NCBI GenBank assembly: GCA_965222615.1
Contig: CBDCUI010000008.1
Location: 640,001-704,000 of the forward strand
Length of the DNA stretch: 64,000 nt
From: Gammaproteobacteria bacterium
GTDB lineage: Bacteria; Pseudomonadota; Gammaproteobacteria; UBA4575
Direction of reading: 5' to 3'
Positions 1 through 64,000 of this stretch are shown here, piece after piece. Numbering within the stretch: position 1 is the first letter of the stretch; each line of letters starts with the position of its first letter. The position numbers were made by a program, and so were the translations under genes. The notes beneath the pieces were generated by a model that saw only the letters and a list, made by a program, of their open reading frames with translations, had not been told where the DNA came from and ran no database searches.

Positions 1-9759: not shown

Positions 9760-10206
9760 GTTCAGAAGACAGATTACAGAGGACTGAAGACAAATGAAGA
9801 AAGTGATTAAACAAGTTGAAGACTTAGAAGTTTTTCAAAAAGCGTATAAATTGTCATTGGAATTGCATGGTGCAAGTTTGGGCTTTCCAAAACATGAACA
9901 ATATCATGGCATTGCAGATCAAATACGCAGAGCAAGTGAAGGCATTTGCGCCAATCTTGCAGAAGGTTTTGGGAAACAAAGTTATTCAAAAGTTGAATTT
10001 AAACGTTTCATAGCAATGGCAATTGGTTCGGCAGATGAAATTAGGTTATGGCTAAGTTATTGCAATGACCTTAAATATTTAACTGAATCTGAAGTTAGAA
10101 ACTATAGAAACGAATACCAAACCATTGCAAAAATGCTTTCAGGTTTGCATAAAGTTTGGAACTAATCATATTCTGAGTTCCGTTTTCTGTAATCTGTCTT
10201 CTGGAC
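9760..10206 (+). other. 23S rRNA intervening sequence (helix 45)
   Basis: Non-rRNA insert closed by a ~21-bp stem, GTTCAGAAGACAGATTACAGA / TCTGTAATCTGTCTTCTGGAC, between GAAACTGCGG and GGTAGAGGAGCG. Confidence 0.9.
9794..10165 (+). CDS. Four-helix-bundle protein (23S rRNA intervening-sequence protein, S23p family)
   Basis: DLEVFQKA, FPKHEQY..ADQIRRA, NLAEGFGK, FIAMAIGSADE motifs; lies inside the IVS loop. Confidence 0.92.
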   Translation: MKKVIKQVEDLEVFQKAYKLSLELHGASLGFPKHEQYHGIADQIRRASEGICANLAEGFGKQSYSKVEFKRFIAMAIGSADEIRLWLSYCNDLKYLTESEVRNYRNEYQTIAKMLSGLHKVWN

Positions 10207-10835
10207 GGTAGAGGAGCGTTCCGTAAGTCTGTGAAGGTAAATTGAGAAGTTTGCTGGAGATATCGGAAGTGCGAATGCTGACATGAGTAACGATAATGCA
10301 GGTGAAAAACCTGCACGCCGAAAGCCCAAGGGTTCCTGCGCAACGCTAATCGGCGCAGGGTTAGTCGGTACCTAAGGCGAGGCCGAAAGGCGTAGTCGAT
10401 GGAAAACAGGTTAATATTCCCGTACTTTGTATTACTGCGATGGGGGGACGGAGAAGGCTAGGCATACCGGACATTGGTTGTTCCGGGGAAAGTATGTAGG
10501 CAGAGAACTTTGGCAAATCCGGGTTCTTAATGTCGAGATACGAGACCATCGGTCTTTGTACCGAGAAGTTGCCGGTGCCATGCTTCCAAGAAAAGCCTCT
10601 AAGCTTCAGGTAATACGAAACCGTACCCCAAACCAACACAGGTGGGCAGGATGAGAATTCTAAGGCGCTTGAGAGAACTCGGGTGAAGGAACTAGGCAAA
10701 ATAGCACCGTAACTTCGGGAGAAGGTGCGCCCTTGTTGGTGAGTAATTTACTTTACAGGCTGATGGGGGCCGCAGTGACCAGGTGGCTGCGACTGTTTAC
10801 TAAAAACATAGCACTCTGCTAACTCGCAAGAGGAC

Positions 10836-10870
<35 letters not shown>

Positions 10871-10903
10871 TAATTGATGGGGTTAGCTTCGGCGAAGCTC
10901 TTG

Positions 10904-10950
<47 letters not shown>

Positions 10951-11604
10951 TAATATCGGTTGAAGATGTTACATTTTCAAAAAACGCTAGCCTTAGTAAA
11001 ACCGAACTATATGCGGGAAACTCCTCTAAAGCTGTTCAGTACTCGTTGATCTCTGTGATCTTCAGTAAAAATCTGACAGACATGTGGACAATCCGCAGGG
11101 AAGACTTGAATGTACCAAGAACCCTCAGAGACTTTACGTTCGGGAGGTGCCTATGAAACTAGATGCACAATGGATTACAGGTTTTGTGGATGGAGAAGGT
11201 TGTTTTCATGTGGGAATAAATCCTCATAAGGAAATGACTGTAGGATTTCAGGTGTTACCTGAATTTACCGTTGTACAACATAAACGCGATGTGCAAGTAC
11301 TTCATGCTCTGAAAAGTTATTTTGGATGTGGTGTGGTTCGAGTGAACCATGGCGACCGAATGGCCTATCGGGTAAGAAGCATCAAACATTTGTTAGAACA
11401 CATTGTTCCATTTTTCATCAAGCACCCGCTGAAAACGAAAAAGAATGTGGATTTTAGAAAATTCCGAAAAATTCTTTTAAAGATGGAAGCGGGCGATCAT
11501 TTAACATATGAGGGTGTCGAAGCAATTCGAACTATTTCAAGTGAAATGAATCGAGGTACTTCAAGATAAAGTCCGGCTTTTCTGGAAACAGATTAGATTA
11601 ACCG
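10951..11604 (+). mobile_element. Group I intron at 23S position L1931 (E. coli numbering) with homing endonuclease
   Basis: Splits GGTCCTAAGGT|AGCGAAATTCC. P1 CTAAGGT/GCCTTAG with U-G pair; core TCAGAGACT and AAGATAAAGTCC; ends in G. Confidence 0.92.
11153..11569 (+). CDS. Single-motif LAGLIDADG homing endonuclease
   Basis: WITGFVDGEGCF; FTVVQH and FGCG motifs; GGAGGT ribosome-binding site before ATG 11153 (ORF track starts at 11084). Confidence 0.93.
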   Translation: MKLDAQWITGFVDGEGCFHVGINPHKEMTVGFQVLPEFTVVQHKRDVQVLHALKSYFGCGVVRVNHGDRMAYRVRSIKHLLEHIVPFFIKHPLKTKKNVDFRKFRKILLKMEAGDHLTYEGVEAIRTISSEMNRGTSR

Positions 11605-11624
11605 AGCGAAATTCCTTGTCGGGT

Positions 11625-11893
11625 AAGTAAAATTGCCCCTTTTGGGAGCGATCCCAAATCGCAAACCGGCTCAAATCGGTGAAGCCTTCCTGCGTGTGCA
11701 GCGCAAAAGGTAATACCGAGGGTAAGATTATTATTAAATTGATAATCCCTGTAACGACTCAAGGGTGAGATCCTTGGATGGATGAAAATCCATAATACGC
11801 CGGCCCTGTTTATGATTGCGAATGAGGTTTCTCAACTCACGCAAACAGGTGAAGGTATAGTCTGTGCCCTTTGGAAACATTGGGAATAACATG
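11625..11893 (+). mobile_element. ORF-less group I intron at 23S position L1951
   Basis: Splits TGTCGGGT|AAGTTCCGACC. P1 GGGTAA/TTGCCC with U-G pair; core TGTAACGACT and AAGGTATAGTCT; terminal G at 11893; 269 nt. Confidence 0.9.
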
Positions 11894-12182
11894 AAGTTCC
11901 GACCTGCACGAATGGCGTAACGATGGCCACACTGTCTCCACCCGAGACTCAGTGAAATTGAAATCGCTGTGAAGATGCAGTGTTCCCGCGGCTAGACGGA
12001 AAGACCCCGTGAACCTTAACTACAGCTTTACATTGAACTTTGAGCCTGCTTGTGCAGGATAGGTGGGAGGCTTCGAAGCAGTCACGTCAGTGGTTGTGGA
12101 GCCAACCTTGAGATACCACCCTGGCATGTTTGGAGTTCTAACCCAGGCCCGTTATCCGGGTCGGGAACAATGTATGGTGGGT

Positions 12183-12225
<43 letters not shown>

Positions 12226-12346
12226 ACGAAGGTACCCTAAGTACGGTCGGAAATCGTGCGGTTTGTGCAAAGGCATAAGGGTGCTTGACTGCGAGACAGA
12301 CACGTCGAGCAGGTACGAAAGTAGGTCTTAGTGATCCGGTGGTTCT

Positions 12347-12402
<56 letters not shown>

Positions 12403-12431
12403 ACTGCCCAAGAGTCCATATCGACGGCAGT

Positions 12432-12509
<78 letters not shown>

Positions 12510-12671
12510 TGGTACGCGAGCTGGGTTTAGAACGTCGTGAGACAGTTCGGTCCCTATCTACCGTGGGTGTTTGAGACTTGAAGGAAGCTGCTCCTAGTAC
12601 GAGAGGACCGGAGTGGACGTACCTCTGGTGTTCCGGTTGTCACGCCAGTGGCATTGCCGGGTAGCTATGTA

Positions 12672-12711
<40 letters not shown>

Positions 12712-13023
12712 CACCTGAAATGAGGTCTCACTGGGAACTTGATTCCCCTGAAGGGCCCTGGAAGACGACCAGGTTGATAGGCTGGGTGTGGAAGTTCAGT
12801 AATGGATGAAGCTAACCAGTACTAATTGCCCGTGCGACTTGACCATATAACACTCAAGCAAATTGAGTGTGTAGCGAATACTTCAAAACACACGCCTAGT
12901 TGGTTTTCAAAATTTTGTTTAATTTCATATGGGGTCAGACTCGATTGCATCTGGCCTTTGGGTGAGAAGGTGTTTGATTCAGATCAATCGAGTCTGACCC
13001 CATTGAAATTAAACATACCAGTT

Positions 13024-13142
13024 TGCCTGGCGGCAACAGAGCGTTGGTACCACCCGATCCCATCCCGAACTCGGAAGTGAAACGGCGCATCGCCGATGGT
13101 AGTGTGGGGTCTCCCCATGTGAGAGTAGGACACTGCCAGGCA
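13024..13142 (+). rRNA. rrf: 5S rRNA
   Basis: TGCCTGGCGGC...CCATCCCGAACTCGGAAGTGAAAC...GAGAGTAGGACACTGCCAGGCA. Confidence 0.96.
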
Positions 13143-13151
13143 TTAATACCT

Positions 13152-13189
13152 AAAGCCTCGTAATTGATTACGGGGCTTTTTTATTTTTT
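13152..13189 (+). terminator. Rho-independent terminator after 5S (first of three tandem terminators)
   Basis: AAAGCCTCGTAAT-TG-ATTACGGGGCTTT plus T tract; further hairpin/T-tract units at ~13294-13333 and ~13441-13477. Confidence 0.85.
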
Positions 13190-13222
13190 GGAAGTAAATT
13201 TAAGTCGCAGTGTGATTACTGG

Positions 13223-13480
13223 TATGCGAGCCGCATCCGTGCGGCTGACTCTCATTCCTATATCCATGTAGTCACCAGCCAGGCATTAAAATAAATAAGG
13301 CTCTAGAGTTTTACTTTAGAGCCTTATTTTTATTACGAAGATGAAATTTACAGGCAGTGTAATTTACGGGCCGGTTTGCCGAAGTCCATTTCGGCAGGCT
13401 CTCACTCGCACATCCATGCGCACGTGTGGCATTAAAATACAAAGACCCTAAAGTTTTGCTTTAGGGTCTTTTTTATTATG
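13223..13480. repeat. Two degenerate tandem units: CATCC-hairpin element + 5S 3'-end copy + terminator
   Basis: GCCGCATCCGTGCGGC...CCTATATCCATGTAG...GCCAGGCATTAA, then ...GCACATCCATGCGC...GGCATTAA, each followed by a terminator and GAAGATGAA..TTA.AGG.AGTGT. Confidence 0.7.
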
Positions 13481-14004
13481 AAGATGAATTTATAGGTAGT
13501 GTGTGTGGTTTTCCGTGACAGTTTACCTCATCCATAAAGTGGTCTCTTATTTCAAAAGCTTTAATACTTTTAATGTTGAAAGTTTTAAAGATTCGTTTTT
13601 TTGAGAGATTGCGTATAAAAGGATTTATCATCCGGTTATTTTTAATAAAAATTTATAACTATTAACAGTTCAAATATATATTTTTTAACTAGCATCGAAA
13701 TTTAGTAACGAATTGATATAGAAAATAAATATTCAAGTATGGAGTATTTTAATAAAACTAGGTAAACCAACTTATTACATTATAAATTTAATTATTATAT
13801 TGAATTCGATTAATTTTAGTATAAGAGTGAAAGGATAAAAGATTAATAAACGTTACTATTATTTATTAGAGGAATTTAGCAACGATACAATTAGTTTGAT
13901 AGTATATTTCTTGAGTGAGATGTGTGTGCAAGAATTGCATTAATCTAACACCTTAAAATCTTAAGCTTAAAGTAATTTACAAAAATAACTAATAAGGGAG
14001 GGAC

Positions 14005-15255
14005 ATGAAGTTTTTTGTAAACTCAACACCAATAGTTGAAGAAGAATTTCGAGTTGGAAAGAAGACTGCAGGGGTCACAGAGCTTCCAAATCAAAATAAA
14101 GCAAAATTTTCAGCAAGCTTTACTAAATCTAAGATAAGAATCAAGACAAGTGCATCTACATCTGTTTTGCCTGAAGTAGTACGAGTTAAAAATGCTTCAT
14201 GGGCATTTAGTACTCGACGGGTGTCAATAGAAGCAGTCCAGTCTGTTTTGCCTCTTGAGGGTTCGCCTAATGCGGGGGATTTGGTTTTAGCACGTGTAGA
14301 CATGATTGGACATCATTCTGGATTGCAACAACCAAATGGAAGGCGTAAATCAATGTTCATTGGCGATGAAATTGTAGTTGCTTATGGTAACCGCTATGCA
14401 TCAAATCAATTTGAATCTTTTGTACCTGAAACACTTGGCCCTTGTCACCTTGTAGCAGGCGGCGGTATCGCATCACGCGCAAGGTCATGGCATAACCGAA
14501 TTTCAAAAGGTCCAACACATATTACGCCATTAGGTTTGTTAGGTGATCGAAATGGTAGGCGTATGAACTTAACCCAATTTGCGTTACAACCACTAAAAAA
14601 CATAAGTGATAAATTTCCAACTGCTATTGCAGTGGTGGGTACTGGAATGGATTCTGGCAAGACACAAAGTGCCGCGTATTTGGTTAAAGGATTAATTGCA
14701 GCTGGTTTGAAAGTGGCCTATGCAAAAATAACAGGAACAGGGGCAGGTGGAGATACTTGGTTGCTTAGAGATGCTGGTGCATTTCCAGTTTTGGATTTTA
14801 CCGATGCTGGTGCTCCTTCAACATATTTAATGACTAAAAAAGAAATTGAAAATATTTTAGTGACCTTAGTAGGGCATATATCTACTAAAAATGTAGACAC
14901 AATCATTTTAGAAATCGCTGATGGCGTATATCAACAAGAAACTGCTGAATTACTTCGCTCAGATATTTTTGATCAAATTGTTGGAGGAGTGCTGTTTGCA
15001 GCAAGAGATTCGATGGGGGCGAGTGCAGGTGTTCATTGGCTAAGTAATTATCCAACCCCTGTGCTCGCGTTAAGCGGTGTGTTATCTGCAGCGCCCTTGC
15101 AAGTTAAAGAGGCAACAGAGGCATTGCGTTTACCCGTATATAACCGTGAAGAGCTGGCTACTGCAAAAATTGCATTTCAGATCATGAATCGTGCGTGGCA
15201 GAAACATCATGAATTAAATTGTGAACCCCGGAAATTATATATAAATGTCGATTAA
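14005..15255 (+). CDS. DUF1611-like P-loop NTPase domain protein
   Basis: AGGGAGG RBS; GDLVLARV, YGNRYA, VVGTGMDSGKT (P-loop), KITGTG, DFTDAG, EIADG motifs. Confidence 0.7.
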   Translation: MKFFVNSTPIVEEEFRVGKKTAGVTELPNQNKAKFSASFTKSKIRIKTSASTSVLPEVVRVKNASWAFSTRRVSIEAVQSVLPLEGSPNAGDLVLARVDMIGHHSGLQQPNGRRKSMFIGDEIVVAYGNRYASNQFESFVPETLGPCHLVAGGGIASRARSWHNRISKGPTHITPLGLLGDRNGRRMNLTQFALQPLKNISDKFPTAIAVVGTGMDSGKTQSAAYLVKGLIAAGLKVAYAKITGTGAGGDTWLLRDAGAFPVLDFTDAGAPSTYLMTKKEIENILVTLVGHISTKNVDTIILEIADGVYQQETAELLRSDIFDQIVGGVLFAARDSMGASAGVHWLSNYPTPVLALSGVLSAAPLQVKEATEALRLPVYNREELATAKIAFQIMNRAWQKHHELNCEPRKLYINVD

Positions 15256-16144
15256 TGGAAACTCTAATGATACTCGATGGATGCTGCCAAAAGGCAAAGT
15301 CCTAAGACGTACTATGCAAGGCGCGCCGAATTTTGACTATCTTATTTACTTACCAACTTCAGTTAAAAATAATGCACCTTTATTAATCGCAGTGCATGGG
15401 CTCTCACGCAATACGCATGAACAAATGCGTGTATTTTCAAAATTGAGTGAGTTATATGGAGTTATTGTAGCCGCTCCAAATTTTTCAGAAGAACAATTTA
15501 AAGACTATCAGCGTCTAGGCCGGATAGGTTTGGGTTTGCGTGCAGATTTATTCTTAAATGAGTGCATAGTGGAAATTGGGCTTTTAACAGGAGCTGAAGT
15601 TTCAAAAATATTTCTATTTGGATTTTCAGGTGGCGCACAATTTGCTCACCGTTATTTAATGGTTCACCCACATCGTGTGGCCCGGGCAGTAGTAGTAGGT
15701 GCAGGTTGGTATACATTTCCAGATGCAAAGTTAAAATTTCCGTATGGCATCCGATCTACAAAAAGGTTACCTGGGGTAATTTTTAATCCTGAAGAATTTT
15801 TGACAATACCTGTATCAGTATTAGCTGGTGAGCACGATACATCTATGACTGCGCTTCGACGAAATATCCGAGTAGATGAGCAACAAGGTAAAAACAGGGT
15901 GCAACGTGCTCGTAATTGGGTAGTCGCAATGCGAGAAGCAGCAAAAATGTTTGGCATGTTGCCGATGGTGACCTTTACAGAAGTGCCTCATATTAACCAT
16001 TCATTTACCCAATTTTATCGGCATGGCGCGTTGACTGAAAGAGTATTTAATTCACTATTCGATATTCCATTTTCTTCACTTAAACAAACAAAGTCAGCAG
16101 TGCAAGAAGGTGATAATGCTATTGCTGAAAATGTGATGAATTGA
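15245..16144 (+). CDS. Alpha/beta hydrolase, cytoplasmic, resembling poly(aspartate) hydrolase PahZ1
   Basis: VHGLSRN, GFSGGAQFAHR (nucleophile elbow), GAGWYT, GEHDT, QGKNRVQRA, and C-terminal His in INHSF. No signal peptide. Confidence 0.75.
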   Translation: MSINGNSNDTRWMLPKGKVLRRTMQGAPNFDYLIYLPTSVKNNAPLLIAVHGLSRNTHEQMRVFSKLSELYGVIVAAPNFSEEQFKDYQRLGRIGLGLRADLFLNECIVEIGLLTGAEVSKIFLFGFSGGAQFAHRYLMVHPHRVARAVVVGAGWYTFPDAKLKFPYGIRSTKRLPGVIFNPEEFLTIPVSVLAGEHDTSMTALRRNIRVDEQQGKNRVQRARNWVVAMREAAKMFGMLPMVTFTEVPHINHSFTQFYRHGALTERVFNSLFDIPFSSLKQTKSAVQEGDNAIAENVMN

Positions 16145-16171
16145 TTTGTTTTAATTTGTAATAACTGTTTT

Positions 16172-17410
16172 ATGACTAAAGCTAATAGCAATCGATCAAA
16201 TAACACTAATTTGACTAATCAAAAAAAATTAGTTGTTAGGCCGGTACATATTGAACGTTCGGCAAAACATGAAAATGCTATTGGTATGGCGCAGTTGCCC
16301 CCGCCAAAATTTACCAATAAAAATTATAGGAACCGAACTTTAAAATGGATGTTGGTTTGTATTCTGCTAATTCTTTTATCAATTCCATTTGTAACATGGC
16401 TTCAATATCAATCAAGCAATATTATTTCACGTAATGCTATTGTGCGTGGAAATCTCGCTGAAATTGGCACCCGTATTAATGGTGTTCTTATGGATATAGA
16501 TGTGCCAGCAGGGGAGAAAGTATGGTCAGGACAGGTTTTGGCAAAACTTGAGCATCAGCATATTAAGGCTGAGGGCGAAGAAGCAAAAGCAGAGTTGGAG
16601 GGTTTTGCTCGCGAATTAGAAGTAGAACAGATGGCGATTGAGCATGAAAAATTATTATTACAAAACAAAATTCAAGAAGCAGGTGCCAACCTAGCTGCAG
16701 CACAAGCTGAAGTTACTGCAGCTAAAACTCGTGCACGAGAAGCCGAAAATTTTTATCAAGCACGCAAAAAACTACTCAGTGAACAGCTAATTTCTCGCGA
16801 AGATGTGCGTGATGCAAATAGTAAACGTAGGACAGCGGCTGCTTTGGTCCGAGTTGCAGAGGCCAATTATTTAGCAGCTAAATCTGCACAAGAGAATGCA
16901 TCATTAGACTCAGATGGTTTGTTAATTCGTAAGCAACGAATCGGTGTATTGGAAGCAAATGTTGCACGTGCGAAGGCTCGTCTGGCAAAAGCTGATGCAG
17001 ATTTACAAGGAACACACATTCGAGCTCCAGGCGATGGCGTGGTCATTAGATGGCTGATACAGCAAGGTGGCTCTGTAGAAGTTGGGAAACCAGTACTATC
17101 CATGTGGGTAGGTGATGAGGTATGGATAGAAGCGTGGATAGATGAAGATGAAATTTCACATATACAAGTTGGTGATATTGCAACGGTCACATTGCAATCG
17201 TTTCCAGGAAAAGAATTTATGGGTGTAGTAGAAAAAATTGGTTTAACCACAGATTTTCAAACGCCTGCACCAGATATTCCTCAACCGCGCTTTACACGTA
17301 TGCGTGGCGCACCTGTAATAGGTGTATTAGTAAGACTAAATGATCCACCTGACAAGTTGCTGCCTGGTTTATCAGCCGTAGTGGCAATACAAAATAGTGT
17401 AGGGGGATAA
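16172..17410 (+). CDS. HlyD/EmrA-family membrane fusion protein
   Basis: N-terminal TM; lipoyl half-motifs V..GEKVWSGQVLA and IRAPGDGVV; long coiled coil; LLPGLS. Confidence 0.9.
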   Translation: MTKANSNRSNNTNLTNQKKLVVRPVHIERSAKHENAIGMAQLPPPKFTNKNYRNRTLKWMLVCILLILLSIPFVTWLQYQSSNIISRNAIVRGNLAEIGTRINGVLMDIDVPAGEKVWSGQVLAKLEHQHIKAEGEEAKAELEGFARELEVEQMAIEHEKLLLQNKIQEAGANLAAAQAEVTAAKTRAREAENFYQARKKLLSEQLISREDVRDANSKRRTAAALVRVAEANYLAAKSAQENASLDSDGLLIRKQRIGVLEANVARAKARLAKADADLQGTHIRAPGDGVVIRWLIQQGGSVEVGKPVLSMWVGDEVWIEAWIDEDEISHIQVGDIATVTLQSFPGKEFMGVVEKIGLTTDFQTPAPDIPQPRFTRMRGAPVIGVLVRLNDPPDKLLPGLSAVVAIQNSVGG

Positions 17411-17413
17411 AAT

Positions 17414-19303
17414 ATGCCAACTAATATAGATAGTTCAGATGCAGTAGTACCAAATCCATTCGAATTAAATTTTTGGGATAAATATATTCGACCAAAGCGA
17501 AATATTCATCCTATAGGAATTGGGTTACTTTCTCTTTTAGCGTTTATACCTCTAATAATGGTATTTTCGCGGCTCTTAGCTTATCCAGGGATGCAGCCGC
17601 AAAATATTTTTGGTTTAGATTGGTTGCACTTATTTGGGACATATTTAAATCAATCAGTTACTTTGCAATGGGTTCCACCAGATGATCAATGGACCATACT
17701 GTACTTGCTCTTATTGCCTCTAAGCGTTCTTATCATAACCATTGCGCGTTTAACTTTTGGGTTACGAATTTTAGGTTTTCGAGCGATTTTGATTGCTGTG
17801 GGATTTCAGGAAATTGGCTTTTTGCCAAGTATTCTATTAATCATATCCGTAATAGCTACTATTATTTTAGTGCGTCCTGTATTGAGGCAAATACGTCTGC
17901 CTTTATATGCGCGCGTTTCGGTGATTTTATGCATTTCTGCGATGTTTATGATTGGCGCATTATTTTTAGGATCATGGTTGCGTTCAGAAATAATTTGGAA
18001 TGTTGCCTTTTTCCCAGTAATTATTTTAGCAATGTTAGCAGAGAGTGTAGCCAGAACAATTGATAGAGAAAGTATACAGACAGGTCTTTGGCGTTTATTT
18101 TGGACAGTAGTTTTAGCAATAATCATTGCTTTAATTTGTAAATTACCCGTTATACGAGAGGCCGCTTTATTTTTCCCTGAATTAATGATTACACAGTTAG
18201 TATTTGTCGTATTTGTTTCAGAGTTTTTTGATTTACGTTTATTACAAGGCTGGCAAGAACGCATTGGGAACAAGAAGAAAAGCAAATTAGTGGCTATACC
18301 TGCTACAGCAAAGATAGCTGTTGTACGAAACCGGTGGAATTCAAATGTACTTGGACGGCTAGGAATTCCAATTTCAAACAAAGCGAGAGTTAAATCAGTT
18401 CAGCGTTTAGTAAATTCATTACGTAATTTAGGCTATTCCGTTCGAGTATTTGAAAGTGATATTTCATTGTTTCGTGAATTACGTAAGTTTATACCTACTG
18501 ATCCGTTAACCGGTCATCCGGGTGGCATGGTGTTAAATTTAGCGAGAGGTGTGCAAGGTGTTGGTAAGCTAAGTCACTTGCCTGCTATGTTAGAAATGTC
18601 AGGAGTTGCTTATACAGGTCCTGATCCAGTTAGCCATACACGAATATTAGATCGTTATATGATGCTTACTTTATTGCGAGAGTCTGATATTCCAGTCCCA
18701 AAGTTTAAATGTATTTCAAGCATATTTTCAGATATAAGTGATCTACGTTTTCCAATAGCAATACGACCACGTTGCGAATCGGATGCAAAATGGAATATTG
18801 TTAGAACTCCCGAAGATTTTACTGCGACAGCAAATGAAGTTTTACAAACTTATAGGCAAGAACTTGTTGTTGAAGAATTTCACTTCAGTCAAGAGATACG
18901 CGCTTCATTAATTGGTAATAATGTAGTCGAATGTTTTCCACTATTACAGCATAGCATGAGGGGAAGCAAAAAAATCTGTCCAGCACCTTTAGACGAAACA
19001 CTTACAAAAAAGATTGAAGAGACTGCTAAACAAGCTTACCGCGCAATTGGATGTCGAGATTATGCTCGAATTGACATCAGAATAAATGAAGAAAATGAAC
19101 CGTGCATTATCCAAATACATACTATAGGTATTTTTGCCCGCAATGGGTCATTTGCTCAATCAGCAAAACAAGCTGGATATTCATTTGAAGATTTAATGCA
19201 TCGAGTTATTCAGTTAGCTTGGTTACGTTATGGCGTGACGTCTAATATCTCATGCATGGATGTGGATGAAAATCAGACCTTATCTGAGGTTGAAGTAGCT
19301 TGA
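17414..19303 (+). CDS. 7TM (transglutaminase-associated type) membrane domain fused to a D-Ala-D-Ala-ligase-like ATP-grasp domain
   Basis: LLLLP...R..FGLRILG, FFPVIILAMLAE, FPEL and DLRL motifs in the TM part; LEMSGVAYTG, KICPAPL and GCRDYARIDIR in the C-terminal part. Confidence 0.75.
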   Translation: MPTNIDSSDAVVPNPFELNFWDKYIRPKRNIHPIGIGLLSLLAFIPLIMVFSRLLAYPGMQPQNIFGLDWLHLFGTYLNQSVTLQWVPPDDQWTILYLLLLPLSVLIITIARLTFGLRILGFRAILIAVGFQEIGFLPSILLIISVIATIILVRPVLRQIRLPLYARVSVILCISAMFMIGALFLGSWLRSEIIWNVAFFPVIILAMLAESVARTIDRESIQTGLWRLFWTVVLAIIIALICKLPVIREAALFFPELMITQLVFVVFVSEFFDLRLLQGWQERIGNKKKSKLVAIPATAKIAVVRNRWNSNVLGRLGIPISNKARVKSVQRLVNSLRNLGYSVRVFESDISLFRELRKFIPTDPLTGHPGGMVLNLARGVQGVGKLSHLPAMLEMSGVAYTGPDPVSHTRILDRYMMLTLLRESDIPVPKFKCISSIFSDISDLRFPIAIRPRCESDAKWNIVRTPEDFTATANEVLQTYRQELVVEEFHFSQEIRASLIGNNVVECFPLLQHSMRGSKKICPAPLDETLTKKIEETAKQAYRAIGCRDYARIDIRINEENEPCIIQIHTIGIFARNGSFAQSAKQAGYSFEDLMHRVIQLAWLRYGVTSNISCMDVDENQTLSEVEVA

Positions 19304-19304
19304 T

Positions 19305-20909
19305 ATGGTTTCTCAGTTTTGGAAGCAGTTAAAGTTCTATATGTCTCAATGCTTGGGATTGCTTTACTTATCGTTAATACTGTTTTGTGGAGGCGAAGAA
19401 AATCTGTATGCAAAAAATGATCAAGATTTGATAATAAATAAAGAAGATATTTCCAAGACTGATTTTTTATCAAAAATTTCAACTGCAAATTTACTAAATG
19501 ATGAAGGAATTCATTCTTCAGGATTTAGTGAATTCAAATTTAAAGCAAGAGATGGCCGAATATTGCGTGTATACGTATATCGTGCAACGAAGTTTGACAG
19601 CGAAAATGGGCCCATATGGTTTGTGATGCATGGTGCGAGCCGTGATGCGCAAGGTTATTTGCAAATTGCAGCGTCAATCGCTGAACGTTATCAGGCTTTA
19701 TCTATTGCAATTGAATTTTCAAAAGAAAATTACCCTAAAGGTGACCAGTATACTTTAGGGGTTACAAAGTATGGACGCGTAAACGAATATGCTTATAAGC
19801 AAGGTCGTTGGCGCAATCCTGAAGAATTTTTGTATATTGAATTAGAGAGAGTGTTTTTGGCATTAATTTCTAAGCTAAACGGACATCAACAAGGCTATTT
19901 TGTTTTTGGGCATAGTGCTGGTGCGCAATTTACCCATCGCTTAATTACATTTAATCGTTATGCAAGTGTTGTTCATGCTGTTGCAGCAAATTCTGGGTGG
20001 TATACCTTGCCATTGTTTGAATTGGGCAAACAATATGCATTGCCTTATGGTTTGCGTGGAAGCCCTCTATCTCAATCAGATGTCAAAGAAATATTTAGTA
20101 AGAATCTTACTATTTTAGTAGGCACAGAGGATACTAAATCGCATCGTGAAGATGCACTTTTGAGGCACACGAGTGAGGCGATGACACAGGGTAAAACGCG
20201 TTATGAACGTGGTTTAAATTATTTCAACATCAGCAAGCGACATGCAACATCCTTGCAATCGGATTTTGTTTGGCGATTAGCTTATGCCCCAGGGGCCGGT
20301 CATAAGGCAAGAGAGGTCATGGCATCGGCTGCATTTCTAATGTTTTCTAAGGGTCAAACAGCTTGTAAGCCTTCGGCTTTTAAAAGTAGTGATTCGTTGC
20401 AGTTTAGTGAAATTCTTATTCATCCTCCACGTGATGATTATGGTGACTCAAATGCTGACGGTGAGCGTAGTGCAATAGAAGATGAATTTATTGAAATAAA
20501 AAATATTGGTGAATTACCAGTATGTTTGACAGGTTGGAAATTGGAGGATGGTCACGGCCGAGGAGGACATTTGTTTCCAATTGGATCTGCACTTAATCCG
20601 GGTGAAATGGTTGTGGTTTTTGGTGGGGGTATTCCAACTGGTAATTTTGGAAATTCTGAAGTTTACACGGCCAGTTCTAGTAGCGGCCTAAATTTAACAA
20701 ATAAAGGTGACAAAATCACACTGAAGGATTTGAATAATACAATTGTGAATCAAGTTTCTTGGGGGAATTGTGCAGGACTACACTGTGCAGATGAACATAT
20801 TGCATTGGATAAAAATTCATTAGGTTCTGTAGTAAATAACAAAAAAGAGAATAGTAATTGGCAAACACATTCGGAAATATCAAATCTACAGTTTTCACCA
20901 GGATTTTGA
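19305..20909 (+). CDS. Exported PahZ1-like alpha/beta hydrolase with C-terminal lamin-tail domain
   Basis: N-terminal hydrophobic segment; VMHGASRD, GHSAGAQFTHR, ANSGWYT, VGTED, QGKTRYERG, GAGH; then FSEIL..P..D.NADG...DEFIEIKN..LTGWKL (LTD). Confidence 0.78.
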   Translation: MVSQFWKQLKFYMSQCLGLLYLSLILFCGGEENLYAKNDQDLIINKEDISKTDFLSKISTANLLNDEGIHSSGFSEFKFKARDGRILRVYVYRATKFDSENGPIWFVMHGASRDAQGYLQIAASIAERYQALSIAIEFSKENYPKGDQYTLGVTKYGRVNEYAYKQGRWRNPEEFLYIELERVFLALISKLNGHQQGYFVFGHSAGAQFTHRLITFNRYASVVHAVAANSGWYTLPLFELGKQYALPYGLRGSPLSQSDVKEIFSKNLTILVGTEDTKSHREDALLRHTSEAMTQGKTRYERGLNYFNISKRHATSLQSDFVWRLAYAPGAGHKAREVMASAAFLMFSKGQTACKPSAFKSSDSLQFSEILIHPPRDDYGDSNADGERSAIEDEFIEIKNIGELPVCLTGWKLEDGHGRGGHLFPIGSALNPGEMVVVFGGGIPTGNFGNSEVYTASSSSGLNLTNKGDKITLKDLNNTIVNQVSWGNCAGLHCADEHIALDKNSLGSVVNNKKENSNWQTHSEISNLQFSPGF

Positions 20910-20972
20910 ATAAAGTGGTCTTAATTTGAGAAAGCCGAGTTATAAATTTAATTAAGGATTTCGTGAAATAAT

Positions 20973-23186
20973 ATGTCATTAGATACATCAATTTCAGGCA
21001 ATGAAAAAATAATTCGCAATCAATCCATGCAACTAATGGGAAGCACTATTTTGTATGGTAGTAATGTATATCATGAAGATACAGTTCTTCTGCAAAAGGT
21101 GCAGATGGGTATTTTACGCGGACAGTCTACCACATTAGCTGGTAAAGAATTCGCGCAGGATTATTTAGATCGCTTTATTAGTAAATTGAATGTTGTGCCG
21201 GCTTATAAATTTAATACTAATTTTCTAAATAAGCTACATTCTTCTGAAGGCGCAACATTTGAGGAAACGTTGTTAGAAAGTATTTTGAATATTGAAGCAG
21301 CAATTGCATATGTTACTCATGATTTTATACCAATTGAATTCACGAAGATTGTCGAGAAGTTTTCTTCTGATGAGGTATCACTAATCTGGGAATCTCATAA
21401 TCCGATTATATCTCGTGAAGCAGCAAAGGTTGCTCTCCATGGTTTGCTTGGTCTCCTGTCTAAAGAGATATGTGCAGGGTTAAGTTTACATAGTGTTAAT
21501 TTCGAACATTCATTCTCCAAATTAAAAGAACGAGCAAAAAAATGGCAAATCTCAACTACTACTTCAGTAATTTTGATGGAGGCAAGGCAAAGAAAAATTC
21601 CATATGAGACATTGGGGGCACCATTATTACGTTTAGGACAGGGTAATAAACAAAAGATGATATATGCATCTATACCTGAAAATACTTCATTTATAGCTGC
21701 TCATCTATGTAGAAATAAACGTAAATCAAATCGATATTTGATGCAACAGGATCTTCCAGTGCCCAAGCAAATTAAAGTAAATACTGTGGAGAAAGCTATA
21801 GAAGCTGCCAAAAGATTGGGTTTCCCTGTAGTTTTAAAGCCGATAAGAGGTAAACAGGCAAATGGTGTGACTGTGGGTTTGAATAGTAGTCAGGAGATAG
21901 CTCGCGCATTTAATCGTGCTCAAACAAGTTCTACTAACGTGATTATGGAAAAATTTGTTCAAGGTGATGTGTATAGACTGCTTGTTATAAACGGCAAATT
22001 TATAGCTGCATTAAAACTTGAACCACCCAGTGTAATTGGTGATGGTAGAAAGTCTATTTCTAAATTAATTGGGGAACTAAATAATGATTCACGTAGAAAT
22101 GATATTTTACTTTATAAAGTAGAAATTGATGATGAATTATTAGAAGTAATTGCTCGTAACAAGTATTCGCTTCATACAATTTTAAAGGAAGGTGAAATTC
22201 TTCGTTTACGTTCTGCGGCAAATGCTGCAATAGGTGGTTTCCATACCGATGTAACTGACATTGTGCATCCTGATAATCAGGAAATGGCAATACGTGCCGC
22301 TAATCTAATGGGGTTATCTGTAGGAGGTGTTGACTTTATCAGCAAAGATATAGGTAGTTCGTATAAAGAAATTGGCGGGAGCATTATAGAGATGAATGCC
22401 CGCCCTGGTTTTTGTATGCATACATATCCGAGATATGGCAAAACACAACCTGTTGCTAAAGCTATGCTTGATATGGTTTTTCCTGGTGGTGACAACGGCC
22501 AAATTCAGAAACTTATAGTAGTAGGATCTCGCCGAACCAATGCCATTGCTCAAAAAACGGAAAAAATAATCCATATGAAAGGCGTTTCAGTAGGTTTATT
22601 AACAAAAAGTAAAATTTGCATAAATAATCATTACGAAAAAATCGGTAAATCTAAAACACGTGTCGCTCTATATAGGTTATTGCGAAATCCAGCTGTAGAA
22701 AGTGTAATCACAACAACTTCACCTAATCGTATTGTTGAGAATGGTTTGCAGCTTTCTCGAGTTAATATAGCAGCGATTCTGAATTCAGAAGACAGTATAG
22801 ATCCTGAAACTTATCAACAGTGTATAGAGGTAATTGCAAAGTCTAAACCAAATACGATTATATTGGATGCAGAAAATCAAGCTGCATTAAAATGTTTGAA
22901 TGAAAAAGAGCATGAAAATATTGTATTAATTGCTATAGATACCAATATTGCAAACGCTGTGCTTAAAAATAATAAGCCCAACTTAATCATTATGAGAGAG
23001 AAAAAAGATATTCATGGGTCGATTGTTATACGAAATCAAGAAAGAATTCTAGGCAAAATACTGTTGAGAGAAATTGATTGTAAGAACATAGAAGAAGTGC
23101 GTCATGTAAAAAACAAAATGTTTTCTATAGCGATGGCATATTCATATGGAATCTCAATTAAGAAAATAAAACAAGCTTTACTATAG
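20973..23186 (+). CDS. Cyanophycin synthetase-like ATP-grasp ligase with degenerate Mur-ligase domain
   Basis: CphA-type N domain (GSNVY), RLGQGNKQK, GFPVVLKP, YRLLVING, VIGDG, DVTDIVHPDN, GVDF, EMNARPG. The Mur P-loop position reads VVGSRRTN instead of TGTNGKTT. Confidence 0.8.
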   Translation: MSLDTSISGNEKIIRNQSMQLMGSTILYGSNVYHEDTVLLQKVQMGILRGQSTTLAGKEFAQDYLDRFISKLNVVPAYKFNTNFLNKLHSSEGATFEETLLESILNIEAAIAYVTHDFIPIEFTKIVEKFSSDEVSLIWESHNPIISREAAKVALHGLLGLLSKEICAGLSLHSVNFEHSFSKLKERAKKWQISTTTSVILMEARQRKIPYETLGAPLLRLGQGNKQKMIYASIPENTSFIAAHLCRNKRKSNRYLMQQDLPVPKQIKVNTVEKAIEAAKRLGFPVVLKPIRGKQANGVTVGLNSSQEIARAFNRAQTSSTNVIMEKFVQGDVYRLLVINGKFIAALKLEPPSVIGDGRKSISKLIGELNNDSRRNDILLYKVEIDDELLEVIARNKYSLHTILKEGEILRLRSAANAAIGGFHTDVTDIVHPDNQEMAIRAANLMGLSVGGVDFISKDIGSSYKEIGGSIIEMNARPGFCMHTYPRYGKTQPVAKAMLDMVFPGGDNGQIQKLIVVGSRRTNAIAQKTEKIIHMKGVSVGLLTKSKICINNHYEKIGKSKTRVALYRLLRNPAVESVITTTSPNRIVENGLQLSRVNIAAILNSEDSIDPETYQQCIEVIAKSKPNTIILDAENQAALKCLNEKEHENIVLIAIDTNIANAVLKNNKPNLIIMREKKDIHGSIVIRNQERILGKILLREIDCKNIEEVRHVKNKMFSIAMAYSYGISIKKIKQALL

Positions 23187-23234
23187 GGATTGCTAAAGCT
23201 CTGGAATTTTTCCAAGGCTTTTAAAATAGGCAAA

Positions 23235-23408
23235 TTAGTTCTCTAAGGTGTCAGTAATAATGTGAGAATTCACAATGTCTATGCGTACAGACTAAAGAAT
23301 GACTAACACTTCATTTTGTTCTTGCTGACCAACTTTGTGTTTGTCGCAAGCGGCTAAAGCATCGTCTACGACAGCATTAAATTCCATTTCATTAATGTCT
23401 ATGTCTTT
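23235..23408 (-). pseudogene. 3' fragment of a truncated-hemoglobin paralog
   Basis: Reads [52 protein letters not shown], matching the C-terminus of 33686-34162 with Trp replaced by TAG. Confidence 0.9.
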
Positions 23409-23517
<109 letters not shown>

Positions 23518-23531
23518 GAAAACCAACCGAT

Positions 23532-23580
23532 TTGCCTAGCGGCAACAGAGCGTTGGTACCACCCGATACCATCCCGAACT
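23532..23580 (+). pseudogene. 5S rRNA 5' fragment
   Basis: TGCCTAGCGGCAACAGAGCGTTGGTACCACCCGATACCATCCCGAACT matches 13024-13071. Confidence 0.9.
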
Positions 23581-23960
23581 ATGCGTGCCGCATCCATGCG
23601 GCTGAATTTCATTCCTACATCCAGGTAGTCAGGCTTTTTATTTAGTGTAATTAGAGTAAAAAATTTAACTCAAGTATTATTTACTCCGAAAACACAAACT
23701 ATAAAGTTTGTAAGTAAACATAGGTTTACAAATAAATACGAGAAAGCAAGAAGCTAACATGATCTAACATCACAATTTATGTAATTACAAAACTGAATGA
23801 GGGATGGTGTTATAATTTGATCGAATAAGATCTATTTTTATATAAGATTGATTTTTTTCTATACTGGAAAAATAAATAGCGTAGAATAGAAGAAACGGTT
23901 TTTACAATATGAACACGCTGAGAGGGGAAAGGTTACGATCACTCTAAGCGCCAAAGGAAT

Positions 23961-24602
23961 ATGGCGATAGTCGGGAAATCTATAGGTCTGCTAGCTAGCG
24001 TTTTTGTCGCTGGGATTATTTTTTGGGGCGGATTCAATTGGTCTTTGGAATTAACCAATACAGAGTCGTTCTGCATTTCATGTCATGAGATGCAAGAATA
24101 TGTATATAAAGAATATAAGACGACTAGGCATTATTCCAATAACACAGGGGTAAGGGCTACTTGCCCTGATTGTCATGTGCCTAAAGAGTGGATTCATAAA
24201 GTAGTACGAAAGGTAAGTGCAACTAACGAGCTTTATCATAAGTTACTGGGCACTATCGATACGCCGGAAAAATTCAACAATAGACGTCCAAAGTTGGCAC
24301 AAATTGTGTGGGATAGTATGCGTGCTTCAGATTCCCGCGAATGTCGCAACTGTCATGGGCTTGAATTCATGAACCTTGAAACACAGGCTCTAGCCTCACG
24401 TACTATCCATAAACTCTCAATTGAATGGGGAAAAACCTGCATAGACTGTCACCAGGGCATAGCTCATACGCTGCCTACTGGTTTTAATAATGAAGCAGAA
24501 ATCAGCGATCAGCATGAACGAATAGAAAAACAAAATGTAGACTGTAGCCTTTGTCACGAAGGTCTGACTAAAGTCCCAGCCGACGATGGGTGGGAGGACT
24601 GA
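23961..24602 (+). CDS. napC: NapC/NirT family membrane-anchored multiheme cytochrome c
   Basis: TM anchor, TNTESFCISCHEM, CPDCH, CRNCH, CIDCH, plus a fifth CSLCH. Confidence 0.9.
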   Translation: MAIVGKSIGLLASVFVAGIIFWGGFNWSLELTNTESFCISCHEMQEYVYKEYKTTRHYSNNTGVRATCPDCHVPKEWIHKVVRKVSATNELYHKLLGTIDTPEKFNNRRPKLAQIVWDSMRASDSRECRNCHGLEFMNLETQALASRTIHKLSIEWGKTCIDCHQGIAHTLPTGFNNEAEISDQHERIEKQNVDCSLCHEGLTKVPADDGWED

Positions 24603-24655
24603 TTTGTAATGAGTTAATTCGGTTTATAGGACAGAAAAAACTGTATGCATATTGG

Positions 24656-24669
24656 TTGATTTATATCAA
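24656..24669. promoter_or_regulatory. FNR/CRP-family (FNR/DNR/NnrR) binding site
   Basis: TTGAT-TTAT-ATCAA, a perfect TTGAT-N4-ATCAA, upstream of the cytochrome c-molybdoenzyme operon. Confidence 0.7.
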
Positions 24670-25096
24670 CATGAATAATGGATAATTACCACATAATTTT
24701 TAGATAAGTCTATTAAGAATGGATTGCTATAAACTTGACTACGTTGATTTATCTATATGGTTTGTTATTTGCATTATGGATAATGGTAGTGTTGCTAAGG
24801 ATGAGTGTGCATAGAACACTAATCAAATTGCTCAATATGAGAATATAGATAGGGGGGTAAAAGTATTTATCAATGTTTCTGAGTTGTGAAGGGGAGACAA
24901 GCGCATTTACAGTGCTCATTACTGTCAAAAATCCTTCCAAAATTGCGCCCATATAACATGATACTTTCTAAAATTACATCTAGGCACAAATAGATCGATA
25001 CTGATATTCAACCTAAAAAATAATACTTTGTACTTGCAAAATATGAATGTAATTAGAAACGTAACACATTAGTTTTACTTCAACTTGGAGAATAGT

Positions 25097-25753
25097 ATGG
25101 TTAGTTATCAACACACTACAATTTGGTTTATTGCTCTAGTCATGCTTGTGGTTGGTTATTTTAATGTTGCTGCAGCTGCCGATGAGGCGACTATTAAAGA
25201 AGGTGAGCTACTTTACAATCAAAACTGTGGAGTTTGTCACCAAGCTGATGCAATTGGTAAGCCTGGATTTGCACCATCACTAACCAATAAAGAATTGCTA
25301 AGTGTTGCTTCGGACAAATTTTTCGAGAGTACTATTCGCGACGGACGTCCAGGTACTGGTATGCCACCGTTTGCACATTTGGGTCGTTCTAAAGTAAAAG
25401 CCATTGTTGTGTATCTACGTTCCCATAGCAAATTACCTGAACGTTCAGCGGAAGTAGATGCACAGCCAGATGCGCATGGAGATCCGCGCTTAGGTAAGCA
25501 ATGGTATGACAATATTTGTTCGACTTGTCATGGCGTGAACGGCGATGGTTATGCAGCCGGTGCCACTGGCACAGCAATTGGCACAGAAGGTTTTTTATCC
25601 AAAGTTTCTGATGGATTCATCCGTACCACAATCAAAGAAGGTCGCTCCAATACTCGAATGCTGGGATTTTCGGGAGCAAATGGTTTGGCCAATCTAACCG
25701 ATCAAGAAATCGACGACATTATTGTATATCTACGCACCTTAGCGAAAAACTAA
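25097..25753 (+). CDS. Periplasmic diheme class I cytochrome c
   Basis: Signal peptide; CGVCH and CSTCH, each followed by a distal Met (GMPPF, RMLGF); GGAG RBS before ATG 25097. Confidence 0.88.
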   Translation: MVSYQHTTIWFIALVMLVVGYFNVAAAADEATIKEGELLYNQNCGVCHQADAIGKPGFAPSLTNKELLSVASDKFFESTIRDGRPGTGMPPFAHLGRSKVKAIVVYLRSHSKLPERSAEVDAQPDAHGDPRLGKQWYDNICSTCHGVNGDGYAAGATGTAIGTEGFLSKVSDGFIRTTIKEGRSNTRMLGFSGANGLANLTDQEIDDIIVYLRTLAKN

Positions 25754-25766
25754 TGAGAGTTTAACT

Positions 25767-28496
25767 ATGAAACGTTATAAGCATACTTTTACACGACGCG
25801 AATTTTTAAAAAACAGTGCATTCATTACTGGAGCGTCAGCCAGTGCCGGTTTATTTGTCGGACAAAATCCTGAACTGGAAGCTGCTGAGCCTAGTGAGCA
25901 AGCATCTGCGAGTCGAACGACGGCTTTAGCTCAATGCCCTTATTGCGGTGTTGGTTGCGGCACCATTATACAAGTGGAAAACGGCAAGATTGTGTCTATG
26001 CGTCCGGACAAAGACCATCCTACGAACTACGGTTTGCAATGTATAAAAGGTTTAACCGCTGCCGAACCACTTTATGTCGATCGTATGGAAGGCGATTCTT
26101 ATGTACGCAAAGATGTTTGGGAAGAATGGAGCAAGCCTGGTCATGGCGATTTAGAATTTATCACCAAAAGTAAGGGTTCGTTTGACGAGGAACATTTTGT
26201 CCGTGTGCCATATCATGAGGCTTCGGAAATGGTGGCACACAAAATTGCCCATCTAGTGAAAAAATATGGTGGCAATTCTATTGCCCTGTATGGATCTGGT
26301 CAGCTCACCATGGAAGGTCAATATCTGGAAAACTTGTTCATGAAAGGTGTGCTGGGTTCTAACACCATTGAAGCCAATGCCCGTATGTGCATGACATCAG
26401 CAGTCACTGGATATTTTAAAACCCTTGGATCCGATACACCGCCATTAGCTTATGAAGATATTGAGTTGTGCGACATGATTATGCATTTTGGACACAATGC
26501 GCGCGAAGCTCACCCAATTGTTTTCTGGCGTGCTGCAGATCATAAAAAGAAAACAAACATTCCCACAGTAGTAGTCGATCCACGTCGTACTGGTACCGTG
26601 ATGGGCTACGAAGATATCAATCCCGATAACAGCGTACATGTCCCAGTTCTAAATGGTGATATTAGTTTTCTAAACTCAATTGCACATGTGTTACTGAAAG
26701 AACATGACGATGTGATTGATTGGGAATTCATTAAGGGTAATGCCACTGGCTGGGAAGAATATACACAAGGTGTGCTTAATGATTACAGTCCTGAACAGGT
26801 TCAGGATCGTATGGGCGGACCAAATCATGATGTTTCACCGGAATTAATAAGAAGAGTTGCTGCGATGTTTGCCGATGCTACACGCAAACGTCTCACACGT
26901 AGTAAAGGCAAGCAAGAACCAGACAAAGTCGGTGTCCCTGGAGGAGGAGGCTATGGTGGCGTCATCATCATGTGGGGCATCGGTTATAACCAACATATAC
27001 ATGGCCAGAATAATGTCATTTCCATTATCAATTTATTGGCCTTGACGGGTAATTTGGCCAAGCCAGGTTGTGGACCGTTTTCTATGACTGGCCAGCCCAA
27101 TGCCATGGGCGAGCGATTTACTGGCGGTTTGACTGGGAGATTACCGTTTAACATGCCATTGAAGGACGACAAGCATCGTGCACATATGGCGAAACACTGG
27201 CGTGTACCGGAGGAAAACTTAACTAATGCCATGAACTCTCAAAATCCGGGTATGGCTGTGGGCATGATGGAACGTGCATTGAGAGATGAAGTAAAAGCCA
27301 TGTTTATGGTCTACGCGACACATATAGATTTACCGGATGTTGAAAATCTAGTTCGTCCCGCGATGTCCAAGACCTTTAATGTGGTGCAGGAAATCTACCG
27401 CCACGCACCTAATAATTTATATGCAGATGTGATCTTTCCTGCCGCCACTTGGGGTGAAGTTTCTGGAATTTACATCAGTTCTGAGCGACGTCTCAACATT
27501 TGTGATCAGGCCGCGATGCCACCGAAAGGTTGTTTGCCGGATCTCGACATGGTGGTGGATAAAGGCAAGGAGATCGCTGATCTTTTAGGTATGGACGGTG
27601 AGGCAATCTTTCCTTGGAAGAAAGGCGAAAATGGATTTATCGATACCGAAGAAGTATTTCGTGATGTGATCCGTGCCTCCGCAGGCACCGATACCGACCT
27701 CACTGGAATTTTGGAAAGAGAAAAGATCGATGACATCTCTCCCTATGAGCAGATTCGGCAGTTGCGTGGTATTCAATGGCCCGCACCAACTTATGAGATT
27801 GCCAAATCCGGCGGTACCCACCGACGCTTCATGTTACAAGAGGGACAGTGGAAGAATAGGCCTTATGGTTATTTTCGTACTAAAGACGGTAAGGTTCACA
27901 TACAGTTATGCAAACAGGACTACAGTAATCGCAAAGAACTGACCGCCAAACTAATGGAATTCGGCCATAAGGAAGGTCTATATACCATCGATCATATTGC
28001 CTTATTGGAAGAAGCTCGCGATAAAGCGATCACACCCGATTTACCTGATGAAGAATTTCGAGGTAAAAATTGGCAGGAAGTTCCGGAAGATAAGTTTCCT
28101 TACTGGTTCGGTTTAGGTGTAGTGTACGAACATTTTCATACTGCCAAGTCAAACCGCAGTCCGACCACGCGACGGCTAGTACCGGAGATGTATGTAGAGA
28201 TGCATCCCGAAGATGCTAGTGATCTGGGTATAAAAGACGGTGACAAGGTACGAGTTATCACCCGACGCGGCTCATTGGAAGCGCGAGCTCAAGTAGGTAC
28301 TGATAGCTTAGTTAAGCCGTCTCGTAACGGCGTGCCGCGTGGCTATATGTTTGGTCCATGGAATCTGTCCGTGGCAGACAGTGCCGTACCAGAAAAAAAT
28401 AAGTGGCTAGCCAATCGAGTCACCAGTCGTGTGTGGGATCCAGTATCAGGTCAAGTCGATTTTAAAAAGTCGGCGGCCCGCATTGTGAAGTTGTAG
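25767..28496 (+). CDS. napA: Tat-exported molybdopterin oxidoreductase of the NapA/NasA nitrate reductase family
   Basis: TRREFLK Tat motif; CPYCGVGC...C [4Fe-4S]; YGSGQL; EANARMCM (Cys Mo ligand); FSMTGQPNAMG; DPVSGQ.DFK. Confidence 0.75.
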   Translation: MKRYKHTFTRREFLKNSAFITGASASAGLFVGQNPELEAAEPSEQASASRTTALAQCPYCGVGCGTIIQVENGKIVSMRPDKDHPTNYGLQCIKGLTAAEPLYVDRMEGDSYVRKDVWEEWSKPGHGDLEFITKSKGSFDEEHFVRVPYHEASEMVAHKIAHLVKKYGGNSIALYGSGQLTMEGQYLENLFMKGVLGSNTIEANARMCMTSAVTGYFKTLGSDTPPLAYEDIELCDMIMHFGHNAREAHPIVFWRAADHKKKTNIPTVVVDPRRTGTVMGYEDINPDNSVHVPVLNGDISFLNSIAHVLLKEHDDVIDWEFIKGNATGWEEYTQGVLNDYSPEQVQDRMGGPNHDVSPELIRRVAAMFADATRKRLTRSKGKQEPDKVGVPGGGGYGGVIIMWGIGYNQHIHGQNNVISIINLLALTGNLAKPGCGPFSMTGQPNAMGERFTGGLTGRLPFNMPLKDDKHRAHMAKHWRVPEENLTNAMNSQNPGMAVGMMERALRDEVKAMFMVYATHIDLPDVENLVRPAMSKTFNVVQEIYRHAPNNLYADVIFPAATWGEVSGIYISSERRLNICDQAAMPPKGCLPDLDMVVDKGKEIADLLGMDGEAIFPWKKGENGFIDTEEVFRDVIRASAGTDTDLTGILEREKIDDISPYEQIRQLRGIQWPAPTYEIAKSGGTHRRFMLQEGQWKNRPYGYFRTKDGKVHIQLCKQDYSNRKELTAKLMEFGHKEGLYTIDHIALLEEARDKAITPDLPDEEFRGKNWQEVPEDKFPYWFGLGVVYEHFHTAKSNRSPTTRRLVPEMYVEMHPEDASDLGIKDGDKVRVITRRGSLEARAQVGTDSLVKPSRNGVPRGYMFGPWNLSVADSAVPEKNKWLANRVTSRVWDPVSGQVDFKKSAARIVKL

Positions 28497-28537
28497 GTAA
28501 ACACTAGGACAAGCAAGAAGCTGTCCGCAAAGATACC

Positions 28538-29116
28538 ATGCAACGTCGGGCATTTTTAAAAACAGTTGGAACCAGCGTTGCCGCAGCGCTGCTTCCTTGT
28601 ACTTCTCATCCGACATCATCCAAAACGTCTTTACGTTATTTGCGGCCACCAGGTGCACTGCCTGAGAAAGAATTTTTAAACCATTGTATTCATTGCGGCC
28701 AATGTGGTGAAGCATGCCCGAATCGGTGTATAAATTATTTTGGACTTGAGAACGGCATCGCGTCAGTAGACACGCCCTATATCGTTCCCCGAGAGAAAGC
28801 TTGTATCTTGTGCATGAAGTGCGGCGAAGTATGTCCAAGCGGCGCGATACAAGAAATCATCCGTGAAGCCGAAGCCATTGTTGAGCAGGTCAACATGGGG
28901 CATGCCGTCGTGGATGAGAAATTGTGTTTATCGTATCAAGGCAAGACCTGCGGGGTATGCTATCGCGCTTGTCCATTGCCAGATATCGCCATACGTATAG
29001 GAATGCTCGAGCAACCACATGTGCTAGAAGGATGTGTGGGCTGTGGTTTATGTGAGCGCTCCTGTATACAAATGCCCCATGCAATAAGAATAGTTCCCAA
29101 TCGTAGCGCGGTGTGA
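28538..29116 (+). CDS. napG: NapG/MauM-family ferredoxin
   Basis: Tat motif RRAFLK; LRPPGA; four Cys clusters. Confidence 0.8.
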   Translation: MQRRAFLKTVGTSVAAALLPCTSHPTSSKTSLRYLRPPGALPEKEFLNHCIHCGQCGEACPNRCINYFGLENGIASVDTPYIVPREKACILCMKCGEVCPSGAIQEIIREAEAIVEQVNMGHAVVDEKLCLSYQGKTCGVCYRACPLPDIAIRIGMLEQPHVLEGCVGCGLCERSCIQMPHAIRIVPNRSAV

Positions 29117-29126
29117 GTGTTGTACG

Positions 29127-30167
29127 ATGGATATGAAAAGCTCAACGCGTAAGCCATTTTTTCTGTGGCGACATCTTAATAAATTACGTTGGTTGTCATT
29201 GAGTATTGTGTTTTTGATGTTGATTGCATTGCCGTTCCTGCATGTGTATCAAACCTACGTAGCCGCACACGCTTACGACCTACTGGCACCATCGGAGAAA
29301 CAACTGTATGACATCGTTGGAACACTGACTTCTCCTTTTGTTAGTGATCCGACTGAGGACTTGGATGCCATTAAAGGCAATACTTGGTCAGGTACTTTTT
29401 GGGGAGTGCAGTTAAGTGACCCGCTGGCAGCACTTGGGCAAATCGCAGCGGGATTGAATTTTTATACTCCGTTTTTACTTACCGCGCTTATTCCCATTGT
29501 CCTTACTATGTTATTTGGACGTTTCTTCTGTGGATGGATTTGTCCTGCAACCTTTATCTATGAACTCAATACAAACCTGGGTGTATTTCTACGCAAAGCT
29601 GGATTAAAAATTGGTAATAGGCGCTTTGATCGACGATTCAAATATTTGGTGCTTATTGTAGGGGTGTTGCTGTCTGCCATAAGTGGCTCCATTATCGTGG
29701 CAGGGATTTATCCACCAGCGATTATTGGCCGAGAAATTTACTATGCTGTGGCACTTGGTGGTTTTGGCGCTGGTGCAGTGTTTTTTCTCTTAACCCTGTT
29801 GTTCGATCTACTCGTTGCGCGACGAGGATTTTGTCGTTATCTATGTCCCGGAGGTGCGTTGTATTCATTGTTAGGACGCTATCGAGTGCTACGGATTCAA
29901 CGTAATGTTGAAACTTGTAACGATTGTGCAAAATGTTCCGCTGTGTGTGAATTTGGATTGGACCCGCTGCGCGACAGTTTTGGACAAGAATGTAATAACT
30001 GCAGTGCCTGTATCGCAATTTGTCCTACGGATGCGTTGACGTTTAAGCTCAGGTTTACAGATTTGCCTAATCAAGGCCCAGGACATTTAGGACCCAAGCA
30101 TCGGCACCAACATCAGATCAGCGAAATACAAATACCGCTAGACAGTATACCGGTGTCGGGGAAATGA
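29127..30167 (+). CDS. napH: NapH/MauN-family membrane ferredoxin
   Basis: LSDPLA, GRFFCGWICP, FCRYLCPGG, two C-terminal 4Fe-4S motifs. Confidence 0.85.
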   Translation: MDMKSSTRKPFFLWRHLNKLRWLSLSIVFLMLIALPFLHVYQTYVAAHAYDLLAPSEKQLYDIVGTLTSPFVSDPTEDLDAIKGNTWSGTFWGVQLSDPLAALGQIAAGLNFYTPFLLTALIPIVLTMLFGRFFCGWICPATFIYELNTNLGVFLRKAGLKIGNRRFDRRFKYLVLIVGVLLSAISGSIIVAGIYPPAIIGREIYYAVALGGFGAGAVFFLLTLLFDLLVARRGFCRYLCPGGALYSLLGRYRVLRIQRNVETCNDCAKCSAVCEFGLDPLRDSFGQECNNCSACIAICPTDALTFKLRFTDLPNQGPGHLGPKHRHQHQISEIQIPLDSIPVSGK

Positions 30168-30772
30168 AAAGACGGAATTTTTTGCAACGCATCGTCTATG
30201 GCACTGCCATTTTGGGTGCTGCGTTAATGCCGTATGTCTTCTCTCGATCGACGACGCCAACGGTTTCAAAAATTCCACAACAGCATCTGCGTCCCCCCGG
30301 GGCCTTGCAAGATGATGCAGCATTTATTGCTGCATGTATTGGTTGCGGATTGTGTGGTGAGGTTTGTCCACCACGTTGTATCCAGTTTCATCGACGTGAT
30401 GGCGGTTATCAAGTCAATACACCATTTATTAATCCAGAAGTAAAAGCCTGTATCCTGTGCAATAAGTGTATGCAGGTGTGTCCAACCGAAGCGCTTACTG
30501 AAACAGCTCGAGATGAAATTGATATGGGAATTGCTCAAATCGATCGCAGCGCTTGTTATCCATGGGTCGATCAAGGAGTTTGTGGTGCCTGTGTCAATAT
30601 TTGTCCTATAGGTGAAGATGCCATCGACTTTAAATTATGGAATCAGTATAGGCCTGTCGTTGAAAGTGGATGTGTAGGCTGCGGTATATGTGTCGAAGTA
30701 TGTCCGCATCCCAGTTTGCCAATACGAATTGTTGAACGCCCAAAAAGTATTATTACAAAACATCAAGTGTGA
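30164..30772 (+). CDS. Second NapG/MauM-family ferredoxin
   Basis: RRNFL Tat motif; LRPPGA; four Cys clusters. Confidence 0.8.
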   Translation: MKRRNFLQRIVYGTAILGAALMPYVFSRSTTPTVSKIPQQHLRPPGALQDDAAFIAACIGCGLCGEVCPPRCIQFHRRDGGYQVNTPFINPEVKACILCNKCMQVCPTEALTETARDEIDMGIAQIDRSACYPWVDQGVCGACVNICPIGEDAIDFKLWNQYRPVVESGCVGCGICVEVCPHPSLPIRIVERPKSIITKHQV

Positions 30773-31392
30773 ATTGTATGTTATTGAATTTCATCAGAAG
30801 AACCCAATACACAAAAATAAAACTTGTGTTTATTATTACTATCGCTGCTGTTTCTTTTTTATCTTCTGTTAAGGCTCATCACGTCCTTGGTCGGCCTGCG
30901 TACAGTTTGAATGAAGACTCCAATACGCCGCCAAGCATGCATGTAGAAACTCAGATTGGTGAATATTTTGTCACCTATATGATCTTTCCTGCTTTTCCAC
31001 GCCCCAACGAACCCGGACGGATAAATCTTTATGCCAAACGCATTGACAATAGCCAACCCTTTGCAGGGCAGGTGACCTTCACAGTAAAAGATGATTCTTG
31101 GTTTAGCGCGAATGAAGAGCAACTCGGCACGCAATCCGCCGATGATAATGTGTTTAGGCAGGGGTTTGTATTTAAAGAAGACGGTGATTACATCATTACG
31201 GCTCAGTTTGAATCGGGTGGGGAGCCATACATTATTGATTTTCCTTTACGTATAGGTGCAAAGTCACCAGTAGGCCCGTTAGCAATCGCAGCCAGTATTA
31301 TATTGCTGACACTCATTATCGTTAAACTTACCCAACGTAAACGTTTGCTGCGCGCAACCATACGCGACGCCCATCAGGAGAAGGTCGGCTAG
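30769..31392 (+). CDS. Hypothetical periplasmic protein with C-terminal membrane anchor
   Basis: Signal peptide ending VKA-HH; Ig-like GDYIITAQF; C-terminal TM. Confidence 0.65.
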   Translation: MNCMLLNFIRRTQYTKIKLVFIITIAAVSFLSSVKAHHVLGRPAYSLNEDSNTPPSMHVETQIGEYFVTYMIFPAFPRPNEPGRINLYAKRIDNSQPFAGQVTFTVKDDSWFSANEEQLGTQSADDNVFRQGFVFKEDGDYIITAQFESGGEPYIIDFPLRIGAKSPVGPLAIAASIILLTLIIVKLTQRKRLLRATIRDAHQEKVG

Positions 31393-31394
31393 GC

Positions 31395-32924
31395 ATGACT
31401 CACCCTGGTTTACCACAAGCTTGGGCAATTGGCGTATGGCTGTTCATGATTGCGATTTCCATGTGGGCACTGTTCGTTCCTGCCAGTACACAATTTACAT
31501 CGCATCGCTATAGTGTCATACAAATTCCTATCATAGGTTCAGTCATTCGCACACTTACCAGGCAAACCTGGATCTTAACTGGCTTGAAAATTCTCCTGGT
31601 GGCATTGTTTTTATTAATCATCGTTGCCGGACTTTTTGGCACGCCCATTGCCGAGCGCAATTTGGCGACAGTGTTGACTTGGAATTTGTGGTGGACTGGA
31701 CTGATTATCTCCGTGTTTTTTTTGGGCTCTGCTTGGTGTGCAGTTTGTCCCTGGGAAGCCATCTCTGCATGGTTAGTAAGACACGGATTGGGTTTTGGTA
31801 CAGCCGCCGCTAACAACAGAATTAATCTTCGTGTCCCCAAACAACTGCGCAATGTATGGCCCGCTCTGGTACTGTTGATCGCACTTACCTGGTTAGAGCT
31901 AGGTGTTGGAATAACGGTCGATCCTTATGCGACTGCACTGCTGGCCCTTTTTATGGTGGTGTTAGTTATCGTGACACTAGCAGTATTTGAACGTCGCGCA
32001 TTTTGTAGATACCTGTGCCCAGTGGGGCGCACGATAGGTTTTTATTCACAATTGGCACCTACCGAATTACGCCCGATTGATCCGAATATTTGTGCTAATT
32101 GTTCTAGTCTGGCGTGCTACCACGGTGACCAACACACAGAACCCTGTCCAACCCATTTAGTGATGGGATCATTGCGACAAAATACCTACTGTTTATCTTG
32201 CGGCAACTGTACGCAAAGTTGCCCACATGAAAACATTGCATGGCGTTTACGTTCGCCCAGTGTCGAAGCTATTCAGGACGCGCGTCCGCACTGGGATGAG
32301 GCCTGGTTTATGCTGGCATTACTTGCACTGACGATATTTCACGGCCTAACCATGCTGCCATTTTGGCAAGGATGGATCAGTATGCTCGCACGTGTAATCG
32401 GAGATTCAAATCAATTGCTATGGAGTTTTTCGATTGCCATGGCGGTCAGTATTGTTGTACCCATTGTTTTTTATACGCTAAGTATTGTCGTTACACGTAT
32501 TTCGATGGGCCAATCATTAACATTTAAACGTATGTTCTCAACCATGGCATTTGTATCATTACCCCTCGCGTTTGCCTATCACCTAGCACATAACTTGACG
32601 CACTTATTACGAGAAGGCGATGGTCTCCTGGCGGTATTTGCCAATCCCTTAGGCTTAGGCACCTTGCCGCTGAGTATGGCCGAAAAACATGCACGACATA
32701 TGAGTTTATTAATCCCTGAAGATGCATTGTTTGCAATGCAAGCGATGTTGCTGGCTTTTGGTTTTTGGATTGCAGTTAAGGTCATTATTTATCGTGGTTC
32801 TAAATTTCTATCTACTCACAATGTAATGGCGATGTGGCAATTAACACCGATTTTCTTATTTGCCATACTCATAACAGGATTCAATTTGTGGCTGTTAATG
32901 CAACCAATGGCAATGCGTATGTAA
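31395..32924 (+). CDS. Polytopic membrane 4Fe-4S protein (NapH/CcoG/FesM-like)
   Basis: WCAVCP, FCRYLCPVG, CLSCGNCTQSCP; many TM helices; YHLAHN. Confidence 0.8.
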   Translation: MTHPGLPQAWAIGVWLFMIAISMWALFVPASTQFTSHRYSVIQIPIIGSVIRTLTRQTWILTGLKILLVALFLLIIVAGLFGTPIAERNLATVLTWNLWWTGLIISVFFLGSAWCAVCPWEAISAWLVRHGLGFGTAAANNRINLRVPKQLRNVWPALVLLIALTWLELGVGITVDPYATALLALFMVVLVIVTLAVFERRAFCRYLCPVGRTIGFYSQLAPTELRPIDPNICANCSSLACYHGDQHTEPCPTHLVMGSLRQNTYCLSCGNCTQSCPHENIAWRLRSPSVEAIQDARPHWDEAWFMLALLALTIFHGLTMLPFWQGWISMLARVIGDSNQLLWSFSIAMAVSIVVPIVFYTLSIVVTRISMGQSLTFKRMFSTMAFVSLPLAFAYHLAHNLTHLLREGDGLLAVFANPLGLGTLPLSMAEKHARHMSLLIPEDALFAMQAMLLAFGFWIAVKVIIYRGSKFLSTHNVMAMWQLTPIFLFAILITGFNLWLLMQPMAMRM

Positions 32925-32934
32925 GGTTTTCGTA

Positions 32935-33537
32935 ATGACAGACATAGATCGTAGAAATTTCTTCAAAGCCGGTACACTCAAGCTTGCAGAAGTTGTGATC
33001 AACCGAGCTGATGAACATGCTCGACAACGTGCACAACATTGGGTTCGTCCACCCTATGCGTTAGATGAGCTCGATTTCCTGACTACTTGTACACGATGTG
33101 GTGAATGCATCAATGCCTGTCCACATCAAGTGATTTTTCCTCTGCCGCCCCGGTTAGGTGCAAGTGTCACTAGTACACCGGCCCTGGACCTTATTAATAG
33201 GGGTTGCCATCTATGTGCAGATTGGCCTTGTGTTACTGCTTGTAAACCAGGTGCATTAAAACTTACAGAATCAAAGCCTGATCTTGCGGTGCCCATTCCA
33301 CCGATTGCGCTTGCCAGTATTAACCAAGAAACCTGTTTGCCATATAGTGGACCAGAATGTGGTGCTTGTGCTTCTAGTTGTCCAATACCTGGCGCACTTA
33401 TTTGGCACTCCCAAAAACCGCTAATAGATCCAGAACTTTGTGTAGGCTGTGGCCTTTGCCGAGAGGCATGTATTGTTGATCCCAAGGCAGTTGAAATTAG
33501 TTCTTTACATAAAGAAGCAAAGCATAGTAATAGCTAA
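32935..33537 (+). CDS. napF: NapF/MauM-family ferredoxin
   Basis: RRNFF; RPPYA; CTRCGECINACP and three more Cys clusters. Confidence 0.75.
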   Translation: MTDIDRRNFFKAGTLKLAEVVINRADEHARQRAQHWVRPPYALDELDFLTTCTRCGECINACPHQVIFPLPPRLGASVTSTPALDLINRGCHLCADWPCVTACKPGALKLTESKPDLAVPIPPIALASINQETCLPYSGPECGACASSCPIPGALIWHSQKPLIDPELCVGCGLCREACIVDPKAVEISSLHKEAKHSNS

Positions 33538-33630
33538 AAGCTGTAATTGTATTCGGTTTTCGACAAATGCAATGCCAAGGAATGGAAATGAGGCTCAGAG
33601 CCTAACAATTAACAATATTTTAGGCTTGAT

Positions 33631-33659
33631 AAAACCCTGTCGCAAATGACAGGGTTTTT
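33631..33659. terminator. Bidirectional terminator
   Basis: AAAACCCTGTC-GCAAAT-GACAGGGTTTT between convergent genes. Confidence 0.8.
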
Positions 33660-33685
33660 GGTTTTTTTTAAAGATAAAATGTAAT

Positions 33686-34162
33686 CTAATTTACAAGTGT
33701 GTCTGTGATGATATGTGGGTTAACGATATCTTTACGCACTGACCACAAAATAGCTAACACTTCATTGCGTTCTTGTTGACCGACTTTGTGTTTTTCACAT
33801 GCGGCGAGTACATCGTCGACTACGGCATTAAATTCCATTTCGTTAATGTTCATTCCCATGTGAGCGGTTTTCATATCTTTACCAGTGTATTCAACATTTG
33901 ATGCACCGGTTGCAGCTGCAAATATTTCAAACACTCTCGCCTTGACATATTCTGGGTCACTTGTAGCAAAACGATCTTTGACGATCGGATTTTTGCTGTG
34001 GTTGTTCCATATATCTTCTACAATTGCTTTAACTTTTTGTTTGCCACCAATTCTTTCATACAGGGTTTGTTCGGCAGAAACAGACTGTTCAGGCGTTTCG
34101 GGTGAACAAGCAAATAGTAATAGAGTTGTCACAATTATTGATAAGCCTAGTTTAATGTCCAT
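33686..34162 (-). CDS. Group I truncated hemoglobin with lipoprotein signal
   Basis: TLYERIGG, YTGKDM..AH.GMNI...EF motifs; lipobox LFAC. Confidence 0.88.
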   Translation of the reverse strand: MDIKLGLSIIVTTLLLFACSPETPEQSVSAEQTLYERIGGKQKVKAIVEDIWNNHSKNPIVKDRFATSDPEYVKARVFEIFAAATGASNVEYTGKDMKTAHMGMNINEMEFNAVVDDVLAACEKHKVGQQERNEVLAILWSVRKDIVNPHIITDTLVN

Positions 34163-34307
34163 TATTTCCCTCCATTAAGTAAGCGATAAATTTTATTATT
34201 TTCTTATGACATATAATACTTATATTGAGATACACATGCCACATGCTTATTTCAACCGAACTACAAAATTTTCAACGAGTTATTACCATACGCTATAAAT
34301 TATCAAG

Positions 34308-36200
34308 ATGAGTCTGGTACGTTTTGATGAAGTATCCCTGGAGTTTGGGGATACTCCATTGTTAATTAATGCAAACTTTTCAATTGAAGCAAAAGAACGA
34401 GTTTGCTTAATTGGGCGGAATGGTGCTGGCAAGTCTTCCACGCTTAAGATGATTATGCGTGAACTACAACCAGATCACGGTGAAATTCAATGGAAAAGTA
34501 ATCTTCGTATTAGTCAATTAGGACAAAATCTTTTAAATAGTTCAGGAAAACTAGTAAAACACGAGGTTTTAGAAGGGCTTGAGGAACAACAAAGATTAAT
34601 TAACCGATTTGATAAGTTATCAAAACAAAATTTAGATGCAAACGGATTGCGAGAACTAGAAGAATTGCAGCACTCAATAGATGCCAGTGGAGGATGGCAG
34701 TTGGGCCAACGCGTTGAAACGCTTATGACTCAATTGCAACTTCCCGCAGAGCAAAAATTAAATGAACTATCAGGAGGTTGGCGTAGGCGAGTTGCATTAG
34801 GCAAGGCGCTAGTATCACAACCAGACCTATTGTTGTTAGATGAACCTACCAATCATTTGGATATCAGCACGATAGAATGGTTAGAACACCAAGTTAGAGG
34901 TTATCAAGGCAGCGTTATATTTATTACTCACGACCGCACTTTTCTACAAAAGTTGGCTACACGTATTGTTGAAATCGATCGTGGTCAGTTAATTAGTTGG
35001 CCTGGTAGCTATACAAACTATCTAAAATTAAAAGAAAAGGCATTAGAAGAAGAGCAAACTAGCAATAAATTATTTGATAAAAAACTTGCGCAAGAGGAAG
35101 CCTGGATTCGACAAGGTATCAAAGCAAGAAGAACACGTAATGAAGGGCGAGTACGCGCACTGAAGGCCATGCGAGAAGAGCGAGCTAAAAGAGTAAAACG
35201 TGAAGGCAAGGCAAGAATGCATATTGAGGCAGCCGAAAAATCTGGACGTAAAGTAATAACAGTTCGTAATGTAACGCATGGATTCAAAGGTAAGATTCTT
35301 ATCAAAGAGTTTTCTTTAAAGGTGATGCGTGGAGATCGCATTGGTTTAATTGGTAACAATGGTGTTGGTAAAAGTACTTTGTTGCGTATTTTACTTGGCG
35401 ATATTAAACCCGATATTGGCACCGTAAAACTAGGCGCAAATTTGGAAGTTGGTTATTTTGACCAGCTACGTCAGGATTTAGAATTAGATAAAACCATTGC
35501 CGAAAATATCGGTGAAGGTAAAGACTATATCAATTTAAACGGCAAGCCACGTCATGTTATTGGTTATTTAAAGAACTTCTTGTTTAGCCCTAAACGCGCG
35601 ATGACACCAGTAAAAGCGTTATCTGGTGGTGAGCGTAATCGGGTAATTTTGGCAAAACTTTTTACCAAACCTGCCAATTTGTTGGTATTAGATGAACCGA
35701 CGAACGATTTGGATGTTGAGATGCTAGAAGTGCTAGAACAGAGACTAGTTGAGTATCAAGGCACATTGATATTAGTCAGCCATGATCGAAATTTTTTAGA
35801 CAATGTTGTAACCAGCATATTGGTATTTGAAGAGGACGGCACATTACAAGAGTATATAGGAGGCTATCGGGATTGGGTTCGTCGCGGTAGACACTTGCTT
35901 GAAGTAGATACACCAGGCAAGAGATCAGAATCACAAACGCGAATTCAAGGTGTAGGCTCTTCTAATAGCAACAAACCTAAAAAACTTAGTTATAAGTTAC
36001 AACGAGAATTAGAGGAATTGCCAGCAGTTATTGAAAATTTAGAAAAATCTATTCAGGATTTGGCTAATAAAGTAGAAAATCCGGGTTTTTATCAACAATC
36101 CTATGACAAGACTAAGCAGGTGCTTGAAGAGTTTTCTGTTACCCAAAATGAATTAGAGCAAGCAATGGAACGTTGGGCGGAGTTGGAAAGTATGCGGTAG
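34308..36200 (+). CDS. uup: ABC-F family ATPase Uup
   Basis: Two ABC domains (GRNGAGKS, LSGGW; GNNGVGKS, LSGGE); WIRQGIKARRTRNEGRVRAL linker; KKLSYKLQREL C-terminal domain. Confidence 0.93.
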   Translation: MSLVRFDEVSLEFGDTPLLINANFSIEAKERVCLIGRNGAGKSSTLKMIMRELQPDHGEIQWKSNLRISQLGQNLLNSSGKLVKHEVLEGLEEQQRLINRFDKLSKQNLDANGLRELEELQHSIDASGGWQLGQRVETLMTQLQLPAEQKLNELSGGWRRRVALGKALVSQPDLLLLDEPTNHLDISTIEWLEHQVRGYQGSVIFITHDRTFLQKLATRIVEIDRGQLISWPGSYTNYLKLKEKALEEEQTSNKLFDKKLAQEEAWIRQGIKARRTRNEGRVRALKAMREERAKRVKREGKARMHIEAAEKSGRKVITVRNVTHGFKGKILIKEFSLKVMRGDRIGLIGNNGVGKSTLLRILLGDIKPDIGTVKLGANLEVGYFDQLRQDLELDKTIAENIGEGKDYINLNGKPRHVIGYLKNFLFSPKRAMTPVKALSGGERNRVILAKLFTKPANLLVLDEPTNDLDVEMLEVLEQRLVEYQGTLILVSHDRNFLDNVVTSILVFEEDGTLQEYIGGYRDWVRRGRHLLEVDTPGKRSESQTRIQGVGSSNSNKPKKLSYKLQRELEELPAVIENLEKSIQDLANKVENPGFYQQSYDKTKQVLEEFSVTQNELEQAMERWAELESMR

Positions 36201-36215
36201 AAAATTTTGATTATC

Positions 36216-37235
36216 TGTGTGATTCACAGACATGGTTTCAAATTTCTGACTTGTAAATCTAGCTGGTAGTTAGCTTCTTGTATACGTTCTTTTTCAGGAT
36301 GATAGTCTTTTAGGACTTCTTCTCTAAGAGGGGTTTTATCCAGTAAGTGGCAAACTTTCTCCATAGGGGTTTTGCCTTTTAAGGAGCCATGTGTACGTTG
36401 CCAATTATAGTAGTGTTGCCATTCTGGAAGAGTGAGTTGCAACTCATCAAGATCAAGTTTTGCGGTTGCGTAAAATTCTTCTTTATCAGTTCGTTGAGAG
36501 CGTTCAACTTTACCGTTAAGATGAGGGGAGCCAGGTTTATTGGGCCTGAATTTAATGCCGTGTTCCATCATTTTTTCTTGAACCTTTACAGCAAAAAACT
36601 CACGCCCTCGATCTGTTTGTATACGTTGAATAGGAAAAGGCATCTCTTCAATCACTTGTTCTAGAAATTGCAATGTATTGGCTGCTGTACGTCTTGAGAA
36701 GGCTGCTAAAACCCTGTATCTAGAGCAATCATCAATCGCCGTGTATTGGTAAATACCATGTGTAATTTTACTGGTATCCATCTGTATGCGATCACCAGGT
36801 ATCGGCCTTTGATATCGAATATAGCCCGCTTTCTTTCGATTACGCTTAAGTGGCTTAACGTGATGCTTAGTCAGTATTTTGTGAATCGTTGCTAGTGATA
36901 AAGAGTAGTCATGCTCACGTAAAAGTTCGTTTTGAATACGTCTTGCACCGAGTTTACGCTGCTTTCTAAGGCTCAGTATCCAAGCTTCTTCTTGTTGACC
37001 AACTTTTGTATTAGGTGAGTGATGAGGCCGTCTACTGCAATCTCGTAAACCATTTAAGCCATCTTTCTCATAACGCTTCAACCATTTGCGTAAAGTGGGT
37101 CTTGAAATACCACAACGACGACAAACTAACCCTGCATTTTGGGTTTCCATATACAGGTCAACCCATACCAATCTTTGTTTTACTTGCTTGTTCATAGGCA
37201 TCCATTTTAGTGAAAGGATGTCTGTGAATCACACA
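36216..37235 (-). mobile_element. IS481-family insertion sequence (1020 bp)
   Basis: Perfect 18-bp terminal inverted repeats TGTGTGATTCACAGACAT / ATGTCTGTGAATCACACA around a single transposase. Confidence 0.92.
36224..37201 (-). CDS. IS481-family DDE transposase
   Basis: HTH (CGISRPTLRKW), IQMDT, AIDDCSR, IQTDRGREF, NGKVER. Confidence 0.93.
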   Translation of the reverse strand: MPMNKQVKQRLVWVDLYMETQNAGLVCRRCGISRPTLRKWLKRYEKDGLNGLRDCSRRPHHSPNTKVGQQEEAWILSLRKQRKLGARRIQNELLREHDYSLSLATIHKILTKHHVKPLKRNRKKAGYIRYQRPIPGDRIQMDTSKITHGIYQYTAIDDCSRYRVLAAFSRRTAANTLQFLEQVIEEMPFPIQRIQTDRGREFFAVKVQEKMMEHGIKFRPNKPGSPHLNGKVERSQRTDKEEFYATAKLDLDELQLTLPEWQHYYNWQRTHGSLKGKTPMEKVCHLLDKTPLREEVLKDYHPEKERIQEANYQLDLQVRNLKPCL

Positions 37236-37338
37236 ATTTATCCTACTTGCTTTATTATTTGGACCATTAAAAAGATTTTTAAAAATGCTTATGTATAGTG
37301 GCATACATTATGCTTTTTTAAGATCTCATTGCTTAGTC

Positions 37339-38436
37339 TCAGAATAAATTAGAACCTTCTAAATACTCCTTACATTCGTTGTAATTCCCTCGAAAACAAA
37401 TAAATTCTCTGCGTTTTTTAAGTTGATCTTCATACATCGGGTCATAATAATTTTCAAGTATTGCAGCTAACCAATCATAGTGTTTGGTTATATCACCAGA
37501 TTTTTTTTGGATTGAAAGCGCATCCTGCATAATTTCACGGATTTTTCCATATCGTGCTGGGCCCAATCTTTTTTGAATTCTTTCTAAGCTATCAAGTAGG
37601 TAATTCGAGAAAGATATAAAACCGGTGTTTTCGTCTTCTGTCTCTATAAACTCTAAATGCATGCCAATTACATATTCTTGTATAAGACGTTCCATTCTTG
37701 CTGTATGTGGTTCTTCAATGACAACAATCGAAGACTGTCTCATTTTTTCAAACAAAGTTTTTGGTATACCAACTTTGCCAATCGTACGTGCTTCATCTTC
37801 TAAGACGATATTTTTAATTCCTTTGTGTCTTAACTTTAAAAAGTCTATAGCTAAAATATTTTCAAAATTAATTTGATTGTTTTGCTTTTTTACATGTCGG
37901 CCAAAGCTTGAGCCACGATGGTAAGCTGCAGCTTCTAAATCGATCCCCTGTTCTAAACTTTTAACTAAAATAGTTTTGCCGCAGCCGGTTTGCCCGCCAA
38001 CTAAAACATAGGAACATCGTTCCGCCGCATTTTCTAATTCATTAATCAAGAATGTGCGTAATGCTTTATACCCTCCTTGCACAATAGGGAAATTCGTACC
38101 AGCTTCCTGCATCCATTGCTGTGCAATTCGAGAGCGTAAGCCACCACGAAAACAATACAATGATCCATTTGGGTTTTGCTTGGCAAATTTAATCCATGCA
38201 GCAATACGTGCTTGGCGAATTTTCCCTTGGATAAGCTCATAGCCTTTTTCAATGGCTTGCTCTTGTCCATGGTGTTTGTAGCATATACCAATGACTTCGC
38301 GTTGATGATCATCCATGATTGGCAAGTTTCTAGCTGCTGGAAATGCGCCTCGTTGATATTCAACAGGTGCGCGCACGTCCATTAATGGTGAATTATTTAT
38401 AAATAATTTTGTATAAACTTCAGTGTTGTGCTGCAT
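37339..38436 (-). CDS. mnmH: tRNA 2-selenouridine synthase
   Basis: Rhodanese DVRAPVEY and YCFRGGLRS; P-loop GQTGCGKT; HRGSSFG; YYDPMY. Confidence 0.93.
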   Translation of the reverse strand: MQHNTEVYTKLFINNSPLMDVRAPVEYQRGAFPAARNLPIMDDHQREVIGICYKHHGQEQAIEKGYELIQGKIRQARIAAWIKFAKQNPNGSLYCFRGGLRSRIAQQWMQEAGTNFPIVQGGYKALRTFLINELENAAERCSYVLVGGQTGCGKTILVKSLEQGIDLEAAAYHRGSSFGRHVKKQNNQINFENILAIDFLKLRHKGIKNIVLEDEARTIGKVGIPKTLFEKMRQSSIVVIEEPHTARMERLIQEYVIGMHLEFIETEDENTGFISFSNYLLDSLERIQKRLGPARYGKIREIMQDALSIQKKSGDITKHYDWLAAILENYYDPMYEDQLKKRREFICFRGNYNECKEYLEGSNLF

Positions 38437-38439
38437 CGA

Positions 38440-39117
38440 TTACTCACTGGAAAAGTAAATATCACCATAACTGGCACTTGCACTGCCTTTTGAATTGTCG
38501 GCATCGGTCATGATGGCAACTCCGCTTATATATTTTGGCAACTTATTAAAATGTTGCAATAGGTCTTTCTTAACATCCACTTTTTCATGTTGCCAGGTAT
38601 GTGTTTGATCTTGACTGGATCGTAATGGGATCATAATCGCTTTTTCCGTAAAGGCGTTAGGCCAAGTTGTGTTAGAAGACGTATTGCTTGACCAGACATA
38701 GTTCAAGGCTCTTGCACTTAACGGGCTAAACCCAGTTTTAAATACTACATATACTCTTGCTGCGTAATCGTCACCACTCTTCTCCTTTTCATTGAGCTGT
38801 GGTAAGGCTTGGTCTATACGCCAACTCCAATTTAAGTAAGGAGTTTCATGTATATCCACTTTCACCTTTTTATATAAGGCCGATGCAGATTGCGTGCTTT
38901 TTGCTTGCAAAAAGTAATTTTGATCTTCGTTTACAATAGAGTACTTAGTTTTTCCTTGAAATGATTTATTCTTCCAACCATCAAGATCCATCTTGGAGAA
39001 GTGTGCAATTCGTACCATGCTTGGTGTAAATGAATTTGCAAAGCTTTTAGCAACCGCGAGTAAGAAAGTACTTATAACAAAAGTTAAAATAAGTTTGTTG
39101 ATTTTTGACATTGACAA
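38440..39117 (-). CDS. DUF3047 domain exported protein
   Basis: Signal peptide; LNWSW, GDDYAARVYV, LNYVW, AIMTDADN. Confidence 0.85.
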   Translation of the reverse strand: MSMSKINKLILTFVISTFLLAVAKSFANSFTPSMVRIAHFSKMDLDGWKNKSFQGKTKYSIVNEDQNYFLQAKSTQSASALYKKVKVDIHETPYLNWSWRIDQALPQLNEKEKSGDDYAARVYVVFKTGFSPLSARALNYVWSSNTSSNTTWPNAFTEKAIMIPLRSSQDQTHTWQHEKVDVKKDLLQHFNKLPKYISGVAIMTDADNSKGSASASYGDIYFSSE

Positions 39118-39164
39118 ACTATTTCACTGTGGGATTCCGTTTTTAATAACAATACCCAATACTA

Positions 39165-39754
39165 AATAACAAATACTATACTCAAGACCAGCATGGGCTA
39201 TATGAGTTCTATGAATTGGGTGATTTTCCACTTCAATCTGGTGCTGTCTTAAAAAAATGCCCAGCTGGCCTATGTTATGCATGGAGAACTCAATGCAGTA
39301 AAAGATTATGCCATTTTATTCACAATCATGTTTTCTGGTACTTCCATGAACATGGAGTCCTATATTGGCAAGGGAAGGGCGCTAGATCCTGACAAATATT
39401 ACATCATTCTTCCAAACCAATTGGGAGGCGGTTTATCGACATCACCACATAATGTAGATGGATCCAAATGCCTTGCTAGTGCAAACGAAGAAATAGAAAG
39501 CTGGTGATGTTAGTATTCATACCAATGGGGATTTGGCTGCGACCCTTAAGCGAATCACGGCAAAGACGCGTGTAATTGCCTTCGAAGAAGACATGTTTGT
39601 ACCCGTTTGGGATTGTGAGTTTGAGCAGAAAATGACTAGTGATAGTCAACTCATTACTATGCCATCTCTAATGGGGCATTTCGCTATGCTTGGTTTATTT
39701 GAGAAAGATTTCCAATCAATTGATAAAAGTTTAAGCTTGCTACTAGGGTCTTAA
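39165..39754 (+). pseudogene. Homoserine acetyltransferase-like alpha/beta hydrolase pseudogene
   Basis: LGDFPLQSGAVL, frameshift in an A run, LAY..HGELN...LDPDKYYII.PNQLGGGLSTSP. The middle (catalytic Ser region) is missing; C-terminal ...GHFA fragment lies in another ORF. Confidence 0.75.
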
Positions 39755-39873
39755 ATCTAGCCATAGAAATAATTATGGGTTAAGCCAAGATGGTTGGGTC
39801 AGTTTCCGTTAATGAACCTGTATAATCCATAAAAATCTGGGTATCCGGTTTTGAGGGATATTAAAAAGTTATT

Positions 39874-40359
39874 ATGAGTGCACATTTTAAATGGTTCGGT
39901 AAGCGCGAATCGGTGGAAGAAGTAGAAGAAGGCAAGCTTTTAGCTCCTAAATTTGATGACGATGGTTTAATTCCAGCAGTTACCACAGATGCTGCGTCAG
40001 GTGAATTACTTATGCTAGGTTATATGAATGCCGAAGCCTTGGAGAAGACGATTGAAACCGGTGAAGCACACTATTGGAGTCGCAGCCGTCAATGTTTATG
40101 GCATAAAGGAGCAACCAGCGGCCTCATACAGAAAGTGGTTGAGTTACGGATCGATGATGATCAGGATGCAGTGTGGCTGCGAGTAGATGTGCAAGGTGAT
40201 GCTAGCTGTCATGTTGGCTATCGATCATGTTTTTACCGCGCGATTAAAACAGGAGATAAACCCAACGATGCTCCGATTGAGATGGAGTTTAAAGAGTATG
40301 ATAAAGTTTTTGATCCTAAAGAAATCTATGGTGATGCTCCCAATCCTACTAAATTATAA
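39874..40359 (+). CDS. hisI: Phosphoribosyl-AMP cyclohydrolase
   Basis: [32 protein letters not shown]. Confidence 0.93.
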
Positions 40360-40382
40360 ACTTATAACAAATTAATCTGTGA

Positions 40383-41459
40383 TTGATGGATAAAGTTCAA
40401 GCTCTATACGAATCTTGGGTCGCGTTTTTTGGCCCAAATCCTTATTTAAAGGCGCTTGGCATATTATTGATTTTTACGATCGCAGCGTTAATTTTTAATT
40501 TTATAGTTATTCGATTTCTGAAACGACTCACAGCAAAAACTTCATTTAAAAGTGATGATCATATTTTGCATCTTTTGCAGAAACCGTTGTTTGTCAGCCT
40601 AGTTGTTTTTGGTTTGGCACAGGCTACAAGGGTGCTGGAATTACCTGAGCATGTATTATTAATCACGATATCAGTGCTAAAGACCATAACTGTGTTTGTT
40701 TGGACATCGTTCGCAATAAAGTTTGCTAAATTTGTACTTAACCAATTAAGTGCTGATAAAGAAAAGATGCAGTTGATACAAAGAAGTACGTTGCCATTAT
40801 TTAATAATTTGGCGGTTATCATAATTGTTGCAGCTGCAATTTATTTTTTGTTTTTAGCCTGGAATATAGATGTTTCTGCTTGGCTTGCTTCGGCTGGCAT
40901 TATAGGGCTTGCATTGAGTTTTGCCGCAAAAGATACGTTGGCGAATTTGTTTGCAGGAGTGTTTATCATGGCAGATACTCCGTACAAAATAGGTGATTAT
41001 ATTGTGTTAGATTCTGGTGAGCGTGGTCGGGTGACACATATTGGAATACGCAGCACTCGGCTATTAACCAGAGATGATGTTGAGATTACTGTTCCCAATT
41101 CTGTTATGGGTAATGCCAAGATCACTAACGAAGCAGGTGGCCCTAATACAAAACACAGAATTCGAGTCAAAGTAGGTGTGGCCTACGGAAGTGATATTGA
41201 TCAAGTTCGTGAAATACTAGAACGAATTGCAGCGGATAATCAGCAAGTGTGTGAAACTCCGGAGCCTAGAGTGCGGTTTCGTAATTTCGGAAATTCAAGT
41301 TTAGATTTTGAATTGCTTTGTTGGGTAGATATGCCTGTACTACGCGGACAAGTATTAGATAAGTTATATACGGAAGTTTACAAAGAGTTCACGAAATTAG
41401 GCATTGAGATCCCATATTCAAAACATGATGTCTATGTCAAGAGTATGCCTTCTGGATGA
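40383..41459 (+). CDS. MscS-family mechanosensitive channel
   Basis: FAAKDTLANLFAG, PYKIGD, IGIRST, VPNS, GVAYGSD, GIEIPY. Confidence 0.92.
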   Translation: MMDKVQALYESWVAFFGPNPYLKALGILLIFTIAALIFNFIVIRFLKRLTAKTSFKSDDHILHLLQKPLFVSLVVFGLAQATRVLELPEHVLLITISVLKTITVFVWTSFAIKFAKFVLNQLSADKEKMQLIQRSTLPLFNNLAVIIIVAAAIYFLFLAWNIDVSAWLASAGIIGLALSFAAKDTLANLFAGVFIMADTPYKIGDYIVLDSGERGRVTHIGIRSTRLLTRDDVEITVPNSVMGNAKITNEAGGPNTKHRIRVKVGVAYGSDIDQVREILERIAADNQQVCETPEPRVRFRNFGNSSLDFELLCWVDMPVLRGQVLDKLYTEVYKEFTKLGIEIPYSKHDVYVKSMPSG

Positions 41460-41559
41460 AGGCTAACTGTAGTATTGTTTTCAACTATTAGTACTATAGT
41501 CCTACATTATAGAATTACTTATATTTTAATCTTGAGTATAAAATAATTAATAAACAAGT

Positions 41560-41742
41560 ATGTCGATAAAAACCAAGTCAGCTACTGTTGTACAAATTGA
41601 TGCAAATGATAAAGAAGTGGCATGCGATGGAGGTGGTGGAGCTTTAGGCCATCCACTTGTGTATCTACCTGTTGAAAGTAAATCACATGTAGTATGTTAT
41701 TACTGTGGCCGTCGTTTTGAAAAAAAGCAGATTAAATCTTGA
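41560..41742 (+). CDS. zf-CHCC zinc-finger protein
   Basis: VACDGGGGALGHPLVY...CYYC. Confidence 0.85.
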   Translation: MSIKTKSATVVQIDANDKEVACDGGGGALGHPLVYLPVESKSHVVCYYCGRRFEKKQIKS

Positions 41743-41933
41743 TAATAATTAACTAGTTAGAGCTGTAAAAATTTGTTTGTGATAACGTTGGTTATTTACA
41801 GAATGATTGGCCATATAAGTTAGATTTTTAGCCTTTCCGATTTCAATGTGTTCCTGTAAATTTACCGGCTCATTCAAATCTTTCATTAGATGGAACTATC
41901 TTCAATTAAAAACCTAACTTTAGAGGGGTTTAT

Positions 41934-42326
41934 ATGTCGTCGGAAAAAATCAGTGTAATGGTTACATCGGGTAATCGAGAACAATTGCAAATGGCTGCCA
42001 TGGTGGCATCGGTTGGGGCTGTGAGTGGCAATGATGTAACAGTTTTCTTATCCATGAATGCCTTAAAGTTTTTCGTAAAAGATGAGGATGAGAAGCCGCC
42101 GGCAGAAGGTGAAATGGGCAAACTATTAGAAGAAAAAAATGCCCCAGAATTTAAAGAACTATTTTCACAAGCTGTAGAGTACGGAGACGCAAAAATTTTC
42201 CCCTGCTCTTTGGCAGTAGATATACTTGGTGTAAGTCAAGATGATTTAGAAGGATACATTTCAGATCCTATAGGTCTAACAACATTCTTAAGTGATGCAG
42301 CAGATGGCCAAGTTTGGCATTTTTAA
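41934..42326 (+). CDS. DsrE/DsrF/DrsH-like sulfur-relay protein
   Basis: VTVFLSMNAL, GDAKIFPCSLA with conserved Cys, IGLTTFL. Confidence 0.8.
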   Translation: MSSEKISVMVTSGNREQLQMAAMVASVGAVSGNDVTVFLSMNALKFFVKDEDEKPPAEGEMGKLLEEKNAPEFKELFSQAVEYGDAKIFPCSLAVDILGVSQDDLEGYISDPIGLTTFLSDAADGQVWHF

Positions 42327-42347
42327 GTCTTAGTCAAGGAGAAAGAC

Positions 42348-42578
42348 GTGGCAGAAAGAAAATTAGTTGATGCAAAAAATACATTTTGTCCTGGACCATT
42401 AATGGAGCTCATTGGGCAAATGAAATTAGCTGAAGTTGGTGATGAATTGGAAGTATTGTCCACTGATCAAGGTTCTGCTAATGACATACCTGAATGGATT
42501 AATAAAGTTGGACATGAATTATTAGAAAGTTTTGAAGACGATGGGGTGTGGCACATCATTGTCAAAAAAACAAAATAA
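42348..42578 (+). CDS. tusA: TusA-family sulfur carrier
   Basis: DAKNTFCPGP, GDELEVLSTD, DIPEW. Confidence 0.88.
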   Translation: MAERKLVDAKNTFCPGPLMELIGQMKLAEVGDELEVLSTDQGSANDIPEWINKVGHELLESFEDDGVWHIIVKKTK

Positions 42579-42632
42579 TTTCTAACTAAATAAACTTTAG
42601 ATAAAAATACTTAAAAGAATAGAGAGGTAACA

Positions 42633-43760
42633 ATGAAAATTTTAATTGTTGGTGGAGGAATGGGTGGTACCATACTGGCGAATAATTTGGCTAGACGCCT
42701 AGATAGTGAGCTAAAGACTGGAAAAGCCAGTATCACGATGTTGTCAGCATCTGACAAGCATATGTATCAGCCGGGCTTATTATACGTTGCGGTAGGTAAG
42801 TTGACCCCAGATGAGTTATACCGAGATCAAATTAGTTTGCTAGAGCCCAGTATTAATTTTCGCGTGGATCCAGTTAAGACATTTAATCTCAAAGAGAATA
42901 ATGTAATTACCGAAAGTGGTAAACAATATGACTATGACATTATTGTTGTTGCAACTGGTTCACGCGGTCATGCCGAAGGTACACCCGGATTAGCTGAGCA
43001 TGCGCTACAGTTTTATACAGAAGCCGATGCGCTGAATATGTATAAGAGTTTGCAAGCATTTGAGGGTGGTAAAGTCGTGGTTGCAGTGGGTGTTCCACAC
43101 AAATGTCCCATGGCTCCACTTGAGATAACTTTTATGCTCATCGATTACTTTAAAGAGCGCGGAATCTGGGACAAAGTACAAATGCACTATACCTATCCAA
43201 TTGGACGAGTGCATAGTTTAGAACCTGTAGCCAACTGGGCGGCTCCAGAGTTTGATCGCTTAGGAGTTACTTACGAAACGCTGTTTAATATGAAAGAAGT
43301 GACTGCCGACAAAGTCTTAAGCGAAGAAGGAACGGAAGCAGATTATGATTTATTAGTTACAATACCTTCACACAAAGGCATGCAAGTAATTGAAGACAAT
43401 GATTTAGGTGCTGGAGGATTTATCCCAACAGACCGCCAGCGCTTAAACATCGAGGGTCATGAAAATGCATTTGTGATTGGCGATACGACTAACTTACCAA
43501 TCAGTAAAGCCGGGTCTACAGCACACTTTGAAGCAGAAGCCCTAGCTGAAAACATTGCCTCGACAATTAAAATTGGCACACCTGTGCGTGACTATGATGG
43601 CAAAGTTTTTTGTTTTATTGAGGCAGGTGAGGGTAAGGCTACATACGCCATGTTTAACTATCAAAATCCACCCGATCCAAAACCTCCAACCAAAGGCATT
43701 CATTGGTTTAAAACAGCCTACAATAAAATGTATTGGGCCAGTGCACGCGGGTTGTTATAA
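42633..43760 (+). CDS. Sulfide:quinone oxidoreductase-like flavoprotein (type III-like)
   Basis: GGGMGG FAD motif; YQPGLLY, HKCPMAPLE, IGDTT, SKAGS.AH, YDGKVFCF (two catalytic-position Cys). Confidence 0.82.
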   Translation: MKILIVGGGMGGTILANNLARRLDSELKTGKASITMLSASDKHMYQPGLLYVAVGKLTPDELYRDQISLLEPSINFRVDPVKTFNLKENNVITESGKQYDYDIIVVATGSRGHAEGTPGLAEHALQFYTEADALNMYKSLQAFEGGKVVVAVGVPHKCPMAPLEITFMLIDYFKERGIWDKVQMHYTYPIGRVHSLEPVANWAAPEFDRLGVTYETLFNMKEVTADKVLSEEGTEADYDLLVTIPSHKGMQVIEDNDLGAGGFIPTDRQRLNIEGHENAFVIGDTTNLPISKAGSTAHFEAEALAENIASTIKIGTPVRDYDGKVFCFIEAGEGKATYAMFNYQNPPDPKPPTKGIHWFKTAYNKMYWASARGLL

Positions 43761-43772
43761 AAGGATAAAAAT

Positions 43773-44306
43773 ATGAGCGAATTACAATCAATGCAAACTG
43801 AGGCTGAACGTATTTTTGAAAGTGCTGCGGATGCCTTATCCGATGATATTGTCGGCAGACTGGGTACCACCATGAATGATGGCCTACTGCTTTTGGATCA
43901 AGTTAGTCGAAGTAACTTAGACAAAGCCATTCCCATGATCAATCAGATGGTTGAAAGTGGTGACTTGGAGCGAGTTGTAAATCTTGTCCGAGTACTTGGT
44001 TCTGCTGGCGATGCTTTGAGTGATGACATAGTGGGTCGTCTGAGTGAAATGGTGAGCCAATTATTATGTATTGCAGATCGCATTTCGCGTAATGAGAACT
44101 TACATAAATTATTAGATTTGTTAGAACGCGAGCATATGGTTGATATGTTGGCGAGTATGGCAGAAGCAGCCGCAAGTGCAAAAGCGAGTCATGAGGTTCA
44201 ATCATCTGGAGGTATTGGCGGATTACTAAAAACCGTGAAAGACCCTGAAGTGCAACAAGCTTTACAGTTTATGACTAAATTCAGCACTGCACTTAAGAAT
44301 AGCTAG
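43773..44306 (+). CDS. DUF1641-like helical protein
   Basis: Internal repeat DALSDDIVGRL (twice); C-terminal GIGGLLKTVKDPEVQQAL. Confidence 0.72.
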   Translation: MSELQSMQTEAERIFESAADALSDDIVGRLGTTMNDGLLLLDQVSRSNLDKAIPMINQMVESGDLERVVNLVRVLGSAGDALSDDIVGRLSEMVSQLLCIADRISRNENLHKLLDLLEREHMVDMLASMAEAAASAKASHEVQSSGGIGGLLKTVKDPEVQQALQFMTKFSTALKNS

Positions 44307-44380
44307 TAAAAAATAGCTAAAACAAAAAACTTAGTGTAAGAGCCTCAAGCCGAAGAATGTCACCTTCGGTTAAGGATTTA

Positions 44381-45049
44381 TTAATACTTGCTAGAATAAT
44401 TTAGATCATCGATCCGCGATATCTTTGCGCGTTGGTTTAATCGATAGAACCTGCGTAATTCATTGTGCAAGCATCTAGTGGTCTTGTGTTGCATAGCCAT
44501 TAGGTTTTGGCAGTATAGTGAAGCGTAGGCATTCGCTTTTTGATAACGTGTCAAATGGTCTCTTGCTAAATTTTTCTTGTATTTAGGCTGCGAAAATAAT
44601 AATGACCACACTTCTTGCATCGAAGCGTTATCTTTTTCTAAGCCAATTACAGCAGTAGTGCTAACAAACTTATCGACTTCTGCTTGCAGTTCAAGTTCCA
44701 GTTGTGAAACTGGGCGATCGTAATTGGCATTCCAAACTAAATATAAAAAGTGACTTACACCTTCCAATGCAACCCAAAAATCATGTAAATCCTTTTTGCT
44801 AGTATTTGGTGATGGGTAATCCTCACCAAGTCGTTTGATGAGATCTAAGTCCAAATAAAGTGAAATATCTAAGCAGTTGTCCTGCGGTGATACCAGTAAC
44901 TGTTCTAACACATCCTCATCGATAGAGCTGTTGAGGAGTAGATTGGCCATTTGCTTATCAGTAATCAAGAAATCATCCACATTCTGCGGCACAGAAATTT
45001 CATAAATCGATTCAAGATTTTTTTGTATGCTGGAAAGCAAATTAGACAT
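44381..45049 (-). CDS. Conserved hypothetical protein with zincin-like motif
   Basis: LEGVSHFLYL...ELELQAEVDKF; ELRRFYR. Confidence 0.7.
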   Translation of the reverse strand: MSNLLSSIQKNLESIYEISVPQNVDDFLITDKQMANLLLNSSIDEDVLEQLLVSPQDNCLDISLYLDLDLIKRLGEDYPSPNTSKKDLHDFWVALEGVSHFLYLVWNANYDRPVSQLELELQAEVDKFVSTTAVIGLEKDNASMQEVWSLLFSQPKYKKNLARDHLTRYQKANAYASLYCQNLMAMQHKTTRCLHNELRRFYRLNQRAKISRIDDLNYSSKY

Positions 45050-45065
45050 CAGCGTATAAGCAAGT

Positions 45066-45671
45066 TTATTGTCGCAACATACTTGTAGTATGTCCTATGG
45101 GTTGTACGCCAGACTCAATTAATATTTTATGAGCGCGTTTACTTCCAGTGCGTAGCCAAATCTCATAGGTGCGCAATAAATTTTTATTTAATTGGTTTTG
45201 ATTTTCATTGATGTCAGATAAAACATCAGCAAAATCGACAAACTTATTGGCAAGCTCATAGAAAACTTCATTGAGGGATGAATCATATATATTTATAGTG
45301 TTGCTTTCTGAAAGATGACTGTATGCAGAGCCGCCCATGGCAACATAGTAATCAACATCAACGGCTTTAGTGTTTAAACTGTCAGCAAATATGCCGCAAA
45401 TAAAGAGTGTGATATCACCCAAACGCCGCAATGCTAAATCACGTTCGTGTTTGGTATCAGAATTAAGTGCGTCAGAATAGTGCAGCGCTAATGGTTTATG
45501 TGGTGATCTTCCTTCACAAACATCTACAAAGTTCTCAGAGCGTGAAAAGTTATTGAGCAAATTGGCAAGGTAAATAATGGTGTAGTCTGTAGCTTGTACA
45601 TTATGTTTGCGCAGAGAGCTGTGCAAATAATCATGGAAGTAATTTTGTAAACTTTCCTGTTTGACAAGCAT
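45066..45671 (-). CDS. Conserved hypothetical protein
   Basis: YLANLL, LRRLGDITLFICG.F, VDVDYYVAMGGSAY, LRTYEIWLRTGS. Confidence 0.72.
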   Translation of the reverse strand: MLVKQESLQNYFHDYLHSSLRKHNVQATDYTIIYLANLLNNFSRSENFVDVCEGRSPHKPLALHYSDALNSDTKHERDLALRRLGDITLFICGIFADSLNTKAVDVDYYVAMGGSAYSHLSESNTINIYDSSLNEVFYELANKFVDFADVLSDINENQNQLNKNLLRTYEIWLRTGSKRAHKILIESGVQPIGHTTSMLRQ

Positions 45672-45875
45672 TAGAAAATCCTTGTATTACTTGTATATGA
45701 TTTTTACCTCATTTACACATATGAATTCAATTAATAATGGATTGACGGTTATACCATTTATCAGGTTAATATCACCAAACTGGCTCAAAAATACGAGTAG
45801 TTCACATTTAATACTCAGAAAGTAAAAAGATAACTAAGTTCAGTCTTAACGATTAATTTTGAACTTGAATATATA

Positions 45876-45902
45876 TAAGCACTCGTCAGGTAAGAGTGCT
45901 AA
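45876..45902. promoter_or_regulatory. CIRCE element (HrcA operator)
   Basis: TAAGCACTC-N9-GAGTGCTAA, one mismatch from TTAGCACTC-N9-GAGTGCTAA. Confidence 0.82.
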
Positions 45903-45927
45903 CTTGGTTGCAAGGTTAGCTGTATAA

Positions 45928-46058
45928 CTATTTTTTATTTAGATTTTCAATTTTTGTCCGAGAGTTTTATAGGATATTTATTTCTTATGCATTTTTTCAA
46001 TTTTTGCCCGAGAGCTCGCAAGCTATTTATCTCTTACGTGCTTTTTCAATTTTTGCCC
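45928..46058 (-). repeat. Three ~50-bp tandem copies of the glnS 3' end
   Basis: TTTTCAATTTTTG(T/C)CC occurs three times at ~50-bp period, each ending in a minus-strand stop codon. Confidence 0.7.
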
Positions 46059-47703
46059 ATGTATCGCGTAATGTCGCAATTCGATTAAAGACAAGGTTTT
46101 CATCACTACTGTGATGCAGGTCTAAACAAAAATACCCTTGACGTTCAAATTGAATACGGTCATTCACTGTGAGTGATTTTGCGTGTGGTTCGATTTTAGA
46201 ATCTTTATGAATGACTAGTGATTTATCGTTTAATGTAGACGGAAAATCTTCATGCGCAGCAGGGTCGGGCACATTAAATAAACGGTCATAAAGTCTGGCT
46301 TCCACATTTACTGCATGTTTTGCAGAGACCCAGTGAATAATTCCTTTGAGTTTCTTTTTATTACTGCCTTTGCTGTCTGGATCATATTGGCAACGCAACT
46401 CAGTTATTTCTCCAGCATTATTTTTAATTACCTCGATACATTTAATATCATAGGCATTACGAAGACGCACTTCTTTACCTGGCGAAAGTCGAAAAAACTT
46501 CTTAGGTGGGTCTTGCATAAAATCGTCACGCTCAATAAATATAGTGTTTGAAAAAGGAATTTTACGGGTTCCAAAACTTGGGTCCTTAGGATGATTGTTA
46601 ACGCTAAATTCTTCTTCTTGATCAGTCGGATAGTTTTCAATGGTAACTTTGAGAGGATTTAATACACACATCATTCTTGGTGCGTGTGGTTCTAGTTCTT
46701 CACGGATGCAATTTTCCAGTACTCCCATTTCAATGAAGGCATCTTTTTTAGTGATGCCAATGCGATCACAAAACATTCGAATCGCTTCAGGCGTAATACC
46801 TCTACGCCGCATACCTGAAATTGTCGGCATGCGTGGGTCATCCCAGCCATCGACATGGCCGCCCTCGACCAGCAGATTTAATTTACGTTTACTAGTTATG
46901 GTGTACTCAACTGAAAGTCTCGCAAACTCTATTTGCTGCGGGTGACAGGGCGTTTTTAATTCGTCCAGAACCCAGTCATATAAAGGTCGATGATCTTCAA
47001 ATTCTAAAGTGCATAAGGAATGTGTAATTTGCTCTATAGCGTCAGAGATGCAATGAGTGTAATCATACATAGGATAGATACACCATTTATCATCAGTGCG
47101 TGGATGTGTTGCATATTTAATACGATAAATTACGGGATCACGCATATTGATGTTTGGTGAAGTCATATCGATTTTGGCGCGCAATACATGTTCGCCTTCC
47201 TTAAATTCTCCTGCACGCATGCGTTCAAACAATTCAAGATTCTCTTCAACTGTGCGGTCTCGATAAGGACTTTCTTTACCTGGCTCAGTTAAAGTGCCAC
47301 GCTGTTGTCGAATTTCCTCCGTACTCAAACTGCAAACATAGGCTTTTTCAGAGCGAATGAGTTGTAGAGCATATTCATATAGTTGTTCAAAATAATCAGA
47401 AGCATATTTAAGTCTTGCCCAATTAAAACCTAACCAAGCAACATCTTCTCGAATGGCATCAATATATTCCTGACTTTCTTTTTCAGGATTTGTGTCATCA
47501 AAGCGTAAATTACATTCGCCGTTATAATCTTCTGCTATACCGAAGTTCAAACAGATCGATTTTGCATGGCCGATATGTAAATAACCATTTGGCTCGGGGG
47601 GGAATCGAGTAACAACTTTGCCATTATTTTTTCCATTTGCTAAATCTTGATCAATAATTTGGCGTATAAAATTAGATGGTTGTTCTGAAGTCGTATTACT
47701 CAT
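46027..47703 (-). CDS. glnS: Glutamine--tRNA ligase
   Basis: [40 protein letters not shown]. Confidence 0.97.
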
Positions 47704-47776
47704 TTAATGAATTGTTTAATGTAGAATGTTAAATTAGTGCAATATAAGTACTAATATATTTTATACAAGAAATTGG

Positions 47777-48331
47777 GTGACTAAATTGAATCCTCTAATA
47801 AGAAAAATATTAATCATAGCAGCACCTCTCATCCTAAAAAAACTCTTTCGCGGTAGGGGTGGAAAAAGCATCTTTAAGTTTGTTGGCTTATTTTTATTGG
47901 CAATAATTTTTCTAATCTGGTTATTGTCAAGAATTGAGTTCGCACCACCATTTCAAGATTCTGATGTACCAGTATCGGAAAGTAAAGAAAGCCGCCAAGC
48001 TGAATCTCCTGATATTCGCACTTTATTTGAAGAACAGCGGTCTGGAGTTATGGTTGCAGCTGAAGGCAATGTTACACGAATTTTGTCGGATGATAACGAA
48101 GGGTCCAGGCATCAGCGTTTTATTATCTCGGTACCAAATGAGCTATCTCTATTAATTACCCATAATATCGATTTGGCACCCCGCGTTCCTATACAAGTTA
48201 ACGATCAGATTTCAATTTATGGGCAGTATGAGTGGAATAACAAAGGTGGTTTAATTCACTGGACTCACCACGACCCAAAAAACCTACGTCCAGGAGGATG
48301 GATCAAACATAAAAATAAAAAATACGAATAA
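47777..48331 (+). CDS. DUF3465 domain protein
   Basis: DDNEGSRHQRFI, HNIDLAPR, GQYEWN..GG.IHWTHHDP. Confidence 0.85.
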   Translation: MTKLNPLIRKILIIAAPLILKKLFRGRGGKSIFKFVGLFLLAIIFLIWLLSRIEFAPPFQDSDVPVSESKESRQAESPDIRTLFEEQRSGVMVAAEGNVTRILSDDNEGSRHQRFIISVPNELSLLITHNIDLAPRVPIQVNDQISIYGQYEWNNKGGLIHWTHHDPKNLRPGGWIKHKNKKYE

Positions 48332-48334
48332 GTA

Positions 48335-49039
48335 CTATGAAGGGTTTGCATTTGCACTCAAGTATTTATTATAACGTACTAGAACTTTTTTAACATAGCT
48401 TTTCGTTTCAGCATAAGGTGGAATACCACCGTATTTTTCCACCGCAAGTGGTCCAGCATTATATGCTGCAAGTGCTAACTCAGTATTATTATTAAAACGC
48501 GCTAGCATTTTACTAAAATAAAGAATACCGCCACGAATATTATCATTTGCATTAAATACATTGTGTACACCCAGCTTTTTAGCTGTAGAAGGCATGAGTT
48601 GCATCAGACCTTTTGCGCCTACGGAAGATATGGCACGACGATCAAAACAAGATTCCACTGCAATAATGGCTTTTACTAACTTTGGATCAACTTCATAGGC
48701 CTTGGCATAAGTGGTAATTGTTGGCATATAGTCTGCAGCACGTTTTTCTAATTTTGTTGGTGTCATATTTCTACATGAGACAACTGCAGTTGGCCTGCCA
48801 ATAGTTGCCATTAATGTGTATTTTTCATTAGGCATTTTTCTATCTGTGATCCAGCTAGTGCCATCTTTTTCTTTATATACGTAAAATTCCGCGTGAATTT
48901 GCAGCGGCATAAAACTGAATGCAAGGCACATCCAAACTAGAAAAGTAATAAAAAGGTTATAATATGTACGGTTCATCCTGGTATTGAGAGGAACTAATTG
49001 AAAACGATTGTATCGAATTAGCGTTTTCTGATTTTTCAT
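48335..49039 (-). CDS. Lytic transglycosylase (SLT domain)
   Basis: AIIAVES, AISSVGAKGLMQLMP, ALAAYNAG, PPYAET..YV. True start may be downstream. Confidence 0.9.
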   Translation of the reverse strand: MKNQKTLIRYNRFQLVPLNTRMNRTYYNLFITFLVWMCLAFSFMPLQIHAEFYVYKEKDGTSWITDRKMPNEKYTLMATIGRPTAVVSCRNMTPTKLEKRAADYMPTITTYAKAYEVDPKLVKAIIAVESCFDRRAISSVGAKGLMQLMPSTAKKLGVHNVFNANDNIRGGILYFSKMLARFNNNTELALAAYNAGPLAVEKYGGIPPYAETKSYVKKVLVRYNKYLSANANPS

Positions 49040-49158
49040 TCTATTCCTTGAATCTTGCCATTTATCTACTAGATTAGTCTAAAGTCATTGTGAATTAAAC
49101 ACTAATACTAACTGGATACCAGAATAATTGACATATTATTAGAAACCAAGCCATAAAA

Positions 49159-49995
49159 ATGAAGATTTTGGAGCCTCAAACCAATACAAGCAAAGCTTTT
49201 TCATTACCTCTGGATGTAGATGATATAAAAGAAAACTTAAGCAACTTAAATATTGACTATATAAGAAATATTGAGGTTTTGCAGAGCACAACTTCAACTA
49301 ACGACTATTTGCTACAAAAAAAATATGTCGAACAAAGTGAAATTGCCGTTTGTGTTGCAGAAGAACAGACATGTGGCCGGGGTCGTTTTGGTCATCAATG
49401 GCAATCGCCAAAAGGAGTGAATGTATACCTTTCATTACTGTGGCCAGTAATGGAATGGTATCAACGTTATGAAATTCTTGGTTTGCATTTATTGACTTCG
49501 ATGGCAAAGATGTTTGAGCAGTTAGAAATTTCCAATATACAATTAAAATGGCCAAATGATCTATGTATTAACGAAAAAAAATTAGGGGGAATATTGATAG
49601 AACGCAAGTCATTTCAGTCAATACATAATTTAATTATTGGAGTGGGTATCAATGTTACGATGTCTTCTGTTGCGCCAATTCGAATAGAAACACCCTGGAT
49701 CGATTTAATATCCATTCATCCAGATTGGCAAATGTCGAGAAACGAGTTGACCGCACGAATTGTTTCAGTAGTAGCTGAAACACTATCTAAATTAGAAAAC
49801 GACGATCAAGTGGATTTAACTTCAATATGGCAACGTTATGATCTACTGTATCAACGTAAAATCGAGTTCACGCATGATGAGCAACGTAAAACCGGAGTGG
49901 CACAAGGTATAGATAAGGAAGGGAAAATTATTATAGAGATGGAGGGAAGACGATTTCATCTGCATAGTGCACATCTAAGTGATATAACGTTATGA
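49159..49995 (+). CDS. birA: Biotin--[acetyl-CoA-carboxylase] ligase
   Basis: STNDY, EEQTCGRGRFGHQW, KWPND, KLGGILIE. Confidence 0.93.
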   Translation: MKILEPQTNTSKAFSLPLDVDDIKENLSNLNIDYIRNIEVLQSTTSTNDYLLQKKYVEQSEIAVCVAEEQTCGRGRFGHQWQSPKGVNVYLSLLWPVMEWYQRYEILGLHLLTSMAKMFEQLEISNIQLKWPNDLCINEKKLGGILIERKSFQSIHNLIIGVGINVTMSSVAPIRIETPWIDLISIHPDWQMSRNELTARIVSVVAETLSKLENDDQVDLTSIWQRYDLLYQRKIEFTHDEQRKTGVAQGIDKEGKIIIEMEGRRFHLHSAHLSDITL

Positions 49996-50750
49996 ACTTG
50001 CTCTTAGATATTGGTAATAGCCGTTGCAAATTTGCACTTTTAGAAAACTCAGGAGTTCAAGAATATGGCGCAATTATTCATGCTTCTAAAGACAAAATTT
50101 CTGCAACAGAAACTCTGTTAAGGGATGTTAAACCCATTAATAAAGTTGTTGTTTGCTCGGTTTTAGGTGTTGAGTTTAATCAACAATTAATAGAAGTATT
50201 TAATAAACATCAAATTGGTGAATATTATTTTCTAGACCCTGTGGTGAATTCCTTTGGTATCCAACATTGTTATCAAACGCCAAAACACCTTGGTGCGGAT
50301 AGATTAGCAGTATTAATTGCCGCTAATGAAAAATATAAGGGCAGTAAATGTATTATAGATTGTGGGACAGCGATAACGATTGATGGAATTGATGCGATGG
50401 GAAAACATTTAGGTGGTGTAATACTTCCTGGTATTAAAAGTATGCATGCGGCATTAACGGACGATACAGAAATTCACTTTGTTGATACGGCAAATGGCGG
50501 TGAAAGAATAGGATGTTTTAATAGCTTGTCAAATTCGACACAAGATGCAATCTATACTGGGTGTTTAAGTGCGGTAGTAGGCGGAATAGAATACGTTGTT
50601 AATGCAATGCAGAAGCAGAGTAATTTATTTGATAAAATAATAATAACGGGAGGCGATGCGGGGATAATCTTGCCAAAAATTAATCTGAAGATAGAACATA
50701 TTCCAACGTTGGTATTAGATGGTTTGGGTGTTGTTTTGAAAAAGTTGTAG
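49992..50750 (+). CDS. coaX: Type III pantothenate kinase
   Basis: LDIGNSRCK, LGADR, IDCGTAITID, GGVILPG, ITGGDA, LVLDGL. Confidence 0.94.
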   Translation: MNLLLDIGNSRCKFALLENSGVQEYGAIIHASKDKISATETLLRDVKPINKVVVCSVLGVEFNQQLIEVFNKHQIGEYYFLDPVVNSFGIQHCYQTPKHLGADRLAVLIAANEKYKGSKCIIDCGTAITIDGIDAMGKHLGGVILPGIKSMHAALTDDTEIHFVDTANGGERIGCFNSLSNSTQDAIYTGCLSAVVGGIEYVVNAMQKQSNLFDKIIITGGDAGIILPKINLKIEHIPTLVLDGLGVVLKKL

Positions 50751-50752
50751 TC

Positions 50753-51484
50753 ATGCGATCTTTGTTTATTCTTTTGGCCGTGATGAATATATGTTATTTA
50801 TTATGGGGGGTCGCGTTTTCAAAAAAGGATGAACCTGAAGTAACCCAAGTCATTGTGCCCGGTGCTCAACAACTAACATTATTGGCTGAAAAACCAAACG
50901 AAATTGTTGCACGAAGAATTACTGCGAATAACAATACTGCATCTTCGAAGGCGAAGACAAAGAAATTAAAGAAAAATGATAAACCTAAAGAGTTAGTATC
51001 TAAAAAATGTTTCTCCATTGGGCCATATTTTGAAGACGAGGTGATTGCTAAATTAGAGAAGAAACTAGAAAAAGCTGGACATGAACCCGCGCGTAAATCC
51101 ATTACAGATAAAGAGCCAAAATCATATTGGGTATATATGCCGGCAGCAAAAACTATGGAAGATGCCAAATTAATGGCAGAGGAACTAAAGGCAGCACAAG
51201 TCAAAGACTACTTTATTATTCGTACTGGCAAACGCGCGAATGCAATTTCATTAGGACTATATAATGGCTATAACCGTGCAAAATTGAGAAAGTCGGATTT
51301 AAATAAATTAGGGTTTAAGGTATCCATACAAACACGTTATAAAGAAGTAACACGTCATTGGTTGGATTTTCATGAAACAGCGTCAAAAAAAGTAAAAAGG
51401 ACAGACTGGAAACGCGACGACAAGGATAATGTGCTACAAAAACTAGCTCGACCGTGTGTCGATCCATTGCCTGAAACAAGCTAA
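50753..51484 (+). CDS. SPOR domain protein
   Basis: N-terminal TM; CFSIGPY, YWVYMP, NAISLGLY; usual position after coaX. Confidence 0.82.
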   Translation: MRSLFILLAVMNICYLLWGVAFSKKDEPEVTQVIVPGAQQLTLLAEKPNEIVARRITANNNTASSKAKTKKLKKNDKPKELVSKKCFSIGPYFEDEVIAKLEKKLEKAGHEPARKSITDKEPKSYWVYMPAAKTMEDAKLMAEELKAAQVKDYFIIRTGKRANAISLGLYNGYNRAKLRKSDLNKLGFKVSIQTRYKEVTRHWLDFHETASKKVKRTDWKRDDKDNVLQKLARPCVDPLPETS

Positions 51485-51516
51485 TTCTTTACACTAAATT
51501 GTATTCAAATGCATGT

Positions 51517-51592
51517 GCTGGCGTAGCTCAGTTGGTAGAGCAGCTGATTTGTAATCAGCAGGTCGTAGGTTCAAATCCTATCGCCAGCTCCA
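51517..51592 (+). tRNA. tRNA-Thr(TGT)
   Basis: GCTGGCGTAGCTCAG...TTTGTAA...GGTTCAAATCC...CCAGCTCCA. Confidence 0.97.
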
Positions 51593-51630
51593 AATAATAT
51601 AAGCCTGCTAACAGCAGGCTTATATTATTT
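51593..51630 (+). terminator. Terminator hairpin after tRNA-Thr
   Basis: AATAATATAAGCCTGCT-AAC-AGCAGGCTTATATTATT. Confidence 0.8.
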
Positions 51631-51642
51631 GAATTGGGTTGT

Positions 51643-51803
51643 ATTTGAACCTACGATAAAGATAAGGAGGTTCAACAAATTTGTCTGGAACAAATTTGAA
51701 CGTTGCAGTGAAACTGCAACGTCCCGAAGGGTGGAGGACAGGATGTCCGAAATAATCCTATCGCCAGCTCCAAATAATATAAGCCTGCTGTTAGCAGGCT
51801 TGT
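51643..51803. repeat. Inverted T-arm copy + hairpin element + direct copy of tRNA-Thr 3' end and terminator
   Basis: ATTTGAACCTACGA (reverse complement of the T-arm), then GGTTCA[79-nt hairpin insert]AATCCTATCGCCAGCTCCAAATAATATAAGCCTGC. Confidence 0.85.
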
Positions 51804-51843
51804 ATAAAGTGAATTTAACGTCTAAGTAACATCTCAATTAGAA

Positions 51844-52278
51844 TTATTTTTTCGTAACCACCATATCGAATTCGATTACCTTTTGGCGTTGATCTCCGAT
51901 CCATTGTGTTTCTAAAGTATTAAATCCTTTTGCGGTTACGATAAAGTGAATATGAGGAATTGGCATATTTGGCCATTCAGTTTCAAATTCATAGCGACCC
52001 TCCTCATCTGTAAACATGTATGCATATAAATAGTCTTCGTATCTTCCATTTTCACTACCTTGCCAGTGTGCGATCTTGGCGTTTGCAATCGGTTTACAGC
52101 CAATTTCAGATAAAACTCGTCCTTTAACGGTGACTCCCTTACTCACATTGACTTTCTCAACTGTTACAGGTTTATAGTGAGTGCCGGTGCTTCGATGTGG
52201 AGTAGGGTTGCAGTTCTCGGCCACCGTACTCAAGGGAGTTAAAATTACAAAGAACAATAAAATTAGATAAATACGCAT
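51844..52278 (-). CDS. Small exported intradiol ring-cleavage dioxygenase-like protein
   Basis: Signal peptide; V.GRVL...CKPIANAKIAHWQ...GRY, TDEEGRYEFET..P, PHIHF. Confidence 0.75.
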   Translation of the reverse strand: MRIYLILLFFVILTPLSTVAENCNPTPHRSTGTHYKPVTVEKVNVSKGVTVKGRVLSEIGCKPIANAKIAHWQGSENGRYEDYLYAYMFTDEEGRYEFETEWPNMPIPHIHFIVTAKGFNTLETQWIGDQRQKVIEFDMVVTKK

Positions 52279-52487
52279 GGGTAAGACCTCCCAAAACTAA
52301 ATTCACATACCAGTAGACCATAAAAATCACCAATTAGTTACTAGGAATACATGAGAAACAATATAGAATGATTGTTATTAACTGAAAGCGGATAATTAAG
52401 AATTATCTGTATCACTAGGCCAGGTACGATTAATGTAGCAGGAGCTTTCAAAGAGAATTAATAGCTTACTGCAATATAGAAGAGACG

Positions 52488-52697
52488 ATGAGATATAAAA
52501 TTACATTTGAGTTATTGACTCCAGATAAAACAGCATCGTATGAAGTTTACACACTAAATGGAGAGGCTAAAGCAGTTGTGATAGCAACAGGAAAGCATAT
52601 TTCTTCAGGTAAAGGTCATATTCTAGCAGTGGACATTGAACGTCTAAATGGGAAAAAACCAATTGGTACCGATCTCGTGGACAGAATGGAATGGTGA
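52488..52697 (+). CDS. Hypothetical protein
   Basis: 69-aa ORF with AGAG RBS-like sequence. Confidence 0.5.
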   Translation: MRYKITFELLTPDKTASYEVYTLNGEAKAVVIATGKHISSGKGHILAVDIERLNGKKPIGTDLVDRMEW

Positions 52698-52836
52698 GTA
52701 GTTAATGCATAGCATAAGTTGATCAAAAGGAGTTTAGAGATCTTTTTCCACTAGTCACCAGAAAACAGGTCAGACTGATCTTGCCCTAGTGTAGTAGACA
52801 GCTTGAAGGGAGAAACTAGTTTATAGGTTTGAGATG

Positions 52837-53220
52837 TTAAATATCTAGTTTTTGTTTTAATAGGTACTGAGCATATTTAATTCGTGAGCGTCTGTTTTTT
52901 CTAATTTTGTATTTATCGCACCATTTTGCGTAGTCATCTGCAATAATTTTCACACGTTCAAAAGGTTTCTCGCGACGTAGTAAAGAGATTGTAGCTTTAT
53001 CTGCGTGGCTCAACCATTGCATATAGGAGTTATGAAATGTCTCTGGATCTTCACAGATTTTTTTAGTTTTTTCCCATTCGTCCACATCATACCAGGGCAC
53101 CCCTACCACAGTTAATTTGGAAGATTTTGTATAGCGATTTACTTTACGAAATGTAATCCACGGAAGGCCAATTGTGTCGGCCATTCGCTTAATAGTTGAG
53201 TCATTATTGAAAAATTTCAT
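52837..53220 (-). CDS. Hypothetical protein
   Basis: ORF 52837-53262; ATG start at 53220 or later; GVPWY...W...D...Y..W motif. Confidence 0.55.
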   Translation of the reverse strand: MKFFNNDSTIKRMADTIGLPWITFRKVNRYTKSSKLTVVGVPWYDVDEWEKTKKICEDPETFHNSYMQWLSHADKATISLLRREKPFERVKIIADDYAKWCDKYKIRKNRRSRIKYAQYLLKQKLDI

Positions 53221-53427
53221 ACGTGAAAAGATATCGACGTATACTGAAAATACTAAAGACAAAATAAGTACAGAAGATGCTATTAGCTAGATATAAGAAA
53301 TAAAAATGGAAACTAAAAAAGGAGTCAAATCTCTATTTCGCTACTAAGCCAGTCTAGTTCTGGCATGTAAAAAATGAGTTAGACTAGACAATTAATAATG
53401 GACGAATTAATTGATTAAACAATAGCT

Positions 53428-53652
53428 TTACCCATTGTCCATTTCTTTACACTTATAGATACGGTAACCATCGTGCTCTTCAAATCCATCCGGTAGCCAT
53501 CCTTTATTTAGTATTTCATCCATGATGACACTCATATGTACGCCGAGTGGATCAAGCAAGGAATTTGAAAGTGGTAACAAAAAATTACTCACACTTCCAT
53601 TGTATTGAGAAATAAAGGTTAACGCTTTTGCAATATCAGTGAATGGTTCCAT
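53428..53652 (-). CDS. Hypothetical protein
   Basis: 74-aa ORF with LLDPLG.HM...D.IL..GW.PDGF. Confidence 0.55.
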   Translation of the reverse strand: MEPFTDIAKALTFISQYNGSVSNFLLPLSNSLLDPLGVHMSVIMDEILNKGWLPDGFEEHDGYRIYKCKEMDNG

Positions 53653-54038
53653 TTATAGTACAAAAATTAAATTTATCGTTTATATAAATAGCATGAGCCA
53701 TATACTTGATTATTAGACAAAGTATCTCATTTTAAAAATACAGCTTAATCGTAAACTTTTGTGAAACATTTCATGTTGTTTAGTAATTCTCTAGTCTTTA
53801 CAGTTGAGCAATCAATTACAGCTTAATTTCTTGCCGAAATATCTTTTACATAGCATAATTATATTGGAAGCAGATGGTTGGTTTGTTCCAAAATTTTCTT
53901 TTTGGTTGAGGGAAGCAAACAATTTTGTTTACAGGATGTCGGCATGGCTTAGCGCCATGTAGCCATTTGTGTTTGTGAGTTTGTAAACAGTTTTGTACAA
54001 ACTCAATTAACCATAACAAATTAATAAAGGTGAACATT

Positions 54039-54332
54039 ATGAGTACTAATAAAGATGAAGGAATTCTAGACAAGGCGGCTGGTGCAATTAAAGAAGCGGC
54101 TACTGACACAGTAGAAGCCGCTGATAATATTGTGGATGCTACAGTAGACCTTGCCAAAGATGGTGCAGAGGCTGCGGTAGATGCTGGGAAGGCTGCAGTA
54201 TCTGGTGCAGCAAAGGCCGGTAATTATGTCGCGGAAAAAGCGGATGATGCCGTGGATGCTACAGTAGAACTAGCCAAAGACGGTGCAGAAGCTGTAAAGG
54301 ATTTAGCTACTGATGACAGTGAAAAAGTTTAG
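54039..54332 (+). CDS. Ala/Asp-rich repetitive (LEA/YtxH-like) small protein
   Basis: AGGTG RBS; duplicated VDATV(D/E)LAKDGAEA; terminator-like hairpin downstream. Confidence 0.7.
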   Translation: MSTNKDEGILDKAAGAIKEAATDTVEAADNIVDATVDLAKDGAEAAVDAGKAAVSGAAKAGNYVAEKADDAVDATVELAKDGAEAVKDLATDDSEKV

Positions 54333-54411
54333 TTAGAACCTACCGACCTGGGGAAAGGTTAATCTCATCTCCCCAGGCACGGTTCTCTTAAAAAACAAAT
54401 GTATTAACGTT

Positions 54412-55479
54412 TTATAGCGTTTCTAAATGTTCAATGAGTGGGCTGACGGCTGGCTCTAGAACACTTTTTACTCCTGGGATCTGATAAGCTTTCTCAGCAG
54501 CAACAAGTAAAGGCTCTAGCTTAGAGCCTAATACAGATTGCAATAAAGACTTATCTTCACCACTCCAACTACCAATATTCATGTTATCTAAGAATCCCAT
54601 GTGGTCTTTGACGGTAGAAGCTAGTTGTTGAGCAGAATCTGTATCTGTGATGTCTCCTATTGATGATGTCAAGCTGTCTAAACGTTGGCCGAGCTCTTCA
54701 GTAATCGATGTGACTGATGTAGACATCTCGCTTTCTGTTTCAGCCATGGCTTTTGGTTCTGTATGTTCGACAGTTTCAATTTCTCTTCGTTCTGCGCCTG
54801 GCCACAGCAGTGAGAGTAAGAACAATGCGCCTGCAATAAGTGCTAACGGTAATAACAGTCGGGAGAGTCCGCCTCGACGTTCTTCGCGAGTGTCTACTGA
54901 GTCTCGCACTACATGTTGGGTTCGACGTGTGTCATCATCGAAAATATGGCTTACACCGAGTGATTCACGCATATCATTGGGTAATGCATTAGAGATATGT
55001 TCTTTTTGGCCAAGCAAAAGATCTTTTATGCCATCTACACTTAAATTTCCTTGTGCACGTTGTTTCCCGATAAGTCCCATGACGATCGGGCCAAGTAAGT
55101 TCAATATGGTCGAGGCTGCACTGCTGCTTTTAAATCCTGCCAATCTGCTTAATGTACCTAGTACACCACTTTGACGAGATCCAAAAATCATATTGGCAAT
55201 GGAAGCACCCATATTAAGTAAGCCAGATTGGTTACTACCAAAAAGTGAATCACTTAAGTTATTTAAAATGCTGCCATCATGTTGATCGAGTTGATTAAAG
55301 ATTTCTTGAGCTCCGCCGGGACTTTGGGCTTTACTCATTAAGCCAGCCAATATTGCGGGTAGTCCAGAACTGATAGCGCTTTGTGTAGCGTTACCACCCT
55401 CACCAATCATGCCACTAATATTGTCGGAAATACTATTGCTAATAGCATTTGTCGCCAATTCAAGTAAATTAATTGCCAT
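54412..55479 (-). CDS. DUF937 domain membrane protein
   Basis: GGAGGAG RBS before MAINLLE; LPAILAGL..K, HDGSIL, LGPIVMGLIGK, I..ALP; internal TM. Confidence 0.78.
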   Translation of the reverse strand: MAINLLELATNAISNSISDNISGMIGEGGNATQSAISSGLPAILAGLMSKAQSPGGAQEIFNQLDQHDGSILNNLSDSLFGSNQSGLLNMGASIANMIFGSRQSGVLGTLSRLAGFKSSSAASTILNLLGPIVMGLIGKQRAQGNLSVDGIKDLLLGQKEHISNALPNDMRESLGVSHIFDDDTRRTQHVVRDSVDTREERRGGLSRLLLPLALIAGALFLLSLLWPGAERREIETVEHTEPKAMAETESEMSTSVTSITEELGQRLDSLTSSIGDITDTDSAQQLASTVKDHMGFLDNMNIGSWSGEDKSLLQSVLGSKLEPLLVAAEKAYQIPGVKSVLEPAVSPLIEHLETL

Positions 55480-56452
55480 TGTATTCTCCTCCTTTTCTGT
55501 GTAGGTCAGCTGTTTTACGGTTATTTGTGGTTGGCAAAACCGGTTATATTCTATCGCAGGGAAGTTAAACAAGTATATACAGAATGTTTGTGGTTTATTT
55601 AGGTCGTTAAACGTGTAGGGGTGATCTATCTATAGCTTGAATAAAAAAACAAAGCATATGTAAATATAAACAATAGTTAATAGTAAACAGAAGTTAATTA
55701 ATTATGTGTGTTGTTTTCTTAGAAGTCTCATTTAAAAATGGTTCTAAGATACAGAATAATCAGTAATTGTTTATTAGTTTTGGGTTGATTAAAGGTCGAA
55801 TCTTGGCAGGATAGTTTGTAAATATAAACCTGCAATATATTGATAGCTATTGTTATTAGGATAAAACTCATCGACATCACTTACTAATTCACCTCCTAGT
55901 ACATTGTTTGAGAAATTCACGAGTGGAACATAATATTTTTGAGCTTGGCGAGTAATCACTTGCTTATTAAGTTACATCCCGTTCGACAGAAACATGTTTG
56001 TCGGGTTTTTCTCTAAGGCGTTTTATTTGTATGAGGTTCGGTAAATCCAGCATCACGATAAAACGGCATTACCATCACGTAAAAGTCTTAGTAATTCACT
56101 TAGCGCTTTTTGAAGTTCAACAAGATCTTTCCACTAATAAAGTCATTTGCTCTGGTCTAGATAGTGACCAAGCCTTTATTTACGCCTATTTGTAAGCACA
56201 AGCCTTGATCGCTTTTTCAACCGGCTCAATATTTGCGGTGGGGGTGCCAAGATTTACTAGGTCGACACTTTCCCATGATCTTCAAGTTCATTTTTAAAAT
56301 GCGAAATACGTACCTCTAGTGCTTTTCGCTGCCAAGAGCCATGAGTTTCTATCTTGTCCCATAGAAATCAATTATTTATATACCCACAATATAGAATTGT
56401 ATTTACAGCATAAATATATATAATGATGTAAATACATCAATTGGAGAATTTC

Positions 56453-56824
56453 ATGAGTGTACAGACTCAAACCTTGCCAGATGCAAATGAAGTGCTAAGC
56501 AAGGCCTTATTAAATAGTAAAGAACGCTTAGGGTTAACGTATACCGAGTTGGGCGAAATTATGGGCAAAGATCGTACTTATTTTACCCGTTTGCGTAATC
56601 GGCCTGTGTTAGAGCCAGACAGCAAAGAAGGTGAGTTGGCCTTGCATGTCATTCGAATTTATCGCTCTTTGTATGCGCTTGAAGGTGGCGATTTAGAAGC
56701 CATGGCAGAATGGTTGAATACGCCTAACAAACACCTAAACGGCATACCAAAAAAATTACTAAAAAATATTCAAGGTCTTATTCAAGTAACGGAATATCTA
56801 GATGCCATGCGTGGTAAAGCCTAA
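56453..56824 (+). CDS. Xre/MbcA/ParS-family antitoxin
   Basis: N-terminal HTH (LGLTYTELGEIMG); IRIYRSL, WLNTPN..L...P, YLDAMRG. Confidence 0.88.
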   Translation: MSVQTQTLPDANEVLSKALLNSKERLGLTYTELGEIMGKDRTYFTRLRNRPVLEPDSKEGELALHVIRIYRSLYALEGGDLEAMAEWLNTPNKHLNGIPKKLLKNIQGLIQVTEYLDAMRGKA

Positions 56825-56875
56825 ACCAGCATTTTACCTCAGCTCTAACCAATCGGAGCTTTCATAATTATTTAT

Positions 56876-57619
56876 ATGTCGTTATCTATTGAGAATAAAT
56901 ATATTCAACCATTGAGTGCGCGGGTTTATCGTATTGCTGAATCGCAATTAATGGTCGCAACCAATACGCTAGTGGATACTGTTGAGGAACAGCAACTGCT
57001 GGAGGAAATGCTAGATCGTGTAAAACCAAATGTACCTCAAGAATGCAAAAAATTTGATTACTTGATCTATACGCCGTTTCGATATCCGCCTCTTAAACAT
57101 GGTTCACGGTTTGGTAAAAAAATTCATCCAAGTATTTTTTATGGCTCAACCAAAATAGAAACCACTTTTGCAGAAATGGCCTATTATCGGTTTGTGTACT
57201 ACGACGGTATGCAGACTCCGCCAAAAAAACAACAAAAAGTGACGCAACACACTACTTTTTATATTAATGCGAAAACCAATAAGGGACTTGCATTGACTAA
57301 ACCACCTTTTGGTAAATATAAAAATAAAATTAGTGACCCCACCGCATATGCTGCTTCACAAGCTCTAGGGGAGGATATGCGCGATAAGGGAGTGGAAGTG
57401 TTTAACTACTTTTCTGCACGTGCTGAGAACGAAATTAATGTAGGGCTCTTCACATGTAAGGCTATCGTCAGCAAAGCACCAAAAGAAAAACAACATTGGA
57501 GCTGTATCACTAAAAAAACCAATGTCACAATTAGAAGCTTAGATGATAGTTGGAAAAACTATAGTTTTAATTTAAAACAATTCCTCATTGATGGTGTGTT
57601 ACCTATTCCTGCATGCTGA
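56876..57619 (+). CDS. RES domain toxin (NAD+ phosphorylase family)
   Basis: TPFRYPP..HGSRFG, FYGS, AEMAYYR, YFSAR (R-E-S residues). Confidence 0.88.
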   Translation: MSLSIENKYIQPLSARVYRIAESQLMVATNTLVDTVEEQQLLEEMLDRVKPNVPQECKKFDYLIYTPFRYPPLKHGSRFGKKIHPSIFYGSTKIETTFAEMAYYRFVYYDGMQTPPKKQQKVTQHTTFYINAKTNKGLALTKPPFGKYKNKISDPTAYAASQALGEDMRDKGVEVFNYFSARAENEINVGLFTCKAIVSKAPKEKQHWSCITKKTNVTIRSLDDSWKNYSFNLKQFLIDGVLPIPAC

Positions 57620-57789
57620 GCAAATGTAATTACTAATCATAATTAATATGTCTAATCAGATTTATGAATAAATATTTGGTATGAGTTGTGTTTAATGATT
57701 ACAAATTGGATAATTCAATTTTGTGTGACAACATGGCTAACTACTATTCCCAACTCAAATCTTCTAAGAAGATGGTGTAATCCAAACTT

Positions 57790-58521
57790 ATGTCGCCTAA
57801 ATATTTTTATTCAGTTTTCTTGATTATCTGTTTTTTGTTCATTATTGGCTGTGCTGTAACAACAAACGAAGCTCAAGTTGAGAATATTCCGGATCGAAAA
57901 CCTCTTGATGGAATTTGGTCTGGAGAATTTGATATTGGCGGGCGTGGTCCGTATGACTTTACGGCCGTGCATATTAATGGCCACGCTTTTGCATACAGTC
58001 TGGGTGCTAAAGCCCAGTGTGTGGGTACAGTGAAACTGGATGGTGAAAATTATATCTCTAAATATGCTTTATTCGCTTTGGATGGTGGTCCATTTGATGC
58101 TGCAACGATTACTGGAAAACTTAAAGAAGAAACAAGAATCAATTCACACTTTGTGACGTTAAATGGTGGAGATACGGGCGCATTAAATATTGTCTACGAT
58201 GCAGTTTATGATACGGCTTCATCTTTGCAATTAACTGCTGGGCAATGGACTTATACCGATCGGGATAACTTGACAACAACACTGAGTATTGCGCCAGAGG
58301 GAACAATTGCTGGAACTGATTCTGATGGCTGTGCTTATTTAGGTTATGTGGATTTGATTAATCCTGCTTACAACGTCTATAAGATGAAAGTAGAGATTAC
58401 CGAATGTAGTTCCGTCAATGGTGAATACGAGGGTGTTTCATTTATTAAAGATGATTTATTAAATGTGCAAATTGCAAATGAAAAGTATGCATTGTTTTTT
58501 GCATTTGGCCGTGCTGAATGA
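57790..58521 (+). CDS. Hypothetical lipoprotein
   Basis: Lipobox IIGC; beta-rich with DGIWSG and GTDSDGC.Y.G. Confidence 0.7.
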   Translation: MSPKYFYSVFLIICFLFIIGCAVTTNEAQVENIPDRKPLDGIWSGEFDIGGRGPYDFTAVHINGHAFAYSLGAKAQCVGTVKLDGENYISKYALFALDGGPFDAATITGKLKEETRINSHFVTLNGGDTGALNIVYDAVYDTASSLQLTAGQWTYTDRDNLTTTLSIAPEGTIAGTDSDGCAYLGYVDLINPAYNVYKMKVEITECSSVNGEYEGVSFIKDDLLNVQIANEKYALFFAFGRAE

Positions 58522-58564
58522 AACATTGTTGTTTATAAAATAATTTTTCTATCTTATCAACGCG

Positions 58565-59452
58565 ATGTCTGTCGCAAAATATTATCCATTTTCCGGTACT
58601 AAAGGTCGTTTGCGTCTTGGGCTTAAATCGATTGCAGTTTCGGACTGGATTCAGTATGAAAGTGATTTTGCTGAAAGAATTGTTGAAAAGAAAAGCCTTA
58701 TTACTAAGCAACGCAAGCATGTGCTTGATTTTTTACAAGCAAGTTTAGATGCGCAAACAGAGTTCTTAGCACTTATTCTTGACTACCTACAAGAGTATCA
58801 GAAAGATTTATTTAAAGTAGAAAAAAATCAGGTGCTTAGTTTACAGGACAATAATACATATGCGATTTCAGATTATACAAGTTGCCCTCTTGAGCTAATT
58901 AGTTATCTTGTAGCAGATGATTTTTGTCTGTTAGAAAATATTGGTGATGATCATAAGCTTGTGGCTGCATCAGTATGTGCTCCTACCTGGTGGGACTTAT
59001 CAGCAAAAATGGATAAACCACTTACCACAGTGCATTCACCTATTGCAGGGCTCGAAGAAAAAATTGGGCGTATGATTCGACATTTTTTGCAAAATCTCAG
59101 TGTCGAAGACTGTTATCAAAGATCAAACTGGTTTCTTTTTAACAGGCCGGATCTATGTGTTTTTCCAAGTAGCTTTAATATGCATGAAGAACTTGCCGCT
59201 ATCAATTTAGAAAACATTGAAGAAAATTTATATTTGCGCAGTGAACGTCAAACTTTTCGAAAATTAAAAACGACGGGGTATATAGTATTCGGTATTAAGG
59301 TTTACATTGCGCCAATTAGTATTGTAAAGAGACATCCTGCCATTGCAGAAGATTTGCAAATTGCCCTTGATACAATGACTACAGATCAAAAACAAGCATT
59401 GGGGATTAGTTTGGTAGAAGCACCTCTAAAAGAATATTTAGGAAAGCTCTGA
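58565..59452 (+). CDS. DUF3445 / heme-dependent oxidative N-demethylase alpha-subunit family protein
   Basis: DDFCLL, CAPTWW...K...L..VHSP, RSNW, LRSERQT.RKL..TG.IVF.I. Confidence 0.85.
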   Translation: MSVAKYYPFSGTKGRLRLGLKSIAVSDWIQYESDFAERIVEKKSLITKQRKHVLDFLQASLDAQTEFLALILDYLQEYQKDLFKVEKNQVLSLQDNNTYAISDYTSCPLELISYLVADDFCLLENIGDDHKLVAASVCAPTWWDLSAKMDKPLTTVHSPIAGLEEKIGRMIRHFLQNLSVEDCYQRSNWFLFNRPDLCVFPSSFNMHEELAAINLENIEENLYLRSERQTFRKLKTTGYIVFGIKVYIAPISIVKRHPAIAEDLQIALDTMTTDQKQALGISLVEAPLKEYLGKL

Positions 59453-59643
59453 TTTATTAATGAAATGTCTGAGACGAGACAAAAAGATTTTGAGACAAAT
59501 CTGCCGGGAGCAGATTTGGAAAGCTTTGCTAGCCGCAGGTCGAGCACCAGGAAGGTGCGAGTCAATACGGAGTGTATATAGTCATACATGAGTATTTCGA
59601 GAAATCTTTTTAACAAAGTATCAGAATAAATCAGAGCTTTCCT
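59440..59643. mobile_element. MITE-like element with nested hairpin element
   Basis: Perfect 19-bp inverted repeats AGGAAAGCTCTGATTTATT / AATAAATCAGAGCTTTCCT. Core CGGAGTGTATA..CATACATGAG; extra ~70-nt insert compared with the 1467 copy. Confidence 0.8.
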
Positions 59644-59664
59644 TGGGTGTGCAGTGGTGTGATT

Positions 59665-61005
59665 TTATTGTTTCTGTAATGAGTCGCCACGACCAATTGC
59701 AAAATATTCTAATCCAAGTTGTTTCATAAGACTGGGCTCATAGAGGTTGCGGCCGTCAAAAATTACCGGATTGGATAATGATTTTTTGATTTTTGTGAAA
59801 TCTGGGCTTCTAAATTCGTTCCACTCTGTAACAATTGCTAAGGCATCTGCAGAATCTAATGTTTGGTCAGTATTACTGCACAATTTGAGTTGGGAATGAT
59901 CACCATAAATGCGTTGGCACTCATCCATCGCAACTGGGTCGTAGGTTTGTACGATTGCACCTGCCTTCCACAGTGCTTCCATTAGTTCGCGGCTAGAAGC
60001 TTCACGCATATCATCCGTGTTGGGTTTGAACGCCAATCCCCAAATTGCAATTACTTTATCTTTTAAGTCGCCTTTAAAGTAGTTGTTGATTTTATTGAAT
60101 AAGACTTGTTTTTGGCGTTGATTAACTTCATCTACTGCGGAAATTAAAGTGGATGGATAATTCACTTCTTTAGCAGTATGTTGTAAAGCCTTAACATCTT
60201 TTGGGAAGCAAGAACCACCGAAACCACAGCCAGGATAAATAAATTGATACCCGATTCGAGGATCAGAACCAATACCTAATCGAACTTGTTCGATATCGGC
60301 GCCTAGATGTTCGGCAATATTTGCAAGTTCATTCATAAAGCTGATTTTCGTAGCAAGAATTGCATTGGCTGCGTATTTTGTTAATTCAGCTGAGGCGAGG
60401 TCCATTATCTGTACACGATCATGGCTGCGGTTAAAGGGCGCATACAATGCACGCATAAGTTCCGCAGTACGTGGATTTTCTGCGCCGACAATGATGCGAT
60501 CCGGTTTCATGAAATCTTCAATGGCCGCACCTTCTTTTAAAAATTCAGGATTTGAAACTACATCGAATTCAACTTCTACAGATCGCGTTTGTAATTCTTG
60601 TTGAATTGCATCGGAAACTTTTTGAGCTGTCCCAACCGGGACAGTAGATTTATTTACAATGATTTTATAATCATTCAGATTTTGTCCAATGGTTTTTGCA
60701 ACACTTAATACGTGTTGTAAATCAGCAGAGCCATCTTCATCAGGCGGTGTACCTACGGAGATAAATTGAAATAAGCCGTGTTCGAGACCTTCAATTGCAT
60801 TAAGAGTAAAGTCTATCCGCGTTGCTTCTACATTAGTTTGGATAAGTTCTTGTAGGCCGGGCTCATGTATGGGAACGATACACTGTTTTAGCTTTTTGAT
60901 TCTGTCTTCGTCTATATCTACACAAAGCACATTATTCCCTACTTGTGCAAGGCAGGCAGCGGTGACTAAACCAACATAACCAGAACCGTATATTGTTACA
61001 TCCAT
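59665..61005 (-). CDS. ugd: UDP-glucose 6-dehydrogenase
   Basis: [46 protein letters not shown]. Confidence 0.95.
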
Positions 61006-61210
61006 CGTTTTTACGTAGAAATTGTTAGATAGAAATGTTTGAAATTCGAGATCGCCAGTATTGAATGTGTCGCGTAGATTTATGATAGAACTTTATCAGA
61101 TTAATACTTCTGTTGTGTGACCTAGACCGACAAACTTTCACTTTTCACATGTCACACGCTAATAGTCTTAAGAATATTTTTAATTCAGAACATGATTGCC
61201 GCTTGTAATA

Positions 61211-61440
61211 TTGACACTTTGTAGAGCTGTCCCGCACAATAAATTTTTCAGAGGGGTACCCAAGCGGTCAACGGGCGAGTATATGGATATACGAGAGAGA
61301 GAACGCATCATGGAGGATGCGTACAATAAGTAATCTCTTACTTTAATTTGAACGTCCTCCAGCCACTAAATCTATTGGATTTAGTGGGATTGGGCGGCCC
61401 GTAGGGCGAAGGGCAGGGGTGGCCTAATCCTTTCCAGCTC
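61211..61440 (+). pseudogene. Decayed tRNA-Tyr copy with duplicated promoter and inserted hairpin elements
   Basis: TTGACA-N18-CACAAT, then GAGGGGTACCCAAGCGGTCAACGGG (identical to the tRNA-Tyr 5' end), hairpin inserts, then AATCCTT. Confidence 0.75.
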
Positions 61441-61525
61441 TTTCAGAATCGCGGCTAAAACTTAAAAACATGCATGTTATAAGCATTAGTTAATGTTAAT
61501 GAGTAGAGTGAAAGAAGTATAAGAA

Positions 61526-61555
61526 TTGACAGCCAGCGAACTGAACACGCACAAT
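61526..61555 (+). promoter_or_regulatory. Sigma70-type promoter of the tRNA-tuf operon
   Basis: TTGACA-N18-CACAAT just upstream of tRNA-Tyr. Confidence 0.65.
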
Positions 61556-61565
61556 ATTTTTAACT

Positions 61566-61650
61566 GGAGGGGTACCCAAGCGGTCAACGGGAGCAGACTG
61601 TAAATCTGCCGGCTCAGCCTTCGGAGGTTCGAATCCTTCCCCCTCCACCA
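61566..61650 (+). tRNA. tRNA-Tyr(GTA)
   Basis: GGAGGGGTACCCAAG...CTGTAAA...long variable arm...GGTTCGAATCC...CCACCA. Confidence 0.97.
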
Positions 61651-61709
61651 GACATGCGCATGGCTATTATGCGCAAATTAAGTATGATGAAATCATACCT
61701 TATGATTTA

Positions 61710-61783
<74 letters not shown>

Positions 61784-61975
61784 AGAGACTAGCCGGATAA
61801 TTGCGATTTTATAGCTGTATTGGTTTAGCACGTGCGAAAGTTAAAGTTATCTAGCCGTGCTGTACGTATAGGTCTCAACTAAACCTACCTGTTAAGAAAA
61901 TTATGAGCTGGTGCTATAGAAATAGTAAATAGTACTGCAGATTAAAATTTCAAGGTTTACAATTACGCAACTTTT

Positions 61976-62051
<76 letters not shown>

Positions 62052-62111
62052 CGTATGTAGTAGTACAGTACTAAATAACAAGACAAAAAGTGTAGTAAAC
62101 GGGAGAAAAAG

Positions 62112-63302
62112 ATGTCCAAAGAGAAATTTGAGCGCACGAAGCCGCATGTCAATGTTGGGACGATCGGGCATGTAGATCATGGGAAGACGACGTTAACGGC
62201 GGCGTTGACCAAGATCATGGGAGAGGCGCACGGCGGGGAGTTTAAGGCGTATGATCAGATCGACAATGCGCCGGAAGAGCGCGAGCGGGGCATCACGATC
62301 GCGACGGCACATGTGGAATATGAGAGTCCGAATCGCCACTATGCGCATGTGGACTGTCCCGGACATGCGGACTATGTGAAGAACATGATCACAGGCGCCG
62401 CGCAAATGGATGGGGCGATTTTAGTGGTGAGTGCCGCGGATGGGCCGATGCCGCAGACCCGCGAACACATCCTATTAGCCCGCCAAGTAGGGGTGCCCTA
62501 CATATTGGTGTACATGAACAAAGCCGATCAAGTGGATGATGCCGAGCTGCTAGAACTGGTAGAGATGGAAGTGCGCGATCTACTGTCGACCTATGAATTT
62601 CCAGGCGACGATACGCCGATCGTCACGGGCTCAGCATTAAAGGCACTAGAAGGCGACACCTCCGAGATCGGCGTGCCCTCGATCGTCAAGTTGGTGGAAG
62701 AGATGGACAACTTTATCCCGGAACCGGAACGCGCGATCGATGGCGACTACATCATGCCAGTGGAAGACGTGTTTTCGATCTCCGGACGCGGCACGGTGGT
62801 GACCGGACGCATCGAGCGCGGCATCATCAAAGTCGGAGATGAGATCGAGATTGTGGGGATCAAAGACACGACGACGACGACCTGTACGGGCGTAGAAATG
62901 TTTCGCAAACTGCTGGATCAAGGGCAGGCGGGGGACAATGTAGGAGTACTACTGCGCGGCACGAAGCGCGACGAAGTGGAGCGCGGGCAAGTGCTGTGCA
63001 AGCCAGGGAGCATTACGCCGCATACCAAATTCGAAGCGGAAGTGTATATCTTGAGCAAAGAAGAAGGGGGGCGGCATACACCGTTTTTCAATGGCTATCG
63101 ACCGCAATTTTACTTTCGCACGACCGATGTGACGGGGGCGGTAGAGTTACCGAGTGGCACCGAGATGGTGATGCCGGGAGATAATGTACAGATGACGGTA
63201 TCGATGATTGCGCCGATCGCGATGGAAGAAGGGCTACGCTTTGCGATCCGTGAAGGCGGACGAACGGTGGGTGCTGGAGTCGTTGCGAAAATTATTGAGT
63301 GA
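62112..63302 (+). CDS. tuf: Elongation factor Tu
   Basis: [60 protein letters not shown]. Confidence 0.99.
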
Positions 63303-63427
63303 TTGATTTTCTCTAGTTATTTCTGGACAAGTATCTCTTTAGGAGAGGTTAGAAAAAATAGGTTCAAACTGATCTAGAAATCACGCTATAATTTCAGGTT
63401 CGGCAATTGGAAGGTACTGACGGTTTT

Positions 63428-63503
63428 AGGCCAGTAGCTCAATTGGCAGAGCGGCGGTCTCCAAAACCGCAGGTTGGGGGTTCGATTCCCTCCTGGCCTG
63501 CCA
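63428..63503 (+). tRNA. tRNA-Trp(CCA)
   Basis: AGGCCAGTAGCTCAATTGG...CTCCAAA...GGTTCGATTCC...GGCCTGCCA. Confidence 0.97.
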
Positions 63504-63563
63504 AATGAGCCCTAGTGTAAGCAAGTTCACGAGCTACATCACAAGCAGAAATATTAAGTAAAT

Positions 63564-63932
63564 ATGTCAGGAAAAGCTGAAGCAAGTGCAAGCGGCTTGG
63601 ATGTCTTTAAGCTAGCGATAAGTGCTGCCATCCTAATCGCGAGCATTGTGGTGTTTTATTGGTTTGCCGATCAACCACTGCTTTATCGAGTACTAGGCAT
63701 TGTGGCTGCGGTGATTGTTGCTGCAGTAATTGCATTAACCACCACACGTGGCCGAACGCTTGCAGGGTTTATGCAAGAAGCACGTACTGAAGTGCGCAAG
63801 ATGGTGTGGCCTACGCGGGTTGAAACTCTGCAAACGACAATAATCGTATTTATTGTGGTTGTGCTTTTAGCTCTGTTTTTGTGGTTTGTAGATCGTATAT
63901 TGACAACTTTAATACAGTACGTAATTCAATAA
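63564..63932 (+). CDS. secE: Preprotein translocase subunit SecE
   Basis: Three TM helices; EARTEVRKMVWPTR.ET. Confidence 0.95.
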   Translation: MSGKAEASASGLDVFKLAISAAILIASIVVFYWFADQPLLYRVLGIVAAVIVAAVIALTTTRGRTLAGFMQEARTEVRKMVWPTRVETLQTTIIVFIVVVLLALFLWFVDRILTTLIQYVIQ

Positions 63933-63946
63933 AGGTTTAGATTTCT

Positions 63947-64000
63947 ATGCATTGGTATGTTGTACATGCATATTCGGGTTATGAACACCAAGTAAAGCGT
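63947..64000 (+). CDS. nusG: Transcription termination/antitermination factor NusG (5' end only)
   Basis: MHWYVVHAYSGYEHQVKR immediately after secE. Confidence 0.9.
   Translation, partial: MHWYVVHAYSGYEHQVKR

Follow-up and report, generated by a model that had tools for sequence, protein, structure and literature searches.

Close in design to the locus described here is RloABC of Pseudomonas aeruginosa, in which a PF14402 protein, an ATP-grasp protein and secreted poly-Glu peptidases are coupled genetically (PMC11957051). Further comparisons are offered by CphA1, whose residues R323 and R458 hold both carboxyl groups of the Asp to be added (PMC9427784), and by PahZ1 of strain KP-2, which combines an S126/D194/H249 triad with a substrate-positioning R215 (PMC13017698). 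The window analyzed is a 64,000-nucleotide stretch of gammaproteobacterial DNA, and the genes of interest are lettered A to F. Like RloABC, this locus is an operon that unites a PF14402 7TM domain, an ATP-grasp domain and a secreted hydrolase whose target is apparently a polyanionic peptide. However, its PF14402 protein (D) lacks the inactive transglutaminase domain, and the ATP-grasp domain is Ddl-like, fused and dead, unlike the RimK-like RloC. PahZ1-type serine hydrolases stand in place of the retropepsin RloA, and an HlyD adaptor and gene A are added. D scores 35.2 bits against the RloB model NF052267 (cut-off 900 bits), with the match confined to the transmembrane part, and the genome also carries a separate rloABC-like operon. 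With CapBCA poly-gamma-glutamate synthesis the locus shares the concept of a membrane-coupled anionic polyamide, and CapA domains occur near related loci; nevertheless, the cassette lacks a CapB-type active Mur ligase and similarity to CapC, and the genome lacks CapA. By analogy, the cassette appears to work like RloABC, although it belongs to none of the CphA1, CphA2, Rlo and Cap systems.

As originally predicted, the window holds six closely spaced, co-oriented genes, and both their coordinates and their reading frames held (Table 1). A and B overlap by 11 nt, and the remaining gaps are 27 (B-C), 3 (C-D), 1 (D-E) and 63 nt (E-F). To survey conservation, 80 metagenome loci, representing 55 clusters at 85% identity, were collected, and gene order was counted over the testable loci. 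B follows A in 45/48, C follows B in 31/37, D directly follows C in 28/28 and E follows D in 21/23, with B absent in 3/48 and E in 2/23. F comes next after E in 4 of the 13 testable loci and is absent from the other nine. The genes thus recur in fixed order across many other genomes, as had been expected, but the proposed six-gene set narrows to a conserved five-gene cassette, A-B-C-D-E, with F optional. The cassette is a real, widely conserved and unstudied bacterial gene set. No ABC, MFS or RND transporter gene was found in the cassette among the metagenome loci, and several complete loci (e.g. L099, L106, L129 and L131) have no recognizable ligase nearby. A family-level search around genome G456 returned that genome only, and none of 60 relatives of genome G457 carried a close D, the matches there having E-values of 1e-33 or weaker.

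Table 1 Features of the cassette and its flanks (positions in the window)
Feature	Position	Strand	Description
Gene A	14005-15255	+	416 aa; SIMIBI-class P-loop NTPase
Gene B	15245-16144	+	299 aa; cytoplasmic PahZ1-like serine hydrolase
Gene C	16172-17410	+	412 aa; EmrA/HlyD-type periplasmic adaptor
Gene D	17414-19303	+	629 aa; PF14402 7TM domain fused to degenerate Ddl-like ATP-grasp
Gene E	19305-20909	+	534 aa; exported PahZ1-like serine hydrolase with C-terminal lamin-tail domain
Gene F	20973-23186	+	737 aa; derived CphA1-like protein, optional
5S rRNA and terminator-like hairpins (13152-13179, 13441-13471)	13026-13471	+	final part of the rRNA operon that precedes A
Partial copy of the end of that rRNA operon	23409-23631	+	23S piece, then 5S-like and post-5S pieces

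The two hydrolases were predicted to be PahZ1-like and to lie on both sides of the membrane, and the analysis agrees on both points. Their best PDB match is PahZ1 9o7u (E-values of 4.8e-24 for B and 1.2e-36 for E). B retains S128/D198/H252 and the PahZ1 arginine (R218) and has no signal peptide, while E, predicted to be exported, retains S204/D276/H333 and R299 and carries the anticipated lamin-tail domain (aa 379-487), which is absent from some homologs. The catalytic serine is kept in 54/54 and the histidine in 51/54 homologs of B, and Ser, Asp, Arg and His are all kept in 21/21 homologs of E. Scores against the extracellular PHB depolymerase model NF050058 (39.6 bits for B and 20.4 for E) fall far below the curated cut-off of 150, which argues against such an assignment; among PDB structures, both also closely match the putative PHB depolymerase 3d0k. 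B and E share the triad and the substrate-positioning arginine with PahZ1 of Sphingomonas KT-1 (6ve6) and Pedobacter KP-2 (9o7u). Those enzymes were characterized on a thermally made polymer, whereas B and E form a cytoplasmic and exported pair in a putative export operon, and the hydrolases here are fused to A or to a lamin-tail domain. Because further PahZ1-like genes sit in the neighborhood of polysaccharide or peptide-uptake genes, the substrate cannot be read from the fold.

Gene A, to which the original prediction gave no role, is the constant core of the cassette. Its C-terminal domain (aa ~200-405) is a BioD/DUF1611-like, SIMIBI-class P-loop domain with a Walker A motif (GTGMDSGKT), a second lysine (Lys241) and an EIADG motif, and its beta-rich N-terminal domain has conserved Arg71, Arg113 and Arg130. 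An A-B fusion occurs in 21 of 119 close homologs. The A family comprises 1698 clusters at 50% identity and is uncharacterized. Sequence searches of the PDB with A found no match. In a fold search the best match was TM0796 (2g0t; Z 16.6, rmsd 3.3 over 177 residues), which we take to be a DUF1611 protein, with dethiobiotin synthetases (BioD, Z 15.4-15.9) tied with it. Together with Ava_3511 (2obn) and DgcN (7xrj), these proteins share the P-loop domain with A over about 180 residues (Z 14.5-16.6), but they are only 12-18% identical to it, and the matches span mostly aa 198-404, with the N-terminal domain barely covered. The DUF1611-like label is therefore upheld by the P-loop fold and by weak PF07755 matches in 4 of the 32 relatives scanned (one over the cut-off) but not by A itself, which has no PF07755 match; the domain calls for B, C, D, E and F all stood.

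C has the predicted HlyD/EmrA-like domain and a single transmembrane helix (aa 59-77), and D is the predicted fusion of a 7TM domain (PF14402, aa ~34-278) with a Ddl-like ATP-grasp domain (aa ~299-608). The 7TM domain is found in 20/20 members. The ATP-grasp domain lacks the E-x-N motif in 26/26 fused homologs, whereas E/D-x-N is present in 68 of the 70 aligned free-standing relatives (counted by eye, two rows being truncated), and on this sequence evidence it is catalytically degenerate. In EmrAB-type tripartite exporters the adaptor pairs with an MFS, ABC or RND gene; no such pairing was seen for C, and D takes that place in 28/28 loci, making D the likely partner of C. A C-D complex prediction scored 0.01, which counts neither for nor against the pairing. 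Export through the 7TM and HlyD proteins, as first proposed, is thus plausible as to the partners, and its outward direction would follow solely from the adaptor class. A TolC gene lies directly upstream in 5/80 loci. Fold searching with a model of the 7TM domain gave nothing above background (best Z 7.4, no Foldseek match at E 0.001), and a CapC-like identity was rejected (hhalign probability 0.7% against 16 proteobacterial PF14102 repeats).

Independent support for an Asp-rich substrate came from a sister form of the cassette, in which A is accompanied by an ABC transporter (within 5 kb of A in 15/20 loci). Proteins with encoded poly-Asp tracts, secreted S8 peptidases included, lie near A in 7/20 sister loci versus 0/20 control regions, and an Asp-hydroxylase-like gene is near A in 4/20. 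No poly-Asp ORF was found in the 80 metagenome loci, many of them short but all complete five-gene loci included, so the link to poly-Asp depends on relatives that share about 40% identity with A. Thr-rich ORFs upstream in L106, L111 and L115 were considered as out-of-frame poly-Asp, and a six-frame scan did not flag them.

We consider that the cassette probably modifies, trims and exports an Asp-rich acidic polymer. Our preferred fuller reading, which we place a little short of an even chance, is that it produces or matures an Asp-rich anionic polyamide or oligopeptide, controls its length and exports it, with A acting on Asp carboxyls with ATP and F as an accessory. The direct observations beneath this reading are the gene content and order, the localization signals, the intact hydrolase sites, the dead D ligase and the altered, optional F. 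A, as a member of the BioD/CobQ/DUF1611 P-loop group, would activate Asp carboxyls as acyl-phosphates and form beta-amide links, through ligation or else through rearrangement of alpha-linked poly-Asp. Cytoplasmic B, often fused to A, would trim or edit the chains; the dead ATP-grasp domain of D would bind the polyanion at the cytoplasmic face, its 7TM domain would hand it to C and a TolC-type channel, and exported E would trim it outside. The G-domain of F may serve as an accessory ligase using a substrate that is neither free Asp nor free Arg, either to prime the chain or to decorate it, and in other loci a YheC/D ATP-grasp and a DUF2156 aminoacyltransferase may act in its stead. An intact YheC/D ATP-grasp gene lies upstream in 14/43 loci with at least 1.5 kb of flank, including all three whose F has lost parts of the G-domain, and a DUF2156 gene occurs in 7/80 loci. 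A bolder form, in which the A family is a new ATP-dependent aspartyl ligase or isomerase making beta-linked poly-Asp from free Asp or encoded tracts and PF14402 a new inner-membrane exporter with HlyD, we regard as unlikely.

The same genes might instead serve salvage or detoxification, a rather unlikely reading in which E cuts poly-Asp or isoAsp, the fragments are taken up by the cell, B completes their hydrolysis, A is a DgcN-like N-acetyltransferase channeling D-Asp or blocked ends into metabolism, and C and D export a dead-end by-product; the substrates would be environmental or self-made, such as aged Asp-rich proteins or biomineral peptides. DgcN, the closest characterized DUF1611 protein, is titled an N-acetyltransferase and not a ligase (7xrj) and is among the fold neighbors of A (Z 14.5, rmsd 3.4 over 178 residues). 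The DgcN-DgcA pathway turns D-Glu into L-Glu (PMC10845958). Distant relatives of A lie within an arginine operon or beside M20 deacylases, which fits acetyl transfer. A-B-porin-ABC loci (porin O/P in 5/80) look like uptake systems, fragments would come from the secreted S8 peptidases that bear poly-Asp tracts, and the two intact enzymes whose type is known are both hydrolases. However, the EmrA/HlyD adaptors and TolC point to export, and the NTP-binding motifs of A are all conserved, at 85% or above, in a set of 148 diverse homologs. Salvage also leaves unexplained the retained pseudo-ligase domains and the recurring ligases, namely YheC/D, DUF2156, F and the fusions of CphA-like proteins to CapA.

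The original prediction assigned synthesis of an Arg-free Asp backbone to F (or to the ATP-grasp domain of D), with Asp or a beta-Asp dipeptide polymerized by the G-domain, export by D and C and trimming by B and E; we now find this quite unlikely. F has the N-G-M layout of CphA1, stops at a position equivalent to ~714 of 929 in 7lgm, and scores 436.6 against the CphA1 NCBIfam model (cut-off 877). Its M-lid is absent, its Mur P-loop is lost as foreseen (GSRRT for GTNGKT), and it lacks the N-domain peptidase motif Cx19HxxEH present in 83% of CphA1. In favor of polymerization, F is the only intact-looking ligase of the cassette in this genome, and the ATP/Mg and acyl-phosphate residues (K289, E326, R335, N417, D454, E473 and N475) are kept in five full-length F types. 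The claim of intact ATP-grasp motifs nevertheless holds only for these residues, because those with which CphA1 (7lgm, 7lgn, 7wac) recognizes Asp or cyanophycin, E215, H267, R323, S396 and R458, are replaced by H244, Q295, L349, A419 and C481. The replacement is found in 5/5 full-length F types, while 9/9 CphA1 rows keep all five residues. Loss of E215 would fit a primer without Arg, but R323 and R458 are the Asp carboxyl binders (PMC9427784). The patchy occurrence of F also argues against a polymerase, as does the state of its G-domain, which L109 and L112 lack entirely and which is crippled in L107. With CphA2 (7ta5, 8fxh), F shares a dead N site, a missing Mur P-loop and M-lid, and a truncated, inactive M domain. 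In contrast, the acidic D212 and the S395 with which CphA2 binds beta-Asp-Arg correspond, mapped via CphA1 numbering, to H244 and A419, F scores higher to proteobacterial CphA1 than to CphA2, and F is optional and sometimes G-deleted. Its clade placement is based on identities and shared substitutions. A search with the F N-domain returned F alone and is uninformative, because homologs known in the loci were missed. A search of the genome, which is 99.8% complete, found neither cyanophycinase CphB nor a CphA1 as a source of beta-Asp-Arg; a dipeptide-derived polymer is therefore unlikely. The absence of an adjoining cyanophycinase, noted at the outset, extends to the whole genome, and the view that this is not a cyanophycin storage granule system is supported.

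A polymer that is anionic but built from units other than Asp (gamma-Glu, malate or a different polyester or polyamide), with the PahZ1 fold acting on it natively, is very unlikely. A PGA_cap (CapA) gene follows E in 3/80 loci, L088, L234 and L236 encode fusions of this domain with CphA-like proteins, and a PahZ1-CapA fusion has been published (PMC13017698); intact D relatives adjoin gamma-glutamyltranspeptidase, and 3d0k resembles B and E. Against this stand the poly-Asp tracts and Asp-hydroxylase-like genes found with the A family, the low PHB depolymerase scores, a 7TM domain unlike CapC and a search of this genome that found no PGA_cap (PF09587). Production or tailoring of a small peptide metabolite, with the hydrolases removing a carrier or protecting group, is most improbable: EmrA-type adaptors usually serve small molecules and one distant relative of A is part of a gene cluster that resembles those for phosphonate peptides and includes ATP-grasp ligases, but a chain is favored by the poly-Asp association, by CphA domains that bind polymers and by two endo-type polymer hydrolases, one on each side of the membrane.

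PahZ1 enzymes are known so far from the breakdown of synthetic polyaspartate. Since the cassette probably processes an Asp-rich polymer, it may reveal their natural role. The cassette and its sister form set PahZ1-type enzymes beside an uncharacterized NTPase family, secreted poly-Asp proteins and an unusual 7TM/HlyD pair, making it testable what PahZ1 acts on in nature, which chemistry the DUF1611-like A family carries out and whether PF14402 is a transporter. If A is such a ligase or isomerase and PF14402 the exporter, the locus would provide both a natural PahZ1 substrate and a natural pathway to beta-poly-Asp, and a biological route to this polymer would be of interest for biodegradable antiscalants.

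Upstream of A, an AT-rich spacer follows the hairpins of the rRNA operon. A promoter scan gave 19 matches versus a shuffle mean of 38, fewer than in the shuffles. Downstream of F, the 23S piece of the partial rRNA copy is 98% identical to positions 12396-12508, and this copy is possibly an insertion scar or an assembly artefact.

The six co-oriented genes listed in the original prediction were all recovered as open reading frames, here called A to F; A and B overlap by 11 nt, and the gaps that follow are 27, 3, 1 and 63 nt. Metagenomes were scanned with an alignment of A as query; from the 109 loci found, the best 80 were retained, which fall into 55 clusters at 85% identity. Next-gene counts took in only loci with a complete gene and enough flank. 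The order of the window recurs in 45 of 48 testable metagenome loci for A to B, 31/37 for B to C, 28/28 for C to D and 21/23 for D to E, while F follows E in only 4/13 (L109, a homologous locus with F also in line, had too little flank to be counted). The co-occurrence predicted for six genes holds in fixed order for A to E and is not constant for F. The conserved unit is A-B-C-D-E, and this cassette is real, conserved and uncharacterised. Among 119 close homologs, 21 are A-B fusions. By source names, close A homologs include ones from Nitrosomonas, Thiobacillus and Woeseiaceae, and L001 is from a Methylococcaceae genome. In five of the five-gene loci (L094, L095, L099, L133, L143) a reprolysin-like metallopeptidase is encoded downstream, on the other strand; CapA is also present in three of them and a degenerate CphA-like gene of another type in two.

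Cassette genes and neighbouring features in the window
Feature	Position	Remark
23S rRNA	8606-12846	with intervening sequence and group I intron
IVP gene	9794-10165	in the intervening sequence of the 23S rRNA
Group I intron with LAGLIDADG endonuclease	11084-11569	in the same 23S rRNA
5S rRNA	13026-13141	end of the rRNA operon preceding A-F
A	14005-15255	BioD/DUF1611-like P-loop NTPase
B	15245-16144	cytoplasmic PahZ1-like hydrolase
C	16172-17410	HlyD/EmrA-type adaptor
D	17414-19303	PF14402 7TM and Ddl-like ATP-grasp fusion
E	19305-20909	exported PahZ1-like hydrolase with lamin-tail domain
F	20973-23186	CphA1-like protein
Repeated segment	23248-23398	77% similar to 33699-33849
Partial second copy of rRNA operon end	23409-23631	downstream of A-F; may mark an insertion or reflect faulty assembly
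NapC/NirT cytochrome, diheme cytochrome c, 909-aa molybdopterin oxidoreductase and ferredoxin-like genes	23961-30167	

Our preferred reading of these genes is tentative and falls somewhat short of an even chance; we infer each of its steps, as well as export as the direction of transport. A would use ATP on aspartate carboxyls to form beta-amides, B would edit the chain in the cytoplasm, D would bind the chain and export it together with C, E would trim it outside the cell, and F, or YheC/D with DUF2156, would act as an accessory in chain priming or decoration. That this amounts to a categorically new beta-poly-Asp pathway is doubtful.

The model of A (pLDDT 77) contains a SIMIBI P-loop domain, and its best fold matches are TM0796 (Z 16.6), dethiobiotin synthetases (Z 15.4-15.9), the DUF1611 protein Ava_3511 (14.8) and DgcN (14.5). 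Across 148 diverse homologs, Walker A, Lys241, the T-G-T-G loop, D250, D264, D267 and E303-D306 are conserved at 85% or more, as are Arg71, Arg113 and Arg130 of the N-domain. The SIMIBI enzymes BioD, CobQ/CbiA and CTP synthase activate their substrates with ATP, leading to C-N bonds. DgcN is an N-acetyltransferase according to its PDB title; the leading rival, a salvage system with A as an acetyltransferase, is unlikely. A distant A homolog (26% identity; L086:8592-9932, genome G059) lies within an arginine operon of the order argR, argG, A-like, probable argC, argD, argF', argB, argH, in which neither ArgA nor ArgE was seen, and may be a non-orthologous N-acetylglutamate synthase or transacetylase. 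A trio of a ~200-aa gene, an M20 carboxypeptidase/deacylase gene and a distant A homolog also recurs (L082:7420-10222, L083, L084, L085, L188). A search on DUF1611 in mainly open-access literature returned unrelated papers only.

The PahZ1 assignment of both hydrolases proved right. PahZ1 is the best solved relative of B and of E, and both score far under the cut-off of the PHB depolymerase model. According to PMC13017698, the triad and arginine of PahZ1 are required for activity; their equivalents are S128/D198/H252/R218 in B and S204/D276/H333/R299 in E. The serine is present in all 54 B-like sequences, the aspartate in 50 (glutamate in the other 4) and the histidine in 51, and all four residues are conserved in 21/21 E-like sequences. 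Hydrophobic leaders are present in E homologs and absent from B homologs.

F is nearest to proteobacterial CphA1, yet under the family cut-offs, and F-type proteins number only 2 among the 119 other proteins listed. It lacks the N-domain peptidase motif of CphA (described in PMC9262961), the M-lid and, as already noted, the Mur P-loop. The ATP/Mg residues are retained in the five full-length F types (one K-to-R change, in L096), so F may be an active ligase. In TeCphA1, however, cyanophycin and the incoming Asp are bound through E215, H267, R323, S396 and R458 (PMC9427784), and these residues are replaced in 5/5 full-length F types and kept in 9/9 CphA1 rows. By an indirect mapping, F also appears to carry other residues in place of the acidic residue and the serine required by CphA2 (bioRxiv 2023.04.15.537035). 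Furthermore, the G-domain is wholly absent from F of loci L112 and L109, and that of L107 is without its lid and E-x-N. With these replacements, the optional presence of F and the lost G-domains, F as the Asp polymerase is probably wrong and, for all its ATP/Mg residues, a rather improbable alternative. L112, L109 and L107 all have an intact YheC/D ATP-grasp upstream and are among the 14 of 43 loci with at least 1.5 kb upstream that do so; a DUF2156 aminoacyltransferase occurs in 7/80 loci, often together with upstream YheC/D. L096, with a full G-domain, has DUF2156 and no YheC/D within 6.5 kb upstream, and the upstream flank of L148 was too short to score. On these few loci, the pattern suggests that F and YheC/D, with or without DUF2156, are interchangeable accessory ligases. 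In the window genome, the YheC/D search gave only weak matches, in RimK/GshB-like genes, and DUF2156, CapA and a second CphA were not found; the noted lack of a cyanophycinase beside the operon extends to the whole genome.

D has seven predicted TM segments, and PF14402 was detected in 20/20 aligned members; Iyer et al. are said to have predicted this family in 2009 as a companion of peptide-synthesis systems. No transglutaminase domain was found in D, and its 7TM domain showed no match among solved folds and no similarity to CapC. Inspection by eye of 26 fused homologs, two of which (L001 and L120) share one sequence, shows a degenerate ATP-grasp domain: a complete metal-binding E-x-N occurs in 0/26, each ATP-binding lysine is kept in 2/26, the Gly-rich loop is lost, and the pocket residues R552/D554 are kept at 90% or more. 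Free-standing relatives, also judged by eye, carry the lysines and E/D-x-N in 68/70 rows, the other two being truncated. These degenerate and intact forms indicate that D is a fusion in which a former ligase has turned into what is probably a binding domain. C has D as its next gene without exception, and no gene for an ABC, MFS or RND transporter occurs in the cassette, which makes D the likely partner of adaptor C. TolC lies upstream in 5/80 metagenome loci, and the TolC homolog of the window genome is unlinked. In L003, L004 and L005 a free-standing relative adjoins a separate 7TM gene, preceded by a gamma-glutamyltranspeptidase gene in both loci scanned (L003, L005). This operon (L003:4157-8757), with its intact Ddl-like ATP-grasp and, in L003, a radical SAM enzyme, looks like another uncharacterised isopeptide system; in many archaeal and bacterial relatives the same type of ATP-grasp is fused to an M20 peptidase.

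A clue to the nature of the chain comes from a sister cassette, (B)-A-ABC transporter, found in plasmid and genome loci. A six-frame scan for poly-Asp ORFs (at least 10 Asp in 24 residues) detected them in 4/97 A loci, all of the sister type, versus 1/72 other loci, and in 0/80 metagenome loci. A new data set was taken from the family of genome G216, where A matched in 23/301 genomes, each another genus; 20 of the 22 new matches were tested (G750 and G629 left out). The 20 control regions came from 13 genomes, of which 12 were also among the tested ones. Poly-Asp ORFs were present in 7/20 test regions (341 kb) versus 0/20 controls (398 kb), with a one-sided Fisher p of ~0.004 (by hand) that is overstated because the tested genomes are kin. 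Four of the seven encode homologs of S8 peptidases and carry the tract close to the N-terminus. The test regions have an ABC transporter within 5 kb of A in 15/20, B in 8/20 and an Asp-hydroxylase-like gene in 4/20. These results link aspartate chains to the A family without recourse to PahZ1 likeness, though via relatives ~40% identical to the window's A. L080:5009-6643 (-) encodes a secreted homolog of S8 peptidases in which an uninterrupted stretch of more than 30 Asp follows the leader; its gene adjoins A, an ABC transporter and an ECF sigma/anti-sigma pair, and similar cases are seen in L089, L091, L232, L237, L250, L251 and L253. In L234 and L236, a PahZ1-like hydrolase, DUF2156, A, ABC and CphA-like~CapA are arranged as in Microvirga. 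The larger cluster in these two loci and on the Microvirga ossetica plasmid (L211:11634-29738) has two DUF2156 genes, several PahZ1-like hydrolases, the CphA-like~CapA fusion, a TPR protein, an ABC/HlyD pair and a form of A with a fused transposase-like tail. The window genome also encodes a 169-aa His/Asp-rich protein with 14 Asp in 24 residues (G000:C8:419357-419866), ~235 kb from the cassette.

The cassette does not belong to the Rlo, CphA1, CphA2 or Cap systems. Closest in way of working is RloABC, in which the effect of losing secreted peptidases that cleave poly-Glu is rescued by mutations in either the PF14402 protein or the ATP-grasp (PMC11957051). A polyanion other than aspartate, set beside the poly-Asp ORFs, is quite improbable as the chain, and a small metabolite, set beside two conserved PahZ1-like hydrolases, is highly improbable as the product. 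A search of mainly open-access literature gave only single-family papers and no description of the cassette or of a natural poly-Asp synthase. Separate from the cassette, contig C9 of the window genome carries an rloA-rloB-rloC-like operon that includes a deacylase-like gene (L189:4497-9039), as well as a rimB-rimK operon (L191:4515-6937).

A-F lie between an rRNA operon end and a partial duplicate of the same end, and their GC3 is 0.24-0.27 versus 0.29-0.41 in six other window genes. With the window genome counted, A was matched in 8/61 related genomes and in 3/401 genomes of a phylum sample; B-F were not seen around the A match in the other seven related genomes. The flanks, low GC3 and few A-bearing relatives make the cassette look acquired and patchy in distribution. 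The cytochrome and molybdopterin oxidoreductase genes downstream are probably a periplasmic nitrate-reductase-type cluster with no link to the cassette.
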